64,000 nucleotides of DNA from an uncultured Candidatus Rokubacteria bacterium (GCA_963708025.1 CAVPSB010000013.1:256001-320000); one strand, 5' to 3'. Positions 1 through 64,000 are shown, counted from the first letter of the stretch. Notes: generated by a model from the sequence alone, not told the origin. Program-made: numbers and translations.

Positions 1-2
1 GG

Positions 3-1551
3 CACCACCCGCCCCATCTCTACGCCACGCCGCTCTACCTCGAGGACGTCCGGCTCACCGCCGGGCGTCATGCGGGCCGGCGGACCGCGCTCGTGTTCGC
101 CGCCACCAGCAGCGGCTGGGTCCACGCCGTCGCGGCGGGGTGCGGCGAGCCCGCGCTCCCGCCTGGTACCATCGTCTGGACGACGCGGCTCGGGAGCCCG
201 GTGGTGGTGCCGGCGCTGGACGGCGGCGTCCCCCTCGGGGTCCTGAGCACGCCGACGATCGATCGCGCCGCCATCCCGCCCCGCCTGTACGTGACCGCCC
301 TCGACGCGACCCACGGCTGGCGCGTCTTCGCCCTCGACCTCGGCGATGGCGGGGTGCTGGCCGGCTGGCCGCTCACGCTCGACCCGGCGACGCTCGGCCG
401 CGTCAACGGAAACGGCCCCGCGCCCTTCGGCCCGGCCGCCGAGATGTCCCAGCGCGCCGCGCTCGCGCTCGCCCCGGGCGGCGGTCGGCTCTACGTGGCA
501 TTCGGCACCTTCCGCGGGACCGGACCGGGATGGATGGTTGCCGTTCAACACGCGACGGCCAGCCGTGGCCGGCGCGTTCGCCGGCGCGCGGGGCCCCGGG
601 GGGATGTCCAGCGCCGGGATGTGGGGCTCAGGAGGCCCGGCGCTCGACGCCGACGGCCGCGTCTACATGACGACGGGGAACAGCCCCGGCGACTCGGGGC
701 CGGCCGCCGGCCTCTGGGGCAACTCGCTCCTGGCCTGGACCCCGCCCCTCGCGCTGGCCGGCGCCTACACGCCGTTCAACTACTGCGGGCTCGACCGCGG
801 CGACATGGACCTGGGTGGCAGCACGCCGCTCGTCCTGCCCGACCTCGACTCCGCGACGACCGCGACGCCCCGTCTGGTCGCCTTCGGCGGCAAGCAGGGC
901 ACGGTCTACCTTCTGGACCGCGACCGGCTGCCCGGTCGCCTGGATCGCCGGCCGCCGTGCGGGACCGACGCCGCCGCCGATCGCTCGCTCCTCCCGCCGG
1001 GGCCGCAGCCGCAGTTCGGCCGGCGCGGCCCGCTCTCCGTCTTCGGGCCGTACACGGAGACCCACGCCCGGCTCGACCACGCCCGCATGCGGAGCACCCC
1101 CGCCTACTTCCGGGATGCGACCGGCGCCCACTATCTCTTCGTGACCGGGGCCGCGAAGGCCGCGCCGGCGAGCCCGGCGCCGGTGCCGCCCGGGCTCGCG
1201 CGGCTGCGCGTGGTCACCGCTCCCGGCGCTCCGGCCTACCTCGCGGTGGACGCCGTGGAGGGTCGGACGACCCTCTGGAACCCCGGGTCGCCGGTGGTCA
1301 CCAGCGCGGGGCCGCACGACGCGGTGGTGTGGGTGCTCGACTCGAACCAGCCGCGGACGGCGGCGCTCGCCGGCCCCGGCGCCGCCCGGCCGGTCCTCTA
1401 CGCCTTCGACGCGGCGACGCTGAGGCTCCTCTGGCGAAGCGCGCCGGAGGCCCTCGATGTGGGCGGCAAGTACAGCGCCCCCACGGTCGCCCGCGGCCGC
1501 GTCTTCGTGGGGACGGACCGCATCCAGGCCTTCGGCCTCCGCCCCCGCTGA
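3..1551 (+). CDS. PQQ-like beta-propeller repeat protein; 5'-partial, one frameshift near 545-560
   Basis: Frame 3 from the window edge reads HLYATPLYLEDV...VFAATSSGWVHAV...GVLSTPTID...QRAALAL...LYVAFG. It continues in frame 1 (ORF 346..1551) as GMWGSGGPALD..VYMTTGN..DMDLGGSTP..GGKQGTVYLLDR..KYSAPTVARGRVFVGT, which are propeller-blade motifs. Confidence 0.7.
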
Positions 1552-1692
1552 TCGGTCCACGGTCTGCCCCGCAAGAACGCCGGGGTTCCATGCCCGCCTT
1601 CTTGACCGGCACCCCGCGGGCGACGCAGAATGACTCGAAGCCGGCGGCCTCCACGCCGGGCGCCGCCCGGAACCGAGCAGGAGGAGCACTGC

Positions 1693-2322
1693 ATGGGACC
1701 TTTTCGCGACATCGTGACCACGCTGGACGAGCTGCGAGCGCTCCTGGGCGAGCCGAGCGACGTGGCCCGGAAGAAGCAGGTGGACCGGCTCGACGAGCAC
1801 TGCCGCGCCTTCATCGCGCACTCGCCGTTCGTGCTGATCGGGACGGCCGACCCCGCCGGCCGCTGCGACGTGTCCCCGAAGGGCGACCCGGCCGGCTTCG
1901 TCCTCGTCCTCGACGACCACCATCTCGTCATTCCCGACCGGCCGGGCAACCGGCGGCTCGACGGCATGCGCAACATCCTCGCCAACCCGCAGGTGGGGCT
2001 CCTGTTCCTGGTGCCGGGGCGCGGCGAGACGCTCCGCGTGAACGGCCGCGCCGCGATCGTCCGCGACGCCGAGGTGCTCGCCCGGCTGGTGGTCGAGGGC
2101 AAGACGCCACGGCTGGCCATCGGGGTCGAGGTGGAGGAGGTCTTCCTGCACTGCGCCAAGGCCTTCAAGCGCTCGAGCCTGTGGCGCCCCGAGGCGTGGC
2201 CGGACATCACGTCGCTGGCCTCCGCCGCCTGCATGCTGCTGGCGCACGCCCAGCCCGACGGCATGACGCTCGAGCAGATGGAGCAGCGCCTGCGGCACTC
2301 CTACGACACCCAGCTCTACTGA
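1693..2322 (+). CDS. Pyridoxamine 5'-phosphate oxidase-like FMN-binding protein (MSMEG_1061 type)
   Basis: Motifs DVSPKGDPAGF, IPDRPGNRRLD, VGLLFLVPG.GETLRVNGRA, FLHCAKAFKRS; GGAGGAG RBS before ATG 1693. Confidence 0.85.
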   Translation: MGPFRDIVTTLDELRALLGEPSDVARKKQVDRLDEHCRAFIAHSPFVLIGTADPAGRCDVSPKGDPAGFVLVLDDHHLVIPDRPGNRRLDGMRNILANPQVGLLFLVPGRGETLRVNGRAAIVRDAEVLARLVVEGKTPRLAIGVEVEEVFLHCAKAFKRSSLWRPEAWPDITSLASAACMLLAHAQPDGMTLEQMEQRLRHSYDTQLY

Positions 2323-3435
2323 GGCCGAGCCTCGAGCGCCCGACCGGGGCTCGGGGGCTGCGGTACTCGAAGGGGACGTCGGCGCCGGCTTCCGCGGCCT
2401 CCGCGCGGGCGGCCTCGACCAGGCCGTGGTCGGGCGAGAGGGAGCAGGCGGGATCGGTCGCCGCGGCGGCGCCGGTCAGGTGATAGGCCTGGCAACGGCA
2501 GCCGCCGAAGTCGAGGGTCCGCCGGTCGCAGCTCCGGCACGGCTCGGACATCCAAGCCTCGCCGCGATAGGCGTTGAAGCCGGCGGAGTGGTGCCAGATG
2601 TCGGCCAGGCTCCGCTCCTTCACGTTCTCGAACGCGAGCCCGGGCAGCGTGTGGGCCAGGTGGCACGGGAGCGCCAGCCCGTCCGGGCTCAGGATGATGA
2701 AGCGCCGCCCCCACCCGTCCATGCACGCCTTCGGGAACTCCGTGTAGTAGTCCGGGAAGACGAAGAGAACTTCCATCTTGCCCCGCAGGCGATCGCGGGC
2801 GGCGCGGGCGAGGGCCCGGGCGCCGTCGAGCTGGGCGCGGGTGGGCAGGAGCGCCCGGCGGTTCAGGAGCGCCCAGCCGAGGTACTGGGTGTTGGCCAGC
2901 TCCAGCCGGTCGGCCGCGAGCGACTCGGCGAGCGCGATCACGTCGGCCACGTGGTCCGAGGTTCTCGCGGTGGAGCACGGTGTTCAGCGTGAGCGGCATC
3001 CCGAGGTCCTTCACCCACCGGGCGACCTCGAGCTTCCGGTCGAAGGAGCGGAGGCCGGCGATCCGGTCGGAGCCGGCGGCGGTCACGTCCTGGATCGAGA
3101 CCTGGACGTTGTCGAGCCCCAGCCCGCGCAGGCGGGCGAGCCGCTCCCGGGTCAGCGGGATGCCGCTGGTGATGAGGTTCGTGTAGAGGTCGAGGGCCCG
3201 GGCCCGCTCGACGAGAGCGCTCGAGGTCGTCGCGGACCAGGGGCTCGCCGCCGGTCAGGTTGAGCTGGACCACGCCCAGCCCCTCGGCCTCGTCGAGGAC
3301 CCGGAGCCACGTCGCCGTGTCCAGCTCGTCGCCGTGGCGGGCGTAGTCGAGCGGGTTGGAGCAGTACACGCACCGGAGCGGGCACCGGTAGGTCAGCTCG
3401 GCCACCAGCGTGTACGGCCGGTACTCGTCGGTCAT
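2316..3435 (-). CDS. pqqE: PQQ biosynthesis radical SAM/SPASM protein PqqE; frameshifts near 3220 and 2958, 3' end uncertain (2316 or 2207)
   Basis: [19 protein letters not shown] (CxxxCxxC), [48 protein letters not shown], split over three reading-frame segments. Confidence 0.92.
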
Positions 3436-3723
3436 GCGTCGCCTGCCGCGTCCAGGACCACGCCGCGGTCGGTCATGGTCTTCAGGAAGTCCGTCACCTG
3501 GCGCTCGACCTCCTGGCGGGGCTGACGTCACGTACTTCTCGACGAGCCGGTCGACGATCGCCTCCACCGTGTGCTCCCCGGTGCAGAGCTGGAGGACGTC
3601 GGCCGCCGTCTGGTTCAGGAGGAGCCCCCGCTCGGGATAGAGGAGCATGAACCGCTCGCTCTTCCGATCGTACCGCAGGCGGGCCTTGCCGGCGAGCCGG
3701 GGCCGCGGCTCGCGGGCGGTCAT
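3432..3723 (-). CDS. pqqD: PqqA-binding chaperone PqqD; frameshift near 3522
   Basis: [34 protein letters not shown]. The C-terminal helix [21 protein letters not shown] is in another frame and ends in an ATGA overlap with pqqE. Confidence 0.88.
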
Positions 3724-4478
3724 GGAGACGCGGGAGCGGCCGCGCCGCCGGCCGGCGGCGGCCCCCAGCCGGGCTCGACGTAGGCCAGGTACAGGGAGTC
3801 GAGGAGGTGCCAGAGGATCTCGGTCTTGCGGATCAGCGCCGCCACGCATCGAGCCTGGAGCTCGTAGGTCGGCGCGTGGCGGAAGACGAAGTCGATGGCC
3901 TCCTCGGAATCCCGCCGGGCCCGCGGCACCCGGGAGCGGAAGTAGGCGAGCATCTCCGGGCTGACCCAGGGGTAGTGCCGCTCCCAGGCGGCGATGCGCC
4001 GGGACATGAGGTCGGGGGCGAAGAACTCGGTCAATGAGGAGGCGACCGCCTCCACCAGGCTCCGCTCGCGGACGAGCTGGACGTAGCCGTCGCACGCGAA
4101 GCGGACCCCCGGCAGCACCGAGCGGCAGCTCGCCACCTCCTCAACGTCGAGGCCGACGCCCTCGGCCAGCCGCAGCCAGAGCGCCAGCCCGCCCTCGCCC
4201 TCGCGCTCGCCGTCGTGGTCCTGGACCCGGCGGATCCACATCCGGCGGAACGCGGGGTCCTCCGACTTCGACAGGATGATGGCGTCCTTGATCGGCACCC
4301 GGGTCTGGTAGTAGTAGCGGTTCAGCACCCACTGCTGGAGCTGGAGCCGGGTGAGCTTCCCGTCGTGCATCATGACGTGATAGCGGTGATGGTCGTGGTA
4401 GCGGGCGGCGCCCTCCCGCCGCAGCCACTCCACGAGCTCCTCGCGCGAGAGCGCCGGCCGCTCGGCGGAGCCGGTCAC
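3720..4478 (-). CDS. pqqC: Pyrroloquinoline-quinone synthase PqqC
   Basis: [54 protein letters not shown] overlap with the pqqB stop. Confidence 0.93.
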
Positions 4479-5395
4479 AGCGTCACCTCGAGCCCGTCGG
4501 CGGCGACCTCCCAGCCGGCGGCGACGACGGCGGCGCGCTCGGCGGAGTCCTCGCGCAGGACGGGGTTCGTGTTGTTCACGTGGATGAAGATCCGCCGGGG
4601 CGCCCCGAGCCCGGCCAGCGCCCCGAGGCTCCCGCCGGCGCCGCCGATCGGGAGGTGGGCCATCGCGGCCGCCGGCTTCGTCCCGAGCCCCTGCCCCGGC
4701 AGCTCCTCCTCCGACCAGAACGTCCCGTCGAAGAACACGCAGTCGGCGCCCTCCAGGGCGAGCCGGACCGCGCCCGACACCGCGCCGACGGCCGGGAGGT
4801 AGGCGAGGCAGCGGCCGGTCGTCGCCTCGCGGATCCGGAGGCCGACGTTGTCCTCGGGGTCCGGGGAGAGCGACGCCTCGAGGTGGATGGGCAGCTTGCC
4901 GGGCATCGCCACGGCCTCCACCGTGAGCCCGCTGGGCCGGCCGCCCGGGAGCGTCAGCTCCTCCTCGCGGCCGAGCTTGAGCGGCCGCCAGGTGACCTGG
5001 TCGGGGAACCGCTCGAGCGTCCGGTACAGCACGTTGCCGTCGGTGAATCCCCGCCGGACGCGCTCGGTCGCGTAGACGACCAGCGGGTGGGACTCGCGGA
5101 GCGATAGGAGTCCGAGGCAGTGATCGAGGTCGCCGTTGGTCAGGAGGATGCCGGCGATCGGCGAATGCCGCGGCCCGCGGGGATGGAGCGGCGGGAAGCT
5201 CTCGATCTGCTGGCGGATCTCCGGGGACGCGTTGAGGAGGAACCAGTGGTCGCCGTCGGCGCTCAGCGCGACCGACTCCTGGGTGCGGGGCACGGCGCGG
5301 AGCGCCCCGGTCCGGACCCCGCGGCAGTTGCCGCAGCCGCAGTTCCACTGCGGGAACCCCCCGCCGGCCGCCGAGCCCAGGACGCGGATGCGCAC
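4475..5395 (-). CDS. pqqB: PQQ biosynthesis protein PqqB (metallo-beta-lactamase fold)
   Basis: VLGSAAGGGFPQWNCGCGNC, RTQ.S, LLNASPEI, DHCLGLLSLRE, FFDGTFW, IHVNNTNP; GGAGGAG RBS. Confidence 0.95.
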   Translation of the reverse strand: MRIRVLGSAAGGGFPQWNCGCGNCRGVRTGALRAVPRTQESVALSADGDHWFLLNASPEIRQQIESFPPLHPRGPRHSPIAGILLTNGDLDHCLGLLSLRESHPLVVYATERVRRGFTDGNVLYRTLERFPDQVTWRPLKLGREEELTLPGGRPSGLTVEAVAMPGKLPIHLEASLSPDPEDNVGLRIREATTGRCLAYLPAVGAVSGAVRLALEGADCVFFDGTFWSEEELPGQGLGTKPAAAMAHLPIGGAGGSLGALAGLGAPRRIFIHVNNTNPVLREDSAERAAVVAAGWEVAADGLEVTL

Positions 5396-5528
5396 GGTCC
5401 GCTCCTCCCCATCGAAGAACGGCTCGCGACCCTCAGCGGGGCCCGTTGGCACGACGCGAGACAGCGTCGACTCGCGGCCGGATGGCAAGACCTACAGTGC
5501 GATGCGGTGAAACGCGACGCTGCTCGGA

Positions 5529-5557
5529 TCTTAGAAGAGGTCCCGCCGGCCGTCAAG
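5529..5557 (-). promoter_or_regulatory. Putative sigma70 promoter for pqqBCDE
   Basis: Minus strand reads TTGACG-17 nt-TAAGAT, about 135 nt upstream of the pqqB start. Confidence 0.55.
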
Positions 5558-6380
5558 GGGCCGGACGCGGTGGCGGGCGATGCTCGATGCCGTAGCGGGC
5601 ATAGATGCGCTGCACGGTGCCGTCGGCCAGGAGCCGATCGAGGGCGGCGTCGATCGCCTCCCGGAGCGGCGGGTCGGACCGCCGCAGGCCGACCGCCAGG
5701 TCCCAGGCCAGCTCCGGCTCCGCGTCGTACGCGTGCACGAGCCGGACCGCGCGGTCGGGATGCGTCAGGTTGAAGTACCCGACGCTGGCCGGCGAGACCG
5801 CCGCGGCGTCCACCTCGCCCCGAGCCACCGCCTCCACCATCTCGTCCTCGAAGCCGAACGAAGCGACCTGGACCCCCCGTCGTCCGAGAATCATCGCGGC
5901 CAGCGAGCCGGACAGCACGGCCACCCGGCGGTGCCCGTCGAGATCGGTGAATCCCGCGATGCCGCCCGCCGGGGACCGGACGGCGAGCGCCACGCCGCTC
6001 CGCTGATACGGCTTCGAGAGCACGATGTTCCGCTCGGCCTGGGCCTCCGGAACCGCGATCGAGTCGAGGATGAGGTCGCAGTTGACGCTCCGGAACTGGA
6101 AGCCGCTCGTCACCCACTCGACCACCAGCCGGACGCCGAGCTGGGCGGCCAGCGCGGTCGCCAGCTCGATCTGGAACCCGGCCGGGTTGCCCTGCTTGCT
6201 CGAGAAAGGCAGGGCGTTGGCGTGGGCGCACAGGGACACGACCCCCCGCTGCCTGACCGCCTGGAGGGAGCGGGCCCCCGCCAGGGGCGCGATCGCCGAC
6301 ACGGCCAGCGCGACGAGCACCGCCAGGGCGCCGGCCGACCGTGATCTCGGCGCCCGTGACGAAGTGCCGGCGGCTCCCAT
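5553..6380 (-). CDS. Quinoprotein dehydrogenase-associated periplasmic binding protein (MoxJ/XoxJ-like)
   Basis: Signal peptide; VSLCAHANALPFSS..GFQIELA..CDLIL..SKPYQRSG (family 3 SBP with Cys pair); position after PQQ-DH and cytochrome c; GGGAGG RBS. Confidence 0.8.
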   Translation of the reverse strand: MGAAGTSSRAPRSRSAGALAVLVALAVSAIAPLAGARSLQAVRQRGVVSLCAHANALPFSSKQGNPAGFQIELATALAAQLGVRLVVEWVTSGFQFRSVNCDLILDSIAVPEAQAERNIVLSKPYQRSGVALAVRSPAGGIAGFTDLDGHRRVAVLSGSLAAMILGRRGVQVASFGFEDEMVEAVARGEVDAAAVSPASVGYFNLTHPDRAVRLVHAYDAEPELAWDLAVGLRRSDPPLREAIDAALDRLLADGTVQRIYARYGIEHRPPPRPAP

Positions 6381-6405
6381 TCCTCCCGCCCGACAGGCTC
6401 TCACT

Positions 6406-6765
6406 TCACTTGAGCGCGCGGATGTACGCCACGATGGCCCGGATCTGCTCCTCGTTGAAGACGCCGCCGAACGCGGGCATCTGCCCTTGCTTGCCGTTCT
6501 TGATCCGGTTGACGATGTACTGGTCGGGTTGCTCCAGCCCCGCCAGCTTCGGCCCCTTGCCGACGCTGCGGCCGCCGTCCTGATGGCACCAGCCGCAGAG
6601 CGTGGCAAAGAGCTTTTCGCCCTCTATCACGCCGGTGGCGGCCGGGCCCCCGCCCGGCGCCGCGGCGGTCGGTCCCTGGGCCGGCGCCGGCGCCGGCTCG
6701 AACAACCAGACGGCGGCGACCACACCGACCACCGCCGTCATGTACACGGCTCCGCGCCGCTCCAC
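6406..6765 (-). CDS. Small class I cytochrome c, probable electron acceptor of the adjacent PQQ dehydrogenase
   Basis: N-terminal hydrophobic segment, CGWCH heme motif, GPKL, distal Met in QMPAF. Confidence 0.88.
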   Translation of the reverse strand: MERRGAVYMTAVVGVVAAVWLFEPAPAPAQGPTAAAPGGGPAATGVIEGEKLFATLCGWCHQDGGRSVGKGPKLAGLEQPDQYIVNRIKNGKQGQMPAFGGVFNEEQIRAIVAYIRALK

Positions 6766-6841
6766 GATGCTTCTCTCCGGCTCCTCCGATGGACGGGGCG
6801 GGGGCCGGAGCCCCCGCCCGCCTCACCTCTCCCGATCGGCG

Positions 6842-8572
6842 CTACTCGAGCGAGAACACCTTGAGCGCGCCGGCGTCCTTCGGCATGCTGATGAACGGCT
6901 CGCCGAACAGACCGGCGTACTCGTCGCCGACCAGCGAGCCCCAGCCGGTGGCGACCGCGATGTACTGCTTGCCCTTCGCGGTGTAGCTGATGATCCCACC
7001 GACGTGGCCGATGCCGTTGTTGTGCGACCAGAGCTGCTGCCCGGTCTGGGCATCGTAGGCGCGGAGATAGCCGCGCGCATCCGGCACGAACAGCAGGTTC
7101 CCGCCCGTCGCCAGCAAGCTTGCCAGCGGCGGCTCCGGGAAGAAGATCTCCCACTTCATGGCCCCGGTCACCGGGTCTCGGGCGTTGACGTGACCGTGGG
7201 CGATGCCGCCCTCGGGGTTCCGGAGCTTGAAGTCGGCCCCGATGTTGAGCTGGGCCTGGGGCTCCAGGATGGGCGTCGTCTTGACGACCTTCAGGTCCAT
7301 GCACCATTCCTGGCCGACCTTGTAGTAGAGGCCGGTCTTCGGGCTGTAGGCGCCGGTGTTCCAGCTGATGCCGCCGGCGATCGCCGGGCAGAGGTTCTTG
7401 TGCTCGCCCTCGGCCAGGTCACGCCGGCCGATGAGCGCGCCGGTCTTGGGGTCGATGTCCTTCACGAAGTTGATGTTCTTCACCAGCCGCCAGACGTTCT
7501 CGATCTTGCCGTTCGACCGGTCGTAGACGAACACGAAGCCGCCCTTGTTCGGGTGGACGACCAGCTTCTTGCCGTCCCGCTCGATCATCACGAACTCGCC
7601 GACCGCGCTGTCGAAGTCCCAGGCGTCGTGCGGCAGCTCCTGGTGGTAGAACTTGAGCTGCCCGTTGTCCGGATTGAGCCCGATGACCGAGGTCGTGTAG
7701 AGGTTCGTGCCCGGTCGCGGCCCCTTGGTCTCCCACTCCGAGCCGGCCCAGTCGTAGAGCGGCGCCGGGTTGCCGGTGCCCCACCACACCGTGTTGGTCT
7801 CGACGTCGTAGGCGCCGACCATCCAGCCGCCGCCACCGCCGGTCTGCCAGGAGTCGCCGCCCCACGTCTTCTTGGCGTCCTCGGTCCCGGCGACGGTGAA
7901 GAACTCCCAGGCCTTCTGGCCGGTCGCCGCGTCCACGCCGAAGATCGGGCCGCGCCACGGCCACTCGCCGCCCTGGGCGCCGATGATGACCTTGTCCTTG
8001 ACGACGAGCGGGGCGCCGGTGAAGCCGACCGTCAGCTTCTCCGAGTTGATCAGCTTGGTGTCCCAGGCCGGCTTGCCGGTCTTCATGTCCAGGGCGATCA
8101 GCCGCCCGTCGACGGTCCCGACGAAGACCTTCCCGTGGCCGAGGGCGATGCCCCGGGTGTACGGGCTGTGCGTCTGCGCCGCGACCAGGTCGTCGTTCAG
8201 CTTGGGGAAGAAGGACCAGATGAACTCGCCGGTGGCGCCGTCGAGCGCGAAGACACGGCTGTAGGAGCCCGTGTAGTAGAGGACGCCGTCGGCCACCAGC
8301 GGAAACGACTGCAGCCCGCGGGTCGTGCGGCCAGGATGGTGCGACCAGGCGACCCGGAGCCGCTTGACGTTGTCGGTGTTGACCTGATCGAGGGAGCTGT
8401 AGTGCCACGAGCGGTAGCTGCCGTGGTACGTCAGCCAGTCGTTGGGGTTCTTGTCCGCGGACTCGAGCCGGGACGGATCGATCGCCCACGCCGGGCCGGA
8501 CCAGCCTGCCAGGACGGCGGCCAGGATGGTCAGGGCCAGCGGGATGCGTCTCGCTCTCACCAGAGTCGTCAT
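6842..8572 (-). CDS. PQQ-dependent dehydrogenase, methanol/ethanol family; lanthanide-type D-x-D, lacks vicinal Cys-Cys
   Basis: Signal peptide, DWLTYHG..W.YSSL.Q, GGEWPWRG (Glu), GTGNPAP (Asn), HDAWDFD (Asp-x-Asp); THSPYTRG occupies the usual CC...NRG position. Confidence 0.92.
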   Translation of the reverse strand: MTTLVRARRIPLALTILAAVLAGWSGPAWAIDPSRLESADKNPNDWLTYHGSYRSWHYSSLDQVNTDNVKRLRVAWSHHPGRTTRGLQSFPLVADGVLYYTGSYSRVFALDGATGEFIWSFFPKLNDDLVAAQTHSPYTRGIALGHGKVFVGTVDGRLIALDMKTGKPAWDTKLINSEKLTVGFTGAPLVVKDKVIIGAQGGEWPWRGPIFGVDAATGQKAWEFFTVAGTEDAKKTWGGDSWQTGGGGGWMVGAYDVETNTVWWGTGNPAPLYDWAGSEWETKGPRPGTNLYTTSVIGLNPDNGQLKFYHQELPHDAWDFDSAVGEFVMIERDGKKLVVHPNKGGFVFVYDRSNGKIENVWRLVKNINFVKDIDPKTGALIGRRDLAEGEHKNLCPAIAGGISWNTGAYSPKTGLYYKVGQEWCMDLKVVKTTPILEPQAQLNIGADFKLRNPEGGIAHGHVNARDPVTGAMKWEIFFPEPPLASLLATGGNLLFVPDARGYLRAYDAQTGQQLWSHNNGIGHVGGIISYTAKGKQYIAVATGWGSLVGDEYAGLFGEPFISMPKDAGALKVFSLE

Positions 8573-8704
8573 GGCCTCGTCTCCTGAGTTCTGTGCGATG
8601 TCCCTCGGTCGATCTCCCCAGGCGATCGGAGGCTCGTCATCGAGCCCCGGCCTTCCCACCTCCTCCCAGCGCTCGACGCGCCACGGTGCGATCCGGCGCG
8701 CGCC

Positions 8705-9214
8705 TCAGGGCAGGCTGATCCGCGACGCCCGGCCGGGGACCGGGCCGGTGACCCGAACCTGGCGGCCCGGCATCAGCCCGGTCAGCGACGGCGCCCCCGG
8801 TCCCTCGTCGGCGACGTAGAAGCCGTGGACGCGACCCGAGCCGTCTTCGACCAGGAGCACGCGACGGAGCGGGTCGACGGTCTTGACGATCCCCACCGCC
8901 TCGACACCGGATGGCGTTGCGGCGCAGCGGCGGGTGGTGGGCTCGACGCGGCCGTCGGGTGTGGCCGTCAGCCGGCCCTGGCAGTCGCGAAACTGGACCT
9001 CGCCGGTCTCGCCGGCGACGAGCCAGCCGAGGCTCCGCCCCATTCCCATCACCAGGAGCTCTTCCGCGCCGGCCCCGGGCGGGTTGGCCAGGCCCGGCAG
9101 ACACGTGACCAGCGCCACTGCCGCCGCGGCTCCGATCCTGGTCCCGAGCGGTGCCACCGGGCGGGGTCCCCGAGAGTTCCCGCATGACACGACCACTTCG
9201 CTCCTGCCCACCAA
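8705..9214 (-). CDS. Hypothetical exported protein, possible C-terminal OB-fold; start uncertain
   Basis: Hydrophobic signal-like segment, beta-rich GIVKTVD..LLVED..L.PG.QVRVTG; co-oriented between pqqA and the dehydrogenase. Confidence 0.5.
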   Translation of the reverse strand: MVGRSEVVVSCGNSRGPRPVAPLGTRIGAAAAVALVTCLPGLANPPGAGAEELLVMGMGRSLGWLVAGETGEVQFRDCQGRLTATPDGRVEPTTRRCAATPSGVEAVGIVKTVDPLRRVLLVEDGSGRVHGFYVADEGPGAPSLTGLMPGRQVRVTGPVPGRASRISLP

Positions 9215-9296
9215 GGACCGCGCGACTACTTTTGAGCCGAGCGACGGCGGATGTCAAGGGCATGAGACGGCCGAGGCCAGGGCGACAGAGACGACA

Positions 9297-9324
9297 CAGC
9301 CCTGCTCGCGGACGAACAGGGCTG
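9297..9324 (-). terminator. Hairpin after pqqA (terminator or stabiliser)
   Basis: Minus strand CAGCCCTGTTCG-TCCG-CGAGCAGGGCTG followed by a pyrimidine-rich tail, about 30 nt after the pqqA stop. Confidence 0.5.
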
Positions 9325-9352
9325 CGCTACTTCCCGACGGGACCGATGCTGT

Positions 9353-9436
9353 CTAGATCCCCTCGTAGTCTTCCTGGTACGAGTTGACCTCCGCGTCCAT
9401 CTTGACCTCGACGAAGCTGGGTGTTTCCCACGTCAT
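9353..9436 (-). CDS. pqqA: PQQ precursor peptide PqqA, 27 aa: MTWETPSFVEVKMDAEVNSYQEDYEGI
   Basis: Translated by hand: W..P.F leader, E-x-x-x-Y core (EVNSY), strong GGAGGTGA RBS. Below the ORF-track size cutoff. Confidence 0.93.
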   Translation of the reverse strand: MTWETPSFVEVKMDAEVNSYQEDYEGI

Positions 9437-9492
9437 TCAACTCACCTCCATTCAGCCCCGAAGGGCACCGGCTCACGTGAGCTCGTGACCCG

Positions 9493-9522
9493 ATGGTAGA
9501 GGACGGCACTCGACCGCGTCAA
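9493..9522 (-). promoter_or_regulatory. Putative sigma70 promoter of pqqA
   Basis: Minus strand TTGACG-18 nt-TACCAT, about 57 nt upstream of the ATG. Confidence 0.55.
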
Positions 9523-9539
9523 GCCCTATTGCGGGGCCC

Positions 9540-9844
9540 TCTTGATGGTCTATAGAAATGTCCTCCCCTAACTGTTCAGTAGAAATGTCCTCCCATGGAG
9601 ACATGGGAGACCGTCACGATGAGTCGAAAGGAGGCCCCCCGGGCTGGCCTGGTCAAGGCGGCCCTGGCCGGTCAGATCAGCCATGCCGAAGGGGCCCACG
9701 CCCTCCAGATCAGCGTCCGCCAGTTCCGCCGGCACGGCCCGCTATCGGGAGACGGGCGTCCCGGGCCTGCTGCACGGCTCACCCCTCCAGGGGGCGGACA
9801 TTCTCACTGAACAGTTACGCGGACATTTCTACTGGACAGCGACA
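9540..9844 (+). mobile_element. Internally deleted IS (IS481/ISNCY-like), MITE-like relic
   Basis: Imperfect terminal IRs with doubled AGAAATGTCC / GGACATTTCT motifs; right end ...GCGACA. Transposase N-terminal HTH fragment (METVTMSRKE...LQISVRQFRR, 9595-9810). Flanked by direct repeat GCCCTATTGCGGGGCC at 9523-9538 and 9845-9860. Confidence 0.8.
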
Positions 9845-9862
9845 GCCCTATTGCGGGGCCGG

Positions 9863-10642
9863 TCAGCGTGCGCACCGGAACCCCAGATAGCGGAGCCGGG
9901 TCTCGGGCGGCAAGTGAGTCCGGGCCGCCGTCCGGAGGTGGCGGGGGGGAAAGTTCCAGGCGCCGCCACGGATGACCCGGCTCTCCCCGGCGGGCGGCCC
10001 CGCCGGATCGGACGGCGGCGACTCCGCGTAGTAGCGCTTCCCGTACCGGTCGCGCACCCACTCCCAGACGTTGCCCGCCATGTCGTGGGCGCCGTAGGGG
10101 CTGACCCCGGCCGGATAGCTTCCCACCGAGGTCACCCGCCCGACCGCGGCCGCGCCGTTCGCCCGCTCGGCGCTCCACTCGGCCCCCCAGGGAAACCGGC
10201 GGCCGTCGGGGCCGCGGGCCGCCTTCTCCCACTCGGCCTCGGTCGGGAGCCGGCCACCGCGCCAGCGGCAGTAGGCGTCGGCCTCGAACCACGACACACC
10301 GACGACGGGCAGGTCGGGCACAGCGAAGGCAGGCTCGTCCCAGCCGGCCGGCCCAAGCGCGCCGGCCCTGAGCCGCCAGGCCGACCCCTCGGGCGTCCAG
10401 TGCCGGGGCTCGTCGTAGCCGCCCGCCTCCAGGAACGCCGCGAAGCACGCGCGCGAGACCTCGCGGGCGTCGAGGGCGAAGCCGTCCAGCGTCACCCGAT
10501 GGCGGGGCTGCTCGTCGGGCGCCGTCTCCGCCTCGTCGGGGGCCGTGCCCATCCAGAACTCGCCGGCCGGGACGCGCACCATCTCGGCGCAGCCGGGCCC
10601 CACGGCGGCCAGGCCGAGCGCGAGGAGCCCGAGCGCCGTCAC
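9863..10642 (-). CDS. Formylglycine-generating-enzyme fold (SUMF1/EgtB/PvdO family) exported protein, no catalytic Cys pair
   Basis: MVRVPAGEFWMG, PVVGVSW..A.AYC.W.G.RLPTEAEWEKAARG, DMAGNVWEW, RGGAW..GFRC; GTGA overlap with the upstream gene. Confidence 0.88.
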   Translation of the reverse strand: MTALGLLALGLAAVGPGCAEMVRVPAGEFWMGTAPDEAETAPDEQPRHRVTLDGFALDAREVSRACFAAFLEAGGYDEPRHWTPEGSAWRLRAGALGPAGWDEPAFAVPDLPVVGVSWFEADAYCRWRGGRLPTEAEWEKAARGPDGRRFPWGAEWSAERANGAAAVGRVTSVGSYPAGVSPYGAHDMAGNVWEWVRDRYGKRYYAESPPSDPAGPPAGESRVIRGGAWNFPPRHLRTAARTHLPPETRLRYLGFRCAR

Positions 10643-11070
10643 CGCGGTGCGCTGCCCTGGCGGAGCTGCTCGTTGATCTGGAAGAGGGCGCGGTAGAGCG
10701 GCACCGTCAGGCGGTCCTGGTAGAAGTAGAAGTCCTCCAGCCGGGCCTTGTAGACCGTGGGGGCGTACGGGAATCGCACCTGGCCCGCGCGGCGCGTCGC
10801 GTCGAGCGCCTCGGGTGGCGGCGGCGCGCCGGGGGCGCTCCCCACCGCGTGCTCCAGCGCCCCGCCGATCAGGAACCCGGTGAGGAGCGCCAGCTTCTCG
10901 CCCTCCCCGAGGGCCCGCCACGCGTGACCGTCCATCGCCAGGAAGCTCGGCGCCGGCTGGGCCGCGACCGGGCGATCCAGGCTGACGTTCCCCATCAGCC
11001 CGAGCCCGAGGGCGACCGCCGTGGCGAGGCGGCGAGACGGTCGGCTACTTCTTGGCCTTGGCGGTGACAC
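10639..11070 (-). CDS. Hypothetical exported protein
   Basis: Signal-like N-terminus; overlaps both neighbours in operon fashion; globular DGHAW...LEDFYFYQDR segment. Confidence 0.65.
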   Translation of the reverse strand: MSPPRPRSSRPSRRLATAVALGLGLMGNVSLDRPVAAQPAPSFLAMDGHAWRALGEGEKLALLTGFLIGGALEHAVGSAPGAPPPPEALDATRRAGQVRFPYAPTVYKARLEDFYFYQDRLTVPLYRALFQINEQLRQGSAPR

Positions 11071-11578
11071 TGGGCGCCCGGGCGTCCGGGGACACGACCA
11101 GGTAGTCCCACATGCCGGCCACCCCGTGGGCGGCGACCCCGCACCACCACAGGAACCGGCCTTCCTTGTTCGCCACGAAGTCGAAGGTGTCCGTCTCGCC
11201 CGCCATCATGCCGGGGACGAGCCGCCGGGTGAGCGCCCGCGGGAAGGCGGGCTTGCCGCCCTCGACCGGCAGCGGGGTGACCTCGTCGATGACGGCCAGG
11301 CTGTGGGGCAGGGCGCCGAGTCCCTTGTTCTGGAACTCCACCGCCACCTTCCAGCCGAGCGGCACCGTCACCGTCATGTTCCCGTTGCCGTAGCCGTTGA
11401 AGTTCATGGTGCCGTTGCTGCCGTCGGCAGCGGCCACGAAGACGAGCCGCACGAGCTGCTTGTCGGCCTCGACCGTCATCCAGGGCGGCGTGATCTGCTC
11501 GTCGGCGCGCGCGACGAGCGTCAGCCCGACGAGGCCCGCACAGAGCGGGATGAGCCCGAGTCGGCACCGCCGCTTCAT
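11045..11578 (-). CDS. Sulfocyanin (SoxE)-like type 1 blue-copper protein
   Basis: MNFNGY.NG.M.V.VPLGW.V, PHSL (His), WCGVAAHGVAGMW (Cys/His/Met ligands); signal peptide; GGAGG RBS. Confidence 0.85.
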   Translation of the reverse strand: MKRRCRLGLIPLCAGLVGLTLVARADEQITPPWMTVEADKQLVRLVFVAAADGSNGTMNFNGYGNGNMTVTVPLGWKVAVEFQNKGLGALPHSLAVIDEVTPLPVEGGKPAFPRALTRRLVPGMMAGETDTFDFVANKEGRFLWWCGVAAHGVAGMWDYLVVSPDARAPSVTAKAKK

Positions 11579-11598
11579 CCTACCTCCCGGTGGGGAAA

Positions 11599-11640
11599 CA
11601 GCGAGGGAGGTGGCTCGCCACCTCCCTCGTTCCCTCGCTG
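11599..11640. repeat. Strong intergenic inverted repeat
   Basis: CAGCGAGGGAGGTGGC-TC-GCCACCTCCCTCG(TTCCCTCGCTG), between the dehydrogenase and sulfocyanin genes. Confidence 0.6.
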
Positions 11641-11653
11641 AATGACGGCGCCG

Positions 11654-13336
11654 CTACTTCTTCGGCAGCCCGAAGACGAACACCGTGTCGCCGTACTTGA
11701 AGTTGAGCTGGAAGTTGCCGCCGGCGGCCACCGCGATGAACTGCTCCCCGTCCACCTCGTAGGAGATCGGGGCCGCGTTGACGCCGGCGCCGGTGCTGAA
11801 CCGCCACAGCTCCTTCCCGGTCTTGGCGTCGAAGGCGTAGAAGTTGCCGGTGCCGTCCCCGCCGGTGAAGACGACGCCGCCCGCGGTGACCACGGGGCCG
11901 CCGATCATCGGATCCGGCAGCTTGTTCTGCCAGGCGATCTTCCCGGTGTTGACGTCGATGGCGCTGAAGGTGCCCCACTGCTCCTCGCCGGGGATCGCCA
12001 CGAACGCGCTCCCCAGCCAGAGCTTGCCCTTCTCGTAGGGCGCCGAGTGGGTGATGTACCACATCGGCTGGTGGAGGCCCAGGACGTACGCAAGCTGGGT
12101 GTCGGGGCTGTAGGCCACCGGCGACCACTCGGCCCCGCCGTTGGCGCCGGGCAGCATCCGGACTCCGGTCGGCGTCGGCTGGGCGAACATGTTCTCCTGG
12201 GGCACGAAGGCGTCGGAGCGGCGGATCAGCTTCCCGGTCGCGCGCTCCAGGACGTAGAACCAGCCCGTCTTGCCGGCGTGGCCGACCGCCTTGACGCCGC
12301 CCGTCTCGAACAGCACCGCGGGGCTGACCGCGTCGAGGTCCCACACGTCGTGGGGCACGAACTGGTAGTGCCACTTGTAAGCCCCGGTCGTGGCGCTGAT
12401 GGCCACCATCGACTCGGTGTAGAGGTTGTCACCGGGCCGGATCTCGCCGTCCAGATCGGGCGAGGGGTTGCCCACCACGATGAAGAGCGTATCGGTGTCG
12501 GGGTCCACCGCCGGGGTCATCCAGGTCGAGCCGCCACCCCGCTGCCAGGCGTCCTTGTACTTGGCGAAGTCGGCCTTTTCCTTGTTGATCTCGCGGTTGA
12601 GCTTCTCCCCTTCCCAGGTGGTGGGGCTCCACTTCCCCTCCCAGCCGGTGTCGGGGATGGTCCAGAACCGCCAGGCCCGCTTGCCGTCGGACGCGTTGTA
12701 GGCGTCCACGAACCCGCGGACGCCGTACTCGGCCCCCGAGTTCCCCACGATGATCATGCCCTTGTAGGCCAGGGGCGCGATGGTCAGGCTGTAGCCGGCG
12801 GTCGCGTCGGCGACCTCCTGGTCCCACGCCACCTTCCCGGTCTTCTGGTCGAGGGCGATCAGGTGGGCGTCCAGGGTCGCCATGTAAACCTTGCCGTAGG
12901 CGACCGCCACGCCGCGGTTGTTGGGGCCGCAGCAGAGGATGGGGTTGCCGGCGAGCTTGTGCTCGTAGCGCCAGAGCTGCTTGCCGGTCCGGGCGTCGAC
13001 GGCGATGGCGTGGTTGTACGGGGTGGTCAGGTACATGACCCCGTCCACCACCAGCGGGGTGGTCTCGAACGACCCGATGGGACCGCTGGTCTGGTACACC
13101 CAGCGGGGCACCAGGCTCCCGACGTTCTGGGCGTTGATCTGGGTCAACGTCACGTAACGGGTATTGCTGTAGTCCTTGCCGTAGGTGAGCCAGTTCTTCG
13201 CGTCGGCCTTGGCACCGAGCAGCATCTGGTCGCTGACCTCGGTGTGGTTGACCTGGGCGAAAACGGGCGATGCGATCAGGAGGAAGAGAACGAGGACGGC
13301 GAGGCGAGGAACAAGGGTGCGGAACCCGCGGCTCAT
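11654..13336 (-). CDS. PQQ-dependent alcohol dehydrogenase family protein; Cys-Cys present, lanthanide-type D-x-D
   Basis: Signal peptide, NWLTYGKDY, CCGPNNRG, GAEYGVRG, GNPSPD, HDVWDLD, AGKTGWFY; no C-terminal heme domain. Confidence 0.92.
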   Translation of the reverse strand: MSRGFRTLVPRLAVLVLFLLIASPVFAQVNHTEVSDQMLLGAKADAKNWLTYGKDYSNTRYVTLTQINAQNVGSLVPRWVYQTSGPIGSFETTPLVVDGVMYLTTPYNHAIAVDARTGKQLWRYEHKLAGNPILCCGPNNRGVAVAYGKVYMATLDAHLIALDQKTGKVAWDQEVADATAGYSLTIAPLAYKGMIIVGNSGAEYGVRGFVDAYNASDGKRAWRFWTIPDTGWEGKWSPTTWEGEKLNREINKEKADFAKYKDAWQRGGGSTWMTPAVDPDTDTLFIVVGNPSPDLDGEIRPGDNLYTESMVAISATTGAYKWHYQFVPHDVWDLDAVSPAVLFETGGVKAVGHAGKTGWFYVLERATGKLIRRSDAFVPQENMFAQPTPTGVRMLPGANGGAEWSPVAYSPDTQLAYVLGLHQPMWYITHSAPYEKGKLWLGSAFVAIPGEEQWGTFSAIDVNTGKIAWQNKLPDPMIGGPVVTAGGVVFTGGDGTGNFYAFDAKTGKELWRFSTGAGVNAAPISYEVDGEQFIAVAAGGNFQLNFKYGDTVFVFGLPKK

Positions 13337-13542
13337 CGTGCGCCTCCGTGGCAACCGTCGTTGGCTGCCTTCCCGATTCCCGACCTGAACGGCGAGTGAT
13401 TCCCCGATCTTCCCCCTTTCCACGTCCGGCCGACCCGGTGGATTGGCGGCCCATTTAACCGCGAGGCCCGAACCCCGTCAAGCCCGGGAAGCTCCGAAGG
13501 CCCGGCCCAGGGCTGGCCGGCCCGACACCCGGCTCGGAGGCG

Positions 13543-14466
13543 CTACGGCGTCGCCCGCCGCGCTTCGGGGGTGAGCCCGGCCGGCAGCTCGAAGCTGGCG
13601 GCGTCGAGCGGCCCGTCGTCGATCCGGGTGACCTCGCCCCGGTGGCGGAACAACGTCGCCTCGAGCTGGCCCCGCGCCGGCCCGACGAGCAGGCGCTCCC
13701 AGCGCAGGACGACCCCACCGAGCTTGCGCTGCTCCGCCTCCATCAGGCGGTGCATCAGCTCGAAGACCGCGAGGACGTCGCGCCGCTGGCCGAACACCCG
13801 GAGCTGGCGCTCCTGGAGCGCGCCGCGCTCGCCGGCCAGCTCCGCCACCCGCTCCTCGACCGCCCGCAGCTCCCGCGTCGCCGGAGTGTCCGGGGCCAGG
13901 CAGAGGTCGAACGTCATCGAGAAGCGCGACGGCGCCGGCTGGACCGGCCCCCCGCCGCGGGTGCCGGCGAGGACCACCTCGCGGGAGGCCCGCAGGACGA
14001 CCCGCTCGCACTCCCGCCCGCGCACCTGCTGGCGCTCCCCGCTCCGCTCCACGGCGACGGCCAGCACGGGAGGGCCCGCGGTCGGGTCCACCTTGAGGAC
14101 CCGCTCGGCCGCCGCCAGCACGTCCTCCTGCTCCTGCCGCACCGTCGCGTAAGTCTCCTCGGTGTAGGTGCCGGCGTCGAGGTTGATCTCGTAGCGCCGC
14201 CCCCGGTCGGGCTGCTCCAGGGTCACGCGGTGACCCGGCTTCTGGTAGCGCGCGCCCCGGCGCGTCACGACGGTGCGCCCACCCTTCGCCTCCTGGCGCA
14301 GCCGGTCGCCCTTGACGCTCACGGTGACCTGCTCCTCGAGCTCGACGGTGCCGCGGATCAGGGAATCGGTGGTGTACGCCACCAGCTCATATGAGACATC
14401 GGCCCGTGCCGGGCCGGCAACGCTGAGCACGAGTCCCAGGACGCCCCCGACCAGCCGTCGTCGCAT
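13543..14466 (-). CDS. Hypothetical exported protein (possibly DUF4412-like)
   Basis: GGAGG RBS, signal peptide, V.VKGDRLRQE and GERQQVRGREC motifs, ends FELPAG. Confidence 0.6.
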   Translation of the reverse strand: MRRRLVGGVLGLVLSVAGPARADVSYELVAYTTDSLIRGTVELEEQVTVSVKGDRLRQEAKGGRTVVTRRGARYQKPGHRVTLEQPDRGRRYEINLDAGTYTEETYATVRQEQEDVLAAAERVLKVDPTAGPPVLAVAVERSGERQQVRGRECERVVLRASREVVLAGTRGGGPVQPAPSRFSMTFDLCLAPDTPATRELRAVEERVAELAGERGALQERQLRVFGQRRDVLAVFELMHRLMEAEQRKLGGVVLRWERLLVGPARGQLEATLFRHRGEVTRIDDGPLDAASFELPAGLTPEARRATP

Positions 14467-14540
14467 GTCTCCCCTCCTTCCGGTCAGCAGAAAGTGCAAG
14501 GCCACCGGACGTGGCACCCAATGTGCATGTCCATGAGGGC

Positions 14541-14798
14541 ATGGGACGGGGAGCGCCGCTCCTGGCAGCACTGGCCCTGCTCGCCGCGGTCACGGTCGAG
14601 CGACTCGACCTCTACGACCAGAGCGGGCGATTCCACGGCTACGTCCTGATCGACGAGGACAGCGGGCGCGTGGACGTGTACGACGCGCGGGCCCGCCGCC
14701 TCGGCTTCGGCCAGGTCAGCATCGCCCGCCCCACCGGCATCCTCGACTTCCTGACCGCCCGGGGCTTTCGCCTGGTCTCGCCCCGCACCCGCTTCTGA
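14541..14798 (+). CDS. Small hypothetical exported beta-rich protein
   Basis: Signal-like start; repeated DLYDQSGR / DVYDARAR..LG.G units. Confidence 0.5.
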   Translation: MGRGAPLLAALALLAAVTVERLDLYDQSGRFHGYVLIDEDSGRVDVYDARARRLGFGQVSIARPTGILDFLTARGFRLVSPRTRF

Positions 14799-14869
14799 GG
14801 CAACCCGGCGGGGCGCTCCGGAGCCTGCCCGGGGACGCAGTCCAGCGGCGCCACCCTGGCGCTGCGAGT

Positions 14870-15823
14870 CTACTCCAAGCCGATGTCCTGCTCGAACTCG
14901 CGGACCAGGGTCCAGACGCGGTCGGGATCACGCAACAGCACCTGGTGATCCGCCCCGGGAACCACCGCGAACCGCGCGTTCGGCCGTCCGCTCGCCAGCG
15001 CCCGCGTGACATCGACCGGGGCCAGGTCGTCCCGCTCGCCGTGGATGAAGAGGATCGGGCGGTCTCGGGCCCGGGCGAGGAGCCGCGAGTAGTCGGTCGC
15101 GACGAGCGTCTGGCGCAGCGTCCCCGAGACCGAGTTCCACGTGTGCTTCAGCGAGTCGAGATAGATGTCCGGCGGAAGGTCGAACAGCGGGGCGAGCCAG
15201 GGCAGCCGGAACATGGGCTCGATGTAGTGGCTGGCCCGCACCCACCACTCTCCCGTCAGCGTCCCGCGCTCCATCCGGGAGTACCGCCCGAGCCGTGTCC
15301 GCGCGTCGGCCTCGCCCCGGAACACCGGGAGCGCGATCAGGACGGCGCCGTCGAACCACTCGGGATACTGGCCCAGCATCGCCAGCGCGACGACCGCGCC
15401 GAGCGAGTGCCCCACGACCAGGGTGTGTCCGCCGTCGAAGTGCCGCTCGCGGACGAGCCTCTCCAGGGCCGTCAGGTGGTCCCGGAGATCGTAGCGGGCG
15501 CGGGGCTTCGGCGAGTCCCCGAACCCGAGAAGGTCCGGGACGAGCAACCGATGGTCGCCCAGCAGCGGCCCGACCCGGTGCGTCCAGTAGCGCGACGACG
15601 CGGCCAGCCCGTGGAGCGGGAGCATCCGCCGGGGGCCGGCGCCGAGCTCCACGAAGTGGAGCTCCGTCCTGGCCGGATCGAATGGCGGGGCGCTCGCCTC
15701 GTACAAGTACCTCCCGACGCCGACGGCGAATACCCCGCCAGCGACCAAGCCGAGCACGGCCAGGCCGCGAAGGAGCAGGCGACGGCGGCGTCGGTCGCCG
15801 GCCGCGCCGCGAGATGGGCTCAC
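14870..15823 (-). CDS. Alpha/beta hydrolase with N-terminal membrane anchor
   Basis: LHGLAAS, PDLLGFGDSPKP, GHSLG nucleophile, IHGERD, GADH. Confidence 0.85.
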   Translation of the reverse strand: MSPSRGAAGDRRRRRLLLRGLAVLGLVAGGVFAVGVGRYLYEASAPPFDPARTELHFVELGAGPRRMLPLHGLAASSRYWTHRVGPLLGDHRLLVPDLLGFGDSPKPRARYDLRDHLTALERLVRERHFDGGHTLVVGHSLGAVVALAMLGQYPEWFDGAVLIALPVFRGEADARTRLGRYSRMERGTLTGEWWVRASHYIEPMFRLPWLAPLFDLPPDIYLDSLKHTWNSVSGTLRQTLVATDYSRLLARARDRPILFIHGERDDLAPVDVTRALASGRPNARFAVVPGADHQVLLRDPDRVWTLVREFEQDIGLE

Positions 15824-16012
15824 CCGGCCGGCACCTGGCCGGGCCGGCGCCCGAACCCGGCCGCGCCGGGTCCCTCGAGCCGAAGCTGCCGCATGATCCG
15901 CCTCGCCTCCACGCGCTGTAGGGGAAGGTGTGGGCCTCTCATACGCTCATACCACAGAGCGACCCCGGGGGCATGGCGCGGACGATCGCGCGAGGTGGCC
16001 CGCGCTGACGCC

Positions 16013-16042
16013 TTGACACGCCCGGCGCTCGGCGCCTAAAGT
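16013..16042 (+). promoter_or_regulatory. Putative sigma70 promoter
   Basis: TTGACA-18 nt-TAAAGT upstream of the CxxC/CxxC small gene and the TPR gene. Confidence 0.45.
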
Positions 16043-16091
16043 CTCTGACGATCCGACGGGCCAGCCCGGATCCGCTCAGCCCGCGATCCCG

Positions 16092-16429
16092 CGCTGTCCC
16101 GGCTGCCATAGCCAGAGCGTGCGCAAGGCGGCCCTCGTCTGGGAAGCACGCAGACCACGACGCGGGCGACGACGATTGGCGGTGACGGCGGCGATCTCGC
16201 GGTGGCGGGCACCACGGCGCAGAGCACGCATCAGACCAAGCTGGCCGAGCGGAGCGGCCCGCCGGTGAAGCCGGGCTGGCCGGACGAGCTGGTGGCGCCG
16301 ATCCTGCCGGCGATCGGCCTCGTGGCTGCCGCGAACTACGCGCCCATCTGGAAGGCAGAGGTCGCGACCTGGCGGGAGCGCGCCTGGGTCTGCGGCGTGT
16401 GCGGGAAGCTCTTTCTGGTCGCCCGCTGA
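16092..16429 (+). CDS. Small membrane-associated protein with split zinc-ribbon (CPGC ... CGVC); frameshift near 16147, start not resolved
   Basis: RCPGCHSQSVRKAALVWE in one frame joins QTKLAERSGPP..hydrophobic segment..WVCGVCGKLF (ORF 16202..16429). Confidence 0.5.
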
Positions 16430-16491
16430 CCCCCTGCGCCCGCTGAGGCCACCGGCGCGAGCACCACCAGGACCGGCACGGGCGGTGCCTG

Positions 16492-17814
16492 GTGGTGGGT
16501 GCCGATGTACCGGATGGTCCGACTCGCTCACGGCTGTTCACTTCGCATCACCCAGGGAGGGTTGCCTTGGTGGCCACGACAGGCATTCGACGCTCGTATG
16601 TGCTGGCCCTGGCCCTGCTACCGTTGGTCGCGGCCGGCATGAAGAGCGATCCGCTCACCCAGCAAGCGCGGGAGGTCACCAAGTCCGTTCGGGTCAACAA
16701 GACCGTCGCCATCACGGGTGATGTCTTCTTCAATGCGAACATCGTCGCGATGGACGCCGCGACCTCCCTGACCGGCGTCGATCGGATCAAGGCGGCGGCG
16801 CGCGACATCAACCTGTCGCAGGTTGTCGTGGAGCAGTTCCCGGCCGCGCTCACGAACGCCGCCGTCTTTCCCAGCGTGGTGGCCGACGGCGCGGCCGATG
16901 CCGAGATCACGCTCGAATCAAGCCCCACCGCCGCGTACACCGATTGGATGCCGTTCAGCGTGTACAGGGATGTGTTGGCGAAGAAGATGGATGAGGAGTA
17001 CTACCCGACCAAGGCAGAGGGCACGCAGACGCCCGAAGGCCTGAAGTACCGCGCGATGTTTGAGCGACGCCCCGCCCGTGAGTTCTATTTTTACCACGAC
17101 GTTGGCGTCTACGAGGACTACTTCCAGCAGCGGCACCGTGAGTTGTCAGGCCAGGGCTTCCGATTGCTGTGGCAGCATCAGTTCATTGATGCGAGGGGTG
17201 ACACGAGATACCAGGTGACCTGGGTAAGGGACCCCACGGCACCCAGCGAAGTTCCTCGGACCGGCTCGCCCGCGGTGCAGCCTGCGCCCGAGGGGACCTC
17301 GCCCGGCACGCTCGCTGCTCGCGGGGCGGCTGCCGAGCGGGAAGCGTCGCAACTCTTGAAGGAAGGTCGGTACGCCGACGGTCTCGCCAAGGCGCGGGAG
17401 GCGCTCGCGTTGAGAGAGCAGGTGTTGGGACCCAAGCACTTGGATGTTGCCGAGAGCCTGACGACTCTGGCGGAGTTCTACCGGTCCATGGGGCAGTATG
17501 CTGACGCCGAGCGTCTGCATCGACGGGCGCTCGCGATCCGGGAGGACCTACTGAGCTCGGATCATGCGCAGGTCGCGCAGAGTCTCAACAACCTTGCGAT
17601 GCTGCGCAACGCTCAGGCAACGTACACCGAGGCGGAGACAATGCTGCTCCGGGCGTTGGATATCCTGGAACGGCTCCAGGCCACAATGCATGGTAACTAC
17701 GGACTCCAGGCCGAGATCCTCGAAAACCTCGCTACAGCGTACCGAGCTCTGGGCAAAGTAGCCGAGGCAGAGGAAGCGCGGGCAAAGGCGAATCTTCTGT
17801 GGACTCTTCGGTAG
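16492..17814 (+). CDS. TPR (kinesin-light-chain-like) repeat protein; central segment resembles bacterial tandem repeat domain; start uncertain
   Basis: REQVLGPKHLDVAESL..LA..Y...GQYADAE.L.RRAL.IRE repeats; YFQQR..EL..QGFRL...RYQVTW. Confidence 0.7.
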   Translation: MVGADVPDGPTRSRLFTSHHPGRVALVATTGIRRSYVLALALLPLVAAGMKSDPLTQQAREVTKSVRVNKTVAITGDVFFNANIVAMDAATSLTGVDRIKAAARDINLSQVVVEQFPAALTNAAVFPSVVADGAADAEITLESSPTAAYTDWMPFSVYRDVLAKKMDEEYYPTKAEGTQTPEGLKYRAMFERRPAREFYFYHDVGVYEDYFQQRHRELSGQGFRLLWQHQFIDARGDTRYQVTWVRDPTAPSEVPRTGSPAVQPAPEGTSPGTLAARGAAAEREASQLLKEGRYADGLAKAREALALREQVLGPKHLDVAESLTTLAEFYRSMGQYADAERLHRRALAIREDLLSSDHAQVAQSLNNLAMLRNAQATYTEAETMLLRALDILERLQATMHGNYGLQAEILENLATAYRALGKVAEAEEARAKANLLWTLR

Positions 17815-17937
17815 GGTCCACCAGAGATCCAGGTTGAGCGGCGGACGTCGCCGAGGGCGGTCATGGAATGCTCCGGGCGCGGGCCGGGATCGCGCGAGGT
17901 TGCGCCCGGGGCCGGGCCGGGCTAGGATACGACGACC

Positions 17938-18231
17938 ATGGTCCGGTCGGTCCATCGGTTGATCCGCGCCGGCCTCGCGGTCGGGCTCGTCCTGGCGCTC
18001 GTCGGCATCGCGGTCCACGTCGCCCACCACGCCACCGACCTCGGCAAGTCGTCCCAGTGCCCGGTGCTCGCGGCCGCTCAGCAGCTCCCGTGGTCGCAAG
18101 CGGAAACGCCGGATGTGTGGATCGCGCTCGCGGTCGCGGTCGCGCTCGCGACCGTTCTGGCCGAGTCGTGCCGCCCGGTCCGCTTTCCCCGGGTTGACCG
18201 TGGCCGCGCCCCGCCCGTCCGGCCCTCCTGA
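17938..18231 (+). CDS. DUF2946-like small membrane peptide ending in RAPP
   Basis: TM segment, HVAHH, QCPV, C-terminal RGRAPPVRPS. Confidence 0.6.
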   Translation: MVRSVHRLIRAGLAVGLVLALVGIAVHVAHHATDLGKSSQCPVLAAAQQLPWSQAETPDVWIALAVAVALATVLAESCRPVRFPRVDRGRAPPVRPS

Positions 18232-18334
18232 TCCACTTTACCGGTCGAGTCCGATACGCGCGCTCCGTCGCGCGCCGCGTGCCGCCCTGAAGCCGGCACG
18301 GCCGCGCTCCCGGAGCCCGCCGCAAGGGGAAGCC

Positions 18335-19438
18335 ATGGAGTCGATCTACTACGTGATGTCGTGGGCGTGTCACCGCAGTGCAAGCACTGCTACGAGGAGC
18401 GCTTCCGCCCGTACGTCCGCGCCGAGCTGAAGTCCGTGGTCGCCGAGGCGCCGAGCGAACTTCCCGCGCATCATCGACAACTTCCCCGAGCGCACGACGT
18501 ACCTCGACCTCGAGCGACCCGCGAGCCCGACGGCCGCTTGCCGGAGCAGATCGGGCCGGATCATCCTGTCCGGCGGCGAGGCGCTGATCGATCCGGTGCG
18601 CGAGCGCGTGACCTACACGGTGCATCGAGCGCCTGACCGCGCGCTACGCGGCGATCAGGGCGGCGTGAAGCTCGTCGTGCAGACGACCGGCGACCTGCTG
18701 ACCGACGCGATCGTCGACGACCTCCTCGCGCGCGGCGTCTGGATGATCTCGGTGGCGAGCGTCGACGACTTCCACGTCGGGCTCGAAGGGCCGGACAAGC
18801 AGGACGCGTTCACCGAGCAGGCTGTCGCGCGCTGTTCGAGCGGCACGGCATGCGCCGATCGGGCCTCGTCGGCGCCGCGACGCGCAACTGGCACGAGGAA
18901 GACGGGCCGGTCTACAGCTTCTTCGGCGCGCACGCCCGACTCGTGGATCGGCAAGCTGTGGCCGCGCGGCCGCGCCTGGCAGAACGACCTCTCGACGGCG
19001 ACGACTCGCCGACAACTTCTGCAACCGCTGGTCGGGCGGGCTGAACTTCCTCCGCCACCGGTACAACGGCTCCGAGGTGTCGGTCGAGCCCGACCGGCGA
19101 CGTGCTACCCCTGCTGCGTGAAGACGAAGCTGCCGGTCGGCAACCTGCTCGAGGACAGACCTGATCGACATCCTCGACTCGCTGGCCGGCGATCCCGGCG
19201 TACGAGGCGATCACGATGGGTCATCCCGAGCGGATGGGGATCGGCCACGGCTGGAGCGAGGACACGTTCTCGCGACGTCGCGCACGGTGACGCCGGCCGG
19301 GCGCACGGCTACCAGAACCTCTGCATCGGCTGCGACCGCTTCCACGAGGAGGTGCTCGGGCCGCGCCTGGCGGCCGCACGGGCGCCGGCGTCGGGCCGCG
19401 GCGGTGCCCGCCGAGCGCGTCGCCGATCGGACCGATGA
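18335..19438 (+). CDS. Radical SAM protein with C-terminal Cys-rich region; many indels
   Basis: MESIYYVMSWACHR-x-CKHCY (CxxxCxxC across an indel), IILSGGEAL, VQTTGD, ISVASVDDFH, GKLWPRGRAW, NFCNRWSGG, YPCCVK, LCIGCDRFH. Confidence 0.75.
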
Positions 19439-19459
19439 TCTCGCAAGGGGGACACCCGA

Positions 19460-20695
19460 TGATGCCGTGCGCTGTTCGCACGGGCCTCGGCCTGCTCGTC
19501 CTCGCGCCTGCTCACCGCGCACCCGCGCAGCCGCCCCGGCGCAGGCGCCGTCGTGGCCGGAGATCGCGGCCCGGGCGCGCGGCCAGACGGTGTTAACTGG
19601 AACGCGTGGGCCGGCGACGAGAAGACCAACGCCTTCATCGCGTGGGTCGGCGAGCGAGGTCGCGCGGCGCTCACGGCGTCAAGGTGCGTCACGTCAAGCT
19701 CAAGGACACCGCCGAGGCGGTCGACGCGGGTCGTCGCCGAGAAGGCCGGCCGGCCGCGATCGCGACGGCGGGACGGTCGACCTCGATCTGGATCAACGGG
19801 CCCAATTTCCTGGCGATGAAGGAGCAGGGGCTGCTCCACGGCCCGTTCACCCAGCTCCTGCCCAACTCCCGGCGGGTCGACACGCAGGGCAAGCCGTCCA
19901 CGGTCATCGACTTCACGGTGCCGGTCGACGGCCTGGCGGCGCCGTGGCGCATGGCGCAGATCGTTTCGTCTACGACGGCGCCCGGGTGCCGAAGCCGCCG
20001 CGGTCGATCCCCGCGCTGCTCGACTGGGCGCAGGCGCAATCCCGGCCGCCTCACGCACCCCAGCGTGCGCAACTTCCTCGGCACGACGTTCCTGAAGCAG
20101 GCGCTCTACGAGCTGGCGCCCGACCCGGCGGTGCTGCAGCAGCCCGGCGACCGACGCAGAACTTCGCCGCGGTGACCGCGCCCGCTCTGGGGCTGGTACG
20201 ACGCGCTCCGGCCGGCCCTGTGGCGCCAGGGCCGCGCAGTTCCCCGAGAGCGGCCCCGCCCAGCGGCAGCTCATGAGCGACGGCGAGATCGACATCATGA
20301 TCGCGTTCAACCCGTCCGAGGCCGCGACGTCGATCGCGAACCGGCCTCCTGCCCGACACGGTGCGCACGTTCGTCTTGCGAGCGGGGCACGATCGGCAAC
20401 ACCAGCTTCGTCGCGATCCCGTACAACGCCGCCCACCGGAGGGCGCGATGGTCGTCGCCAACTTCCTGCTGTCGCCGGAGACCCAGGCCCACGCCCAGGA
20501 CCCGCGGGTGCTGGGCAGCGTTCACCGTGCTGGATCTCACCCGCCTGGCGGCTGCCGACCGGCAGCGCTTCGACGACCTGCCCCGGGGCGTGGCGACGCT
20601 GACCAACGCCGAGCTGGGGCGGCCGCTGCCTCGAGCCGCACCCGTCGTGGATGACGCGCATCACGGCGGAGTGGGAACGGCGCTACAGCAACTGA
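19460..20695 (+). CDS. YnjB-like ABC transporter substrate-binding protein; many indels
   Basis: W..I.A.ARGQTV.WNAWAGD, DLIWINGPNF.AMK, TVIDFTVPVDG..APW.MAQ, GTTFLKQAL, GTIGNTSFVAIPYNA, VVANFLLSPE, WERRY. Confidence 0.75.
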
Positions 20696-20753
20696 TCCTG
20701 GACGGCGAACACTGCACCCTGATCGGGGCTTCGGGCGCTGCTCCTATTCCGCT

Positions 20754-20852
20754 CCCTCTCCCCTTCAGGGGGAGCGGGCTGAGGCCGAGGGTCGATAGGG
20801 GAGCATGGCTTCTCCGGCTCACGCTGACCCTCTCCCCCTGAAGGGGAGAGGG
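20754..20852. repeat. Paired REP-like palindromes CCCTCTCCCC..GGGGAG(A/C)GGG
   Basis: Two hairpin units at 20754-20778 and 20828-20852; a related unit lies at 32873-32897. Confidence 0.65.
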
Positions 20853-20929
20853 AAAGGAGGGTACAGCTCGAGCCGGATAACCGCCGATTGGGGCTTGGGA
20901 GCCGCTGGCATTTCTTGACGGGCGCTGAG

Positions 20930-22640
20930 TTGAATGACGCGGCGGAGCGGCGCCGGGGAACGCTGGGCTATGTTCCCGGGCTCACCGTGGCGCTGTTCCT
21001 GGTGCCGATCGGCGCCGGGCTCGTCGGCACCGCGCTGCCGGCCTTCGGCTACCTGCCCGCCATCGGCGGCCACCGGCTGACCCTCGACCCCTGGCGGGCG
21101 CTGCTCGCCCAGCCCGGTCTTCTCGACCACCCTGCGGCTCACGATCGCCTGCGGCCTCCTGGCCACGCTCATCTCGCTCGGCGTGGTCGTGGCCTTCTGC
21201 GCGGCCGCCCACGGGACCCGGGGCTTCCGGCGCGTGCAGGCGGCGCTCGCGCCGATGCTGGCGACCCCGCACGCCGCCCTCGCGATCGGGCTCGCGTTCC
21301 TGATGGCGCCGAGCGGCTGGATCGCGCGCTGGCTCTCGCCGTGGCTGACCGGGTGGGAGCGCCCGCCCGACCTCGCCCTGGTGCCGGACCCGGCCGGCCT
21401 GTGCGTGGTGGCCGGGCTCACGCTGAAGGAGGTGCCCTACCTGCTCTTGATGACGCTGGCCGCGCTCGACCAGGTGCGGGCCGGCCAGGCGCTCGACATC
21501 GCCCGCTCGCTCGGCTACGGCCCGGTCACCGCGTGGCTCAAGGCCGTCCTGCCGCAGATCTACCCGCAGATCCGGCTGCCGCTCTACGCGGTGCTCGCCT
21601 TCTCCCTGTCGGTCGTCGACGTCGCGCTCATCCTGGCCCCGGCGAACCCGCCGCCGCTCGGGCCGCTGGTCGTCCGGTGGTTCTCCGACCGGGACCTGGC
21701 GCTGGTCTTCCCCGCCGCCGCCGGGGCCTGCCTGCAGTTCCTGATCGTCGCCGTCGCGATCGGGCTCTGGCGCTTGACCGAGATCGCGGTGGCCCGACTG
21801 GGGCGGGCCTGGATCGCGCGGGGCCACCGGGGCGGCCACGGCACACTCGCGCGGCGGGGCGCGGCAACGGTCATGACGGGGATCCTGCTGGCGAGCGCGG
21901 CCAGCGTCCTCGGCATGGCCGTCTGGTCGGTCGCCGCCGCCTGGCGCTTTCCGCAGGCGCTGCCGGCGAGCTTCACGCTGGAGACCTGGCAGCGCCAGAC
22001 CAGGGGGCTGATCGGACCGACCTGGACCACGATCGCGGTCGGCGTGACCGCCACCGGCGTCGCCCTGGCGCTCGTCCTGGCCTGCCTCGAGAACGAGCAG
22101 CGCCAGGGACTCAAGCCGTCGGCCCGCGCGCTGTGGCTCCTCTACACCCCGCTGCTCGTGCCGCAGATCGCGTTCCTGTTCGGCGCCCAGGTCGCGCTGG
22201 TCCGCCTCGACCTCGACGCGACCTGGCTGGCGGTGATCTGGGCGCACCTCCTCTTCGTGCTGCCCTACGTGTTCCTGTCGCTGGCCGACCCCTGGCGCGC
22301 GCTCGATCCGCGCTACGCGCGGACCGCCGCCTGTCTGGGCGCCTCCCCCGCCGGCGTGTTCTTGCGGGTCAAGGTGCCGATGCTGGTGCGCCCCATCCTG
22401 TTCGCGGCCGCCGTCGGCTTCGCGGTCAGCGCGGGGCAGTACCTGCCGACGCTGTTCGCCGGGGCCGGACGCTTCGCGACGCTCACGACCGAGGCCGTCA
22501 CGCTCGCCTCCGGCAGCGACCGCCGGGTCATCGGGGTCTACACCTTCGTGCAGACCGCGCTCCCGCTGCTCGTCTACGCGACGGCGATCGCGCTGCCGCT
22601 GTGGGTCTACCGGGAGCGGCGCGGGCTGCAGGCTTCCTGA
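20930..22640 (+). CDS. YnjC-like ABC permease; frameshift near 21125, start approximate
   Basis: PAFGYLPAIGG, LATPHAALAIGLAFLMAPSGW..R, KEVPYLL, ARSLGY, HLLFVLPY.FLSL, QYLPTLFAGAGR. Confidence 0.8.
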
Positions 22641-23281
22641 TGAGCCGGACGCTGCGCCTCGAGGACGTCCAGATCGCGGTGGGGCCGCGCGCCCTCCTGG
22701 GGCCGCTGACCCTCGAGGTGAAGCCGGGCGAGGTGCTGACGGTCATGGGGCCGAGCGGCTCCGGCAAGTCGACGCTGCTGTCCTACATCTGCGGCACGCT
22801 CGACCCCGCGTTCGTGGCCAAGGGGCGGGTGTGGCTGCGCGACCGCGAGATCACGCGCCTGCCGCCCGAGGCGCGGCGGGTCGGCATCCTCTTCCAGGAC
22901 GACCTCCTCTTCCCTCACCTGTCGGTGGGCCAGAACCTCGCCTTCGGCCTGCCCGTCGAGGTGGCTGGCCCGGCCGCCCGCCGAGCCCGGGTCGAGGCGG
23001 CGCTCGAGGAGGCCGATCTCGGCGGCTTCGCCGACCGGGACCCGGCCACCCTGTCCGGCGGCCAGCGCGCCCGCGTCTCGCTCATGCGGACGCTCCTCGC
23101 CGAGCCGCACGCCCTGCTCCTCGACGAGCCCTTCAGCAAGCTCGACGCCGAGCTGCGCGAGCGGTTCCGGCGCTTCGTCTTCACCCACGCGGGCTCCCGC
23201 GGCTTGCCGACCTTGCTGGTGACCCACGACCCGGCCGACGCGGAGGCGGCCCGGGGCCCCGTCCTGCGGCTCCTGGAGTAG
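22640..23281 (+). CDS. YnjD-like ABC ATP-binding protein
   Basis: GPSGSGKS, LFQDDLLFPHL, LSGGQRAR, LLLDEPF; TGATG overlap with the permease. Confidence 0.9.
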   Translation: MSRTLRLEDVQIAVGPRALLGPLTLEVKPGEVLTVMGPSGSGKSTLLSYICGTLDPAFVAKGRVWLRDREITRLPPEARRVGILFQDDLLFPHLSVGQNLAFGLPVEVAGPAARRARVEAALEEADLGGFADRDPATLSGGQRARVSLMRTLLAEPHALLLDEPFSKLDAELRERFRRFVFTHAGSRGLPTLLVTHDPADAEAARGPVLRLLE

Positions 23282-23373
23282 CTCCGGGCGGCGGCTCCGC
23301 CGGCCCGGCTGGGGGTTATCCCGTATACCCGGGAAACTTGGGGGGCGAGTGCCCCTCGCCCTAGAATGGGCTC

Positions 23374-23661
23374 ATGATCCTCGCCCGACCCGACAAGATC
23401 ATCGTCGTCGCTCCGGACCTCGTGTCGTTCTACGAGTTCCTGAAGCCGCGGCAGGAAGACCTCTACGACACCTTCATCGTGCTCCTCGACCGGCGACAGG
23501 CCGAGCGGCGCCGGCTCGAGCGACGGCGGGAGATCCGCCCGAGCGCCGCCGACCGCCGCCGCGAGGACCGCCGCAGCCCGACCTCCGACGCCGCCCGGGC
23601 GCAGCTCTCCGTCCTCGGGTTCGCGATCCTCCACCGGGAAGGCGAGCGCTACACCCCCTGA
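23374..23661 (+). CDS. Small hypothetical protein with DRR/ERR-rich C-terminus
   Basis: Globular IIVVAPD..YEFL..IVLLDRR followed by ERRR/DRRR repeats; typical codon usage. Confidence 0.6.
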   Translation: MILARPDKIIVVAPDLVSFYEFLKPRQEDLYDTFIVLLDRRQAERRRLERRREIRPSAADRRREDRRSPTSDAARAQLSVLGFAILHREGERYTP

Positions 23662-23667
23662 GAACAT

Positions 23668-23691
23668 CGGGGGGGTCTGGGAAGACCCCCC
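23668..23691. repeat. Short palindrome GGGGGTCT(G/C)GGAAGACCCCCC
   Basis: Near-identical copy at 33771-33791; each follows a stop codon. Confidence 0.55.
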
Positions 23692-23840
23692 GCGGAGCGC
23701 GACTATTGGACGGCCTTCGGCCTTTGGGCCGCGGCTCGAAGCGGAACGCCGTGACCGCGCGGCCGGGTCAGAGGGGTACGAGAAGCCGACGAGTGGCGGG
23801 AAGTCAGACCCGCCTGGATTGGTTCACCGGCTCCGAGATT

Positions 23841-24017
23841 TCCGGGACCTCCCGCCCACCCCGATCCTTCGACAGCCTTCGGCCTTTGGCCCCCTCCCCA
23901 CCCACTGAGCGTGTGAAGCAATCGGTCCCTCCGGCTCCCCCCTCCCCCCCGGCCACAGGCCGAAGGCCGTCGAAGGGTGGGGGAGGGGGGTTGGGGGGGT
24001 AGGCGGGAGGCCCCGAA
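23841..24017. repeat. G-rich intergenic repeat, copy A (+, 23907-24017) with a partial inverted copy (23841-23906)
   Basis: GAGCGTGTGAAG..CTCCCCCTCCCCCC..GGGTGGGGGAGGGGG..GGCGGGAGGCCCCGAA; both copies contain GCC-TTCG-GC / GGCCGAAGGCC hairpin inserts. Confidence 0.75.
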
Positions 24018-25367
24018 CTAGTTGCGGAAGAAGCGGAGCGGCCCGAAGACCAGGGCCGGGAACGCGATCGTGAGCGTCAGCCCGATCAGCTGGAGGGCGA
24101 CGAACGGCACCACGCCCCGGTAGATCTCGACGGTCCTCACCTCGGCCGGGGCCACCCCGCGGAGGAAGAAGAGCGAGAAGCCGAAGGGCGGGGTGAGGAA
24201 GGAGGTCTGCAGGTTCACGCTGATCGCGATGGCCAGCCACGTGGGATCGAAGCCGAAGTGCTGCACCAGCACCGGCACCAGGATCGGCACGTGGATGAAG
24301 CAGATCTCGTAGTAGTCGATGAAGAAGCCCAGGAGGAAGATGACGAACATCACCAGCGCCAGGACGCCGTAGGGTCCGAACGGCAGGCCCTTGAGGAAGT
24401 CCTGGATCAGGTGGTCGCCGTTGAGGCCGCGGAACACCAGCCCGAAGCAGTTGGCGCCGACCAGGATGATGAACCCGAGGCTGGTGATCCGGGTCGTGAC
24501 CTGCATCACGCCGCGGAGCATCGCCATCGAGAACCGACCCTTCAGGATCGTCAGGATCATCCCGCCCATCGCCCCGACCGACGCCGCCTCGGTCGGCGAG
24601 GCGACTCCGGCGAAGATCGACCCCAGCACGCCCACGATCAGCGCGAAGGCGGGCAGCAGCGCGAGGCCCACCCGCTTGACCGCGTCCGCCCGGAAGGCGG
24701 CGATCTCGGCGGCCGGGATGGCCGGGGCGAGCTCGGGCTTCCACCACGACAGGACGGCGAGGTAGACGATGTAGAGTCCCACCAGGATGAAGCCGGGGAC
24801 GACGGCGCCGATGTAGAGGTCCCCGACCGAGACGCCCATGATGTCGCCCATCAGGATCAGGATGATGCTGGGGGGGATGATCTGGCCCAGGGTCCCGGCC
24901 GCGCAGATGGTGCCGCAGATCAGCTCCTTGTTGTAGCCCCGCCGCAGCATGGTGGGGAGCGAGATCATCCCCATGGTGATGACGCTGGCCCCCACGATCC
25001 CGGTCGAGGCCGCCAGGATGGCCCCCACCACCACCACCGAGATTGCGATGCCGCCCCTGAGGTGCCCGAACAGGAGGGCCATGGTCTCCAGGAGCTCCTC
25101 GGCGAGGCCGGATTTCTCGAGCGCGACGCCCATGAAGACGAAGAGGGGCACCGCCAGCAGGGTGAAGTTGGTCATCGTGCCCCAGATGCGGATCGGCAGG
25201 ATGTCGAGGAAGTCGGGCCGGAGAAAGCCGAAGCCCACCCCCAGCGCGCCGAAGAAGAAGCCCGTGAAGGTGAGGCTGAAGGCCACCGGGAACCCGAAGA
25301 AGAGAAAGGCGATCATGCCGGCGAACATGAGGGCGGCCAGCACCTGGTCGAGCGGCAGGCCGGCCAT
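24018..25367 (-). CDS. dctM: TRAP transporter large permease (DctM)
   Basis: GFPVAFSL, LLAVPLFVFMG, AASTGIVGASV, GTLGQIIPPSI, SPTEAASVGA, NLQTSFLTPPFG. Confidence 0.93.
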   Translation of the reverse strand: MAGLPLDQVLAALMFAGMIAFLFFGFPVAFSLTFTGFFFGALGVGFGFLRPDFLDILPIRIWGTMTNFTLLAVPLFVFMGVALEKSGLAEELLETMALLFGHLRGGIAISVVVVGAILAASTGIVGASVITMGMISLPTMLRRGYNKELICGTICAAGTLGQIIPPSIILILMGDIMGVSVGDLYIGAVVPGFILVGLYIVYLAVLSWWKPELAPAIPAAEIAAFRADAVKRVGLALLPAFALIVGVLGSIFAGVASPTEAASVGAMGGMILTILKGRFSMAMLRGVMQVTTRITSLGFIILVGANCFGLVFRGLNGDHLIQDFLKGLPFGPYGVLALVMFVIFLLGFFIDYYEICFIHVPILVPVLVQHFGFDPTWLAIAISVNLQTSFLTPPFGFSLFFLRGVAPAEVRTVEIYRGVVPFVALQLIGLTLTIAFPALVFGPLRFFRN

Positions 25368-25370
25368 GGG

Positions 25371-25901
25371 TCAGTGGACCTCCTTGGCCGCCGGCTCGCG
25401 GGTCTCCCAGCCCATCGCCCAGTAGAACGACTTGATGGCCTGGGAGATCCCCTGGACCAGCAGGAACACGAAGCCGATGATGATCATCGACTTGAGCGCC
25501 CACCGGGCGGGGAGTCCGCCGGGGTCGGGCGACCCCTCCCACGTCCACCACGCCGTCCGGACGAACGGCCAGGCCGTGTACACCACCAGGAGACAGGACG
25601 GGAAGAAGAAGATCCAGAGCAGCACGAAGTCGAGCCACGCCCTCCGGCGCGGCGAGAGCTTGGAGTAGATGATGTCGACCCGCACGTGCTCGTCGTAGAG
25701 CAGCGTGTAGCCGGCGGCCAGGAGGTAGAGCGTGCCGAACAGGTACCACTCGAGCTCCTGGGTGGCTCCGTACGCCTTCCGGAAGGCGTAGCGGAGCACG
25801 ACGTCGCCGAAGACGACGACCACCATCGCCAGGGACAGCCACGAGACTCCACGCCCGAACCAGTCCTGCCAGGCGTCGATCCGCCGGGCCAGCTCACGCA
25901 T
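25371..25901 (-). CDS. dctQ: TRAP transporter small permease (DctQ)
   Basis: VVLRYAF, QELEWYL, AGYTL..DEHVRVD, EGSPDPGGLP. Confidence 0.9.
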   Translation of the reverse strand: MRELARRIDAWQDWFGRGVSWLSLAMVVVVFGDVVLRYAFRKAYGATQELEWYLFGTLYLLAAGYTLLYDEHVRVDIIYSKLSPRRRAWLDFVLLWIFFFPSCLLVVYTAWPFVRTAWWTWEGSPDPGGLPARWALKSMIIIGFVFLLVQGISQAIKSFYWAMGWETREPAAKEVH

Positions 25902-26048
25902 CGACCGTTCCTCCCTTGGACGACGAACGGCCGACCCCTCGGGGTCGGCCAGTTCGGCGAGATCTTTCCGGGCCCGGCGCCGGCCCGGAACGCCTCCGGA
26001 TGACGGCGGGGCGGAGCGGTGGCCCCGTCCCGCCGCCGGTTGACGAGG

Positions 26049-27132
26049 CTAACCCAGAATGCTGTGGTAGACGCCCTCCACCTTGCCCCAGTCCGACGTC
26101 GTGGACAGGAACTTCGCGTAGGCGGCCGCGACCTTCTTGGCCATCGGACTCTTGTCGGCCTCCTCCTGCATGACCTGCGCCGAGAGCTTCCGGGCGCCGT
26201 CGATCACCGCGTCCGGGAGCCGGATGAGCTCCACCTTGCCCTTGAACTCCGTCGTGAGGCGCTGCAGCCCGATCGCGTTCTTGACGAAGTACTCCGCGTC
26301 CGACAGCGGATAGATCGCCGCCGCCGCGTAGTCCAGGATGTGCCGGAAGTCGGCCGGCAGCGCGTCGTAGGCCTTCTTGTTGAAGCTGAACTCGGCGATC
26401 GACGTCGGCTCGTGCCAGCCGGGGAAGTAGTAGTAGCGGGCCGCGTTCTGGAAGCCGAGCTTGAGGTCGTCGTGGGGCCCGATGAACTCGGTGGCGTCGA
26501 TGGTGCCGCGCTCGAGCGCGGTGTAGATCTCCCCGGGCGGCAGGAGGACCACGGCGGCGCCGGCCTTGGCGTAGACCTTCCCCCAGGCCCGGGATCCGGA
26601 TCTTCAGGCCTTTCAGGTCGTCGATGGTGTTGATCTTCTTCCGGAACCAGCCGGTCATCTGCGGGTTGGTCGCCTGGGCCGGGCGCGGGATCACGCCGAA
26701 GGGGGCGTAGGCCTCCTCCCACAGCTTGAGCCCGTCCCCGAAGTGATACCAGGCGAAGTACCCCTGGGCGTCGAGGCCGAACGGCACCGAGGTGAACCAC
26801 TGGAAGCCGTTCTCCTTGCCGGCCCAGTAGTAGGCGGCGCCGTTGAACGCCTCCACCGTGCCCTGGAGGCACGCGTCGAAGACGCCCGTCGCCGGCATGA
26901 GCTCACCGCCGGCGAACACCTGGATCTTGAAGCGGCCCCCGGTCTCCTCGTCGACGATCTTCGCGAACCGCTGCGCGTTCCCGAGCAGGATGTCGTTGGC
27001 CGGGGGCCACATGGTCGGCATCCGCCACTGGATCCGGGGCTGGGCGATCACGTTGGGGGCGTCGATGGTGGACGCCGCGCCGGCGGCCACGAGGGCGCCG
27101 CCGGCTCTCACGAGGAACTTGCGTCGCTGCAT
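26049..27132 (-). CDS. dctP: TRAP substrate-binding protein (DctP/TakP-like), Tat signal; frameshift near 26582
   Basis: MQRRKFL, APNVIAQ, YYWAGK, VPFGL, QMTGWFRK.I, GEIYTALERGTIDATE..GP.DD, YY.PGWHEP. Confidence 0.88.
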
Positions 27133-27379
27133 GGATGACCTCCCGCGTCGAGGTGGAGGGGCAGTTCCGTCTCTCCGGTTCCAGGCCGAAGGACTGCCGG
27201 ACCGCTCCCCGCGCGCGGGGGAGCGCGCCCGGAGCGACCTTGACAGGGCGGCGCCCGCCGACGGTAGAGTGTCGTGGGACTCACCGTCGGGGCACCGGCC
27301 GAACCGCGGACCCGGCCCCGGCTCCGCCAGCAACCCGCGGTGGCGTGACGCGCCCCCGGCTCCGGGAGGAGGATCCGAG

Positions 27380-28763
27380 ATGAGCTACGACCTGGTGGTG
27401 CGCGGGGGAGAGATCGTCACCGCCACCGACCGCTTCCCCGGCGACATCGGCGTTCGCGCCGGCCGGATCGCCACGATCGGCGACGCCCTGCCTCACGGCG
27501 AGCGGGAGGTCAACGCCCGTGGCCTCCAGGTGCTCCCGGGCGGCATCGACGTCCACACGCACCTCGACATCGACCTCGGCGGCATGCGGAGCATCGACGA
27601 CTTCGAGTCGGGCACGGCGGCCGCCGCCTGCGGCGGCGTGACCACCATCTGCGACTACGCCTGGCAGGAGAAGGGCTGGTCGCTCGCCGACGACCGTCGA
27701 GGCCTGGAAGGCCAGGGCTCACGAGGCGCGCGCACATCGACTACGCCTTCCACGTGGTGCGTGAACGACGTCAACGAGGCCGGCTGGCCGAGATCCCGCG
27801 CCTGGCCGCGTCGGGCTATCCGAGCTTCAAGGTCTTCATGATCAAGGAGTTCGGCATCAGCGACGCGGCGCTCCTGCGCGTCCTCGACGGGCGAGCCGCG
27901 AAGCCGGGGCCGTCGTCAACATCCACGCCGAGAACAGCGACCTCCTGGACCTCGACGTCGCCGACATGCTGGCGGCCGGCCGCTGGGATCCACGCCACTA
28001 CGCGGAGAGCCGGCCGGCGCTGGCCGAGGCCGAGGCCACCCGGCGGGCGATCGACTACGCCGAGGCGGTGGACGCCGAGGTCTACATCGTCCACATGTCG
28101 TGCCGCGATGCGGTGGAAGCGGTGCGGGCGGCGCGCGCGGCGCGGGCTGCGCGTCTGGGCGGAGACGCGGCCGATCTACCTGGGCCTGACCGAGGAGCGG
28201 TACGAGGTCGGGGGCGTCGGAGGCGGCCAAGGTCATCGGCGCCCCGCCGCTGCGGACGGCGGAGGACCAGGCGGCGCTGTGGGACGGGCTCGGAGCGGCG
28301 ACGTGCACGACGATCGGCAGCGACAACTGCTCCTGGATCGTGCGACCAGAAGGCGGCTGGGCGTCGAGGACTTCCGCAAGGCGTGCCCTATGGCGTGCCC
28401 GGACTCGAGACGGAGATGCGGGTGATCTACTCGGAGGGCGTCGCCAACGGGCCGGATCTCGATCCACACGTTCGTGGCGGCGTTCAGCGACGAATGCCGG
28501 CGCGGATCTTCGGCCTTTACCCGCAGAAGGGCACGATCGCGGTCGGGAGCGACGCCGATCTCGTGCTGTTCGATCCGCGGCGGACCGAGACGGTCAACGA
28601 GCGCCGCCTCCATTCGCGGGCGGGGTACGACCCGTTCGAGGGCTTCGCGATCACCGGGGTCCCCGTGCTCACGGTCGCGCGGGGCGAGATCGTCTCCCGC
28701 GAGGGCGAGCTCCTCAGCCGGCCCGGCCGGGGAAAGCATCTGTTGCGCCAGCGCGCTCGTTGA
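27380..28763 (+). CDS. Dihydropyrimidinase/D-hydantoinase; multiple indels between about 27690 and 28500
   Basis: LPGGIDVHTH, GTAAAACGGVTTI.D, SFKVFM, IHAEN, SRP..AE.EA, YIVHMS, GVPGLE, FGLYPQKGTIAVGSDADLV. Confidence 0.85.
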
Positions 28764-28915
28764 GGGACCCCGAGAGACGTGGTGACGGTCGCCGCGGCGT
28801 CGTGTCTCGGACCGCGCGCGGCCAACCGCCCGGCGATCCGAGAGCGACGCCTGGCGCATCCTAGCACGCGCCGGGACCGCGTCGCCAGGGCCCCCGGGTG
28901 ACCGGCCCCCGGGCA

Positions 28916-29308
28916 CTATCGCGGCAGCGGGGCGTAGGCGAGGACTTCGATCCGGGCGCCGGGGACCGCCAGCCCCGAGATCACGATGCACGCCCTCGAC
29001 GGATACGGCCGGCGAAAGTACCGAGCGTAGACCTCGTCGATGGACGGCTTGTCTTCCAGCCGGGTGATGTAGAGCACGACCTGGGCCACGTCGTCCAGCG
29101 TGGCGCCGGCGGCCTTCACCGCTTGCTTCAGGTTGGACAGCGCCAGCTCCGCCTGGGCCGTCGCGCTGCCGGACTCCACCGACCCGTCCGGACGGATCGG
29201 CATGTGCGCGGTGTAGAGGATCCCGTTCGCCACCACGGCGTGGGAGAACGGCGCGGTCTCCGGGGACAGGCCCGTCTCGACTACCTGGCGCACTCGCTGC
29301 TCCTCCAT
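28916..29308 (-). CDS. RidA/YjgF family protein
   Basis: APFSHAVVANG, Q..L.L.NL...V.AAG, Y..YF..PYPSR, LA.PGARIEV. Confidence 0.85.
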   Translation of the reverse strand: MEEQRVRQVVETGLSPETAPFSHAVVANGILYTAHMPIRPDGSVESGSATAQAELALSNLKQAVKAAGATLDDVAQVVLYITRLEDKPSIDEVYARYFRRPYPSRACIVISGLAVPGARIEVLAYAPLPR

Positions 29309-29393
29309 TCGGGACCTCCCGCCCACCCCCCAGCCCCCTCCCCCACCCACTGGGGGGAGGGGGGAGTCGGACGACCCATTCCTTCACACGCTC
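29309..29393 (-). repeat. G-rich intergenic repeat, copy C
   Basis: The reverse complement begins GAGCGTGTGAAGGAATGG immediately after the TGA of the Zn-dehydrogenase and ends GGGAGGTCCCGA immediately before the ridA ATG. Confidence 0.8.
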
Positions 29394-30518
29394 TCAGTCC
29401 ATGGAGAGGGCGGCCCGGGAGAGGCGGAGACCGGCGGCGCCCCGCTGCATCCAGTCGGCCTCCCGGAACGCCGCGCCGATGCGGGTCAGCGGAGAGACGT
29501 GCGAGATGAGGCGCTCGAACGGAAAGCGCCCGAGGTTCCGCTTCAGGAAGGCCAGCGCCCGGGGCAGCGCCCACGGCGAGTAGTTGGAGACCGCCACCAG
29601 CCGCGCGCTGGCGCGGACGAGCGCCGTCGCGTCGTAGGAGAAGACGTTGCCCGGCGCGATCGACCCCACCTCGAGGTAGCAGCCCCCGCCCCGTAGCATC
29701 CGGAGCCCTTCGGGGACGACCTCCGGGTAGCCGACGAAATCCGTCACTACGTCGGCGCCGAAGCCGCCGGTGAGGTCGAGGACGGCCTCGATCCGGCGCT
29801 CGGGCGTCGGCAGGTTCTCCAGGCTCAGCGCGTGGTCGGCGCCGAAGGCAAGGGCCAGCTCGAGCCGCGACGCCACGCGGTCGAGCACGATCACGCGGTC
29901 GGCGCCCATGTCGCGGGCGACGGCCACCGCGTTGAGCCCGAGGCCCCCGGCGCCCTGGACGACCAGGGTGTCGCCCGGCCGCAGGCCCGCGCGGGCCAGC
30001 CCGTAGATGACCTGGGCCAGCGCGCAGTTGGCCGGGGTGGCCACGTCGTCGGAGACCTCGTCGGGCACCCGGAACAGGAAGCCGCCGGGACGGAGATAGT
30101 AGTAGTCCCCGTACGCGTTGTTGAAGTAGGGCGGCGTCCCGGCCACGCGATTGGCGCGGCCTTTCCGCGGGCAGCTCCCCATCTCGTCCCGCAGGCACAC
30201 CGGGCAGCGGCCGCAGGGGAAGAAGTAGACGACGCTGACGCGGTCGCCCTCGCGCAGCGGCTGGCCGCCGGAGTCCACGGTGACCCCCGCGCCGAGGTGG
30301 GCGACGCGGCCGCACATCTCGTGGCCGAAGGTGAGGTCCTTCGGCATCGCCCCGTAGACGGCCTTCATCTCGCCCCGCCAGATGTGGAGATCGGAGCCGC
30401 ACACGCCGGCGCGCGTCAGCCGGACCAGGACGGCGCCGGGCTCCGGGTCCGGCACGCGATACTCGCGCAGCTCGAAGTCACCGCCGTACGCCTCGAGGAC
30501 CGCCACCCGTCCCGTCAT
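29394..30518 (-). CDS. Zinc-binding medium-chain dehydrogenase
   Basis: GVCGSDLH, GHE, CGRCPVC......SC, GAGGLG. Confidence 0.9.
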   Translation of the reverse strand: MTGRVAVLEAYGGDFELREYRVPDPEPGAVLVRLTRAGVCGSDLHIWRGEMKAVYGAMPKDLTFGHEMCGRVAHLGAGVTVDSGGQPLREGDRVSVVYFFPCGRCPVCLRDEMGSCPRKGRANRVAGTPPYFNNAYGDYYYLRPGGFLFRVPDEVSDDVATPANCALAQVIYGLARAGLRPGDTLVVQGAGGLGLNAVAVARDMGADRVIVLDRVASRLELALAFGADHALSLENLPTPERRIEAVLDLTGGFGADVVTDFVGYPEVVPEGLRMLRGGGCYLEVGSIAPGNVFSYDATALVRASARLVAVSNYSPWALPRALAFLKRNLGRFPFERLISHVSPLTRIGAAFREADWMQRGAAGLRLSRAALSMD

Positions 30519-30538
30519 GTCCGCTCCTCTCGCTCGGT

Positions 30539-30615
30539 GGGGTCAGGCCTTTCACTCTTGACAATCCGAGCGGCGACGGGATCCGCGAGATTGTAAGAAC
30601 GAAAGGCCTGACCCC
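30539..30615. repeat. 77-bp palindromic element (REP/MITE-like)
   Basis: Perfect 15-bp terminal IR GGGGTCAGGCCTTTC / GAAAGGCCTGACCCC, extended by an imperfect inner stem TCTTGACAATC / GATTGTAAGA. Confidence 0.7.
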
Positions 30616-32844
30616 CTAAGCGCCGCCGTCGGTTACGGCCGCGGCGCCGCCGGTGACCGCGGCCGGCGGCGCCCCCGGGGGCACCACGACCATGACCTGG
30701 CGGCTCCCGAACCGGATGCCCTCGGCCGCGAAGGCCTTGAGGATGCGATTGTACGCCTCGCGCCGGATGAGATAGGGGGCGCTGGTGGGCTTCGACATGA
30801 ACTTGGCGCGAACGACGAGCCCGGCGTCGTCGGTCGCCATCACCCCCTGGAACTTCAGCGGCTGGAGGAGGTCCGGGCCGAGCTCCGGATCGGCGGCGAT
30901 CTCCTCGCCGATCCGCTTGATGATCTTCTTCACCTTGATGAGATCGGTGTCGTAGGGCAGCCGGAACTCGAGCGCCATGATCATCCAGTCCCGGCTCGTG
31001 TTGCGGAGCCGCTTGATCTCGCCGTACGGCACGATGTTCAGGGCGCCGCGGTGGTGGCGGACGTGCAAGGAGCGGATGGTGATCCGCTCCACGGTCCCCT
31101 TGCAATCGCCCGCCTCGATGTACTCGCCGAGGCGGAACGCGTCGTCCATGAGGAAGAACACCCCCGAGACCACGTCCCGCACCAGCGTCTGCGAGCCGAA
31201 GCCGATCGCGAGGCCGAACACCCCGGCCCCGGCCAGGAGCGGCAGGATGTTGACGCCCAGCGCGGAGAGCACACTGAGGACCGTCATGACCACGATGGCG
31301 CTGAGCAGGAGCATCCGGAAGAGCGGCAGGAGCGTCCGCATCCGGGAGGCGGGCGCCCCGCCTTCCTCGCCGGGCTCCGCGCCGTGCTCGGCGGCCGAGC
31401 CGGCCTCGACCTGCATCCGGCGCTCGATGGCGGTACGGGCCAGCTCCCAGAGCATCCAGGCCAGCAGCAGGGGGATGGCGATCCCCAGCAGCCCGCCGGC
31501 GATGCGGCCGCCCAGTCCCCGCTCGGCGAGCGCGAACAGGTCGAGGTGCCACAGGTCCGCCAGGAGGACCAGGCCTCCGACCGTCACCACGATGTGGATG
31601 GCCCGGCGCAGCACCGGCTCGAAGGTGGAGCGGGCCCCCAGCGCCCCCGCCGCGGCGGCCCCCGCCCGGCCGCCGAGGAGCGCCGCCAGGACGCGGCCGA
31701 GGACCATGTCCACCAGGGGCAAGGCGAGGAGGAGCAGGACGCTCAGGATCGGGGCCCGGGACATCCCCTCCGCGCCCCCGAGGACCTCCAGCGCTCGCGC
31801 CAGGTAGACGATCACCAGGTAGGCCGAGGCCAGCACGGGCCACGCCTGCGCCGCGAGGCGACGGCCGGGGCCCGGCTCGCCGGGGCCCAGGATCAGCCGG
31901 GCGACGTCGGTCCGGATCTGCCAGATCGTCTGCAAGGCGAGGACGAGGAACGCGGTCGCCAGCACCAGGGTGAGGGCGTCCACGGTCGGATCCGGGGCGC
32001 CGAGGCCCCGGAGGAGCTCGATCGTGCCGGTCCCGAAGGCGTAGAGCGCGGCCAGCTGGACCACGCCCGCGTGGAGCCGGCGGGCGGCGGTGTCGCCGAA
32101 GGGCAGGAGCCGCCGGGCCGGCGCCGCCGGGGCGAGCAGGAGCCGGGAGAGGAGGGCGACCAGCCGCACCAGGACCACCGCCGCCAGGTACGTCAGGACC
32201 AGGCGTCGCGTCGGGGCGTGTCCCTGATAGACCGCGAAGAAGAAGGCGAGCGCGCCGGCGGCGAACGCGACGAGGGCCAGGAGGTCGAGCGCGAGCCGGA
32301 ACACGAGGCGGCCAGTCGCGGCGCCCAGCCCGTCTCCGGCGATGTCGTCGGCCGCGCGGCGAGCCGCTCCGGTGACCCAACGGAGGAGCCGCTCGACCAG
32401 GACGCCCGCGCCGAGCATCGCCGCCAACAGGACGGCCACCAGCAGGAGATGGCCGGCGCCGCGACCTTCGAGGAATCGGCCGCGGGCCTCGGCGAGCACC
32501 ACGGACAGCGCCGCCGCGCCCGCGACCAGCTCCCCCGCCCGACCCCGGACCCGCTGGGAGCCGCCCTCCATGCCCGCCAGCATCCCCGCCATGTCCGCAT
32601 CGGCCGGCGGCCGGGCCGGGGCGGCGGCCCGGTCGAGCTGGGCGATCAGGAGCTGGCGGACCTCGGCGTCGCTGAGGCGCGCGACCAGCTCGCGGACCGC
32701 CTCGCGGGTCAGCGGCTCGGGCAGCTTCGGGGTGGCGGGCGCCTTCGTCGCCTCCTGGGCGTGGGCGAGCCCGGTGAGCGCGAGCAGCCCCGCGAGCGCG
32801 AGGCCGAGCTGCCAGCGGACGGTACGCCGATCACGACGGCCCAT
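30616..32844 (-). CDS. MscS-family mechanosensitive channel, large (YbiO-like)
   Basis: Many TM segments; LLAGAGVFGLAIGFGSQTLVRD..SG.F.L.DDAFR.GEYI, GTVE.I.IRS, VPYGEI. Confidence 0.9.
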   Translation of the reverse strand: MGRRDRRTVRWQLGLALAGLLALTGLAHAQEATKAPATPKLPEPLTREAVRELVARLSDAEVRQLLIAQLDRAAAPARPPADADMAGMLAGMEGGSQRVRGRAGELVAGAAALSVVLAEARGRFLEGRGAGHLLLVAVLLAAMLGAGVLVERLLRWVTGAARRAADDIAGDGLGAATGRLVFRLALDLLALVAFAAGALAFFFAVYQGHAPTRRLVLTYLAAVVLVRLVALLSRLLLAPAAPARRLLPFGDTAARRLHAGVVQLAALYAFGTGTIELLRGLGAPDPTVDALTLVLATAFLVLALQTIWQIRTDVARLILGPGEPGPGRRLAAQAWPVLASAYLVIVYLARALEVLGGAEGMSRAPILSVLLLLALPLVDMVLGRVLAALLGGRAGAAAAGALGARSTFEPVLRRAIHIVVTVGGLVLLADLWHLDLFALAERGLGGRIAGGLLGIAIPLLLAWMLWELARTAIERRMQVEAGSAAEHGAEPGEEGGAPASRMRTLLPLFRMLLLSAIVVMTVLSVLSALGVNILPLLAGAGVFGLAIGFGSQTLVRDVVSGVFFLMDDAFRLGEYIEAGDCKGTVERITIRSLHVRHHRGALNIVPYGEIKRLRNTSRDWMIMALEFRLPYDTDLIKVKKIIKRIGEEIAADPELGPDLLQPLKFQGVMATDDAGLVVRAKFMSKPTSAPYLIRREAYNRILKAFAAEGIRFGSRQVMVVVPPGAPPAAVTGGAAAVTDGGA

Positions 32845-33064
32845 GGCACACCTCCCAGCCTGGACAATAGCACCCTCTCCCCCGCCGGGGGAGAGGGTGG
32901 AGTGACGGGGCGAGGGAGCGGACCGAGGGCGGACGATCAGGGCGAGCCCGCGGACACCCCGCGCTCGGTCCCGAGGCGCCCGCCGACCCCGCCGTGCTCC
33001 AGGAAGCTATGGGACCAACGTCCCATAGCCGGGCTGGCCGCCAATCCCTAGACTCGGGCTGGCC

Positions 33065-33481
33065 ATGATCCCGGTCGTGGGAGGCGAGAGGGTGCCGGCG
33101 GCTCCGGAGCGGCAATCCCCCCTGGTCTGCGTCATCGACGACGACGCCTCACTCCTGCGCGCGCTGCGGCGCCTGCTTCGAGCCGGCGGATTCGACGTCG
33201 AGGTCTTCTCGTCGGCGGAGGCCTTCCTGGAGTCGGGGCACCGGGAGCGGGTGGACTGCCTCGTCCTGGACGTGCGGCTCGAGGGGATGAGCGGACTCGA
33301 GCTGCAGGAGCGGCTCGTCGCCGCGGGGTCGGAGATCCCCGTCGTCTTCATGACCGCCGCCCACGACGATCTCTCGACGCGCGAGCGGGCTCACCGGGCT
33401 GGCGCCATCGACTATCTCCGGAAGCCGTTCGACGACGAGTCGCTGATCGGGGCGATCAACCGAGCCATCCGCCGCCGCTGA
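33065..33481 (+). CDS. Single-domain response regulator (FixJ-like receiver)
   Basis: VIDDD, CLVLDVRL..MSGLEL, FMTA, YLRKPF. Confidence 0.88.
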   Translation: MIPVVGGERVPAAPERQSPLVCVIDDDASLLRALRRLLRAGGFDVEVFSSAEAFLESGHRERVDCLVLDVRLEGMSGLELQERLVAAGSEIPVVFMTAAHDDLSTRERAHRAGAIDYLRKPFDDESLIGAINRAIRRR

Positions 33482-33600
33482 CACGCCCCTCGCGAGGGGG
33501 ATCGGAGTTCTGTCGGACGGTCGCCTCGTCGTGGATCGCGTGGGGACTCGCCGCCGCGCTCGGAGGAAAGGCGATTCCGGCCGCGCGGGCGTCACCGGCC

Positions 33601-33762
33601 CAGCAGCGCTTCGTCTACCCCCAGCGGGGCCAGGCGTCCGAACAGCAGTCGCGCGACCGTTACGACTGGCACCAGTGGGCCGAGGACACGGGGGCGATGT
33701 CGGCCTCGGTCGTCGAGGCCGACGGCGCCTTCGTCATCTCCGGCAGCTGCACCACGCCCTGA
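33601..33762 (+). pseudogene. Relic of a YPxxGQ..EQQ..D.Y.CH.WA-type exported protein
   Basis: Hand translation QQRFVYPQRGQASEQQSRDRYDWHQWAEDTG; no start codon seen; the expected Cys appears as Trp. Confidence 0.45.
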
Positions 33763-33998
33763 GGACTTTCGGGGGTCTCGGAAGACCCCCCTGACGCCCG
33801 CCTCGGAGTTCGCGGCGGAGCCGCGGCTCGAAGTGGAACGCCACGGCCGCGAGGCCGGAGCCGGGCGTTGCGAGAAGCCGGCGCGCTGCAGGGATCGGAG
33901 GCGGCCGGAACTCGGCACGGGGTCTGGGATAGACTGGAGAGTGACCTGCGGCGGGGACGCCGCCGTTCCACGCGACCGACAGGACAGGAGGTAGCATC

Positions 33999-35391
33999 GA
34001 TGATCAGCCTCGCTCCGACTGGAGATCGGGCAGACTCGCCGGAACTCCGGCCGGTCCCGCCCTCGGACCTCGCGCGCGCTCCTCGCCGGCGCGCTGCTGA
34101 CGGTGGCTGGCGGCGCGACGCTCGTCGCGGCCCAGGCGGCTCGAGACGCCGGCCGTCCTACGGGCTCAGGACCTGGCGCCCCCGGAGCTGCTCCGCGGGC
34201 CGCGCTTCCAGGTCGAGGAGCGGTGCCGACCGACGGGTTCCTGACGAAGTTCACGATCAAGTCCAGACTTCGGCCCCTTCGAGGCCCAGGGCCCGGGCAT
34301 GCTGCAGGTCCGGGTCGGGGAGATCAAGGCCCTCGACGCGATCTCGACGATGGAGACGTCCGACGTCTTCAAGAAGGCCCTGGCCGATTCGGCGAAGCGC
34401 ACCGGCAAGTCGCTCGAGCAGGCGATCGAGAACCCGGTCGAGACGGTCAAGGGGCTGCCGGAGGGGGTCGGCCGCTTCTTCGAGCGCGTGGGCCGCAGCG
34501 TCAAGACCGGGGCCCAGAAAGCCGAGGACTACATCGCCGAGAAGCAGTCGCAGCCCGGCGGAGCGGGGGCCGGGGACGTCGCGACGGCCGCCGGCCAGGC
34601 GGCAGGCAACGTCGGGGAGAGCGTCATCGGGTACGACGACGCGCGGCGCCGGATGGCGAAGGCGCTGAGCGTCGATCCCTACACGACCAACCCCGCCCTG
34701 GCGAAGAAGCTCGACGAGGTCGGCGTGGGCGGCCTGGGGCGGCGAGTTCGGGCTGGACGGGATGGTGAGGCTGGTGCCGGGCGGCGCCGCGCTCACCTTC
34801 ACGCGGAGCTGGGTCAGCGACCTGGTGTGGGACGTGAGCCCGGGAGATCTCCGGGTGCGGATGGAGCAGAAGCTCAAGGCCCTGGGCGCGGACCAGGACA
34901 GCGTCGACCGGTTCCTCCGCCAGAAGTGGTTCACGCTCACCATCCAGACCGCGCTGGTCGAGGCGCTGGCCTCGCTGGGTCCCGGCCCGGGCCGGCTGGA
35001 CGTCGTCGGCTGGGCGCTCACCGCCGAGTCCGAGCTCCAGGCGCGGTTCATGGCGGGCGCGGTCGGGATCCTGGCCGACTATCACCGGACCGCGGCGCCG
35101 ATCCAGCGAGTGCGGGTGGCCGGCACGCTCGTCGGCGAGACCCAGTCGGGGGCGCTCGTCATCGCCGCCCCCGTGGACTACGTCTCCTGGACGGAGCGGG
35201 TCGCCGCCTACGTCGAGCGGCCGGACCTCGCCGCGAAGGAGCATCAGCTCTGGCTGTTCGGGCGGGTCTCGCCCCGCACCCGGCAGGAGCTGACCGCGCG
35301 CGACTGGGTCATTCGCGAGGGCGTGTCGGCCGGCATCGTCCGTCCGGGGGGCCCGGCGGGCCTGGAAAGCAAGCCCGCGCCTTCGCAGTGA
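33999..35391 (+). CDS. Conserved hypothetical exported protein; several frameshifts, start approximate
   Basis: Joined frames give ETPAVLRAQDLAPPELLRGPRFQVEERVPTDGF..GPGMLQVRVGEI..L.VDPYTTNP.L..APVDYVSWTE; GGAGG RBS at about 33986. Confidence 0.6.
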
Positions 35392-35436
35392 GGAGGTCGA
35401 TCCGACGATAGCCTCTCGGCGGGCGGGTCGGCCCTG

Positions 35437-37356
35437 ATGCGGCTCCGGCCCCGCCAGACGAGCCAGCGGCCGGCACCACCGTCCGGGGCCGGCGCCCGGA
35501 CCCTGCGGCGCGGCGCCCTCCTGCTCGGACTCGCCCTGCTCGGGACGGCGTGCGCCACCCCGGTCGGCGTGACGCCCGCGGACGTGCAGACCGCGTACCG
35601 CCTCCACACGGCGAACGTGGTGTCCGCCGGGCAGCCCTCGGAAGTCTCCCGGCGGATCCTGCGGCGGTTCGGGCTGCAGGATCTCTTCGAGAAGCACCCG
35701 ACGGACGGCCTGGCCACGCTCCACCAGGCGTTCGTCCTCCAGGGCGGCGAGGAGCGGCTCCTCGCCCTGGCCGAGCTGTCGTTCTTCCACGCCCAGGAGA
35801 GCGGTGACCGGTCGTACTACCTGGCCGCGGCCGTGTATGCGTACGCGCTGCTCTTCCCCGGCGCCGAACGCGGGGTCGCGTTCGACCCGATCGAGCGCCG
35901 CTATCGACTGGCCTACGAGCTGTACAACCTCGGCCTCGCCCTGGGGCTGCGCCGGGCGGACGGGGAGGAAGTGGACCCGGCGCCGGGCCGGCGAACCCTC
36001 CCCTTCGGCACGCTGGACATCGCGGTCGACGACGGCGACTTCACCTGGCTCGGGTACCGCCTCGACCACTTCGTCCCCGCCTCCTCGCTGACGATCCGGG
36101 GGCTGCGCAACCGCTACGCGAGGGCAGGCGTGGGCGCCGCCCTGGTCGCCGGGCTGGCGCGTCAGGAAGCGATCGCCTCGGTGCCGGGAGCCCGGCGCAT
36201 CGGGCCGGGCACGCGGGTCCCGGTGACCGCCTTCCTCCGCCTCGAGGATCCGCGCGGCAGCCTCGCGGGCGGCGCGGTCCGGGGGCGGCTCGAGCTGTAT
36301 CCCCAGGACCGGGCGACGAGCGTGAGCGTGGACGGGCGCGAGCAGCCCCTCGAGACGGACCCGACCGCCGCGCTCGCCCTCTGGCTCGAGCACTCGCCCG
36401 TCTGGGACGCCGAGATGCGGGGCCTCCTGCAGCTCGGGGCCCTGGAGTGGATCCCGCGGGACCGGGCCGACGACGGGCTGTTCCTGCTCGAGCCGTTTCG
36501 CGCCGACCGGATCCCGGTGGTTCTCGTCCACGGCACTTACTCGAGCCCGGCGCGATGGGCGGAGCTGGTCAACGAGCTGCGCGGGGATCTCCGGATCCGC
36601 GAGCACTACCAGCTCTGGCTGTTCGCCTACGACACCGGCGCCCCGATCGGCTACTCGGCCGGCCGGCTGCGCCGCGCCCTGGAGCGGACCCTGCGCGAGG
36701 TGGACCCCACGGGAGCGGCCCCGGCGCTCCGCCGGATGGTCATCATCGGTCACAGCCAGGGCGGCCTGCTGGCAAAGCTCACCGTCGTGGACAGCGGCGA
36801 CCGCTTCTGGCGAAAGGTGAGCAACGTGCCGCTCGACTCGGTCGATCTGGACGCCAGGGTCCGGGAGATCGTGCGGGAGTCGGTCTTCTTCACGCCCGAG
36901 CCGTTCGTGGAGCGCGTGATCTTCGTCGCCACGCCCCACCGCGGCAGCTACCTGGCGGGGCGGCGCCTGGGCCAGTTCGCGTCCTGGCTGCTCGGCCTGC
37001 CGGTGCGCCTCACGCGCCGAACCTTCGGCGCCCTCACCCAGAGCGAGGAGGCGCAGCTCAGGCGCCTGATCGACCGGCTGCCGACCAGCATCGACAACAT
37101 GAGCCCGACCAACCGCTTCATCGCCACGCTGGGACCGATCCCCATCGCCCCCAGCGTGCGCGTGAACTCCATCATCGCGGTCGAGGGCGACGGCCCCTAC
37201 GAAGACGGCGGCGACGGCGTGGTCCGCTATCGGAGCGCCCACCTCGAGGCAGCGGACTCGGAGCTGATCGTTCAGTCGGGCCACTCGGTCCAGAGCAACC
37301 CCGAGGCGATCGAGGAGATCCGGCGCATCCTCCTCGAGCACGCCGGCCTGCGCTGA
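35437..37356 (+). CDS. Alpha/beta hydrolase (lipase/esterase-like) lipoprotein
   Basis: Lipobox LGTAC, PVVLVHGTYSS, GHSQG nucleophile, ATPHRGS, DGVV.Y.SAHL, SGHS. Confidence 0.85.
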   Translation: MRLRPRQTSQRPAPPSGAGARTLRRGALLLGLALLGTACATPVGVTPADVQTAYRLHTANVVSAGQPSEVSRRILRRFGLQDLFEKHPTDGLATLHQAFVLQGGEERLLALAELSFFHAQESGDRSYYLAAAVYAYALLFPGAERGVAFDPIERRYRLAYELYNLGLALGLRRADGEEVDPAPGRRTLPFGTLDIAVDDGDFTWLGYRLDHFVPASSLTIRGLRNRYARAGVGAALVAGLARQEAIASVPGARRIGPGTRVPVTAFLRLEDPRGSLAGGAVRGRLELYPQDRATSVSVDGREQPLETDPTAALALWLEHSPVWDAEMRGLLQLGALEWIPRDRADDGLFLLEPFRADRIPVVLVHGTYSSPARWAELVNELRGDLRIREHYQLWLFAYDTGAPIGYSAGRLRRALERTLREVDPTGAAPALRRMVIIGHSQGGLLAKLTVVDSGDRFWRKVSNVPLDSVDLDARVREIVRESVFFTPEPFVERVIFVATPHRGSYLAGRRLGQFASWLLGLPVRLTRRTFGALTQSEEAQLRRLIDRLPTSIDNMSPTNRFIATLGPIPIAPSVRVNSIIAVEGDGPYEDGGDGVVRYRSAHLEAADSELIVQSGHSVQSNPEAIEEIRRILLEHAGLR

Positions 37357-37445
37357 GAGCGTGTGAAGGAATGGAGCGCTCCGGCTCCCCCCTCACCCCG
37401 GTGGGTGGGGGAGGGGGGTTGGGGGGGTGGGCGGGAGGCCCCGAT
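37357..37445 (+). repeat. G-rich intergenic repeat, copy B
   Basis: GAGCGTGTGAAGGAATGG directly after TGA 37354-37356; ends GGCGGGAGGCCCCGA. Confidence 0.8.
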
Positions 37446-37471
37446 CTGAGCGAGCGAGGAGCGGCGCCGTC

Positions 37472-38446
37472 GTGAAGACCGCCGGCCGCCTGCTGCTGGT
37501 CGCCGGGCTCCTCGCCGCCATGGGCTGGGCCACGCTCGCGCTCCACTACGGTGGCCCGCCGTCCCGGGTCCGCGATGCCCTGGCGCTCGCCTACGTCCTG
37601 GCCAGCGCCGTCCTCCTCTGGCTCGGGTGGCGCCGGTGGTGGGCACGCCTGGGCTTCCTCGCCCTCTTCGCGCTGGTGCTCGCGTGGTGGCTGTCCCTGG
37701 CGCCCCGGAACGACCGGGACTGGCAGCCGGACGTGGCGGTGCTCCCCGGGGTCGAGATGGCCGGCGACACCCTCACCGTCCACGACGTCCGCGACAACGT
37801 GTACCGCACCGAGCACGACTACACGGTGCGGTACGAGGACCGCGCGTACACCCTGGCCGGGCTCCGGACGCTCGACCTCTTCCTCGTCTACTGGGGTTCG
37901 CCGTGGATCGCCCACACCATCCTGAGCTTCGGCTTCGACGACGGCCGGTACCTGGCCGTCTCCATCGAGACCCGCAAGGAGAAGGGCGAGGAGTACTCGG
38001 CGGTGGCCGGCTTCTTCCGCCGCTACGAGCTGATCTACGTCGTGGCGGACGAGCGGGACGTCGTCCGCCTCCGCACCAACTACCGCGGCGAGGACGTGTA
38101 CCTCTACCGGCTACGCGGGCCGCCCGACGCCGCACGAGCCCTGCTGCTCGACTACGTCCGACGGATCAACGGGCTGCGCGAGCGCCCCGAGTGGTACAAC
38201 GCCCTGACCCACAACTGCACGACGGCCATCCCCCGGCACTCCGGGACGCGATCCTGGCGGAACTGGAGGCTGCTGGCGAACGGCTACCTGGACGAGCTGG
38301 CCTACGAGATCGGGGCCGTCAACACCCGGCTGCCGTTCGCGGAGCTGCGGGCGCGGAGCCGCGTGAACGATCGGGCCCGGGAGGCCGGCGACGCCCCCGA
38401 CTTCTCCCGCCGCATCCGGGAGGGATTGCCGGGCGCGACGCCCTGA
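37472..38446 (+). CDS. DUF4105 (Lnb N-terminal-like) membrane protein
   Basis: DRDWQPDV, IAHTILSFGF, SIETRKE.GE.YS...GFFR.YEL.Y..ADERD, WYNALT.NCTT. Confidence 0.85.
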   Translation: MKTAGRLLLVAGLLAAMGWATLALHYGGPPSRVRDALALAYVLASAVLLWLGWRRWWARLGFLALFALVLAWWLSLAPRNDRDWQPDVAVLPGVEMAGDTLTVHDVRDNVYRTEHDYTVRYEDRAYTLAGLRTLDLFLVYWGSPWIAHTILSFGFDDGRYLAVSIETRKEKGEEYSAVAGFFRRYELIYVVADERDVVRLRTNYRGEDVYLYRLRGPPDAARALLLDYVRRINGLRERPEWYNALTHNCTTAIPRHSGTRSWRNWRLLANGYLDELAYEIGAVNTRLPFAELRARSRVNDRAREAGDAPDFSRRIREGLPGATP

Positions 38447-38529
38447 TCAGGCCGCGGGACCCGCCGATCGGGCGCGGGCCACGCGATGGGCCAGGCCCCG
38501 GGCCGCGTGACGTAGGAGGCGAGGACACC

Positions 38530-39297
38530 ATGGACCTGTCGCTGACCCCCGAGCAGGATGAGCTGGTCCGAACGCTCCGCGCTCTTGCTCGCAAGGAGCT
38601 CGCCCCCCGCTCTCGCGAGTGGGACAGGAGCGGCCAATTCCCCTGGCAGACCTGGCGCCAGATGGGCGAACTCGGGCTTCTCGGGCTCCGCATGCCGCCC
38701 GCCTACGGCGGCCAGGAATCGGACTACATCACCTTCGGCCTGGCGATGGAGGAGATCGCGCGCGGGGACTTCGGCTGCACCTACGGCCTCCAGCTCGCCG
38801 GGCTCGCGGGAGAGATCGTGGGCGCGAACGGGACGGAGGAAATCAAGAAGCGCTGGCTGCCGCCGACGGCGCGCGGCGAGGAGGTCATCGCGCTCGCGCT
38901 GACCGAGCCTGGCGTGGGCTCCGACGCCGCCCACCTGGCCTGCCGCGCGGAGCGCACCGGTGACGGCTACGCCATCACTGGCGAGAAGTCGGGCATCAGC
39001 CTCGCCATGGTCGCCCAGTCGACCGTGCTCTTCGCCCGCACGGGAGCGGGCGGTGGAGCGAAGGGCGTGACGGCCTTCCTCGTGCCGCTCGACCTGCCTG
39101 GTGTCTCGCGCAGCCCGCTCCGCGACATGGGCTCGCACTCGGTCGGACGGGGCGTGCTCGCCTTCGACCACGTGCGCATCTCCGCCTCCCACCGGCTCGG
39201 TGATGAGGGGCAGGGGTTCTACCAGGTGATGCGCGGCTTCGACTACAACCGCGTCGGCATCGCGCTGGCCTGTCTCGGCGTCGCCCAGGTCTCGCTG
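38530..39297 (+). pseudogene. Acyl-CoA dehydrogenase (cyclohexanecarboxyl-CoA dehydrogenase-like), C-terminally truncated
   Basis: MDLSLTPEQ, LALTEPGVGSDA, GEKSGIS, RLGDEGQGF..VM.GFDYNR..IALACLG.AQ.SL, then homology stops at the vapC 3' end; the R.QFG.P and C-terminal helices are absent. Confidence 0.8.
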
Positions 39298-39298
39298 G

Positions 39299-39733
39299 TC
39301 AGCCAACCAGAGGGTTCCGGACGACGAGCCCCGGAAACCGGCCGAAGTCGCGGTCCGCCGTCGAGAGCTCGCGGACCCCGTGCAGGCGGCACAGCGCGCC
39401 CACTCGCGCGTCGTGGACCTGAGGGCCGGCAAGGCGGCCCACCTCCAGCGCCCGCCGCAGTTCCGGCCAGTACCCGTCCGCTTCCGCCAGCAGCACGACG
39501 GTCGGCGCTTCCAGCCACGCCTCGACCTGATCGGAGGCGGCCGGCAGCGGCGTTGGCGGCGAGTAGATCCGGGGGTGGGTCACGATCGCCAGGAACTCGT
39601 GCAGGCACGGCCAGGGCAGGGCCCACGGCGTCCGGCTCTCGGCCAACTCGGTGATCCTTGCGTAGGCGACGTCGTGCCAGGGGGAGTCCTCGCGGTGGGC
39701 GTAGACGAGCAGGTTCGTGTCGAGCGCGATCAC
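39299..39733 (-). CDS. vapC: VapC-family PIN domain toxin
   Basis: IALDTNLLVYA, EFLAIVTHP, VHDARV, TADRDF.RF. Confidence 0.9.
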   Translation of the reverse strand: MIALDTNLLVYAHREDSPWHDVAYARITELAESRTPWALPWPCLHEFLAIVTHPRIYSPPTPLPAASDQVEAWLEAPTVVLLAEADGYWPELRRALEVGRLAGPQVHDARVGALCRLHGVRELSTADRDFGRFPGLVVRNPLVG

Positions 39734-39973
39734 CCCCCGCGTCCTTCGTAGGCGAGATCCCGGATGCGCTCCCAGGAGGCACCCGCCACCGGGGCTGGAG
39801 GCCGTCGCCCTTGAAGGTCGCCTTTCGCAGGCGGAAGGCGCCCCGACGCTTGCGCTCGGCCAGGACCCGTCGCAAGCCTTCCTCGATCAGGGCCCGGACC
39901 GTGGGCCTTGCCGGGCGGCCACCTTCCTCGCCTCCTCCAGGAGCGAGTCGGAAATCTCGACGGTCGTCTTCAT
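39730..39973 (-). CDS. vapB: VapB-type RHH antitoxin (DUF2191-like); indels near 39903 and 39790
   Basis: MKTTVEISDSLLEEARKVAA..TVRALIEEGLRRVL..FKGDGLQP..WERIRDLAYEGRGG; GTGA overlap with vapC. Confidence 0.8.
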
Positions 39974-40037
39974 ATGGGTAGATGTATACTGTGGACCATC
40001 CGCTGTCAAGTCGCGCCCGGCCCCCCAGCCGGGACCG

Positions 40038-42419
40038 TTACGGCGCGGCCCGCCCGCCGGCCCGGCGCCGGAGCGCGTCCCGGAGCTCCCGCACCGCCCG
40101 GTCGTCCGGCACGAGGGCGGCCAGCGTCTCCGCGTGGCGGAGGGCCCGCTGGACATCGCCGCGCTCCCGGGCCAGGCTCACGAGCGCGCCCAGCACCTCC
40201 CGGTCGGCCGGCCGCCGCCGGTGCGCCTCCTCCAGCACCGCGAGGGCGCCCGCCGGGTCCCCGGTGGAGTGGAGCGCGATCGCGTACACGTAGGCGAACC
40301 GGACCGAGTCGGGACGGGCCGCGGCGGCCCGGCGAAGGAGCGCCACCCCCTCGTCCCGGCGGCCCTGGCGGACCCGGAGGAGGCCGAGCGCGTGGAGCGC
40401 CTCGGCGTTCTCGGGCTCGACCCGCAGGGCCTGCTCGAGGAACCGCTCGCCGTCGACGTCGCGCCCGGTGGCCCGGAACAGGTCGGCCAGGTTCACCATG
40501 GCGGGAACGAAGCGCGGGTCCAGGAAAAGCGCCGTCCGCAGCTCCGATTCGGCATCGGTCGCTCGGCCCAGCCGCCCGTACAGGTTCGCCAGGTTCACGT
40601 GCGACTCCGCCCGCTCCGCGCTGGCCAGCTCCGAGGCGACCAGCTCCGTCAGCGCCCGCTCGAAGTCGGGCTGACGATCGGGCCCGAGCGAGCCCCGGAC
40701 GCCGGCCAGGGCCCGGGCGGCGGCGATCCGCACCGCCCGCACCGGGTCCCGCAGGGCGGGAGCGGCCAGGGCCGCCAGACGCTCGGGCGGGAGCCCGGTC
40801 ACCACGTCGAGGGCCGCGGTCCGGACGAGCGCGTCGGGGTCCCGGAGCGCGGCCTCCAGCGCCGGGACCGACGCGGGGGTGAGGACCCCCGGCAGGAGGG
40901 TGAGCGCCGTGGCGCGGGCGATCGCCGGCTGCTCCGCGTCGGTCGCCAGCGCCGCCAGCCGGCGCTCCGCGTCGAGGAGGCCGCGGCGGCCGGCGTCGAG
41001 GGCGACGGCGAAGTGGGGCCGCGGGGTCCGTCCGGGTCCGACCCAGGCCTTGACGGCGTCGGCCGCCCAGGCCGCCGGACGGCCGGCGTGGCACCCGGTG
41101 CAGGGGCTCGGCGTCCCGATGGCGACCGAGAGATCGGGGCGTGGGACGCGGAAGCCGTGGTCACGCCGGACGTCGACGCCCATGTACGTGCGGGCCGCCA
41201 TGTGGCAGGCCACGCAGCGCGCGCCCTCGGAGCCGGCCGCGTGATGGTGGTGCGCCGCCGTGTCGAAGCGCGCCGGGAGGTGGCACCGGGCGCAGACGTC
41301 GTTGCCGGGGGCCCGGAGGCCGAGCCCGTGCGAGTCGTGGCAGTCCGAGCACCGCACGCCCGCCCGGTGCATGCGGCTCTGCAGGAACGATCCATACTCG
41401 TAGACCTCGCCGAGGATCTGGCCGTCCGCGTGGTAGAGGCCCTCGGCGAGCAGCGCGGGCTGGTGGGTGTCGAGGAAGGGCCGGCCGTAGGGATAGGGAT
41501 CGACGATGGGCCGCCGCCGGGCGTGACAGCGGGCGCAGGCGTCCAGCTCGGCGGTGTCGGGGGGCCGCCCCGTCCACTGGGCGATCCCGCGCTGGGTGTC
41601 CTTCATCTCCCAAGCGCCCTCGCCCCGGTCCAGCCGCACGACGAGCCCGGTCGCCGCGCCGGTGGCGCGTGGTCCGCCGGGCGCGCGCGCGCGGGCCCAG
41701 GCCACGTGGCCCGAGCCGGGGCCGTGGCAGGCCTCGCAGCTCACCGAAAGCTCGGCCCACGCGGTCGCGTAGCGCCGGGCGGCGAGGTCGTAGTTCTTGC
41801 GGAGGTCGGTGGAGTGGCACTCCGCGCACTGATAGTTCCACGTCTGGTCGCGCCCCGTCCAGTGGAGCGTGTCGTCGGGGCGGATCCGCTCGCCGGGATA
41901 GAGCGCGTACCAGCGCTGGCCGCCCTGGGCCCGGGGGCGGGTGTCCCAGGCGATGGAGAGCGGCTGGAGCCGGCCTTCGGGAAAGGGCACGAGGTACTGC
42001 TGGAGCGGCGCCACCCCGAACGTGTAGACGATGTCGAACTCGGCCGGCTTGCCGTCGGGTCCCTCCGTGCGCACGACGAACTTGCCGTCTTGCCGGAGGA
42101 ACGTCGAGGTCACCCCCCGGTGCGTGAAGCGGGCCCCGCCGAAGTCGCCGAGGACGGTCGCCGGGTCGGCGACCTGCATGGCGCGGTCATGGTCGGAGCC
42201 GCGGAAGGCCCGGGTCTCGCGCTCGTGGCAGGTGGCGCACGCCGCGGCCCCGACGAACGTGGGCGGCGCCGCCGGCGCCGGCGTCCCGGACCGGCTCGCC
42301 GGCCCCTCGCTGGATGGCTGGCAGCCCGATGCCCCGGCGGCGAGCGCCAGGCCGAGGACCAGGAGCACCGCGGCCCGGCTCGCGCCGCCGTGCTCGCGGC
42401 GCACGGCAGCGCCCGCCAT
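40038..42419 (-). CDS. Octaheme cytochrome c with C-terminal HEAT and TPR repeats, probable lipoprotein
   Basis: Eight CxxCH motifs (CATCH, CAECH, CEACH, CARCH, CSDCH, CARCH, CVACH, CTGCH); lipobox-like ASGC; L.DPD.LVR HEAT repeats; TPRs. Confidence 0.88.
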   Translation of the reverse strand: MAGAAVRREHGGASRAAVLLVLGLALAAGASGCQPSSEGPASRSGTPAPAAPPTFVGAAACATCHERETRAFRGSDHDRAMQVADPATVLGDFGGARFTHRGVTSTFLRQDGKFVVRTEGPDGKPAEFDIVYTFGVAPLQQYLVPFPEGRLQPLSIAWDTRPRAQGGQRWYALYPGERIRPDDTLHWTGRDQTWNYQCAECHSTDLRKNYDLAARRYATAWAELSVSCEACHGPGSGHVAWARARAPGGPRATGAATGLVVRLDRGEGAWEMKDTQRGIAQWTGRPPDTAELDACARCHARRRPIVDPYPYGRPFLDTHQPALLAEGLYHADGQILGEVYEYGSFLQSRMHRAGVRCSDCHDSHGLGLRAPGNDVCARCHLPARFDTAAHHHHAAGSEGARCVACHMAARTYMGVDVRRDHGFRVPRPDLSVAIGTPSPCTGCHAGRPAAWAADAVKAWVGPGRTPRPHFAVALDAGRRGLLDAERRLAALATDAEQPAIARATALTLLPGVLTPASVPALEAALRDPDALVRTAALDVVTGLPPERLAALAAPALRDPVRAVRIAAARALAGVRGSLGPDRQPDFERALTELVASELASAERAESHVNLANLYGRLGRATDAESELRTALFLDPRFVPAMVNLADLFRATGRDVDGERFLEQALRVEPENAEALHALGLLRVRQGRRDEGVALLRRAAAARPDSVRFAYVYAIALHSTGDPAGALAVLEEAHRRRPADREVLGALVSLARERGDVQRALRHAETLAALVPDDRAVRELRDALRRRAGGRAAP

Positions 42420-42463
42420 GGACCCGGCCCGCTCCTCCGTCACCCGCGCTCGCGCCGGCGCCG

Positions 42464-43021
42464 CTACGCCGGGCGGCGCGCCAGGCGGTCCCTCACTCCC
42501 TTGAGGCGAAAGCCGAGGGCGATCGTGACGAGGCCGAACAGGATGGCGATGCTCCCGAGCCACCAGAGCATGACCAGGATGCCGACGCCCGGAGCCCGGA
42601 GCAGGACGATGCCGAGCAGGACGGACAGGAGGCCGCTCAGCCCGAGCAGCCACTCGTTCTCGATCTCCCGCCGGAGGTGGACCGCCGCCACGATCTCGAA
42701 GATGCCCCGGACGATGGCCCACGCCGCGACCAGGTAGAGCAGGGCGACCGCGGTGAGGCCGGGCCAGAGGAACGTCAGGACGCCCACCACGACCCCCGCC
42801 AGGCCGGCCAGGAAGGCGCCCCACGGGAACGCGCCGGCGTGCCGCCCGAACAGCGCCCACGCGACCGCCAGCAAGCCCTCGACGAGCGCGTAGGCGCCGT
42901 AGAGCAGCACCAGGACGGCCAGCGTGAGACCCGGCCAGGCGAACGCGGCCACCCCGAAGAGCACGGCGCAGATCCCGCGCAGCACGATCGCCCACCAGTT
43001 CTGAGCCAGAGTCCTGAGCAT
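42464..43021 (-). CDS. HdeD/DUF308 family acid-resistance membrane protein
   Basis: NWW..VLRG..AVLFG..AFAWPG, WAIVRGIFEIVAAV.LRREI..EW.L.LSG; GGAGG RBS. Confidence 0.88.
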   Translation of the reverse strand: MLRTLAQNWWAIVLRGICAVLFGVAAFAWPGLTLAVLVLLYGAYALVEGLLAVAWALFGRHAGAFPWGAFLAGLAGVVVGVLTFLWPGLTAVALLYLVAAWAIVRGIFEIVAAVHLRREIENEWLLGLSGLLSVLLGIVLLRAPGVGILVMLWWLGSIAILFGLVTIALGFRLKGVRDRLARRPA

Positions 43022-43039
43022 CGCAGACCTCCTTTCAGC

Positions 43040-43105
43040 GCCTCCCGCCTACCCCCCCACCCCCCCCTCCCCCACCCACCGGGGGGGAGGGGGGAGCCGG
43101 AGGCC
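43040..43105 (-). repeat. G-rich intergenic repeat, copy D (5'-truncated)
   Basis: Reverse complement CTCCGGCTCCCCCTCCCCCCCGGTGGGTGGGGGAGGGGG..TAGGCGGGAGG. Confidence 0.75.
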
Positions 43106-43133
43106 GTCGCTCACTTCGGCGGACTTCCCGGGA

Positions 43134-44522
43134 TCAGGCCTGCCAGCCGCCGCCGAGGGCCCGGTAGAGGCGCACCACCGCGAGCAGCTCGTCGCGCTGG
43201 GCCTGGGCCAGCGCCAGCTCGGCGTCGAAGAGCTGGCGCTCGGTGTCCAGGACCTCGAGGTAGCTCGTGACGCCGCCGCGGTAGCGGATGTTCGACAGCC
43301 GGGCCGCGTCGCGCAGCGAGCCGACGAGCAGCTCCTGCTGGACGCGGAACTCGCCCCGCTTCCGGTGCTCCACGAGGGCGTCGGAGACCTCGCGGAACGC
43401 CTGCGTGATCGTCTGCTGGTAGCGGACCAGCGCCTCCTGCGCACGCGCCTCGGCCGAATCCACGCCGGCCCCGATGCGGCCCATGTTGAAGATGGGCAGG
43501 CTCACCGAGGGCCCGATCCCGAGGAGCGCGAAGGGGCCGAACCAGGTCCCGTTGATCATCGTCCCGCCGCCGCCGGCGGAGCCCGTGAGGAGGACGCGCG
43601 GGAAGTAGTCCGCCTTGGCGACGCCGATGCGGGCGGTGGCCGCCGCCAGCTGGCTCTCGGCTGTCCGGATGTCCGGCCGACGCTCCAGCAGGGTTGACGG
43701 CAGGCCGGCGGGCACCGCGGGGAGGGCGAGCTGCTGGAGCAGGAGGCGGCCCCGGGGCACCGCGTCCGGGTTCCGGCCGAGCAGGAGGCTGATCAGGTTC
43801 TCCGTCTGCTCGATCTGGCGCTCGATGTCGGGGATGGTCTCCGCCGCCGTGTACAGCAAGACCTCGGCCTGCCGCACGTCGATCAAGGCGGCGACGCCCC
43901 CCTCCTGCCGGAGCTTCACCAGCCGGAGAGAGTCCTGCCGCAAAGCCAGCGTCCTCCTGGAGATCTCCAGCTGCAGGTCGAGCTGGCGGAGCTGGAAGTA
44001 CGCGGTCGCCACGTCGCTCACCAGGGTCGTGACCACGAAGAGCCGTAACTCTTCCGCGCCGAGCAGGTCGGCCCTCGCGGCCTCCGTGGCCCGGCGCAAG
44101 CGCCCCCACAGGTCGATCTCCCAGGCGAGGTCGAGGGTCCCGAGCGGGCTGAACGACTCCTTGAACTGGAGCAGGTTGCGATCGCCGGAGAGGCGCTGGT
44201 AGGGGGCGCTGGCCGACGCGCTCACGTCCGGGAACTGGAACGACCGGGTGATCGTCACCTGGGCCCTCGCGTCGAGGACACGGGCGGCCGCGATGCGCAG
44301 GTCGTAGTTCTCGACCAGGGCGATGCGGATGAGGGACTGCAGCGTCTCGTCCTGGAAGATCTCCCACCAGGCGACGTCGCCGAGGGACGCCGTGCCCATC
44401 GGGGCGTCCGGCGCCCGGCCCCGGAAGTCGGGCGGCACCGGGACGTCGGGCCGCCGGTAGTCGGGCCCCACCGTGCAGCCGGCCAGCAGGAGCGCCGCCG
44501 CCAGGAGCGCGCGGGATCTCAT
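43134..44522 (-). CDS. RND efflux outer-membrane lipoprotein (NodT/OprM family)
   Basis: LAGCTVGPDY lipobox, WEIDLWGRLRR, LLERRPDI..AE, LYRALGGGW. Confidence 0.93.
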   Translation of the reverse strand: MRSRALLAAALLLAGCTVGPDYRRPDVPVPPDFRGRAPDAPMGTASLGDVAWWEIFQDETLQSLIRIALVENYDLRIAAARVLDARAQVTITRSFQFPDVSASASAPYQRLSGDRNLLQFKESFSPLGTLDLAWEIDLWGRLRRATEAARADLLGAEELRLFVVTTLVSDVATAYFQLRQLDLQLEISRRTLALRQDSLRLVKLRQEGGVAALIDVRQAEVLLYTAAETIPDIERQIEQTENLISLLLGRNPDAVPRGRLLLQQLALPAVPAGLPSTLLERRPDIRTAESQLAAATARIGVAKADYFPRVLLTGSAGGGGTMINGTWFGPFALLGIGPSVSLPIFNMGRIGAGVDSAEARAQEALVRYQQTITQAFREVSDALVEHRKRGEFRVQQELLVGSLRDAARLSNIRYRGGVTSYLEVLDTERQLFDAELALAQAQRDELLAVVRLYRALGGGWQA

Positions 44523-47500
44523 GCGTGCTGCTCGCCCGGCACCTGCGGGGCCGCACCCGGCTTGGCCAGCGGGCGCTTCACCGGCGCACGTTTCCGGCCC
44601 AGCTCCTCGACGAAGGCGAAGTTCCCGGGGATCAGGAACACCCCGAGGAACGTGGCGATCAGCATCCCCCAGAACACCGCCGTGCCCATGACGTTCTGGG
44701 CGCCGGCACCAGCCCCGCTCGCCCTCATCAGGGGCACGACGCCGAGGATGAAGGCGAACGCCGTCATCAGGATGGGACGGAAGCGCAGCCGGGCCGACTC
44801 CAGCGCGGCATCCTGGACCGGCTGGCCCTCGTCCTGCTTGGCCTTCGCGAACTCGACGATCAGGATCGCGTTCTTGGCGGCGAGACCGACGAGCATGATG
44901 AGGCCGATCTGGACGTACACGTTGTTGTCGTAGCCCGTGAGCCAGACGCCGAAGAAAGCGCCGAGCGCCACCAGCGGGGAGCCGAGCAGCACGGCCCAGG
45001 GCAGGCGCCAGCTCTCGTACATGGCGGCCAGCAGCAGGAAGACGAACACGATGGCCAGGATGAACGTCGGGGCGGAGGGAGGCGCCGTCTTCTCCTGGTA
45101 CGAGAGCGAGGAGTAGGCGAAGCCCATCTCCTTGGGCAGCTTGTCCCGGAAGACCTCCTCCAGCGCGGCCAGGGCCTGCCCCGAGCTGTAGCCCCGCGCA
45201 GGCGTCCCCTGGATCTCCACCGAGCGCAGCAGGTTGAAGCGGGTAGTGATCTCCGTCCCCGGCTGGGAGGTGATGGTGACGAGCGTCGAGAGCGGGATCA
45301 TGGTGTTGGTCGTGCGGCTGCGGACGTAGACCTGGCCGATGTCCTCGGGCTTCCGGCGGTAGTCGGCGTCCGACTGGACGTAGACCCGATAGAGGCGGCC
45401 GAACCGGTTGAAGTCGTTGACGTAGGTGCCGCCCATCGCCGCCGACATGGCCTGGAAGACGTCGTTGATGGACACGCCGAGCGTGCGCGCCTTCTCCCGG
45501 TCCAGCTCCACCTTGACCTGGGGATAGGTGGGGTCGAACGAGGTGAAGAGGGAGGCGAGCTCGGGCCGCTGGCGCGCCGCCCCCAGGAAGGCGCGCGTCT
45601 GGGCGCCGAGCTGGTCCACGCTCAGCGTGCCGCTGCGGTCCTGGAGCAGGAAGTTGAAGCCGGCGGAGGCGCCGAAGCCCGAGATGGTCGGGATGTTGAA
45701 CGGGAACGCGATCGCCTCGGGGATCTGCACGAGCTGCCGGCCCACCTGGGCCATGATGCCCTTCACGTGCAGAGCCTCACCGTGCCGCTCCTCCCACGGC
45801 TTGAGGCGAACGAAGATACTCCCGAAGTTCGGCTGGTAGGTGCTGGTGACGGCCCCGTACCCGCCGATCGTCTGGTAGGACTCGACCCCTTCGGTCTTGG
45901 CGAGGATCGCCTCGACCTTCCGCAGCACGGCGCTCGTCCGCTCCAGCGAGGCCGCCGGCGGAAGCTGCACGTTGACGCCGAAAAGCCCCTGGTCCTCGTC
46001 GGGGATGAACCCGGCCGGGAGCCGGCCACCCAGCAGGACGACCCCGGCCACCACCACGCCCACGATCAGGATCGTGACGATCGCGTGCCGCACCAGCAGG
46101 CGGGCCACACCCACGTAGCCCTTGGTCGCGCCGTCGAACACCCGGTTGAACCCCCGGAAGAAGTACCCCAGTGGCCCCCGCATGGGGCGGGCCGGTTTGA
46201 GGAGCATGGCCGAGAGCGCCGGCGACAGCGAGAGGGCGCTGAAGGCCGAGAGAAGCACGGAGATCGCAATGGTGAGCGCGAACTGCTGGAACATCTGCCC
46301 GGTGAGCCCGCCCAGGAACCCGACCGGGACGAACACCGCGGACAGGATGAGCGCGATCCCGATGACCGGCGCCGAGACCTCCTTCATGGCCTGGGCGGTG
46401 GCGTCGCGCGGGCTCATGCCGTGCTCGATGTGGTGCATGACCGCCTCGACGACCACGATGGCATCGTCCACGACGATGCCGATCGCCAGCACGAGGCCGA
46501 ACATCGAGAGCGTGTTGAGCGAGAAGCCGAGCAGCGGGAAGAAGATGAAGGTGCCGATGATCGATACCGGCACCGTCAGGAGCGGGATGATCGTGGCCCG
46601 GACGTTCTGGAGGAAGATGAACACCACCAGCGTGACCAGGATGAGCGCCTCGACGAAGGTGTGCACGATCGACTCGATCGAGGCCTTCACCGCCGGGGTG
46701 GTGTCGTACACGATCGTGTAGTCGAGATCCGGCGGGAACAGGCCCTTGGCCGTCGTCATGGTCTTGTAGATGGCCTCGGACGCCTGGAGCTGGTTCGCGC
46801 CGGGGAGCAGGTAGACGGCCATCGCGCCGGAGGGCTTCCCGTCGAGCCGGCCGAACGAGTTGTAGTCCTGGCTGCCGAGCTCGGCCCGCCCCACGTCCCG
46901 GACCCGGACCGGGGAGCCGGTGGACGCCTCGCGGATGATGATGTTGTCGAACTCCTCGGTGGTCACGAGACGGCCGGGCGCGCTCACCGTGAAGGTGAAC
47001 GCCTGGTCGACGGGCGTCGGCGGCGCGCCGACCCGGCCGGCCGGGGCCTGGAGGTTCTGGTCCTTGATCGCCGAGATCACGTCGCTCGGGGTCAGGCCCA
47101 GCTTGGCCAGCTTGTCGGGCCGAAGCCAGATGCGGAGGCCGTAGTCGGTGCCGCCGAAGAGGTCGACCTGGGCGATCCCGGGGATCCGGAGGATCTGGTC
47201 GCGCAGGTTGATCGACGCGTAGTTGATCAGGAACTTGGCGTCGTAGCTCTCCCCGGGCGAGTAGAGCGAGATCAGCATGAGGATGCTGGGGCTCTGCTTC
47301 TTGACGGTGACGCCCTGCTGGTTCACCTCCTGGGGGAGCCGGGCCTGGGCGGAGGAGACCCGGTTCTGGGTGAGCACGTTGGCGGTGTCCTGGTTGATGC
47401 CGACCTCGAAGTTGACGTCGAGCTGCATGCGGCCGTCGCTGGTGTTCGACGACTTCATGTAGATCATCCGGTCGACGCCGTTGACCTCCTGCTCGATCGG

Positions 47501-47689
47501 CGTGGCCACCGACTGCTCCACCGCCAGGGCCGACGCCCCCGGGTAGTTGGCGGTGACCCGGATGGTGGGGGGCGCCAGGAAGGGGTACTGCTCGAAGCTG
47601 AGCTTGGTGAGCGTGTAGAGCCCCATCAGCACGATGAGGATCGCGATGACGATGGCGACGATGGGACGGCGGATGAAGAAGCTGGCCAC
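44519..47689 (-). CDS. RND efflux permease (AcrB/HAE1 family)
   Basis: FFIRRPIVA, GIVVDDAIVVVE, LSPAL, GLAAKNAILIVEFA, RLRFRPILMTAFAFILG. Confidence 0.95.
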   Translation of the reverse strand: MASFFIRRPIVAIVIAILIVLMGLYTLTKLSFEQYPFLAPPTIRVTANYPGASALAVEQSVATPIEQEVNGVDRMIYMKSSNTSDGRMQLDVNFEVGINQDTANVLTQNRVSSAQARLPQEVNQQGVTVKKQSPSILMLISLYSPGESYDAKFLINYASINLRDQILRIPGIAQVDLFGGTDYGLRIWLRPDKLAKLGLTPSDVISAIKDQNLQAPAGRVGAPPTPVDQAFTFTVSAPGRLVTTEEFDNIIIREASTGSPVRVRDVGRAELGSQDYNSFGRLDGKPSGAMAVYLLPGANQLQASEAIYKTMTTAKGLFPPDLDYTIVYDTTPAVKASIESIVHTFVEALILVTLVVFIFLQNVRATIIPLLTVPVSIIGTFIFFPLLGFSLNTLSMFGLVLAIGIVVDDAIVVVEAVMHHIEHGMSPRDATAQAMKEVSAPVIGIALILSAVFVPVGFLGGLTGQMFQQFALTIAISVLLSAFSALSLSPALSAMLLKPARPMRGPLGYFFRGFNRVFDGATKGYVGVARLLVRHAIVTILIVGVVVAGVVLLGGRLPAGFIPDEDQGLFGVNVQLPPAASLERTSAVLRKVEAILAKTEGVESYQTIGGYGAVTSTYQPNFGSIFVRLKPWEERHGEALHVKGIMAQVGRQLVQIPEAIAFPFNIPTISGFGASAGFNFLLQDRSGTLSVDQLGAQTRAFLGAARQRPELASLFTSFDPTYPQVKVELDREKARTLGVSINDVFQAMSAAMGGTYVNDFNRFGRLYRVYVQSDADYRRKPEDIGQVYVRSRTTNTMIPLSTLVTITSQPGTEITTRFNLLRSVEIQGTPARGYSSGQALAALEEVFRDKLPKEMGFAYSSLSYQEKTAPPSAPTFILAIVFVFLLLAAMYESWRLPWAVLLGSPLVALGAFFGVWLTGYDNNVYVQIGLIMLVGLAAKNAILIVEFAKAKQDEGQPVQDAALESARLRFRPILMTAFAFILGVVPLMRASGAGAGAQNVMGTAVFWGMLIATFLGVFLIPGNFAFVEELGRKRAPVKRPLAKPGAAPQVPGEQHA

Positions 47690-47693
47690 GGCC

Positions 47694-49130
47694 TTAGCTC
47701 TTGGGCTTCGCGGCCGGCGGCGCCGCCGGCCCCGGGGCTGGCTTCGGCGCGGCGGCCGGCTTCGGCGCGGCGGCCGGCTCCGGCGCCGGGGCCTTGCCGG
47801 GCTCGGGCTTCCCGTCGGGGGTCGCGCTCAGCTGGGCCTTGACCTGCATCCCCGGCCGCGCCTTCTGGATGCCTTCGATGATGACCCGCTCCCCCGGCTT
47901 GAGCCCGGCCGTCACGATGTAGAACTGCTGGTAGGGCTCGCGGATCGTCACGGTCCGCAGCGCCACCTTGTCCCCCTCGCCGACCACCAGGACGGTCTTG
48001 GCGCCCTGGAGCTCCGTCACCGCGAGCTGCGGGACCAGGATCGCGTCGGGCACCTCGTCGGTGATGGCGCGCACTCGCCCGAACTGGCCCGAGCGCAGCA
48101 CGTGCTCGGGATTGGGGAACTGGGCCCGGACCTGGATCGTCCCCGTCTTCTGGTCGATCGCCCGGTCGACGAACACCGGGCGGCCCTTGTGCGAGAAGGT
48201 GGTGCCGTCGGACAGGATCAGCTCCAGCGCGGCAACGTCGGCCCGGACCTCGCCGCGGCCCAGCCCGGGCATCCGCTTGACCAGCCGCAGGTAATCGACC
48301 TCGGCGACCGAGAAGTCCACGAACATCGGGTCCACCGCCGAGACGGTGGCGAGGGTGATGGCGTCCCCCTTGCCGACCAGGTTGCCGCGATCGACGGCCA
48401 GCTTGCTGATGATCCCGGTGATCGGGGCCTCGATGACGGTGTATTTCAGGTTGAGGTCGGCCTGGATCACCCCGGCCTTGGCGGACTCGACGGCCGCCTC
48501 GGCGAGCTGGATGGCGGTGCGCTGGTTCAGCACCGTGTCCTTGAGCGCGGCCTCGGCGGCCTCCACGTTGGCCGCCGCCACCTTCTCCCTGGACACCGCG
48601 GTGTCCAGGTCCTGCTGGGGGATCGCCTGCTGCTCGGCCAGGGGGCGGTACCGGGCCACGTCCGCCTGATTGCGCCCGAGCTCGGCCTTGGCCTCGGCGA
48701 GCTTGGCCTTGACGACATCGACGACCGTGGCATCCCGGGCGCGCGTGAGGTCGGCCTGGGCCTTGGCCAGCTGGGCGCGGGCCGTTTGGAGCGCCGCCTT
48801 GTACTCGTCCTGCTGGATCATGAACAGCAGCTGGCCCTGCTTGACCTCGGAGCCCTCCTTGAACCGGACCTGCTCCAGGATCCCGACGACGCGGGCCCGG
48901 ATCTCCACGGTGGGCACCGCCTCCGTCCGCGACACGAACTCGCCGGCGATCTGGACGGTTCGCTGCGGCACCTCGGCGACGGTGACGGTCGGCGGAGGCT
49001 CGGCCGGCGCCGACTTGGACTCCTTGGCCCCTCCCCGGTCGCAGGCGGCGACCAGCGCCAGCACCGCCATCCCGACCAGGCAGCGGCGCAGAGGTGTCTC
49101 GAGCGTGAAAGCGAGTCGTGACCTCAACAT
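47694..49130 (-). CDS. RND periplasmic adaptor (membrane fusion protein)
   Basis: Lipobox VAAC, VEIRARV.G, F.EG..VK.GQLLF, I.API.G, TGTI.VRA.FPNP; Pro/Ala-rich tail with an 18-bp tandem repeat. Confidence 0.9.
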   Translation of the reverse strand: MLRSRLAFTLETPLRRCLVGMAVLALVAACDRGGAKESKSAPAEPPPTVTVAEVPQRTVQIAGEFVSRTEAVPTVEIRARVVGILEQVRFKEGSEVKQGQLLFMIQQDEYKAALQTARAQLAKAQADLTRARDATVVDVVKAKLAEAKAELGRNQADVARYRPLAEQQAIPQQDLDTAVSREKVAAANVEAAEAALKDTVLNQRTAIQLAEAAVESAKAGVIQADLNLKYTVIEAPITGIISKLAVDRGNLVGKGDAITLATVSAVDPMFVDFSVAEVDYLRLVKRMPGLGRGEVRADVAALELILSDGTTFSHKGRPVFVDRAIDQKTGTIQVRAQFPNPEHVLRSGQFGRVRAITDEVPDAILVPQLAVTELQGAKTVLVVGEGDKVALRTVTIREPYQQFYIVTAGLKPGERVIIEGIQKARPGMQVKAQLSATPDGKPEPGKAPAPEPAAAPKPAAAPKPAPGPAAPPAAKPKS

Positions 49131-49270
49131 GGGCGGCCTCCCGGGCTCCGACCTCGGCCCCGCAGGGCCACGGAACCCCGGTTTCGAAATGCGCGCTTGT
49201 GCCGCCAGTCTACCGCGTTCGCCGGGTCCTGTCACCGCCCCTGGGGCCTTCCGAAGCCGTCCCGGGGGAC

Positions 49271-49490
49271 TCAGAGGAGGCGCAACGGGAAGTTCAGGAT
49301 CAGGCGGATGTCGGGCAGCAGCCCCGGCGTCCCCTACTGCTCCACCAGCCCAGCCCGGGTCTTGATCTGGAGGCCCCGCAGCGCCCCCCGCTGCACCGTG
49401 TAGGTCACGTCGAAGTCGTATTCCCGCCGGTCCGGCGCCGGGCCGCCGGTGGACGTGCTGTCCGCCCCCGTCCCCTGCGCGAACCAGAAA
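49271..49490 (-). pseudogene. 3' fragment of a second OprD-family porin
   Basis: Hand translation WFAQGT..(indel)APDRREYDFDVTY..LRGLQIKTR.GLVEQ*..DIRLILNFPLRLL*, which parallels the C-terminus of the porin at 55741 (APDQREYDLTVDY..LQGLWLRVRG..QIRVILNWERDLL). In-frame TAG at 49334-49336. Confidence 0.7.
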
Positions 49491-49565
49491 TGCCTCTTCG
49501 ATGCGGGGCGGGAGTCATGCGATCAACCTCGTCCGTTGCAGTGACGCGCGGCCGTGTCAAGGACA

Positions 49566-51735
49566 CTAGCGACGACCGCCGCCCCGGCCGCCGCCGCCAC
49601 CACCACCGCGAGCGCCTCCCCCGCTGAAGCCGCCGGAGCTGCGGGCGCCGGCCCCCCCGCTGCTCGATCCGGAGGTCTGGCTGTAGGAACGCTCACGAGA
49701 CTCTCCCGTGCTCCGAGCCTGCTGCTCGCGGTCCAGTGACTGGGTGGTCTCCCGCGTGGTGCCGGAGCCGCCGCCGCTCCACTGCCCGCCCTCGCTCCGC
49801 TCCCAGCCGTCGGTGCCGCGCCGATAGGCGCTCCCGTCGTGGCCGGCATAGACATCGTTCGCCCGCGCCTGGGCGCGCTGCTGCGCTTGCTGCCGCTGCT
49901 CGCCGCTCAGGCTCTGGGTTCGGCTCTGCAGGTTGGACTTGACCTGGCCCTGGTTCCACTTGCCGTAGGCGTTGGAGCGGTTGATGTTGACGTTCCGGTT
50001 GACGTCAACGTCGACGTCGCCCCGGCAGCAGCCCCAGGCGCCGCCCCAGATCGCCCCTCCGACCGCGGCGCCGACCACGAATCCGGTGAACGCGCCCCAG
50101 GCGAAGCCGGCTCCGGAGCCGTAGTAGGTGGGGGAGTACGGATACCACACGCTGCCGGCATACACGGGGTAGACATAGCCGGTGCCGTACACGACCACGC
50201 TCGTCGGCGCCACGACCGTCCCGTAGTATCCCGGCGTGTACCCCATCACGACCGTGGTGGGCGTGGATCCGTACACGTACACGTAGGTGACGTAGTGCAG
50301 CGGCGAGCTGGCCGGGATGGTGTAGATCACCGCCGGCACGGACGTCGCCACGGTCCACGGGCCGTTCACGGATCGTCCCGACGAACCACACCCCGTTCTG
50401 CAGGGCGTAGTACGTGCTCGCGTCCGCCTGGATGACCGGGATCGGCGAGTTCACCACGTAGTGGAGCGGGGTATCTTCGATCGGTTTGAGCTGCGGCGAC
50501 CCGTCGTAGGTGGCCTGCAGCGTCGCCGTCTGCCGGTTCACCTCGGCCGTCTGCGGGATGCTGTTGTCGATCAAGGCCTCCTGGGCCTGCGGGGTGCCGG
50601 CGACCGAGGCCAGGACGGCGCCGCGCGGATGGTTCTCGGGAATCTTGGCGAAGTCGGGCGGAAGCTTGTCGTGGTCCACGTACTCCCACGGCCCCCGCTC
50701 CAGGGACTTGCCACGGAACCACCGGCCCGCCAGCAGGACGTAGTGATCAGCGGTCTTCTGGTCGACGAGGATGTTGGCCGAGCTGTTCTTGACGTGGAGC
50801 AGCTCGGTCCCGCCGATCGACTCGTAGGCCGGCTGCCCGTCGGTCTGGATCAGCTCCGCCGGCACCGTGCTCACGTGGATGGTCGGGTAGCGCCCCTGCC
50901 CCGCCGCCTCCTTCAATCCCGGCCCCGGGTCGTCCAGCAGGTTGACCTGCTGGCTCTTGGCGAGGCTCTGGCGGGCCGTCTCCAGGGAGGCCGGGGGGCG
51001 GGCCGAGATGGCCCAGGGGCCCTCGACCGCGCCGGCCTCGGCCCAGCGGCCCAGGACGCGCAGGTAGTACTTCCCCGAGGACCCGTCCACGAGGACCAGG
51101 GCCCACGTGTTGATCACTCGAAGGAGCTTGCTCCCTTCCACCTGCCGCAGGACGGGCTTGTCGTCCACCAGGACGAGCAGGGCCGGCGACGGGCTGAACA
51201 GGATGCGGGGCGGGTCGTTCTTGACCGGCTCGGCCTTCTGCTGCCGGCTCTGGGCTTCCGTGATGGCCAGGGAGGCCTGGAGCCGATCGAGGGCGACCGT
51301 CCGCACACCCTTCGGCAGGCTCTTGCGAAGGATCTCCAGATACGTCCAGTCTGCCTTCCCGGCGGCGCCGGGGAAGCTCGCTTTCGTGATCTGGATCTTG
51401 TCCAGCGCCACGAGCCGGTTGACCCGGTCCACCTCCGTCCGGGCCGTGATCCAGGCCACCCCGAAATCGGGCTGGGGCGCGGACGGCTGCTCGACCGAAA
51501 CGGCGGCCCGGGCCTCGAGCGCGGTCCCGTCCCACTTGTCCAGCTGGGGCTGGTAGACGCGGATGGTGTAGGTGCCGCTCGTGACCTGCCGCGGCCACGG
51601 GCGATCCACCTGCTCCGCGGCCGTGCCGCCCCCCGGGCTTTGCGCGGCGACCCGGACCGGGGCATGCGAGAGCACCAGGAGCACAACGAGCGCCATGGCC
51701 GCCCCTCGCCTCAACGGAGCAGTCGTGGCATTCAT
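49566..51735 (-). CDS. Large exported protein of the family often annotated carbohydrate-binding V/XII, with Gly/Arg-rich tail; frameshift near 50370
   Basis: WPRQ, YQPQ, GRWFR...L..GPW, DFAKIP, IPQTA.V, NGVWF..GPW.VA.SVP..IYTIP.SSPL.YVTYV, GYTPGY.G, NDVYAG.DG..YR. Confidence 0.75.
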
Positions 51736-51757
51736 GGCAGTTCTCCCCGACGCCATC

Positions 51758-52291
51758 TCACGGCGTCCGGTACGTCAGCCCCGGCCAGCGCGCGAGGCCG
51801 GTCAAGTCGTACTCCGCTTCCTGCCGGTCGAACTGGATGATCTCGGAGAGGAGCAGCCGCAGCACGAAATCGCTCTCCCCCGTCACGCCCTGGAACGCTC
51901 CGGTCCCTCCGGTCAGGACAAACCGCCCGGCGCATCCCTTGTCCGGCGCGCCCGCGCACGTCCATCGGGCGAAGAGTCGGTCCCCGCCCCCGGTCGTGAT
52001 GACGCAGCGCCCTTCGCCGCGCTGGGCTCCGGCCGCATAGTCCATGTCGACCGCGGCCGGGCACACGAGCTGCGCCCCATCGAGAGTCCGGGGCCCCTTC
52101 TCGACGGTGAGGGGTCCACCGAAGGCTCCCAGCAGGAACGCTTGCTGCGGCCCGGTCACGAAGAGCCGCGCCCGGGCCTGCCAGGATGCGGCCGCCTGCA
52201 CCGAGTGCTCCTCCGCGTGCGCCGGAGGCGTGCCACCGATGGCGATGGCCGCGGCCGACAAGATGGATGTGATCGCCTGACGATAGCCCAT
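51758..52291 (-). CDS. Hypothetical exported beta-barrel-like protein with four Cys
   Basis: Signal peptide; G.GRC..T...GD.L.A.W.C.G...C.G.F.LTGGTG.F.G.TG; GGAG RBS. Confidence 0.65.
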   Translation of the reverse strand: MGYRQAITSILSAAAIAIGGTPPAHAEEHSVQAAASWQARARLFVTGPQQAFLLGAFGGPLTVEKGPRTLDGAQLVCPAAVDMDYAAGAQRGEGRCVITTGGGDRLFARWTCAGAPDKGCAGRFVLTGGTGAFQGVTGESDFVLRLLLSEIIQFDRQEAEYDLTGLARWPGLTYRTP

Positions 52292-52348
52292 CCGTACTCT
52301 CCGATGAACCCCTCGATCGCGTTAACGCGACAGACGCAAGTTGGCACC

Positions 52349-54040
52349 CTACCGCCCGGCCGACATCAGGCCCACGATGACCGGGCCCCAGGCCGTCAGC
52401 AGGATGTTCCCGATGGCGTAGGGCACCGTGTAGCCCAGCGCCGGCACCTTGCTCTGCGCCTCGTCCTGGATGGCGCGGAGGGCCGCCGTGATCGTCCCGG
52501 CGCCGGCGCAGGCCCCCAGGAGGATGAGCGGGTTCATCCGCAGCACGTAGCGCCCGAAGAGGATCGCCGTGATGTGGGGGATCAGGGAGCACGCCAGGCC
52601 CACCACGACCAGGCTGATCCCGGTCTTCTGGAGCCCGGTCACGAAGCCGGGGCCGGCGCTCAGCCCCACCACGCCGATGAACACGCACAGCCCCACGGTG
52701 TCGAAGATCCAGATCGCCGGCTCGGGCATCCGCCCGAAGTACGGCCGCACCGAGCGCAGCCACCCGAACACCAGCCCCATGATGAGGGCGCCGCCGCTGG
52801 CGGTGAGGGTCAGCGGCAGCCCGGCGACCGTGACCGAGAGGAGGCCGACCAGCCCGCCGAGCACGATGCCGATGCCCACGAAGATCATGTCCGTGGCATT
52901 GGTGGGCCGGTCGGGGTACCCGAGGTCCTGGGCCGCGCGCTCCACCTCCGGCCTGCTGCCGATCAGGCTCATCACGTCGCCCCGGTCGATGCGCGTCTCG
53001 AGGGTGGCCGGCATCTCCTCCCCCGCCCGCAGCAGCTTCTTCAGGAACACCCCCCGGGCGAACGGGAGGCTGGCCAGCTCCCGCAGGGTCATCCCCACCC
53101 GGGCCCGGTTCGTCACCACCACGTCCAGCATCTCGATCGGGATGTCCAGCAACGCCCGGTCTTCCACCTCGGGCCCGATCTTGGCCCCGTGCTCCACCAG
53201 GACGTCGTACCGCGTCGCCACCGCCACCACGTCGTCCCCCCGGATCACCGTGGTCGGCGTGACCTCCAGGATCTCCCCCTGCCGCCGCACCCGCAGGATG
53301 AAGACCCGGGCGTCCTTCGGCCGCGCCTCCAGCTCCCCGACCGTCCGGTTCACCAGCTGCTCGCTCGTCACCCGGTAGGCCCGGACCTCAAGCCCCCGCG
53401 CCGCCGACACGATCCCCAGCTCCGGCTCCGCCACCCCCGGCGCCGCCGCCTGCGCCTTCCGGCTCTCCTCCCGCAGGTTCACCCCCATCAGCTTGGGCCC
53501 CATCACCGGCAGGAACCACACCAGGCCGGCGGTGCCGATCAGGTAGGTCACCGCGTAGGCGATCGGGATGTTGTTCACCAGCCGCGCCCGCTCCGCCTCC
53601 GGCAGCGGCAGCCGGTTGATCGCCTCCCCCGCTGTCCCGATCACCGTGGACTCCGAGAACGCCCCCGCCAGCAGCCCCGCCGTGGTCCCCACGTCGTAGC
53701 CGAGGAGCATGGCGGCGACGTAGGCGGTCACCAGACACGTCACGCAGAGGACCACGGTCAGCGTGACCTGGGTCAGCGCGTCCTTCTTCAGGCCCCGGAA
53801 GAACTGCGGCCCCACCTTGTAGCCCGTCGTGAACAGGAACAGGTCGAAGAAGACCGTCTTGACGGTCGCCGGGACCTGGACGTTGAGCTGGCCGACCAGC
53901 ACCCCCGCCAGCAGCGTCCCTACCACCGTCCCGAAGCTGAAGCTCCCGATCTTCAGGCGTCCCACGAAGAACCCGATCGCCAGTGTGAGAAAGATCGCCA
54001 GCTCGGGGTTGTGCCGGAGGGCGGCGACGAACCAGTCCAC
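52349..54040 (-). CDS. aspT: Aspartate:alanine antiporter (AspT/YidE family), copy 2
   Basis: PELAIFLTLAIG, GYKVGPQFF, YAVTYL.GT, two TrkA_C-like domains, [23 protein letters not shown]. Confidence 0.9.
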   Translation of the reverse strand: MDWFVAALRHNPELAIFLTLAIGFFVGRLKIGSFSFGTVVGTLLAGVLVGQLNVQVPATVKTVFFDLFLFTTGYKVGPQFFRGLKKDALTQVTLTVVLCVTCLVTAYVAAMLLGYDVGTTAGLLAGAFSESTVIGTAGEAINRLPLPEAERARLVNNIPIAYAVTYLIGTAGLVWFLPVMGPKLMGVNLREESRKAQAAAPGVAEPELGIVSAARGLEVRAYRVTSEQLVNRTVGELEARPKDARVFILRVRRQGEILEVTPTTVIRGDDVVAVATRYDVLVEHGAKIGPEVEDRALLDIPIEMLDVVVTNRARVGMTLRELASLPFARGVFLKKLLRAGEEMPATLETRIDRGDVMSLIGSRPEVERAAQDLGYPDRPTNATDMIFVGIGIVLGGLVGLLSVTVAGLPLTLTASGGALIMGLVFGWLRSVRPYFGRMPEPAIWIFDTVGLCVFIGVVGLSAGPGFVTGLQKTGISLVVVGLACSLIPHITAILFGRYVLRMNPLILLGACAGAGTITAALRAIQDEAQSKVPALGYTVPYAIGNILLTAWGPVIVGLMSAGR

Positions 54041-54079
54041 GGGTCCACCTCCTCGGGTTTACTTCGTGTTCACCGGCTC

Positions 54080-55694
54080 TCAGGTCTTCGGCGCGCGCTT
54101 CGAGGCCTCGAAGGCGTCCCGGTAGCCCCGCGCGATCGACCGGACCCCCCGCCCGATGTCGTCGTACACGTCGTCGGCCAGGTTGGCCAGGGACACGCGC
54201 AGCGACCAGTCGGGCGCCTCGAAGCCGCCGCCGTTCAGGAGCACGATGCCGTGGTTCTCGGCGAGGCGGAACGCCAGGTCGAGCGGGTGGACGTTCTTCT
54301 TCAGGTACTGGACCGCCTCCTCGCCGATGTTCTTCCGCGCCCAGAACTCGAAGTCGATCAGCCCGTAGTAGGCGTCGTACAGCGGGTTCGGGGTCACCTC
54401 GATCCCCAGCCCCTCGATCATCGCCAGGGCCCGCCGGTGCACGATCTCCATGCACGCCTTCTGGTAGCGCTTCTCCGCGTCCATCAGCTCGGCCAGCGAG
54501 AACAGGCTCATCATGACCTGCTGGGGCAGCGACAGCCCGGCCGTGTGGTTGAGGGCCACGTCCCGGCTGTCGGCGACGATCCGGTCGATGAACTTGATCT
54601 TGCGCGGCTCGAGGGTCAGCGCGCCGTAGCGCTTGTCGAGCGCGCCGAGATCCGCGGCCGGCAGCTTCGCGATCATCCGGTCGAAGATGTTGTCCTCGTG
54701 GACCGCGATGACGCCGAGCCGCCACCCCGTGCAGCCGAAGTACTTCGAGTAGGAGTAGACGCCGATCGTGTTCTGCGGCAGCTCGCCGAGCAGCGAGCGG
54801 AAGCCCGGGACGAACGTCCCGTACACGTCGTCGGTCAGGAGCATCAGGTCCGGCCGCTTCGTCTTCACCAGGGTCGCGATCTTGCCGATCGTGTCCTTGC
54901 TGAGCGCGACGCCCGGTCGGGTTGCCGGGATTGACGAGGAAGAACGCCTTGATCTTGGGATCCTCCAGCTTCTTGAGCTCCGCGTCCGTGAACTGGAAGC
55001 GGTTCTCCTGCGGCGCCTGGATGGTCACCACGTTCAGGGCGTAGTCCTCGAGGTGCGGCATCTCGAGGTAGGGCGTGAAGATCGGCGTGCCGAGCGCGAT
55101 CGTGTCGCCGGCGCGCAGCAGGCGGTTGGCCTTCAGCGACTTGAAGATGTAGCACATCGCCGCCGTCCCGCCCTCGACGGCGTAGAGGTCGAACTTCCCG
55201 GCCGGCCGGGGCGACCCGCACATCGCCCACTGCAGGTACTCGTGCACGATCCGCTCGTTGTGGACCAGCATGCGGTCGGGGACCGGGTAGTTGTCGCCGA
55301 TGATCGAGTCCACCAGCTCGTGGACGAAGGCATCGGGCTCGAACTTGAACGTCTTCACCGCGAACGGCACCAGCGCCGCCAGGAACGGCGCCCCCGGCAT
55401 GTCGGCGTGCTTGGCCAGCCACGCCTCCAGCCGGCCGGCGACGCCCTGGGGCTGCGGCATGCCGGCGAGCCCAGCCGGATGCTCCATGACCCGCCGGCTC
55501 TCCGTGACGGCGAACTGGCCGAGGAGGAAGAAACCCTCGCGCGGCGTGGTGGCGATCCAGTTGGGGTTGCCCCGGCCGGCGTTGAGGAACGCCGACTGCG
55601 TGGTCCGGGAGGTTTTCTTGGCCAGGTGGATCAGCTCGTCCTTGATCTCGAACGGGCTGAGGGTCTCGAACTTCCGCAGCTTCATGACGTCCAT
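54080..55694 (-). CDS. aspD: L-aspartate 4-decarboxylase; frameshift near 54915
   Basis: LSPFEIKDEL, NAGRGNPNW, NYPVPDRML, EGGTAAMCYIF.SL, VNPGNP, TDDVYGTF, YSYSKYFGCTGWRLG (PLP Lys), LNHTAGLS.PQQ, RVSLANL. Confidence 0.93.
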
Positions 55695-55740
55695 GTCTGT
55701 CTCCTGCGTTCTTTGGGCCTCGTCGCGATCGGGTCGTGCG

Positions 55741-57084
55741 TCACAAGAGGTCTCGCTCCCAGTTGAGAATCACGCGAATCTGGGCGCCCAGCTGGTTGGC
55801 GTTGTCTTGATCGAGGATGACGCCGCGCACGCGAAGCCACAGGCCCTGCAGGAAGGCGGGCGTCTTCCAGGGAAGGCGGTAGTCGACGGTCAGGTCGTAC
55901 TCCCGCTGGTCGGGCGCGTTCGCCCGCGTCTTGGGATCGATGGCGTCCGTGCCCCAGACGAAGTTGAAGTTGGCGCTGAGCCCCGGGGTCAGCACCTTCG
56001 AGAAGTCGTAGGCGATGCCGACCAGCCACGCCTTCTCGTTGGCGCGGTCGAAGTCCTGGTCGATCATCGAGAGATAGCCGGGGAAGCTCCCCCACGGACT
56101 CTGGATGGTGTTGCCGGAGCCCGTGACCGAGAACGCCGCCGTCAGCGTGAGCTCCCGGTAGATCGCCTGGATGCGGGCGCCGCCTTGCTGGGTCTCCCAG
56201 AATTTCTCCGCCGCGTTGGCCACGAGCGCGTCCCCCACGGCCCGCTGGTCCGTGAACTGCGCGCCGAGACGGATCTTCCAGTCCGGGTTCAGCGCGTAGA
56301 GATAGTCCGCCTCGGCGTAGACCGTGTTGAAGGTGTCGACGCCGTACTGCTCGGTCACGTCGAGCCGCAGCCCCGGGACGGGGGTCAGCCGCACCCCGGC
56401 CAGGGCGACGCCGCGGTCGGTCCCCGTCGCCCCGGCCTGCTGGGACATGCTGACGAACTCGTCGGCGTTGCGTGGCTTGATGTCCCAGAGGTAGCCGCCG
56501 AAGTACTGGACCCAGGCCACCTTGCCGCCGAGGGTCACCCCCTCGAAGGTGTTGGGCGTCATCCGGTTGTCCTGGGGGTTGATGTAGGACTGGTCAACCA
56601 GCTGCCGGTAGCCCTTGAGCAGCGCGTAGTCCTGGTAGCGCAGCGCGCCCCACGCCTCACCGGGGACGTAGTAGCCCTCTTGCCCGGGCTTGAGGAGGAG
56701 CGTGCCGTCCTTGTCGTCCGGCGCGTAGAGGGGCGCCGAGCCATACAGGGTCGCGCCCATCGCGAAGGTGTCGAGGAGCCAGCCCGACTGGTAGGTGATC
56801 CAGCCTCCGAACGCCCACGCCTCGTTCTCGGTGCCGTCGGGCTTCTCCCGGTTGAAGTAGTAGCTGCGGAAATGCACCTTCAGATCCGTGTCCCGCAGGA
56901 ACGGGGGCAGGTCCGCCATCTGCTCCTTCAGCGGGGCGAAGAGCCGCTCCAGCGGGGGCCCCGGCGGCGGCGGCGGCGGCGCGTCTTCGGCGCAAGCCGG
57001 GCCTGCCCACGTCACCGTGCCGGCCAGCAGCACCGCCGCGGCGAGACCGCGCCAGGCTCGCATCCGCTCGCTCTGGATACCCAT
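55741..57084 (-). CDS. OprD-family outer-membrane porin; start approximate
   Basis: RSYYFNR, Y.SGW, GEAW..LR, RQL....INP.DNRM.PNTFEG, DFDRANEKAW..G..YDF, amphipathic C-terminal strand. Confidence 0.85.
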   Translation of the reverse strand: MGIQSERMRAWRGLAAAVLLAGTVTWAGPACAEDAPPPPPPGPPLERLFAPLKEQMADLPPFLRDTDLKVHFRSYYFNREKPDGTENEAWAFGGWITYQSGWLLDTFAMGATLYGSAPLYAPDDKDGTLLLKPGQEGYYVPGEAWGALRYQDYALLKGYRQLVDQSYINPQDNRMTPNTFEGVTLGGKVAWVQYFGGYLWDIKPRNADEFVSMSQQAGATGTDRGVALAGVRLTPVPGLRLDVTEQYGVDTFNTVYAEADYLYALNPDWKIRLGAQFTDQRAVGDALVANAAEKFWETQQGGARIQAIYRELTLTAAFSVTGSGNTIQSPWGSFPGYLSMIDQDFDRANEKAWLVGIAYDFSKVLTPGLSANFNFVWGTDAIDPKTRANAPDQREYDLTVDYRLPWKTPAFLQGLWLRVRGVILDQDNANQLGAQIRVILNWERDLL

Positions 57085-57164
57085 GACCCACCTCCCGGGC
57101 GCACCGTCCCGGTCATGGACCGGGCGCGCCAGTGAACCCAGCCGGGGCTTCCGATGCAGGCCGA

Positions 57165-57251
57165 GCGACGTCTTCCTGGCCAGCCGGATCACCTCGTCCT
57201 CGCTCTCGAACGGGTGGCCTCTCGAGGTGTCGGGGGCGTCCCGAGGCCCAT
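57165..57251 (-). pseudogene. Degenerate duplicate of the aspD 5' end
   Basis: CCCGTTCGAGAGCGAGGACGAGGTGATCCGGCTGGCCAGGAAGACGTC (PFESEDEVIRLARKTS) aligns with aspD CCCGTTCGAGATCAAGGACGAGCTGATCCACCTGGCCAAGAAAACCTC (PFEIKDELIHLAKKTS), including a similar RBS-ATG context. Confidence 0.65.
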
Positions 57252-57282
57252 GCCTGTTTCTCCCCTGTCCTGGGGGGGCGCC

Positions 57283-58974
57283 TCACGCCAGGAGCATGAC
57301 GATGACCATGCCCCAGATCGTGAGCAGCGTGTTGCCGACGGCGTAGGTCACGGTGTAGCCGAGCGCGGGCACCTGGCTCCGGGCGAGGTCACAGATCATC
57401 CCGAGCGACGCGGTCGTCGTGCGCGCTCCGGAACAGGCCCCGAGCAGGATCGCGTCGTGGAAGCGGAAGACGTACTTGCCGACGAACATCCCGAGGATCA
57501 GGGGTACCATGGTCGCCGCGACCCCCCACAGGAACAGGCCGAAACCGAGCGTCTTCAGGCCGCTGACGAAGCCCGGCCCCGCCGAGATGCCGACCACCGC
57601 GATGAAGATGTTGAGACCGACCGAGTTCATGAACCAGACGGTGGGCGACGGGATGCGCCCGAAGAACGGGCGCGTCGAGCGAAGCCAGCCGAACACGAGG
57701 CCGGAGATGAGGGCTCCGCCCGAAGTCGACAGCGTCAGCGGTATGCCGCCGACCTTCCAGACGAGCGCGCCGACCAGCGCACCGATCGTGATCGCGCCCC
57801 CGATGAACGCCACGTCGGCGACGTCGGTCGGCCGGTCGGCGACGCCCAGCATCTTGGCGGCCGCGGCGGTGTCCTGCGTGCGGCCCACGAGGGTGAGGAT
57901 GTCGCCCCGCTGGATCGTCGTGTTCGGCAGGATCGGGATCGAGGTGGCCGTGGCGCCCCGCGTGATCTTCCGCAGGAAGACTCCGCGGGCCCTGGGGAGC
58001 TTGGCCACCTCGGCGAGCGTCTTGCCGTCGACCGCCTTGTTGGTCACCAGGACGTCAACGCCCTCCACCGGCATGTTCAGAAGCTCCGGATCGTCGACTT
58101 CCTCCGCGTTCGCCCCGAGGACACTCACGAGCACCTCACGGACGCCGGCCACCGCCACCACATCACCCTCACGCAGCACGGTGTCCGCCGTCGCGTCCTC
58201 GATCGTCCCGCCGCGGCGGACGCGCAGGACGAAGACGCGCGCGTCGGGCACCAGCGCCTCCGCCTCGATGGCGCGCAGGCCGACGGCCTTCCCCCCCTGA
58301 CGCACGCGGTAGGCACGCACTGCCCAGCGGTGCCAGGCCGAGCCGGCCCCGCCCAGCTCCTTGGTGCCGCCCTGCTTCTCCTCGTAGTCCTTGCACGCCG
58401 CAATTAGATCGATGCGGAGAAGCGGCGGGCCGACCAGTGCCAGGACGATGGCCGAGCCGACGGTGCCGAAGAGGTAGGTCACGGCATAGGCCACCGGCAT
58501 CAGGTCGAGCAGCCCCTTGGTCTGGTCAGCAGGCAAGCCCAGCCGGTTGATGGCGTCGGTCGCGAGGCCCATCGAGGCGGAGATAGTCTGGGACCCCGCA
58601 TACAGCCCGGCCGCCGCCCCGAGGTCGTACCCGGCGAGCTTGGCGATCACGACGATGGCGGCCAGACTGAACACACACTGCACCACCGCGAAGAGCGCCT
58701 GCGGCAGGCCGTCCTTGGCGACGCCCCGGACGAACTGCGGCCCGACGCCGTAGCCGACGGCGAACAGGAACAGGAGGAAGACCGTTGCCTTGAGGGGCGG
58801 CGAGATGGTGATCCCGAGCTGTCCGATCACGACCGCCGCCAGCAGGGTGGCGGTCACCGCCCCCAGGCCGATGCCGCGGAAGGTGAACTTGCCGAAGTAG
58901 TACCCGAGGCCAAGCGAGAGAAAGATCGCGACCTCCGGGTACGTGCGCAGCGTCTGGGCGAACCAGTCAAGCAT
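57283..58974 (-). CDS. aspT: Aspartate:alanine antiporter (AspT/YidE family), copy 1
   Basis: [61 protein letters not shown]. Confidence 0.9.
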
Positions 58975-59015
58975 CTTGCCCCCCGTTCGAGCGCTCGCGG
59001 CCGCTCATGCCCGGG

Positions 59016-61777
59016 TCAGCGGCCGGATGCCTTGCCGTGCCGGGCCAGGGCGTCGGGCTTCAGGAGCTCGAGGCCCTTGCCGGCGGTGTAGCCGTGGATC
59101 TCCTTCACGTCGAGCTTGCGCATGAACGCGATGATCTCCTTGGTGACGACCTGGCCCGGCACCATGATCGGGAACCCGGGCGGGTACGGGATCACGAACT
59201 TCGCCGAGACCAGCTCGGGGCCCTTGGCCAGCCGGTCGTCGATCGCCTTGCTGTCGAGCTTGACGTGCTCGAGTTGGCGGCGTCGTAGGCCATGTAGTAT
59301 GCCTCGCGCATGTGCCCTTCCTGGGTGGCGCTCTTGGGATCGTCGCGGAAGGCGTCGTGGAAGCGCTGGAAGTCGGGCAGGTCCGGCACGTCCTCGACCA
59401 GCGACTTCACCCGCGCCTTGAAGGCCGCCCGCTCCTCGTCGCCGCCATCGGCGAGCCGCTTCTCGATCGACCGCGTCATGTCGGCCAGGGCCTTGATCAG
59501 GTGGGCGAGGTCGCTCCGCGTGTTGTTGATGTTGATCTGGACGAGCACGCTGTTGCGCGAGGTCTTGTTGATCTGGATGTCGTGATCGCTGGCCAGCAGC
59601 CCCTTGAACTGGGTGCCGTCGTAGCCGGCGGCGCCACAGAGGAGCGTGATCCGCGTCGGGTCGAGGTAGAACTCGTCGTTGTCCAGCGCCGCCAGCGTGT
59701 CGGCCATCGTCCAGCCCGGGGCGCCCCAGTCGGTGAACCCCGACTTCCGGTGCTCGGCCGGGATCATCTCGGCCGGGGTGGCCACGCGGAAGTACTTGGA
59801 GATGAGCGGGTGCCCGTTGATCTGGCGCCGGGCCTCGATCGCCAGCTGGGTCGCCCGCCCGACGAGCTCGTAGCCCTCCAGCTCCATCTGCCGCCGGGCG
59901 ACGTCGAGCGAGGCGATGATCTGGAGATTGGGCGAGGTCGAGGTGTGGGTGAAGAACGCCTCCTTGAAGGAGGCCTCGACCGTGTGGAAGTCCTGGTCCG
60001 CGACCACGATGATCGAGCCCTGGCGGAGCGCCGACATCGACTTGTGCACGGAATCGGTCTCGTAGACGCGCACGCGCACCTGGTCCGGGTCCGGCAGGAG
60101 CTCCATGTCCAGGAGCTTCGGGTCCTTCGGGTCCAGCTTGCCGGCGCTGGCCTTGAACGCCTCGTAGCGCTTGCGGTACTCCGGGTCCTGCATCAGCGCA
60201 CGGATCGCCGCCGCCGCGCCCATCGCCGTGCGCCGCCGGAGGAACGGCGAGAAGCGCGCGAACCCGAACCACGCCTCGTCCCAGAGGAAGACGAGGTCCG
60301 GCTTGATCGCGAGACATTCCAGCATGGTCCGCTTGACGTTGGCGACGTGGCCGTCGAAGGTGCAGTTGGTCAGGACCACCAGCCTGGCCCGGTCGAGCTT
60401 GCCTTCCGCCTTGAGCTGGAGCAGCGCCTTCTTGATCGGCTTGATGGCGAGGCTCCCGTACATCGAGTACTGGGTGAGCGGGAAGGCGTCGATGTAGAGC
60501 GGCTGGGCGCCGGCCAGCACGAGCCCGTAGTGGTGCGACTTGTGGCAGTCCCGGTCGATCAGGACGATGTCGCCCGGCCGGAGCAGCGCCTGGTGGACGA
60601 TCTTGTTCGACGTCGACGTGCCGTTGGTGACGAAGAAGCTGCGGTCGCCGCCCAGGGCGCGGGCGGCCTTGTCCTGCGCGACCTTGATGTTGCCGGTGGG
60701 CTCGAGCAGGCTGTCGAGGCCGCCGGTGGTCGCCGACGATTCGGCGAGGAAGAGGTTGGCCCCGTAGAACTCGCCCATGTCGCGGATCCAGTTGGACTTG
60801 AAGATCGACTTCCCGCGGGCCACCGGCAGCGCGTGGAAGGTGCCGATCGGGCGCTGGGCGTAGTGCTTGAGGTTGTCGAAGTACGGGGTCTCGTAACGGT
60901 CCTTCACCCCGTCGAGGATCGCCAGGTGGATCTCCATCGGCTCCTCGACCCCGTAGAAGATTCGCCTGATGGGCGCCGCCTCCGGGGAGCCGGCCAGCCG
61001 GGCGACGTCGCGGTCGGTCATCAGGTACACGTCCAGCTCGGGCCGCCAGCGGCGCACCAGCTGCGCCAGCAGGGTCCCGAGGTCGCCGCTCCGCGCGGAC
61101 TCGGCGACCTGCACCTGGCGGGCGAGGATCTCGCGCAGCACCGGTACCGTGTACTGCGACGGGTAGCCGAAGCCGTCGCTGATCACGACCGATTGGAGAT
61201 TGGGGTTGAAGACCACGGCCAGGACCGCGTCCTCGAAGCTGCCGACCACGACTGGCTCGTAGACGAACTCGTCCTCGGCGCGGCGCAGCCGGCGGAACGT
61301 CTCCCGGATCTCCGGCCACATGGCGCGCTCGGCGGGCGAGACGTACAGGATCTCGAAGTACGGCCGCCGCGCCTGGCCGTGGCCGATCGACGGGGGCAGG
61401 ACGTCGGGCAGCCGGGCCTCGCCCTCCTCCTCGGCCTTCCAGGGCTCCTGGTCGTCCCGGTAGCTGTTGCTGAGGAGCGCGCCGCTGATCCGCTGCACCA
61501 GGCGCGCGAAGCCGGTCCAGTCCCCGGTCTGCAGGCGCTCGTGGACCTGCGCCATCAGCCGGGGGCCGGGATAGCCGCAGAGCTCCTCCAGCGGCGCCAG
61601 CTCGGCCAGCAGCTCGCGCGGGTCGGGGCGGGCGCCAGCCGCCGGCCGCGGGCCGGTCCCCGCCAGGGCCCGGGCGACGCGGTTCAGCGTCCGCCAGCGG
61701 TCGACCCGCGCCTCCGAGGCCGCGAAGAACTCGTTCAGGGCAAGGATTCGGTCGTCGGTCGTCGTTGTCGTGGTCAT
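59016..61777 (-). CDS. Orn/Lys/Arg decarboxylase (fold type I PLP, large form); frameshift near 59272
   Basis: GTFHALPVARGKS, GGLDSLLEP.G, FFVTNGTSTSNKIV, DRDCHKSHHYG, TNCTFDG, WDEAWF.FA, DSVHKS (PLP Lys), TSTSPN, IPYPPGFP...PGQ; GGAGGAG RBS. Confidence 0.92.
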
Positions 61778-62117
61778 GTGTGACTCCTCCGGGGCGGCTC
61801 GATCCGCATCCGCACGGGCGGCTCGAGCGAGACCCCTCCTGCCGTGGTGCCCGGAGGGACGGACGTGCCCCACCTGGCACCCGCCTCATCCGAATGCTAT
61901 TCTCAGAGAATGGTGGGGTTTAGCCGCGGCAGGCAGCTTGCTCCAGCGGCCACACATGCGCGCTCGACCTGGGCCGTGGCCACGAAGGAGCCTTCTGCCG
62001 TTCCGTGACGGAGCCATGCGCCATCGTTCTCCCGACGAGATCTTGGCACAGGGACCGGGCGGAAGTCCCGAGGGAATTCGCAAATTTCTCCAAAATGACC
62101 CCCCGGGGCCTGACGGC

Positions 62118-64000
62118 GTGATCGAGTTCCCGCCCTACCGGCTGGACCCGCGCTCGGGACGGCTGTGGCACGGCGACCGCCCGGTGGAACTGCGCCCCAA
62201 GGCCTGGGCGTTGCTGTGCTATCTGGCCGAGCGCCCCGGCGCTCTGGTCACCAAGGAGGAGCTGCACGCGGCCGTCTGGGGCGACACCGTCGTGTCGGAC
62301 GACACGCTGACGCAGACGCTCGGCGAGCTGCGCCGGGCGCTGCGGGACGATCCCCGGGCGCCTCGGGTGATCGAGACGGTCCACCGGCGGGGCGTTCGCT
62401 TCATCGCCAGGTTGCACGCGACCCCGGCCGACACCGCGGGAGCCGTGTCTGCCGTCGCTCCCGAACCCCTCCCGGGACCGGGATCTCCCGCCGCCCTGGT
62501 GGGGCGCGATACCGAGCTGGCGGCGCTCCGGGCCCTGTTCCGCAAGGCGTCCGCCGGCGAGCGCCAGGTGGTGCTCGTCCAGGGGGAGCCGGGCATCGGC
62601 AAGACCTCGCTCGTCGAGGCGTTCCTGGACGAGGTGCGGGCGGGGACCGGGGGTGTCCTCGTCGGCTATGGCCAGTGCGTGGAGCTACACGGGGAGCGCG
62701 AGCCCTACATGCCGGCCCTGGAGGCCCTGGAGCGGCTGAGCCAGGGATCGGCCGGCGACCGGCTGCTGCCGCTCCTGCGCGCGGTCGCCCCGAGCTGGCT
62801 GGCCCAGATGCCGTCGCTCCAGACGCCCGCCGACGCCGAGCGGCCGCGGCGCGGGGGCTCCGACACGACGCCGCACCGGATGCTGCGCGAGTTCGCGAGC
62901 CTGGTTGAAGCGGCCTCCGTCGACCACCCGCTGGTGCTCGTCCTGGAGGACCTGCACTCGAGCGACCGGGGGACCGTGGACCTGGTCTCCGTGCTCGCCC
63001 AACGGCCGCAGCGGGCGCGAGTGCTGCTCGTGGGCACCTATCGGCCGGCGCAGGCGGCCGCGCTCGATCACCCGTTCGCGCAGGTCGTCGCGACCCTGCG
63101 GGCGCGACGCCTGTGCACCAGCATCGCGCTCGAGTACCTGAGCCGGAGCGAGGTCACCGCGTACCTGCGGCGCCGCTTCCCGGGCTCGGGGGTGCCCGAC
63201 GACGTGGCCGCCTTCGTCCACGCCCACACGGACGGGAATCCGCTGTTCATGGCCAGGCTGGTGGACCATCTCCTGGATCGGGGGTGGCTGTTCGAGAACG
63301 GTGGCGTCTGGCGGCTGACCGCCCCCCTGGCCACCATCGAGCAGGACGTGCCGGACGACCTCCAGCAGCTCATCGAGGGGCAGCTGCGGCTCGTGTCACG
63401 GGCCGAGCGAGAGGTGCTCGAGGTCGCGAGCGTCGTCGGGGTGGTGTTCGATGCACCGGCGGTGGCCGCGGGGCTCGACGCCGCGCCCGAGGAGGTCGAG
63501 TCGCTCTGCGACCGGCTGTGTCGCCCACAACCCTGGCTCGAGCGCCTGGAGAGCGCTGCGTGGCCGGACGGCACGCCGGCGGGCCGCTACGGGTTCGGGC
63601 ACGCGCTCTACCAGCGCGTGCTCTACGACCGCCTCGCGCTCACCCGGCGCGCCGCCCTGCACCAGCGGATCGGCGAGCGGCTGGAGGCCGGGTACGCGGG
63701 CCGGATCACCGCCATCGCGGGCGGGCTGGCCGTGCATTTCCAGCGCAGCCGGGATCGAGGCCGCGCCGTCGGGTACCTGGAGCAGGCCGCGAGCCGAGCG
63801 TACGACCGCCTCGCCTACCGGGATGTCGTCGCGTGTCTCGAACCGGCTCTCCAGCTGCTCCGCGACCTGCCGGACACGCCGCACCGCGCCCGGGACGAGC
63901 TGCGACTGCGCCAGCTGTACAGCGTCGCGCTGTCCCAGACCGCCGGGTACGCGGCGGAGGCGTTGCTCGAGAACCTGACGCGCGCGCGAAGTCTCTGCGA
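62118..64000 (+). CDS. Winged-helix (OmpR/CadC-type) plus AAA ATPase transcriptional regulator; 3'-partial
   Basis: Open frame from GTG 62118 to the window edge (absent from the ORF track): FPPYRLD..LRPKAWALL.YL..PG.LVTKEEL..AVW..IETVHRRG.RF, LVGRDTEL, GEPGIGKT, LVLEDLH, DGNPLF. Confidence 0.88.
   Translation, partial: MIEFPPYRLDPRSGRLWHGDRPVELRPKAWALLCYLAERPGALVTKEELHAAVWGDTVVSDDTLTQTLGELRRALRDDPRAPRVIETVHRRGVRFIARLHATPADTAGAVSAVAPEPLPGPGSPAALVGRDTELAALRALFRKASAGERQVVLVQGEPGIGKTSLVEAFLDEVRAGTGGVLVGYGQCVELHGEREPYMPALEALERLSQGSAGDRLLPLLRAVAPSWLAQMPSLQTPADAERPRRGGSDTTPHRMLREFASLVEAASVDHPLVLVLEDLHSSDRGTVDLVSVLAQRPQRARVLLVGTYRPAQAAALDHPFAQVVATLRARRLCTSIALEYLSRSEVTAYLRRRFPGSGVPDDVAAFVHAHTDGNPLFMARLVDHLLDRGWLFENGGVWRLTAPLATIEQDVPDDLQQLIEGQLRLVSRAEREVLEVASVVGVVFDAPAVAAGLDAAPEEVESLCDRLCRPQPWLERLESAAWPDGTPAGRYGFGHALYQRVLYDRLALTRRAALHQRIGERLEAGYAGRITAIAGGLAVHFQRSRDRGRAVGYLEQAASRAYDRLAYRDVVACLEPALQLLRDLPDTPHRARDELRLRQLYSVALSQTAGYAAEALLENLTRARSLC

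Follow-up and report, generated by a model that had tools for sequence, protein, structure and literature searches.

The window analysed here is a 64,000-nucleotide stretch of DNA from an uncultured Candidatus Rokubacteria bacterium. It holds a real gene block around two PQQ dehydrogenases, DH1 and DH2, whose order, strand and motifs match the description given by an earlier, sequence-only reading: a single co-oriented block runs from DH2 to pqqBCDE, with every gene on the minus strand. The features are as follows.

13543..14466, minus strand: exported hypothetical protein, about 307 aa, a DH2 module member in Rokubacteriales, upstream of the range first described
11654..13336, minus strand: DH2, type I PQQ dehydrogenase (PF01011; TIGR03075, 504.7 bits)
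11045..11578, minus strand: SoxE/sulfocyanin-like cupredoxin (PF06525)
10639..11070, minus strand: hyp1, small exported all-helical protein that belongs to no known family
9863..10642, minus strand: FGE-sulfatase-fold protein (PF03781)
9539..9843, strand not assigned: IS relic, non-autonomous, MITE-like, with inverted repeats
9493..9522, minus strand: sigma-70-like promoter match 5' of pqqA (TTGACG-18-TACCAT), a consensus match only
9353..9436, minus strand: pqqA, precursor peptide (TIGR02107, 21.3 bits, cut-off 20; PF08042, 22, cut-off 21.1)
8705..9184, minus strand: hyp2, hypothetical protein, start uncertain
6842..8572, minus strand: DH1, periplasmic PQQ dehydrogenase (PF01011; TIGR03075, 473.8 bits)
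6406..6765, minus strand: monohaem class I cytochrome c, CGWCH...M (PF13442, PF00034)
5553..6380, minus strand: SBP_bac_3-fold protein, distant XoxJ/MxaJ/PedG-type (PF00497)
4475..5395, minus strand: pqqB (TIGR02108, 388 bits, cut-off 245)
3720..4478, minus strand: pqqC (TIGR02111, 317 bits, cut-off 240)
3432..3723, minus strand: pqqD (TIGR03859, PF05402), one frameshift in the 3' part as assembled
2207..3435, minus strand: pqqE, in three frames as assembled; homology stops near 2360

The IS relic is flanked by 17-bp direct repeats (9522-9538 and 9844-9860), and related copies are present on contigs C2, C25 and C16. Sigma-70-like sites number 2, against 0.3 expected. The exported hypothetical gene at 13543-14466 adjoins DH2 in 6/6 close orthologue regions (5 upstream, 1 downstream); its product falls in hypothetical clusters of the ESM Atlas at 0.95, where DUF4412, found in 19% of members, is a lead only. 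The FGE-fold gene had no match in the six DH2 orthologue regions examined (L117-L122) and is not conserved with DH2. No match to hyp2 was found in Pfam or NCBIfam; the gene occurs at 8 of the 80 DH1 loci, sometimes directly 5' of the DH1 orthologue.

The Glu, Asn and Asp-x-Asp that had been assigned to both dehydrogenases recur in our HMMER alignments, in register with PedH (Glu203, Asn290 and Asp333-x-Asp335 in DH2; Glu203, Asn268 and Asp319-x-Asp321 in DH1), and are invariant in both clades. DH2 and DH1 are 560 and 576 aa long, with a cytochrome domain absent in both; a type II quinohaemoprotein alcohol dehydrogenase, which has a C-terminal cytochrome c domain, was therefore rejected for DH1 and DH2 alike. 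DH2 scores above the TIGR03075 cut-off (480.05) for the PQQ-dependent methanol/ethanol family, which DH1 narrowly misses, and is predicted to be periplasmic, with a signal peptide judged by eye. The best PDB match of both enzymes is PedH (6ZCV/6ZCW; 338 and 299 bits), around the level at which the genome's own XoxF matches PedH (365), and assignment to PedH/ExaF (PQQ-ADH type 2b) was rejected. Assignment to XoxF (clades 1-5) was likewise rejected, as the best XoxF structure (6DAM) gave 277 and 257 bits compared with 921 for the genome's XoxF. For both enzymes, alcohol dehydrogenases outscore structures of the glucose and sorbose type. In a tree whose references were classed by similarity to the genome's XoxF and not by strain name, DH1 and DH2 each form their own starred clade outside the XoxF/MxaF branch, and the genome's XoxF, which lies on contig C49 with a J-type gene, sits on a separate branch. 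The scores and the tree thus agree with the sequence-only reading that neither enzyme is a canonical XoxF. Targeted literature searches found no description of either module. Both enzymes are unstudied, and the two clades may already bear a number among the Keltjens PQQ-ADH types (3-9).

DH2 belongs, by sequence, to an uncharacterised 'CCGPxNRG' clade; its vicinal ring (Cys135-Cys136) is kept in 120/120 close homologues, and the second Asp is present in 79/79 DH2-like metagenome ORFs. The adjoining cupredoxin has the fold and the ligands of a type-1 (blue) copper carrier: its AlphaFold2 model (pLDDT 97) matches rusticyanin best, and His92, Cys146, His151 and Met156 are kept in 102, 102, 101 and 99 of 104 homologues. 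Membership in the sulfocyanin equivalog (TIGR03094) was rejected (58.9 vs. 168.4). The cupredoxin occurs in 7 of 151 genomes from the order. These are exactly the genomes that carry an orthologue of DH2 at 77% identity or more, and in each the cupredoxin gene lies directly 3' of DH2. In a metagenome survey of 80 DH2 loci, of which 79 were counted, we split the loci at 57.2% identity, a value chosen after seeing the data, detected haem motifs by a heuristic, and limited counts to loci with at least 600 nt downstream. Of the 39 loci at or above the split, 33 could be counted; the cupredoxin comes after DH2 in 16 and is anywhere in the fetched DNA in 20, hyp1, the most constant neighbour, comes after it in 29, and the absence of a haem motif (0/33) indicates that no dedicated cytochrome c gene lies behind DH2. 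In a sister lineage nested beside this copper lineage (40 loci below 57.2%, 31 countable), a haem motif is found in 31/31 loci, with two motifs in 30, and neither cupredoxin nor hyp1 is found (0/31 each). These loci are kin and the split is one change on the tree, with the dihaem group on one starred branch, so the lineage counts are not independent. Two of the 33 copper-lineage loci have neither hyp1 nor cupredoxin. A further 11 carry hyp1, yet no cupredoxin was seen in the DNA fetched for them, which in several cases includes about 5 kb of downstream sequence; at such loci the acceptor is encoded elsewhere or is different.

Among the 10 longest of 150 listed cupredoxin matches, 3 are PQQ-dehydrogenase-SoxE fusions (P0374, P0487 and P0364). 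The two that are full-length share 49% identity with DH2 and join its clade at the base. In the fusions, L232 included, the cupredoxin takes up the C-terminal position on the dehydrogenase that in type II enzymes belongs to the haem domain. The fusions sit on long branches. Two further long matches join the cupredoxin to other partners, cytochrome c oxidase subunit II in one and cytochrome b/c in the other. hyp1 is often fused to the cupredoxin C-terminus; its own model (pLDDT 83) gave no Foldseek match at E<=0.001. Because copper without haem in one lineage is set against haem without copper in the other, and because natural dehydrogenase-cupredoxin fusions exist, the type-1 copper protein is the likely electron acceptor of DH2, as predicted from sequence.

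In DH1 the vicinal Cys-Cys is replaced by Gln133-Thr134-His135, aligned to GCCD of 1KB0, and this triplet is invariant, together with the E/N/D/D ligands, in 120/120 close homologues. The missing disulfide ring had escaped the earlier reading. The cassette of dehydrogenase, cytochrome c and binding protein is conserved, with cytochrome c in 75/80 and the SBP in 74/80 loci, and no cupredoxin was found at any of the 80. The monohaem cytochrome c is thus the likely acceptor of DH1, and the SBP-fold protein is likely a PQQ-loading chaperone, a role that an excerpt of PMC12276312 gives to MxaJ. The label 'MoxJ-like' holds for fold family and gene position, but the scores lie far under the MoxJ-family cut-offs (TIGR03871, 63.8 vs. 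212.15; TIGR03870, 32.2 vs. 258.1).

We consider it probable that two modules, each built around a PQQ dehydrogenase, form a patchwork beside the sole PQQ genes, DH2 passing electrons to blue copper and ring-less DH1 to monohaem cytochrome c, both with a lanthanide. The sequence-only reading had instead proposed a two-branch periplasmic oxidation system, one branch haem-coupled and one copper-coupled, that carries its own cofactor supply. Such a system would be co-regulated, its branches perhaps catalysing successive reactions of a single pathway, or acting on a shared substrate when copper or iron is short. The two branches stand, each enzyme having its own conserved acceptor-type gene, but we regard the single system as rather unlikely. 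In its favour, the genes are all co-oriented with short gaps, one DH1 locus (L007) bears hyp1 and hyp2 upstream, and homologues P0009 and P0127 are each listed on a contig of size 28510, which may be the same one. In genomes G030 and G001 the DH2 module has as its neighbour a cassette of a disulfide-free DH1 relative, cytochrome and SBP, which runs co-directionally into it in G030 and is adjacent but divergent in G001; this arrangement favours some real linkage, although the two genomes are of one genus and the relatives are just 54-60% identical to DH1. On a wider scale the block is not conserved as a whole: close DH1 orthologues (at least 79%) occur in 6 of the 151 genomes of the order, only G000 has a close DH2 too, and no other genome searched has both, so that by sequence the arrangement in relatives is mostly one of separate modules, not one fixed system. 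The IS relic and the promoter-like site lie between the two modules, the cupredoxin is absent from the DH1 loci, and pqqB is near DH1 in 2/80. The pqqB-E genes are the genome's only set and must also serve XoxF on C49, and a cofactor supply of the locus's own is not supported. It is very unlikely, in our view, that the locus is decaying in this strain, with pqqD and pqqE true pseudogenes, the IS relic inserted, and PQQ imported or the enzymes idle. The three frameshifts (one in pqqD, two in pqqE) do fall within about 600 bp and in the genome's sole copies of these genes, with a frameshift in just 1 of 38 other genes checked; however, that gene carries a cluster of three shifts, and C13 has a COX1 gene that is likewise split, as expected of local consensus errors, the pqqE pieces match an intact PqqE at 52-63% identity and are free of stops throughout the matched regions, and the remaining block genes are intact.

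Both enzymes have the 2Asp-Glu-Asn ligand set of the lanthanide type, and from this motif lanthanide use by both is likely. If the wiring is as proposed, one or both could still use Ca2+ or either metal, or DH1, in the manner of other quinoproteins without the ring, could be a non-alcohol dehydrogenase (acting on a sugar, polyol, amine or aldehyde); we judge this unlikely. Asp-x-Asp is an imperfect marker of lanthanide use according to an excerpt of bioRxiv 10.64898/2026.07.14.738520, and most GDH references bear this motif (PMC11996626); DH1 lies just under the methanol/ethanol family cut-off and is without the ring that an excerpt of PMC12997753 ties to electron transfer in ExaA, and no conserved catabolic neighbour pointing to an alcohol was found. 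Against this, neither clade shows any variation in the full canonical ligand set, Asp-x-Asp is present in each of the genome's three PQQ dehydrogenases, no MxaF was found there, and the sugar-type structures score lower. That the cupredoxin is co-inherited but not the direct acceptor, acting instead as a copper chaperone, or further down the chain as a shuttle that supplies NirK or an oxidase, while DH2 reduces a cytochrome encoded elsewhere, strikes us as quite improbable. The 11 copper-lineage loci without cupredoxin and a SoxE-like gene behind nirK in Deinococcus would fit such a role, as would the use of cytochrome c by characterised type I enzymes (excerpt of PMC12997753) and the access of type II enzymes to azurin through their own haem domain (excerpt of PMC8348568). 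Yet the cupredoxin fills, with no overlap, the slot held by the dihaem cytochrome in the nested lineage, is fused where the type II haem domain sits, and keeps the full electron-transfer ligand set.

Under the patchwork reading, DH1 and DH2 would be exported, and load PQQ and Ln3+ at the 2Asp-Glu-Asn site. Their substrates would be alcohols or aldehydes; methanol is left out because XoxF on C49 covers it. In DH2, electrons from PQQH2 would pass the Cys-Cys ring straight to type-1 copper with no haem between, and the cupredoxin would hand them on to a haem-copper oxidase or NirK; the genome encodes several COX1 genes and one nirK as candidate sinks. hyp1, which neighbours DH2 more constantly than any other gene and is frequently joined to the cupredoxin, is likely a dedicated maturation or docking partner of DH2, the weakest step of the scheme. 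The SBP-fold protein would load PQQ into DH1 as MxaJ does, and with Gln-Thr-His in place of the ring, the path of electrons to cytochrome c would differ from that in MxaF and ExaA, and the substrate pocket probably would too.

Compared with PedH (Pseudomonas putida), ExaF and ExaA, which work with cytochrome c550 (PedF/ExaB) and PedG, both enzymes share the haem-less propeller and 2Asp-Glu-Asn, and the DH1 cassette mirrors the dehydrogenase-cytochrome-binding protein set; however, the scores are about a third of a within-clade match (the 921-bit control), DH1 is ring-less, and DH2 is accompanied by cupredoxin and hyp1 where those systems have a cytochrome and a binding protein. The lanthanide methanol dehydrogenase module XoxF-XoxG-XoxJ shares the Asp-x-Asp site and three-gene layout with the DH1 cassette, whereas DH1 and DH2 branch apart from the true XoxF. 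The natural acceptor of type II quinohaemoprotein alcohol dehydrogenase is the blue copper protein azurin, as an excerpt of PMC8348568 states. In these enzymes (1KB0, 1KV9, 1YIQ) electrons first pass the fused cytochrome c domain, whereas DH2 has no haem; solved 1KB0 also lacks the second Asp (WDYT/S), and P0374 and P0487 carry a cupredoxin in the fused position. Methylamine and aromatic amine dehydrogenases pass quinone electrons to type-1 copper (amicyanin, azurin) without haem, with a protein-derived TTQ cofactor, an unrelated fold, and no PQQ or lanthanide.

More tentatively, DH2 might represent a widespread lanthanide clade with a haem-free exit from PQQ to type-1 copper and DH1 a ring-less lanthanide quinoprotein reducing cytochrome c, so that one cell could move periplasmic oxidation between copper and iron carriers. 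If true, a new small helical subunit would tether DH2 and the type-1 copper protein, the proteobacterial lineage would have gained its dihaem cytochrome later, as a replacement, and DH1 would skip a disulfide ring thought essential for cytochrome c reduction, while its conserved His above PQQ would give new chemistry. Sulfocyanin (SoxE), rusticyanin and auracyanin share the cupredoxin fold and His-Cys-His-Met with the DH2-linked protein, which differs in falling far under the sulfocyanin cut-off and in being tied to a PQQ dehydrogenase. Not all SoxE-like proteins accompany PQQ enzymes: in Microvirga and Sinorhizobium, for example, they stand alone, and in Deinococcus one lies behind nirK.

Characterised type I PQQ alcohol dehydrogenases pass electrons to cytochrome c via a ring of two vicinal cysteines over PQQ. 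Both halves of this rule have a natural exception at this locus: the dehydrogenase DH2 has the ring and a blue-copper protein as gene partner, and the dehydrogenase DH1 is ring-less and has a cytochrome as gene partner. The features concerned are:

11654-13336 (-), DH2, PQQ dehydrogenase with Cys-Cys
11045-11578 (-), SoxE/sulfocyanin-like cupredoxin
10639-11070 (-), hyp1, small helical protein
9863-10642 (-), FGE-fold gene
9539-9843, IS relic
9353-9436 (-), pqqA
8705-9184 (-), hyp2, hypothetical protein
6842-8572 (-), DH1, ring-less PQQ dehydrogenase
6406-6765 (-), cytochrome c
5553-6380 (-), SBP_bac_3-fold binding protein
2207-5395 (-), pqqB to pqqE

The sequence-only reading had described this gene order in a single orientation, and every gene indeed lies on the minus strand; a further gene of the DH2 module, at 13543-14466 upstream of DH2, lay outside its range. 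The Glu, Asn and Asp-x-Asp that it had assigned to both dehydrogenases are in register with PedH in the alignments. Among the 120 sequences closest to each enzyme (query included), which are close kin (59-87% identity) so that residue conservation is inflated, E203, N268, D319 and D321 of DH1 were kept in 120 of 120. For DH2, 118 sequences kept E203 and N290, 119 kept D333 and D335, and the others had gaps there. Cys135-Cys136 was present in 120 of the 120 sequences closest to DH2, and DH1 has Gln133-Thr134-His135 at that site (120 of 120), an absence of the vicinal Cys-Cys that the sequence-only reading missed. In ExaA the ring has been connected with the passage of electrons to cytochrome c550 (PMC12997753), and for MxaF it is described as critical to catalysis (PMC12276312). 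According to bioRxiv 10.64898/2026.07.14.738520, a pair of aspartates is no sure sign of lanthanide use, but the main exceptions in that study lack Glu, whereas DH1 and DH2 both retain it; lanthanide use by the two enzymes is likely, although not certain. More ring-less Asp-x-Asp clades occur in Rokubacteriales and Alphaproteobacteria (fetched loci L249-L265, L102-L114, L220, L223 and L227), with LFFQPYNRG, SFFAHTRG or QLHPTNRG at the Cys-Cys site.

The closest named homologues of the window (256001-320000 of contig C13) belong to Candidatus Rokuibacteriota, which makes Rokubacteriales the probable order. We identified three PF01011 genes in the 8.2 Mb genome. The third protein, on contig C49, scored 921 bits against the methanol dehydrogenase 4MAE, which we take to be a XoxF2, and has a J-type gene behind it. 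This canonical XoxF belongs to a separate methylotrophy locus (C49:72000-82000) with a sigma-54-type regulator upstream and, downstream, genes presumably resembling fae and formyltransferase/hydrolase subunits. The best PDB scores were 338 bits for DH2 and 299 bits for DH1 (6ZCV), and scores to XoxF structures reached at most 277 and 257 bits, respectively; these low scores, and a tree that places both enzymes apart from the XoxF branch, support the earlier view that neither is a canonical XoxF. A tree was built with FastTree from the 131 proteins, of 271 from fetched loci, that were retained after dereplication; DH1 fell in a starred 26-row clade without Cys-Cys, and the starred clade that holds DH2 has 68 rows. 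A second tree comprised 56 hand-picked sequences. Because the first tree contains no named characterised enzyme, the position of both enzymes relative to PedH and MxaF was judged from the PDB scores, with 6ZCV equated with PedH through 6ZCW, so named in PMC11996626. Both clades may already be numbered in the tree figures of that paper's supplement (Keltjens types). XoxF has been reported in Rokubacteria, and the DH1 and DH2 modules were not among what the accessible portions of those reports contain (PMC5103831, PMC6784897); for a Bradyrhizobium strain, the functions of its further PQQ dehydrogenases are given as unknown in the part available of PMC12628762.

DH2 matches at E ≤ 1e-60 were found in 56 of 151 Rokubacteriales genomes, with at least 77% identity in 7 (the host genome included), and the cupredoxin was found in exactly those 7 of 151, where it comes directly after DH2, with hyp1 next. 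A metagenome scan with a 27-sequence alignment yielded 80 loci out of 580 confirmed ones, and 79 of the 80 were counted; L201, in which hyp1 comes next, was left out for its short ORF. We divided these loci at 57.2% identity to DH2, a cut that was set post hoc, yet agrees with the tree. In the copper lineage (at least 57.2%), 33 of 39 loci had at least 600 nt downstream (6 were left out); the cupredoxin came next in 16 and lay within the fetched DNA in 20, hyp1 came next in 29, and none of the 33 showed a haem motif there. In the dihaem lineage (below 57.2%), 31 of 40 had enough DNA (9 were left out), and all 31 had a haem motif, 30 of them two, with the cupredoxin and hyp1 in 0. The dihaem group forms one starred branch, and the copper/haem split requires one change on the tree. 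Because dihaem-paired DH2 relatives exist in cultured bacteria (Ideonella, Alloyangia and Microvirga), copper and haem partners could be exchanged experimentally inside one enzyme clade; among plasmid records of this lineage, a cytochrome c gene is present in Ideonella and Alloyangia and absent in Paraburkholderia sprentiae. Against the copper pairing, 11 of the 33 loci carry hyp1 but show no cupredoxin in the fetched DNA, a further 2 show neither gene, and SoxE-like genes on plasmids also stand behind nirK or alone.

Five loci of probable Gemmatimonadota (L138, L140, L145, L146 and L201) have a porin-like gene behind DH2-hyp1, a gene of XoxF type at 2-3 kb downstream, and no cupredoxin in the fetched DNA. 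SoxE-type genes lie on both sides of DH2 in L167, L171 and L182, the upstream one on the opposite strand, and upstream only in L162, L168, L170 and L153.

Of 104 cupredoxin homologues, 102 keep His92, 102 Cys146, 101 His151 and 99 Met156. The best match to the cupredoxin model (pLDDT 97) is the rusticyanin fold. When 1.84 billion representatives were searched with a profile, 2125 relatives of the cupredoxin came up, and the ten longest among the 150 listed include three PQQ dehydrogenase-SoxE fusions, one protein fused to oxidase subunit II and another fused to cytochrome b/c. The two full-length dehydrogenase fusions are 49% identical to DH2 and keep CCGP-NRG, Asp-x-Asp and the copper ligands; they take a basal position in the DH2 clade, on long branches, which suggests that copper may be an older partner than haem in this clade. 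The homologue P0324 (282 aa, annotated PQQ + SoxE) was not accepted as a fusion: its two halves are incomplete and meet in the middle of a domain, the pattern of an assembly chimera. The long DH2 homologues P0151, P0161, P0155 and P0150 showed no cupredoxin by eye and have low-complexity extensions instead. The same SoxE-type domain is fused to oxidase subunit II (P0451), cytochrome b plus c (P0489) and an ABC substrate-binding domain (P0347).

The protein hyp1 has a confident helical model, and many relatives carry it as a fusion with the cupredoxin. Foldseek (E ≤ 0.001) found no solved match to its fold, and the ESM Atlas returned clusters of hypothetical proteins, in which Rap1a (12% of members, 0.88) is no more than a lead. 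Complex prediction of DH2 with hyp1 (score 0.00, controls not folded) carries no weight for or against binding; from its gene position, hyp1 may have a role tied to DH2.

Of 490 DH1 loci in genomes we took the best 80, which are not independent because many come from Bradyrhizobium. A cytochrome c lies behind DH1 in 75 of the 80 and a binding-protein fold in 74, contig ends explaining three of five misses; the cupredoxin was found in 0, pqqB in 2, hyp2 in 8 and hyp1 in 1. Hosts are mostly Alphaproteobacteria, with Rokubacteria, Betaproteobacteria and one Vulcanimicrobiota genome, and cassettes with 72-79% identity occur in cultured Bradyrhizobium, Microvirga, Skermanella and Vineibacter. The layout is that of XoxF-G-J and PedE-F-G, but DH1 is ring-less. 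The protein proposed as MoxJ-like is the one with the binding-protein fold behind DH1, and its score is far under the MoxJ cut-offs; by analogy with MxaJ (PMC12276312), it would load PQQ into DH1. A DH1-cytochrome c-SBP cassette (72% identity) is also on a plasmid of the actinomycete Rhodococcus qingshengii djl-6 (L130:11935-16180), where it was apparently acquired from a Gram-negative bacterium. That plasmid has a TonB-dependent receptor gene with the cassette and an IS21 gene nearby.

The proposal of a two-branch system with its own PQQ supply fared unevenly. Each enzyme does have its own acceptor-type gene, but DH1 orthologues of at least 79% identity occur in 6 of 151 genomes, and the host genome is the only one that also has a close DH2. 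The pqq genes are the genome's sole set and must serve XoxF as well, which does not support a supply of the block's own. In favour of linkage, the DH2 module of two genomes of one genus (G030, whose DH2 orthologue is 80% identical, and G001) has next to it a DH1 relative of 54-60% identity, together with a cytochrome and a binding protein. Clustering of PQQ-related modules is common in the order (e.g., L019), and we read the block as such a cluster, not a dedicated two-branch machine. The FGE-fold gene was not found in the six DH2 orthologue regions, in a search that covered L007, L008, L019-L021 and L087-L129. Two promoter-like sites were found (0.3 expected), one between the IS relic and pqqA and one before pqqB.

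In the proposed mechanism, both enzymes would be exported and loaded with PQQ and Ln3+, and would oxidise an alcohol or aldehyde other than methanol, DH2 passing electrons to copper and DH1 to haem; several COX1 genes and one nirK are possible sinks. When the neighbours of 80 DH1 and 46 copper-lineage DH2 loci were clustered, no catabolic gene that could point to a substrate proved to be conserved. TTQ amine dehydrogenases use a blue copper acceptor. Type II quinohaemoproteins reach one via their own haem domain (PMC8348568). In the literature searched, with most subscription papers outside its scope, we met neither a PQQ dehydrogenase without haem that is paired or fused with a cupredoxin of the SoxE type nor the ring-less Gln-Thr-His clade; for a cupredoxin with PQQ and lanthanide there was nothing relevant, the sole match being a hypothetical gene of the lut cluster. 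The proposed oxidation by DH1 and DH2 would widen known lanthanide use in abundant soil bacteria past methanol.

As assembled, pqqD has one break and pqqE, single-copy in the genome, two; among 38 other genes checked, one had frameshifts (three, clustered), and a COX1 gene is also split. Our guess is that the pqqD and pqqE frameshifts are consensus errors. Sequencing runs contained part of the locus (best share 0.44, none reaching half). A probable beta-propeller protein without Pfam/NCBIfam match spans two frames at 93-1551 (+), likely with a frameshift too, near those of pqqD and pqqE.

The suspected IS relic is real, with inverted repeats flanked by 17-bp direct repeats and related copies on three other contigs. 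This MITE-like element (window 9522-9860; copies at C2:153783-154021, C25:31809-32049 and C16:51422-51484) has an unusually long flanking repeat, and this repeat overlaps the -35 box of the pqqA promoter-like site. Elsewhere in the window, 52352-61885 (-) encodes an Orn/Lys/Arg decarboxylase, two aspartate-alanine exchangers, an OprD porin and an aminotransferase, and at 40041-49514 (-) an RND efflux set (HlyD, AcrB and outer-membrane factor) has behind it, on its downstream side, a multihaem cytochrome-TPR protein.
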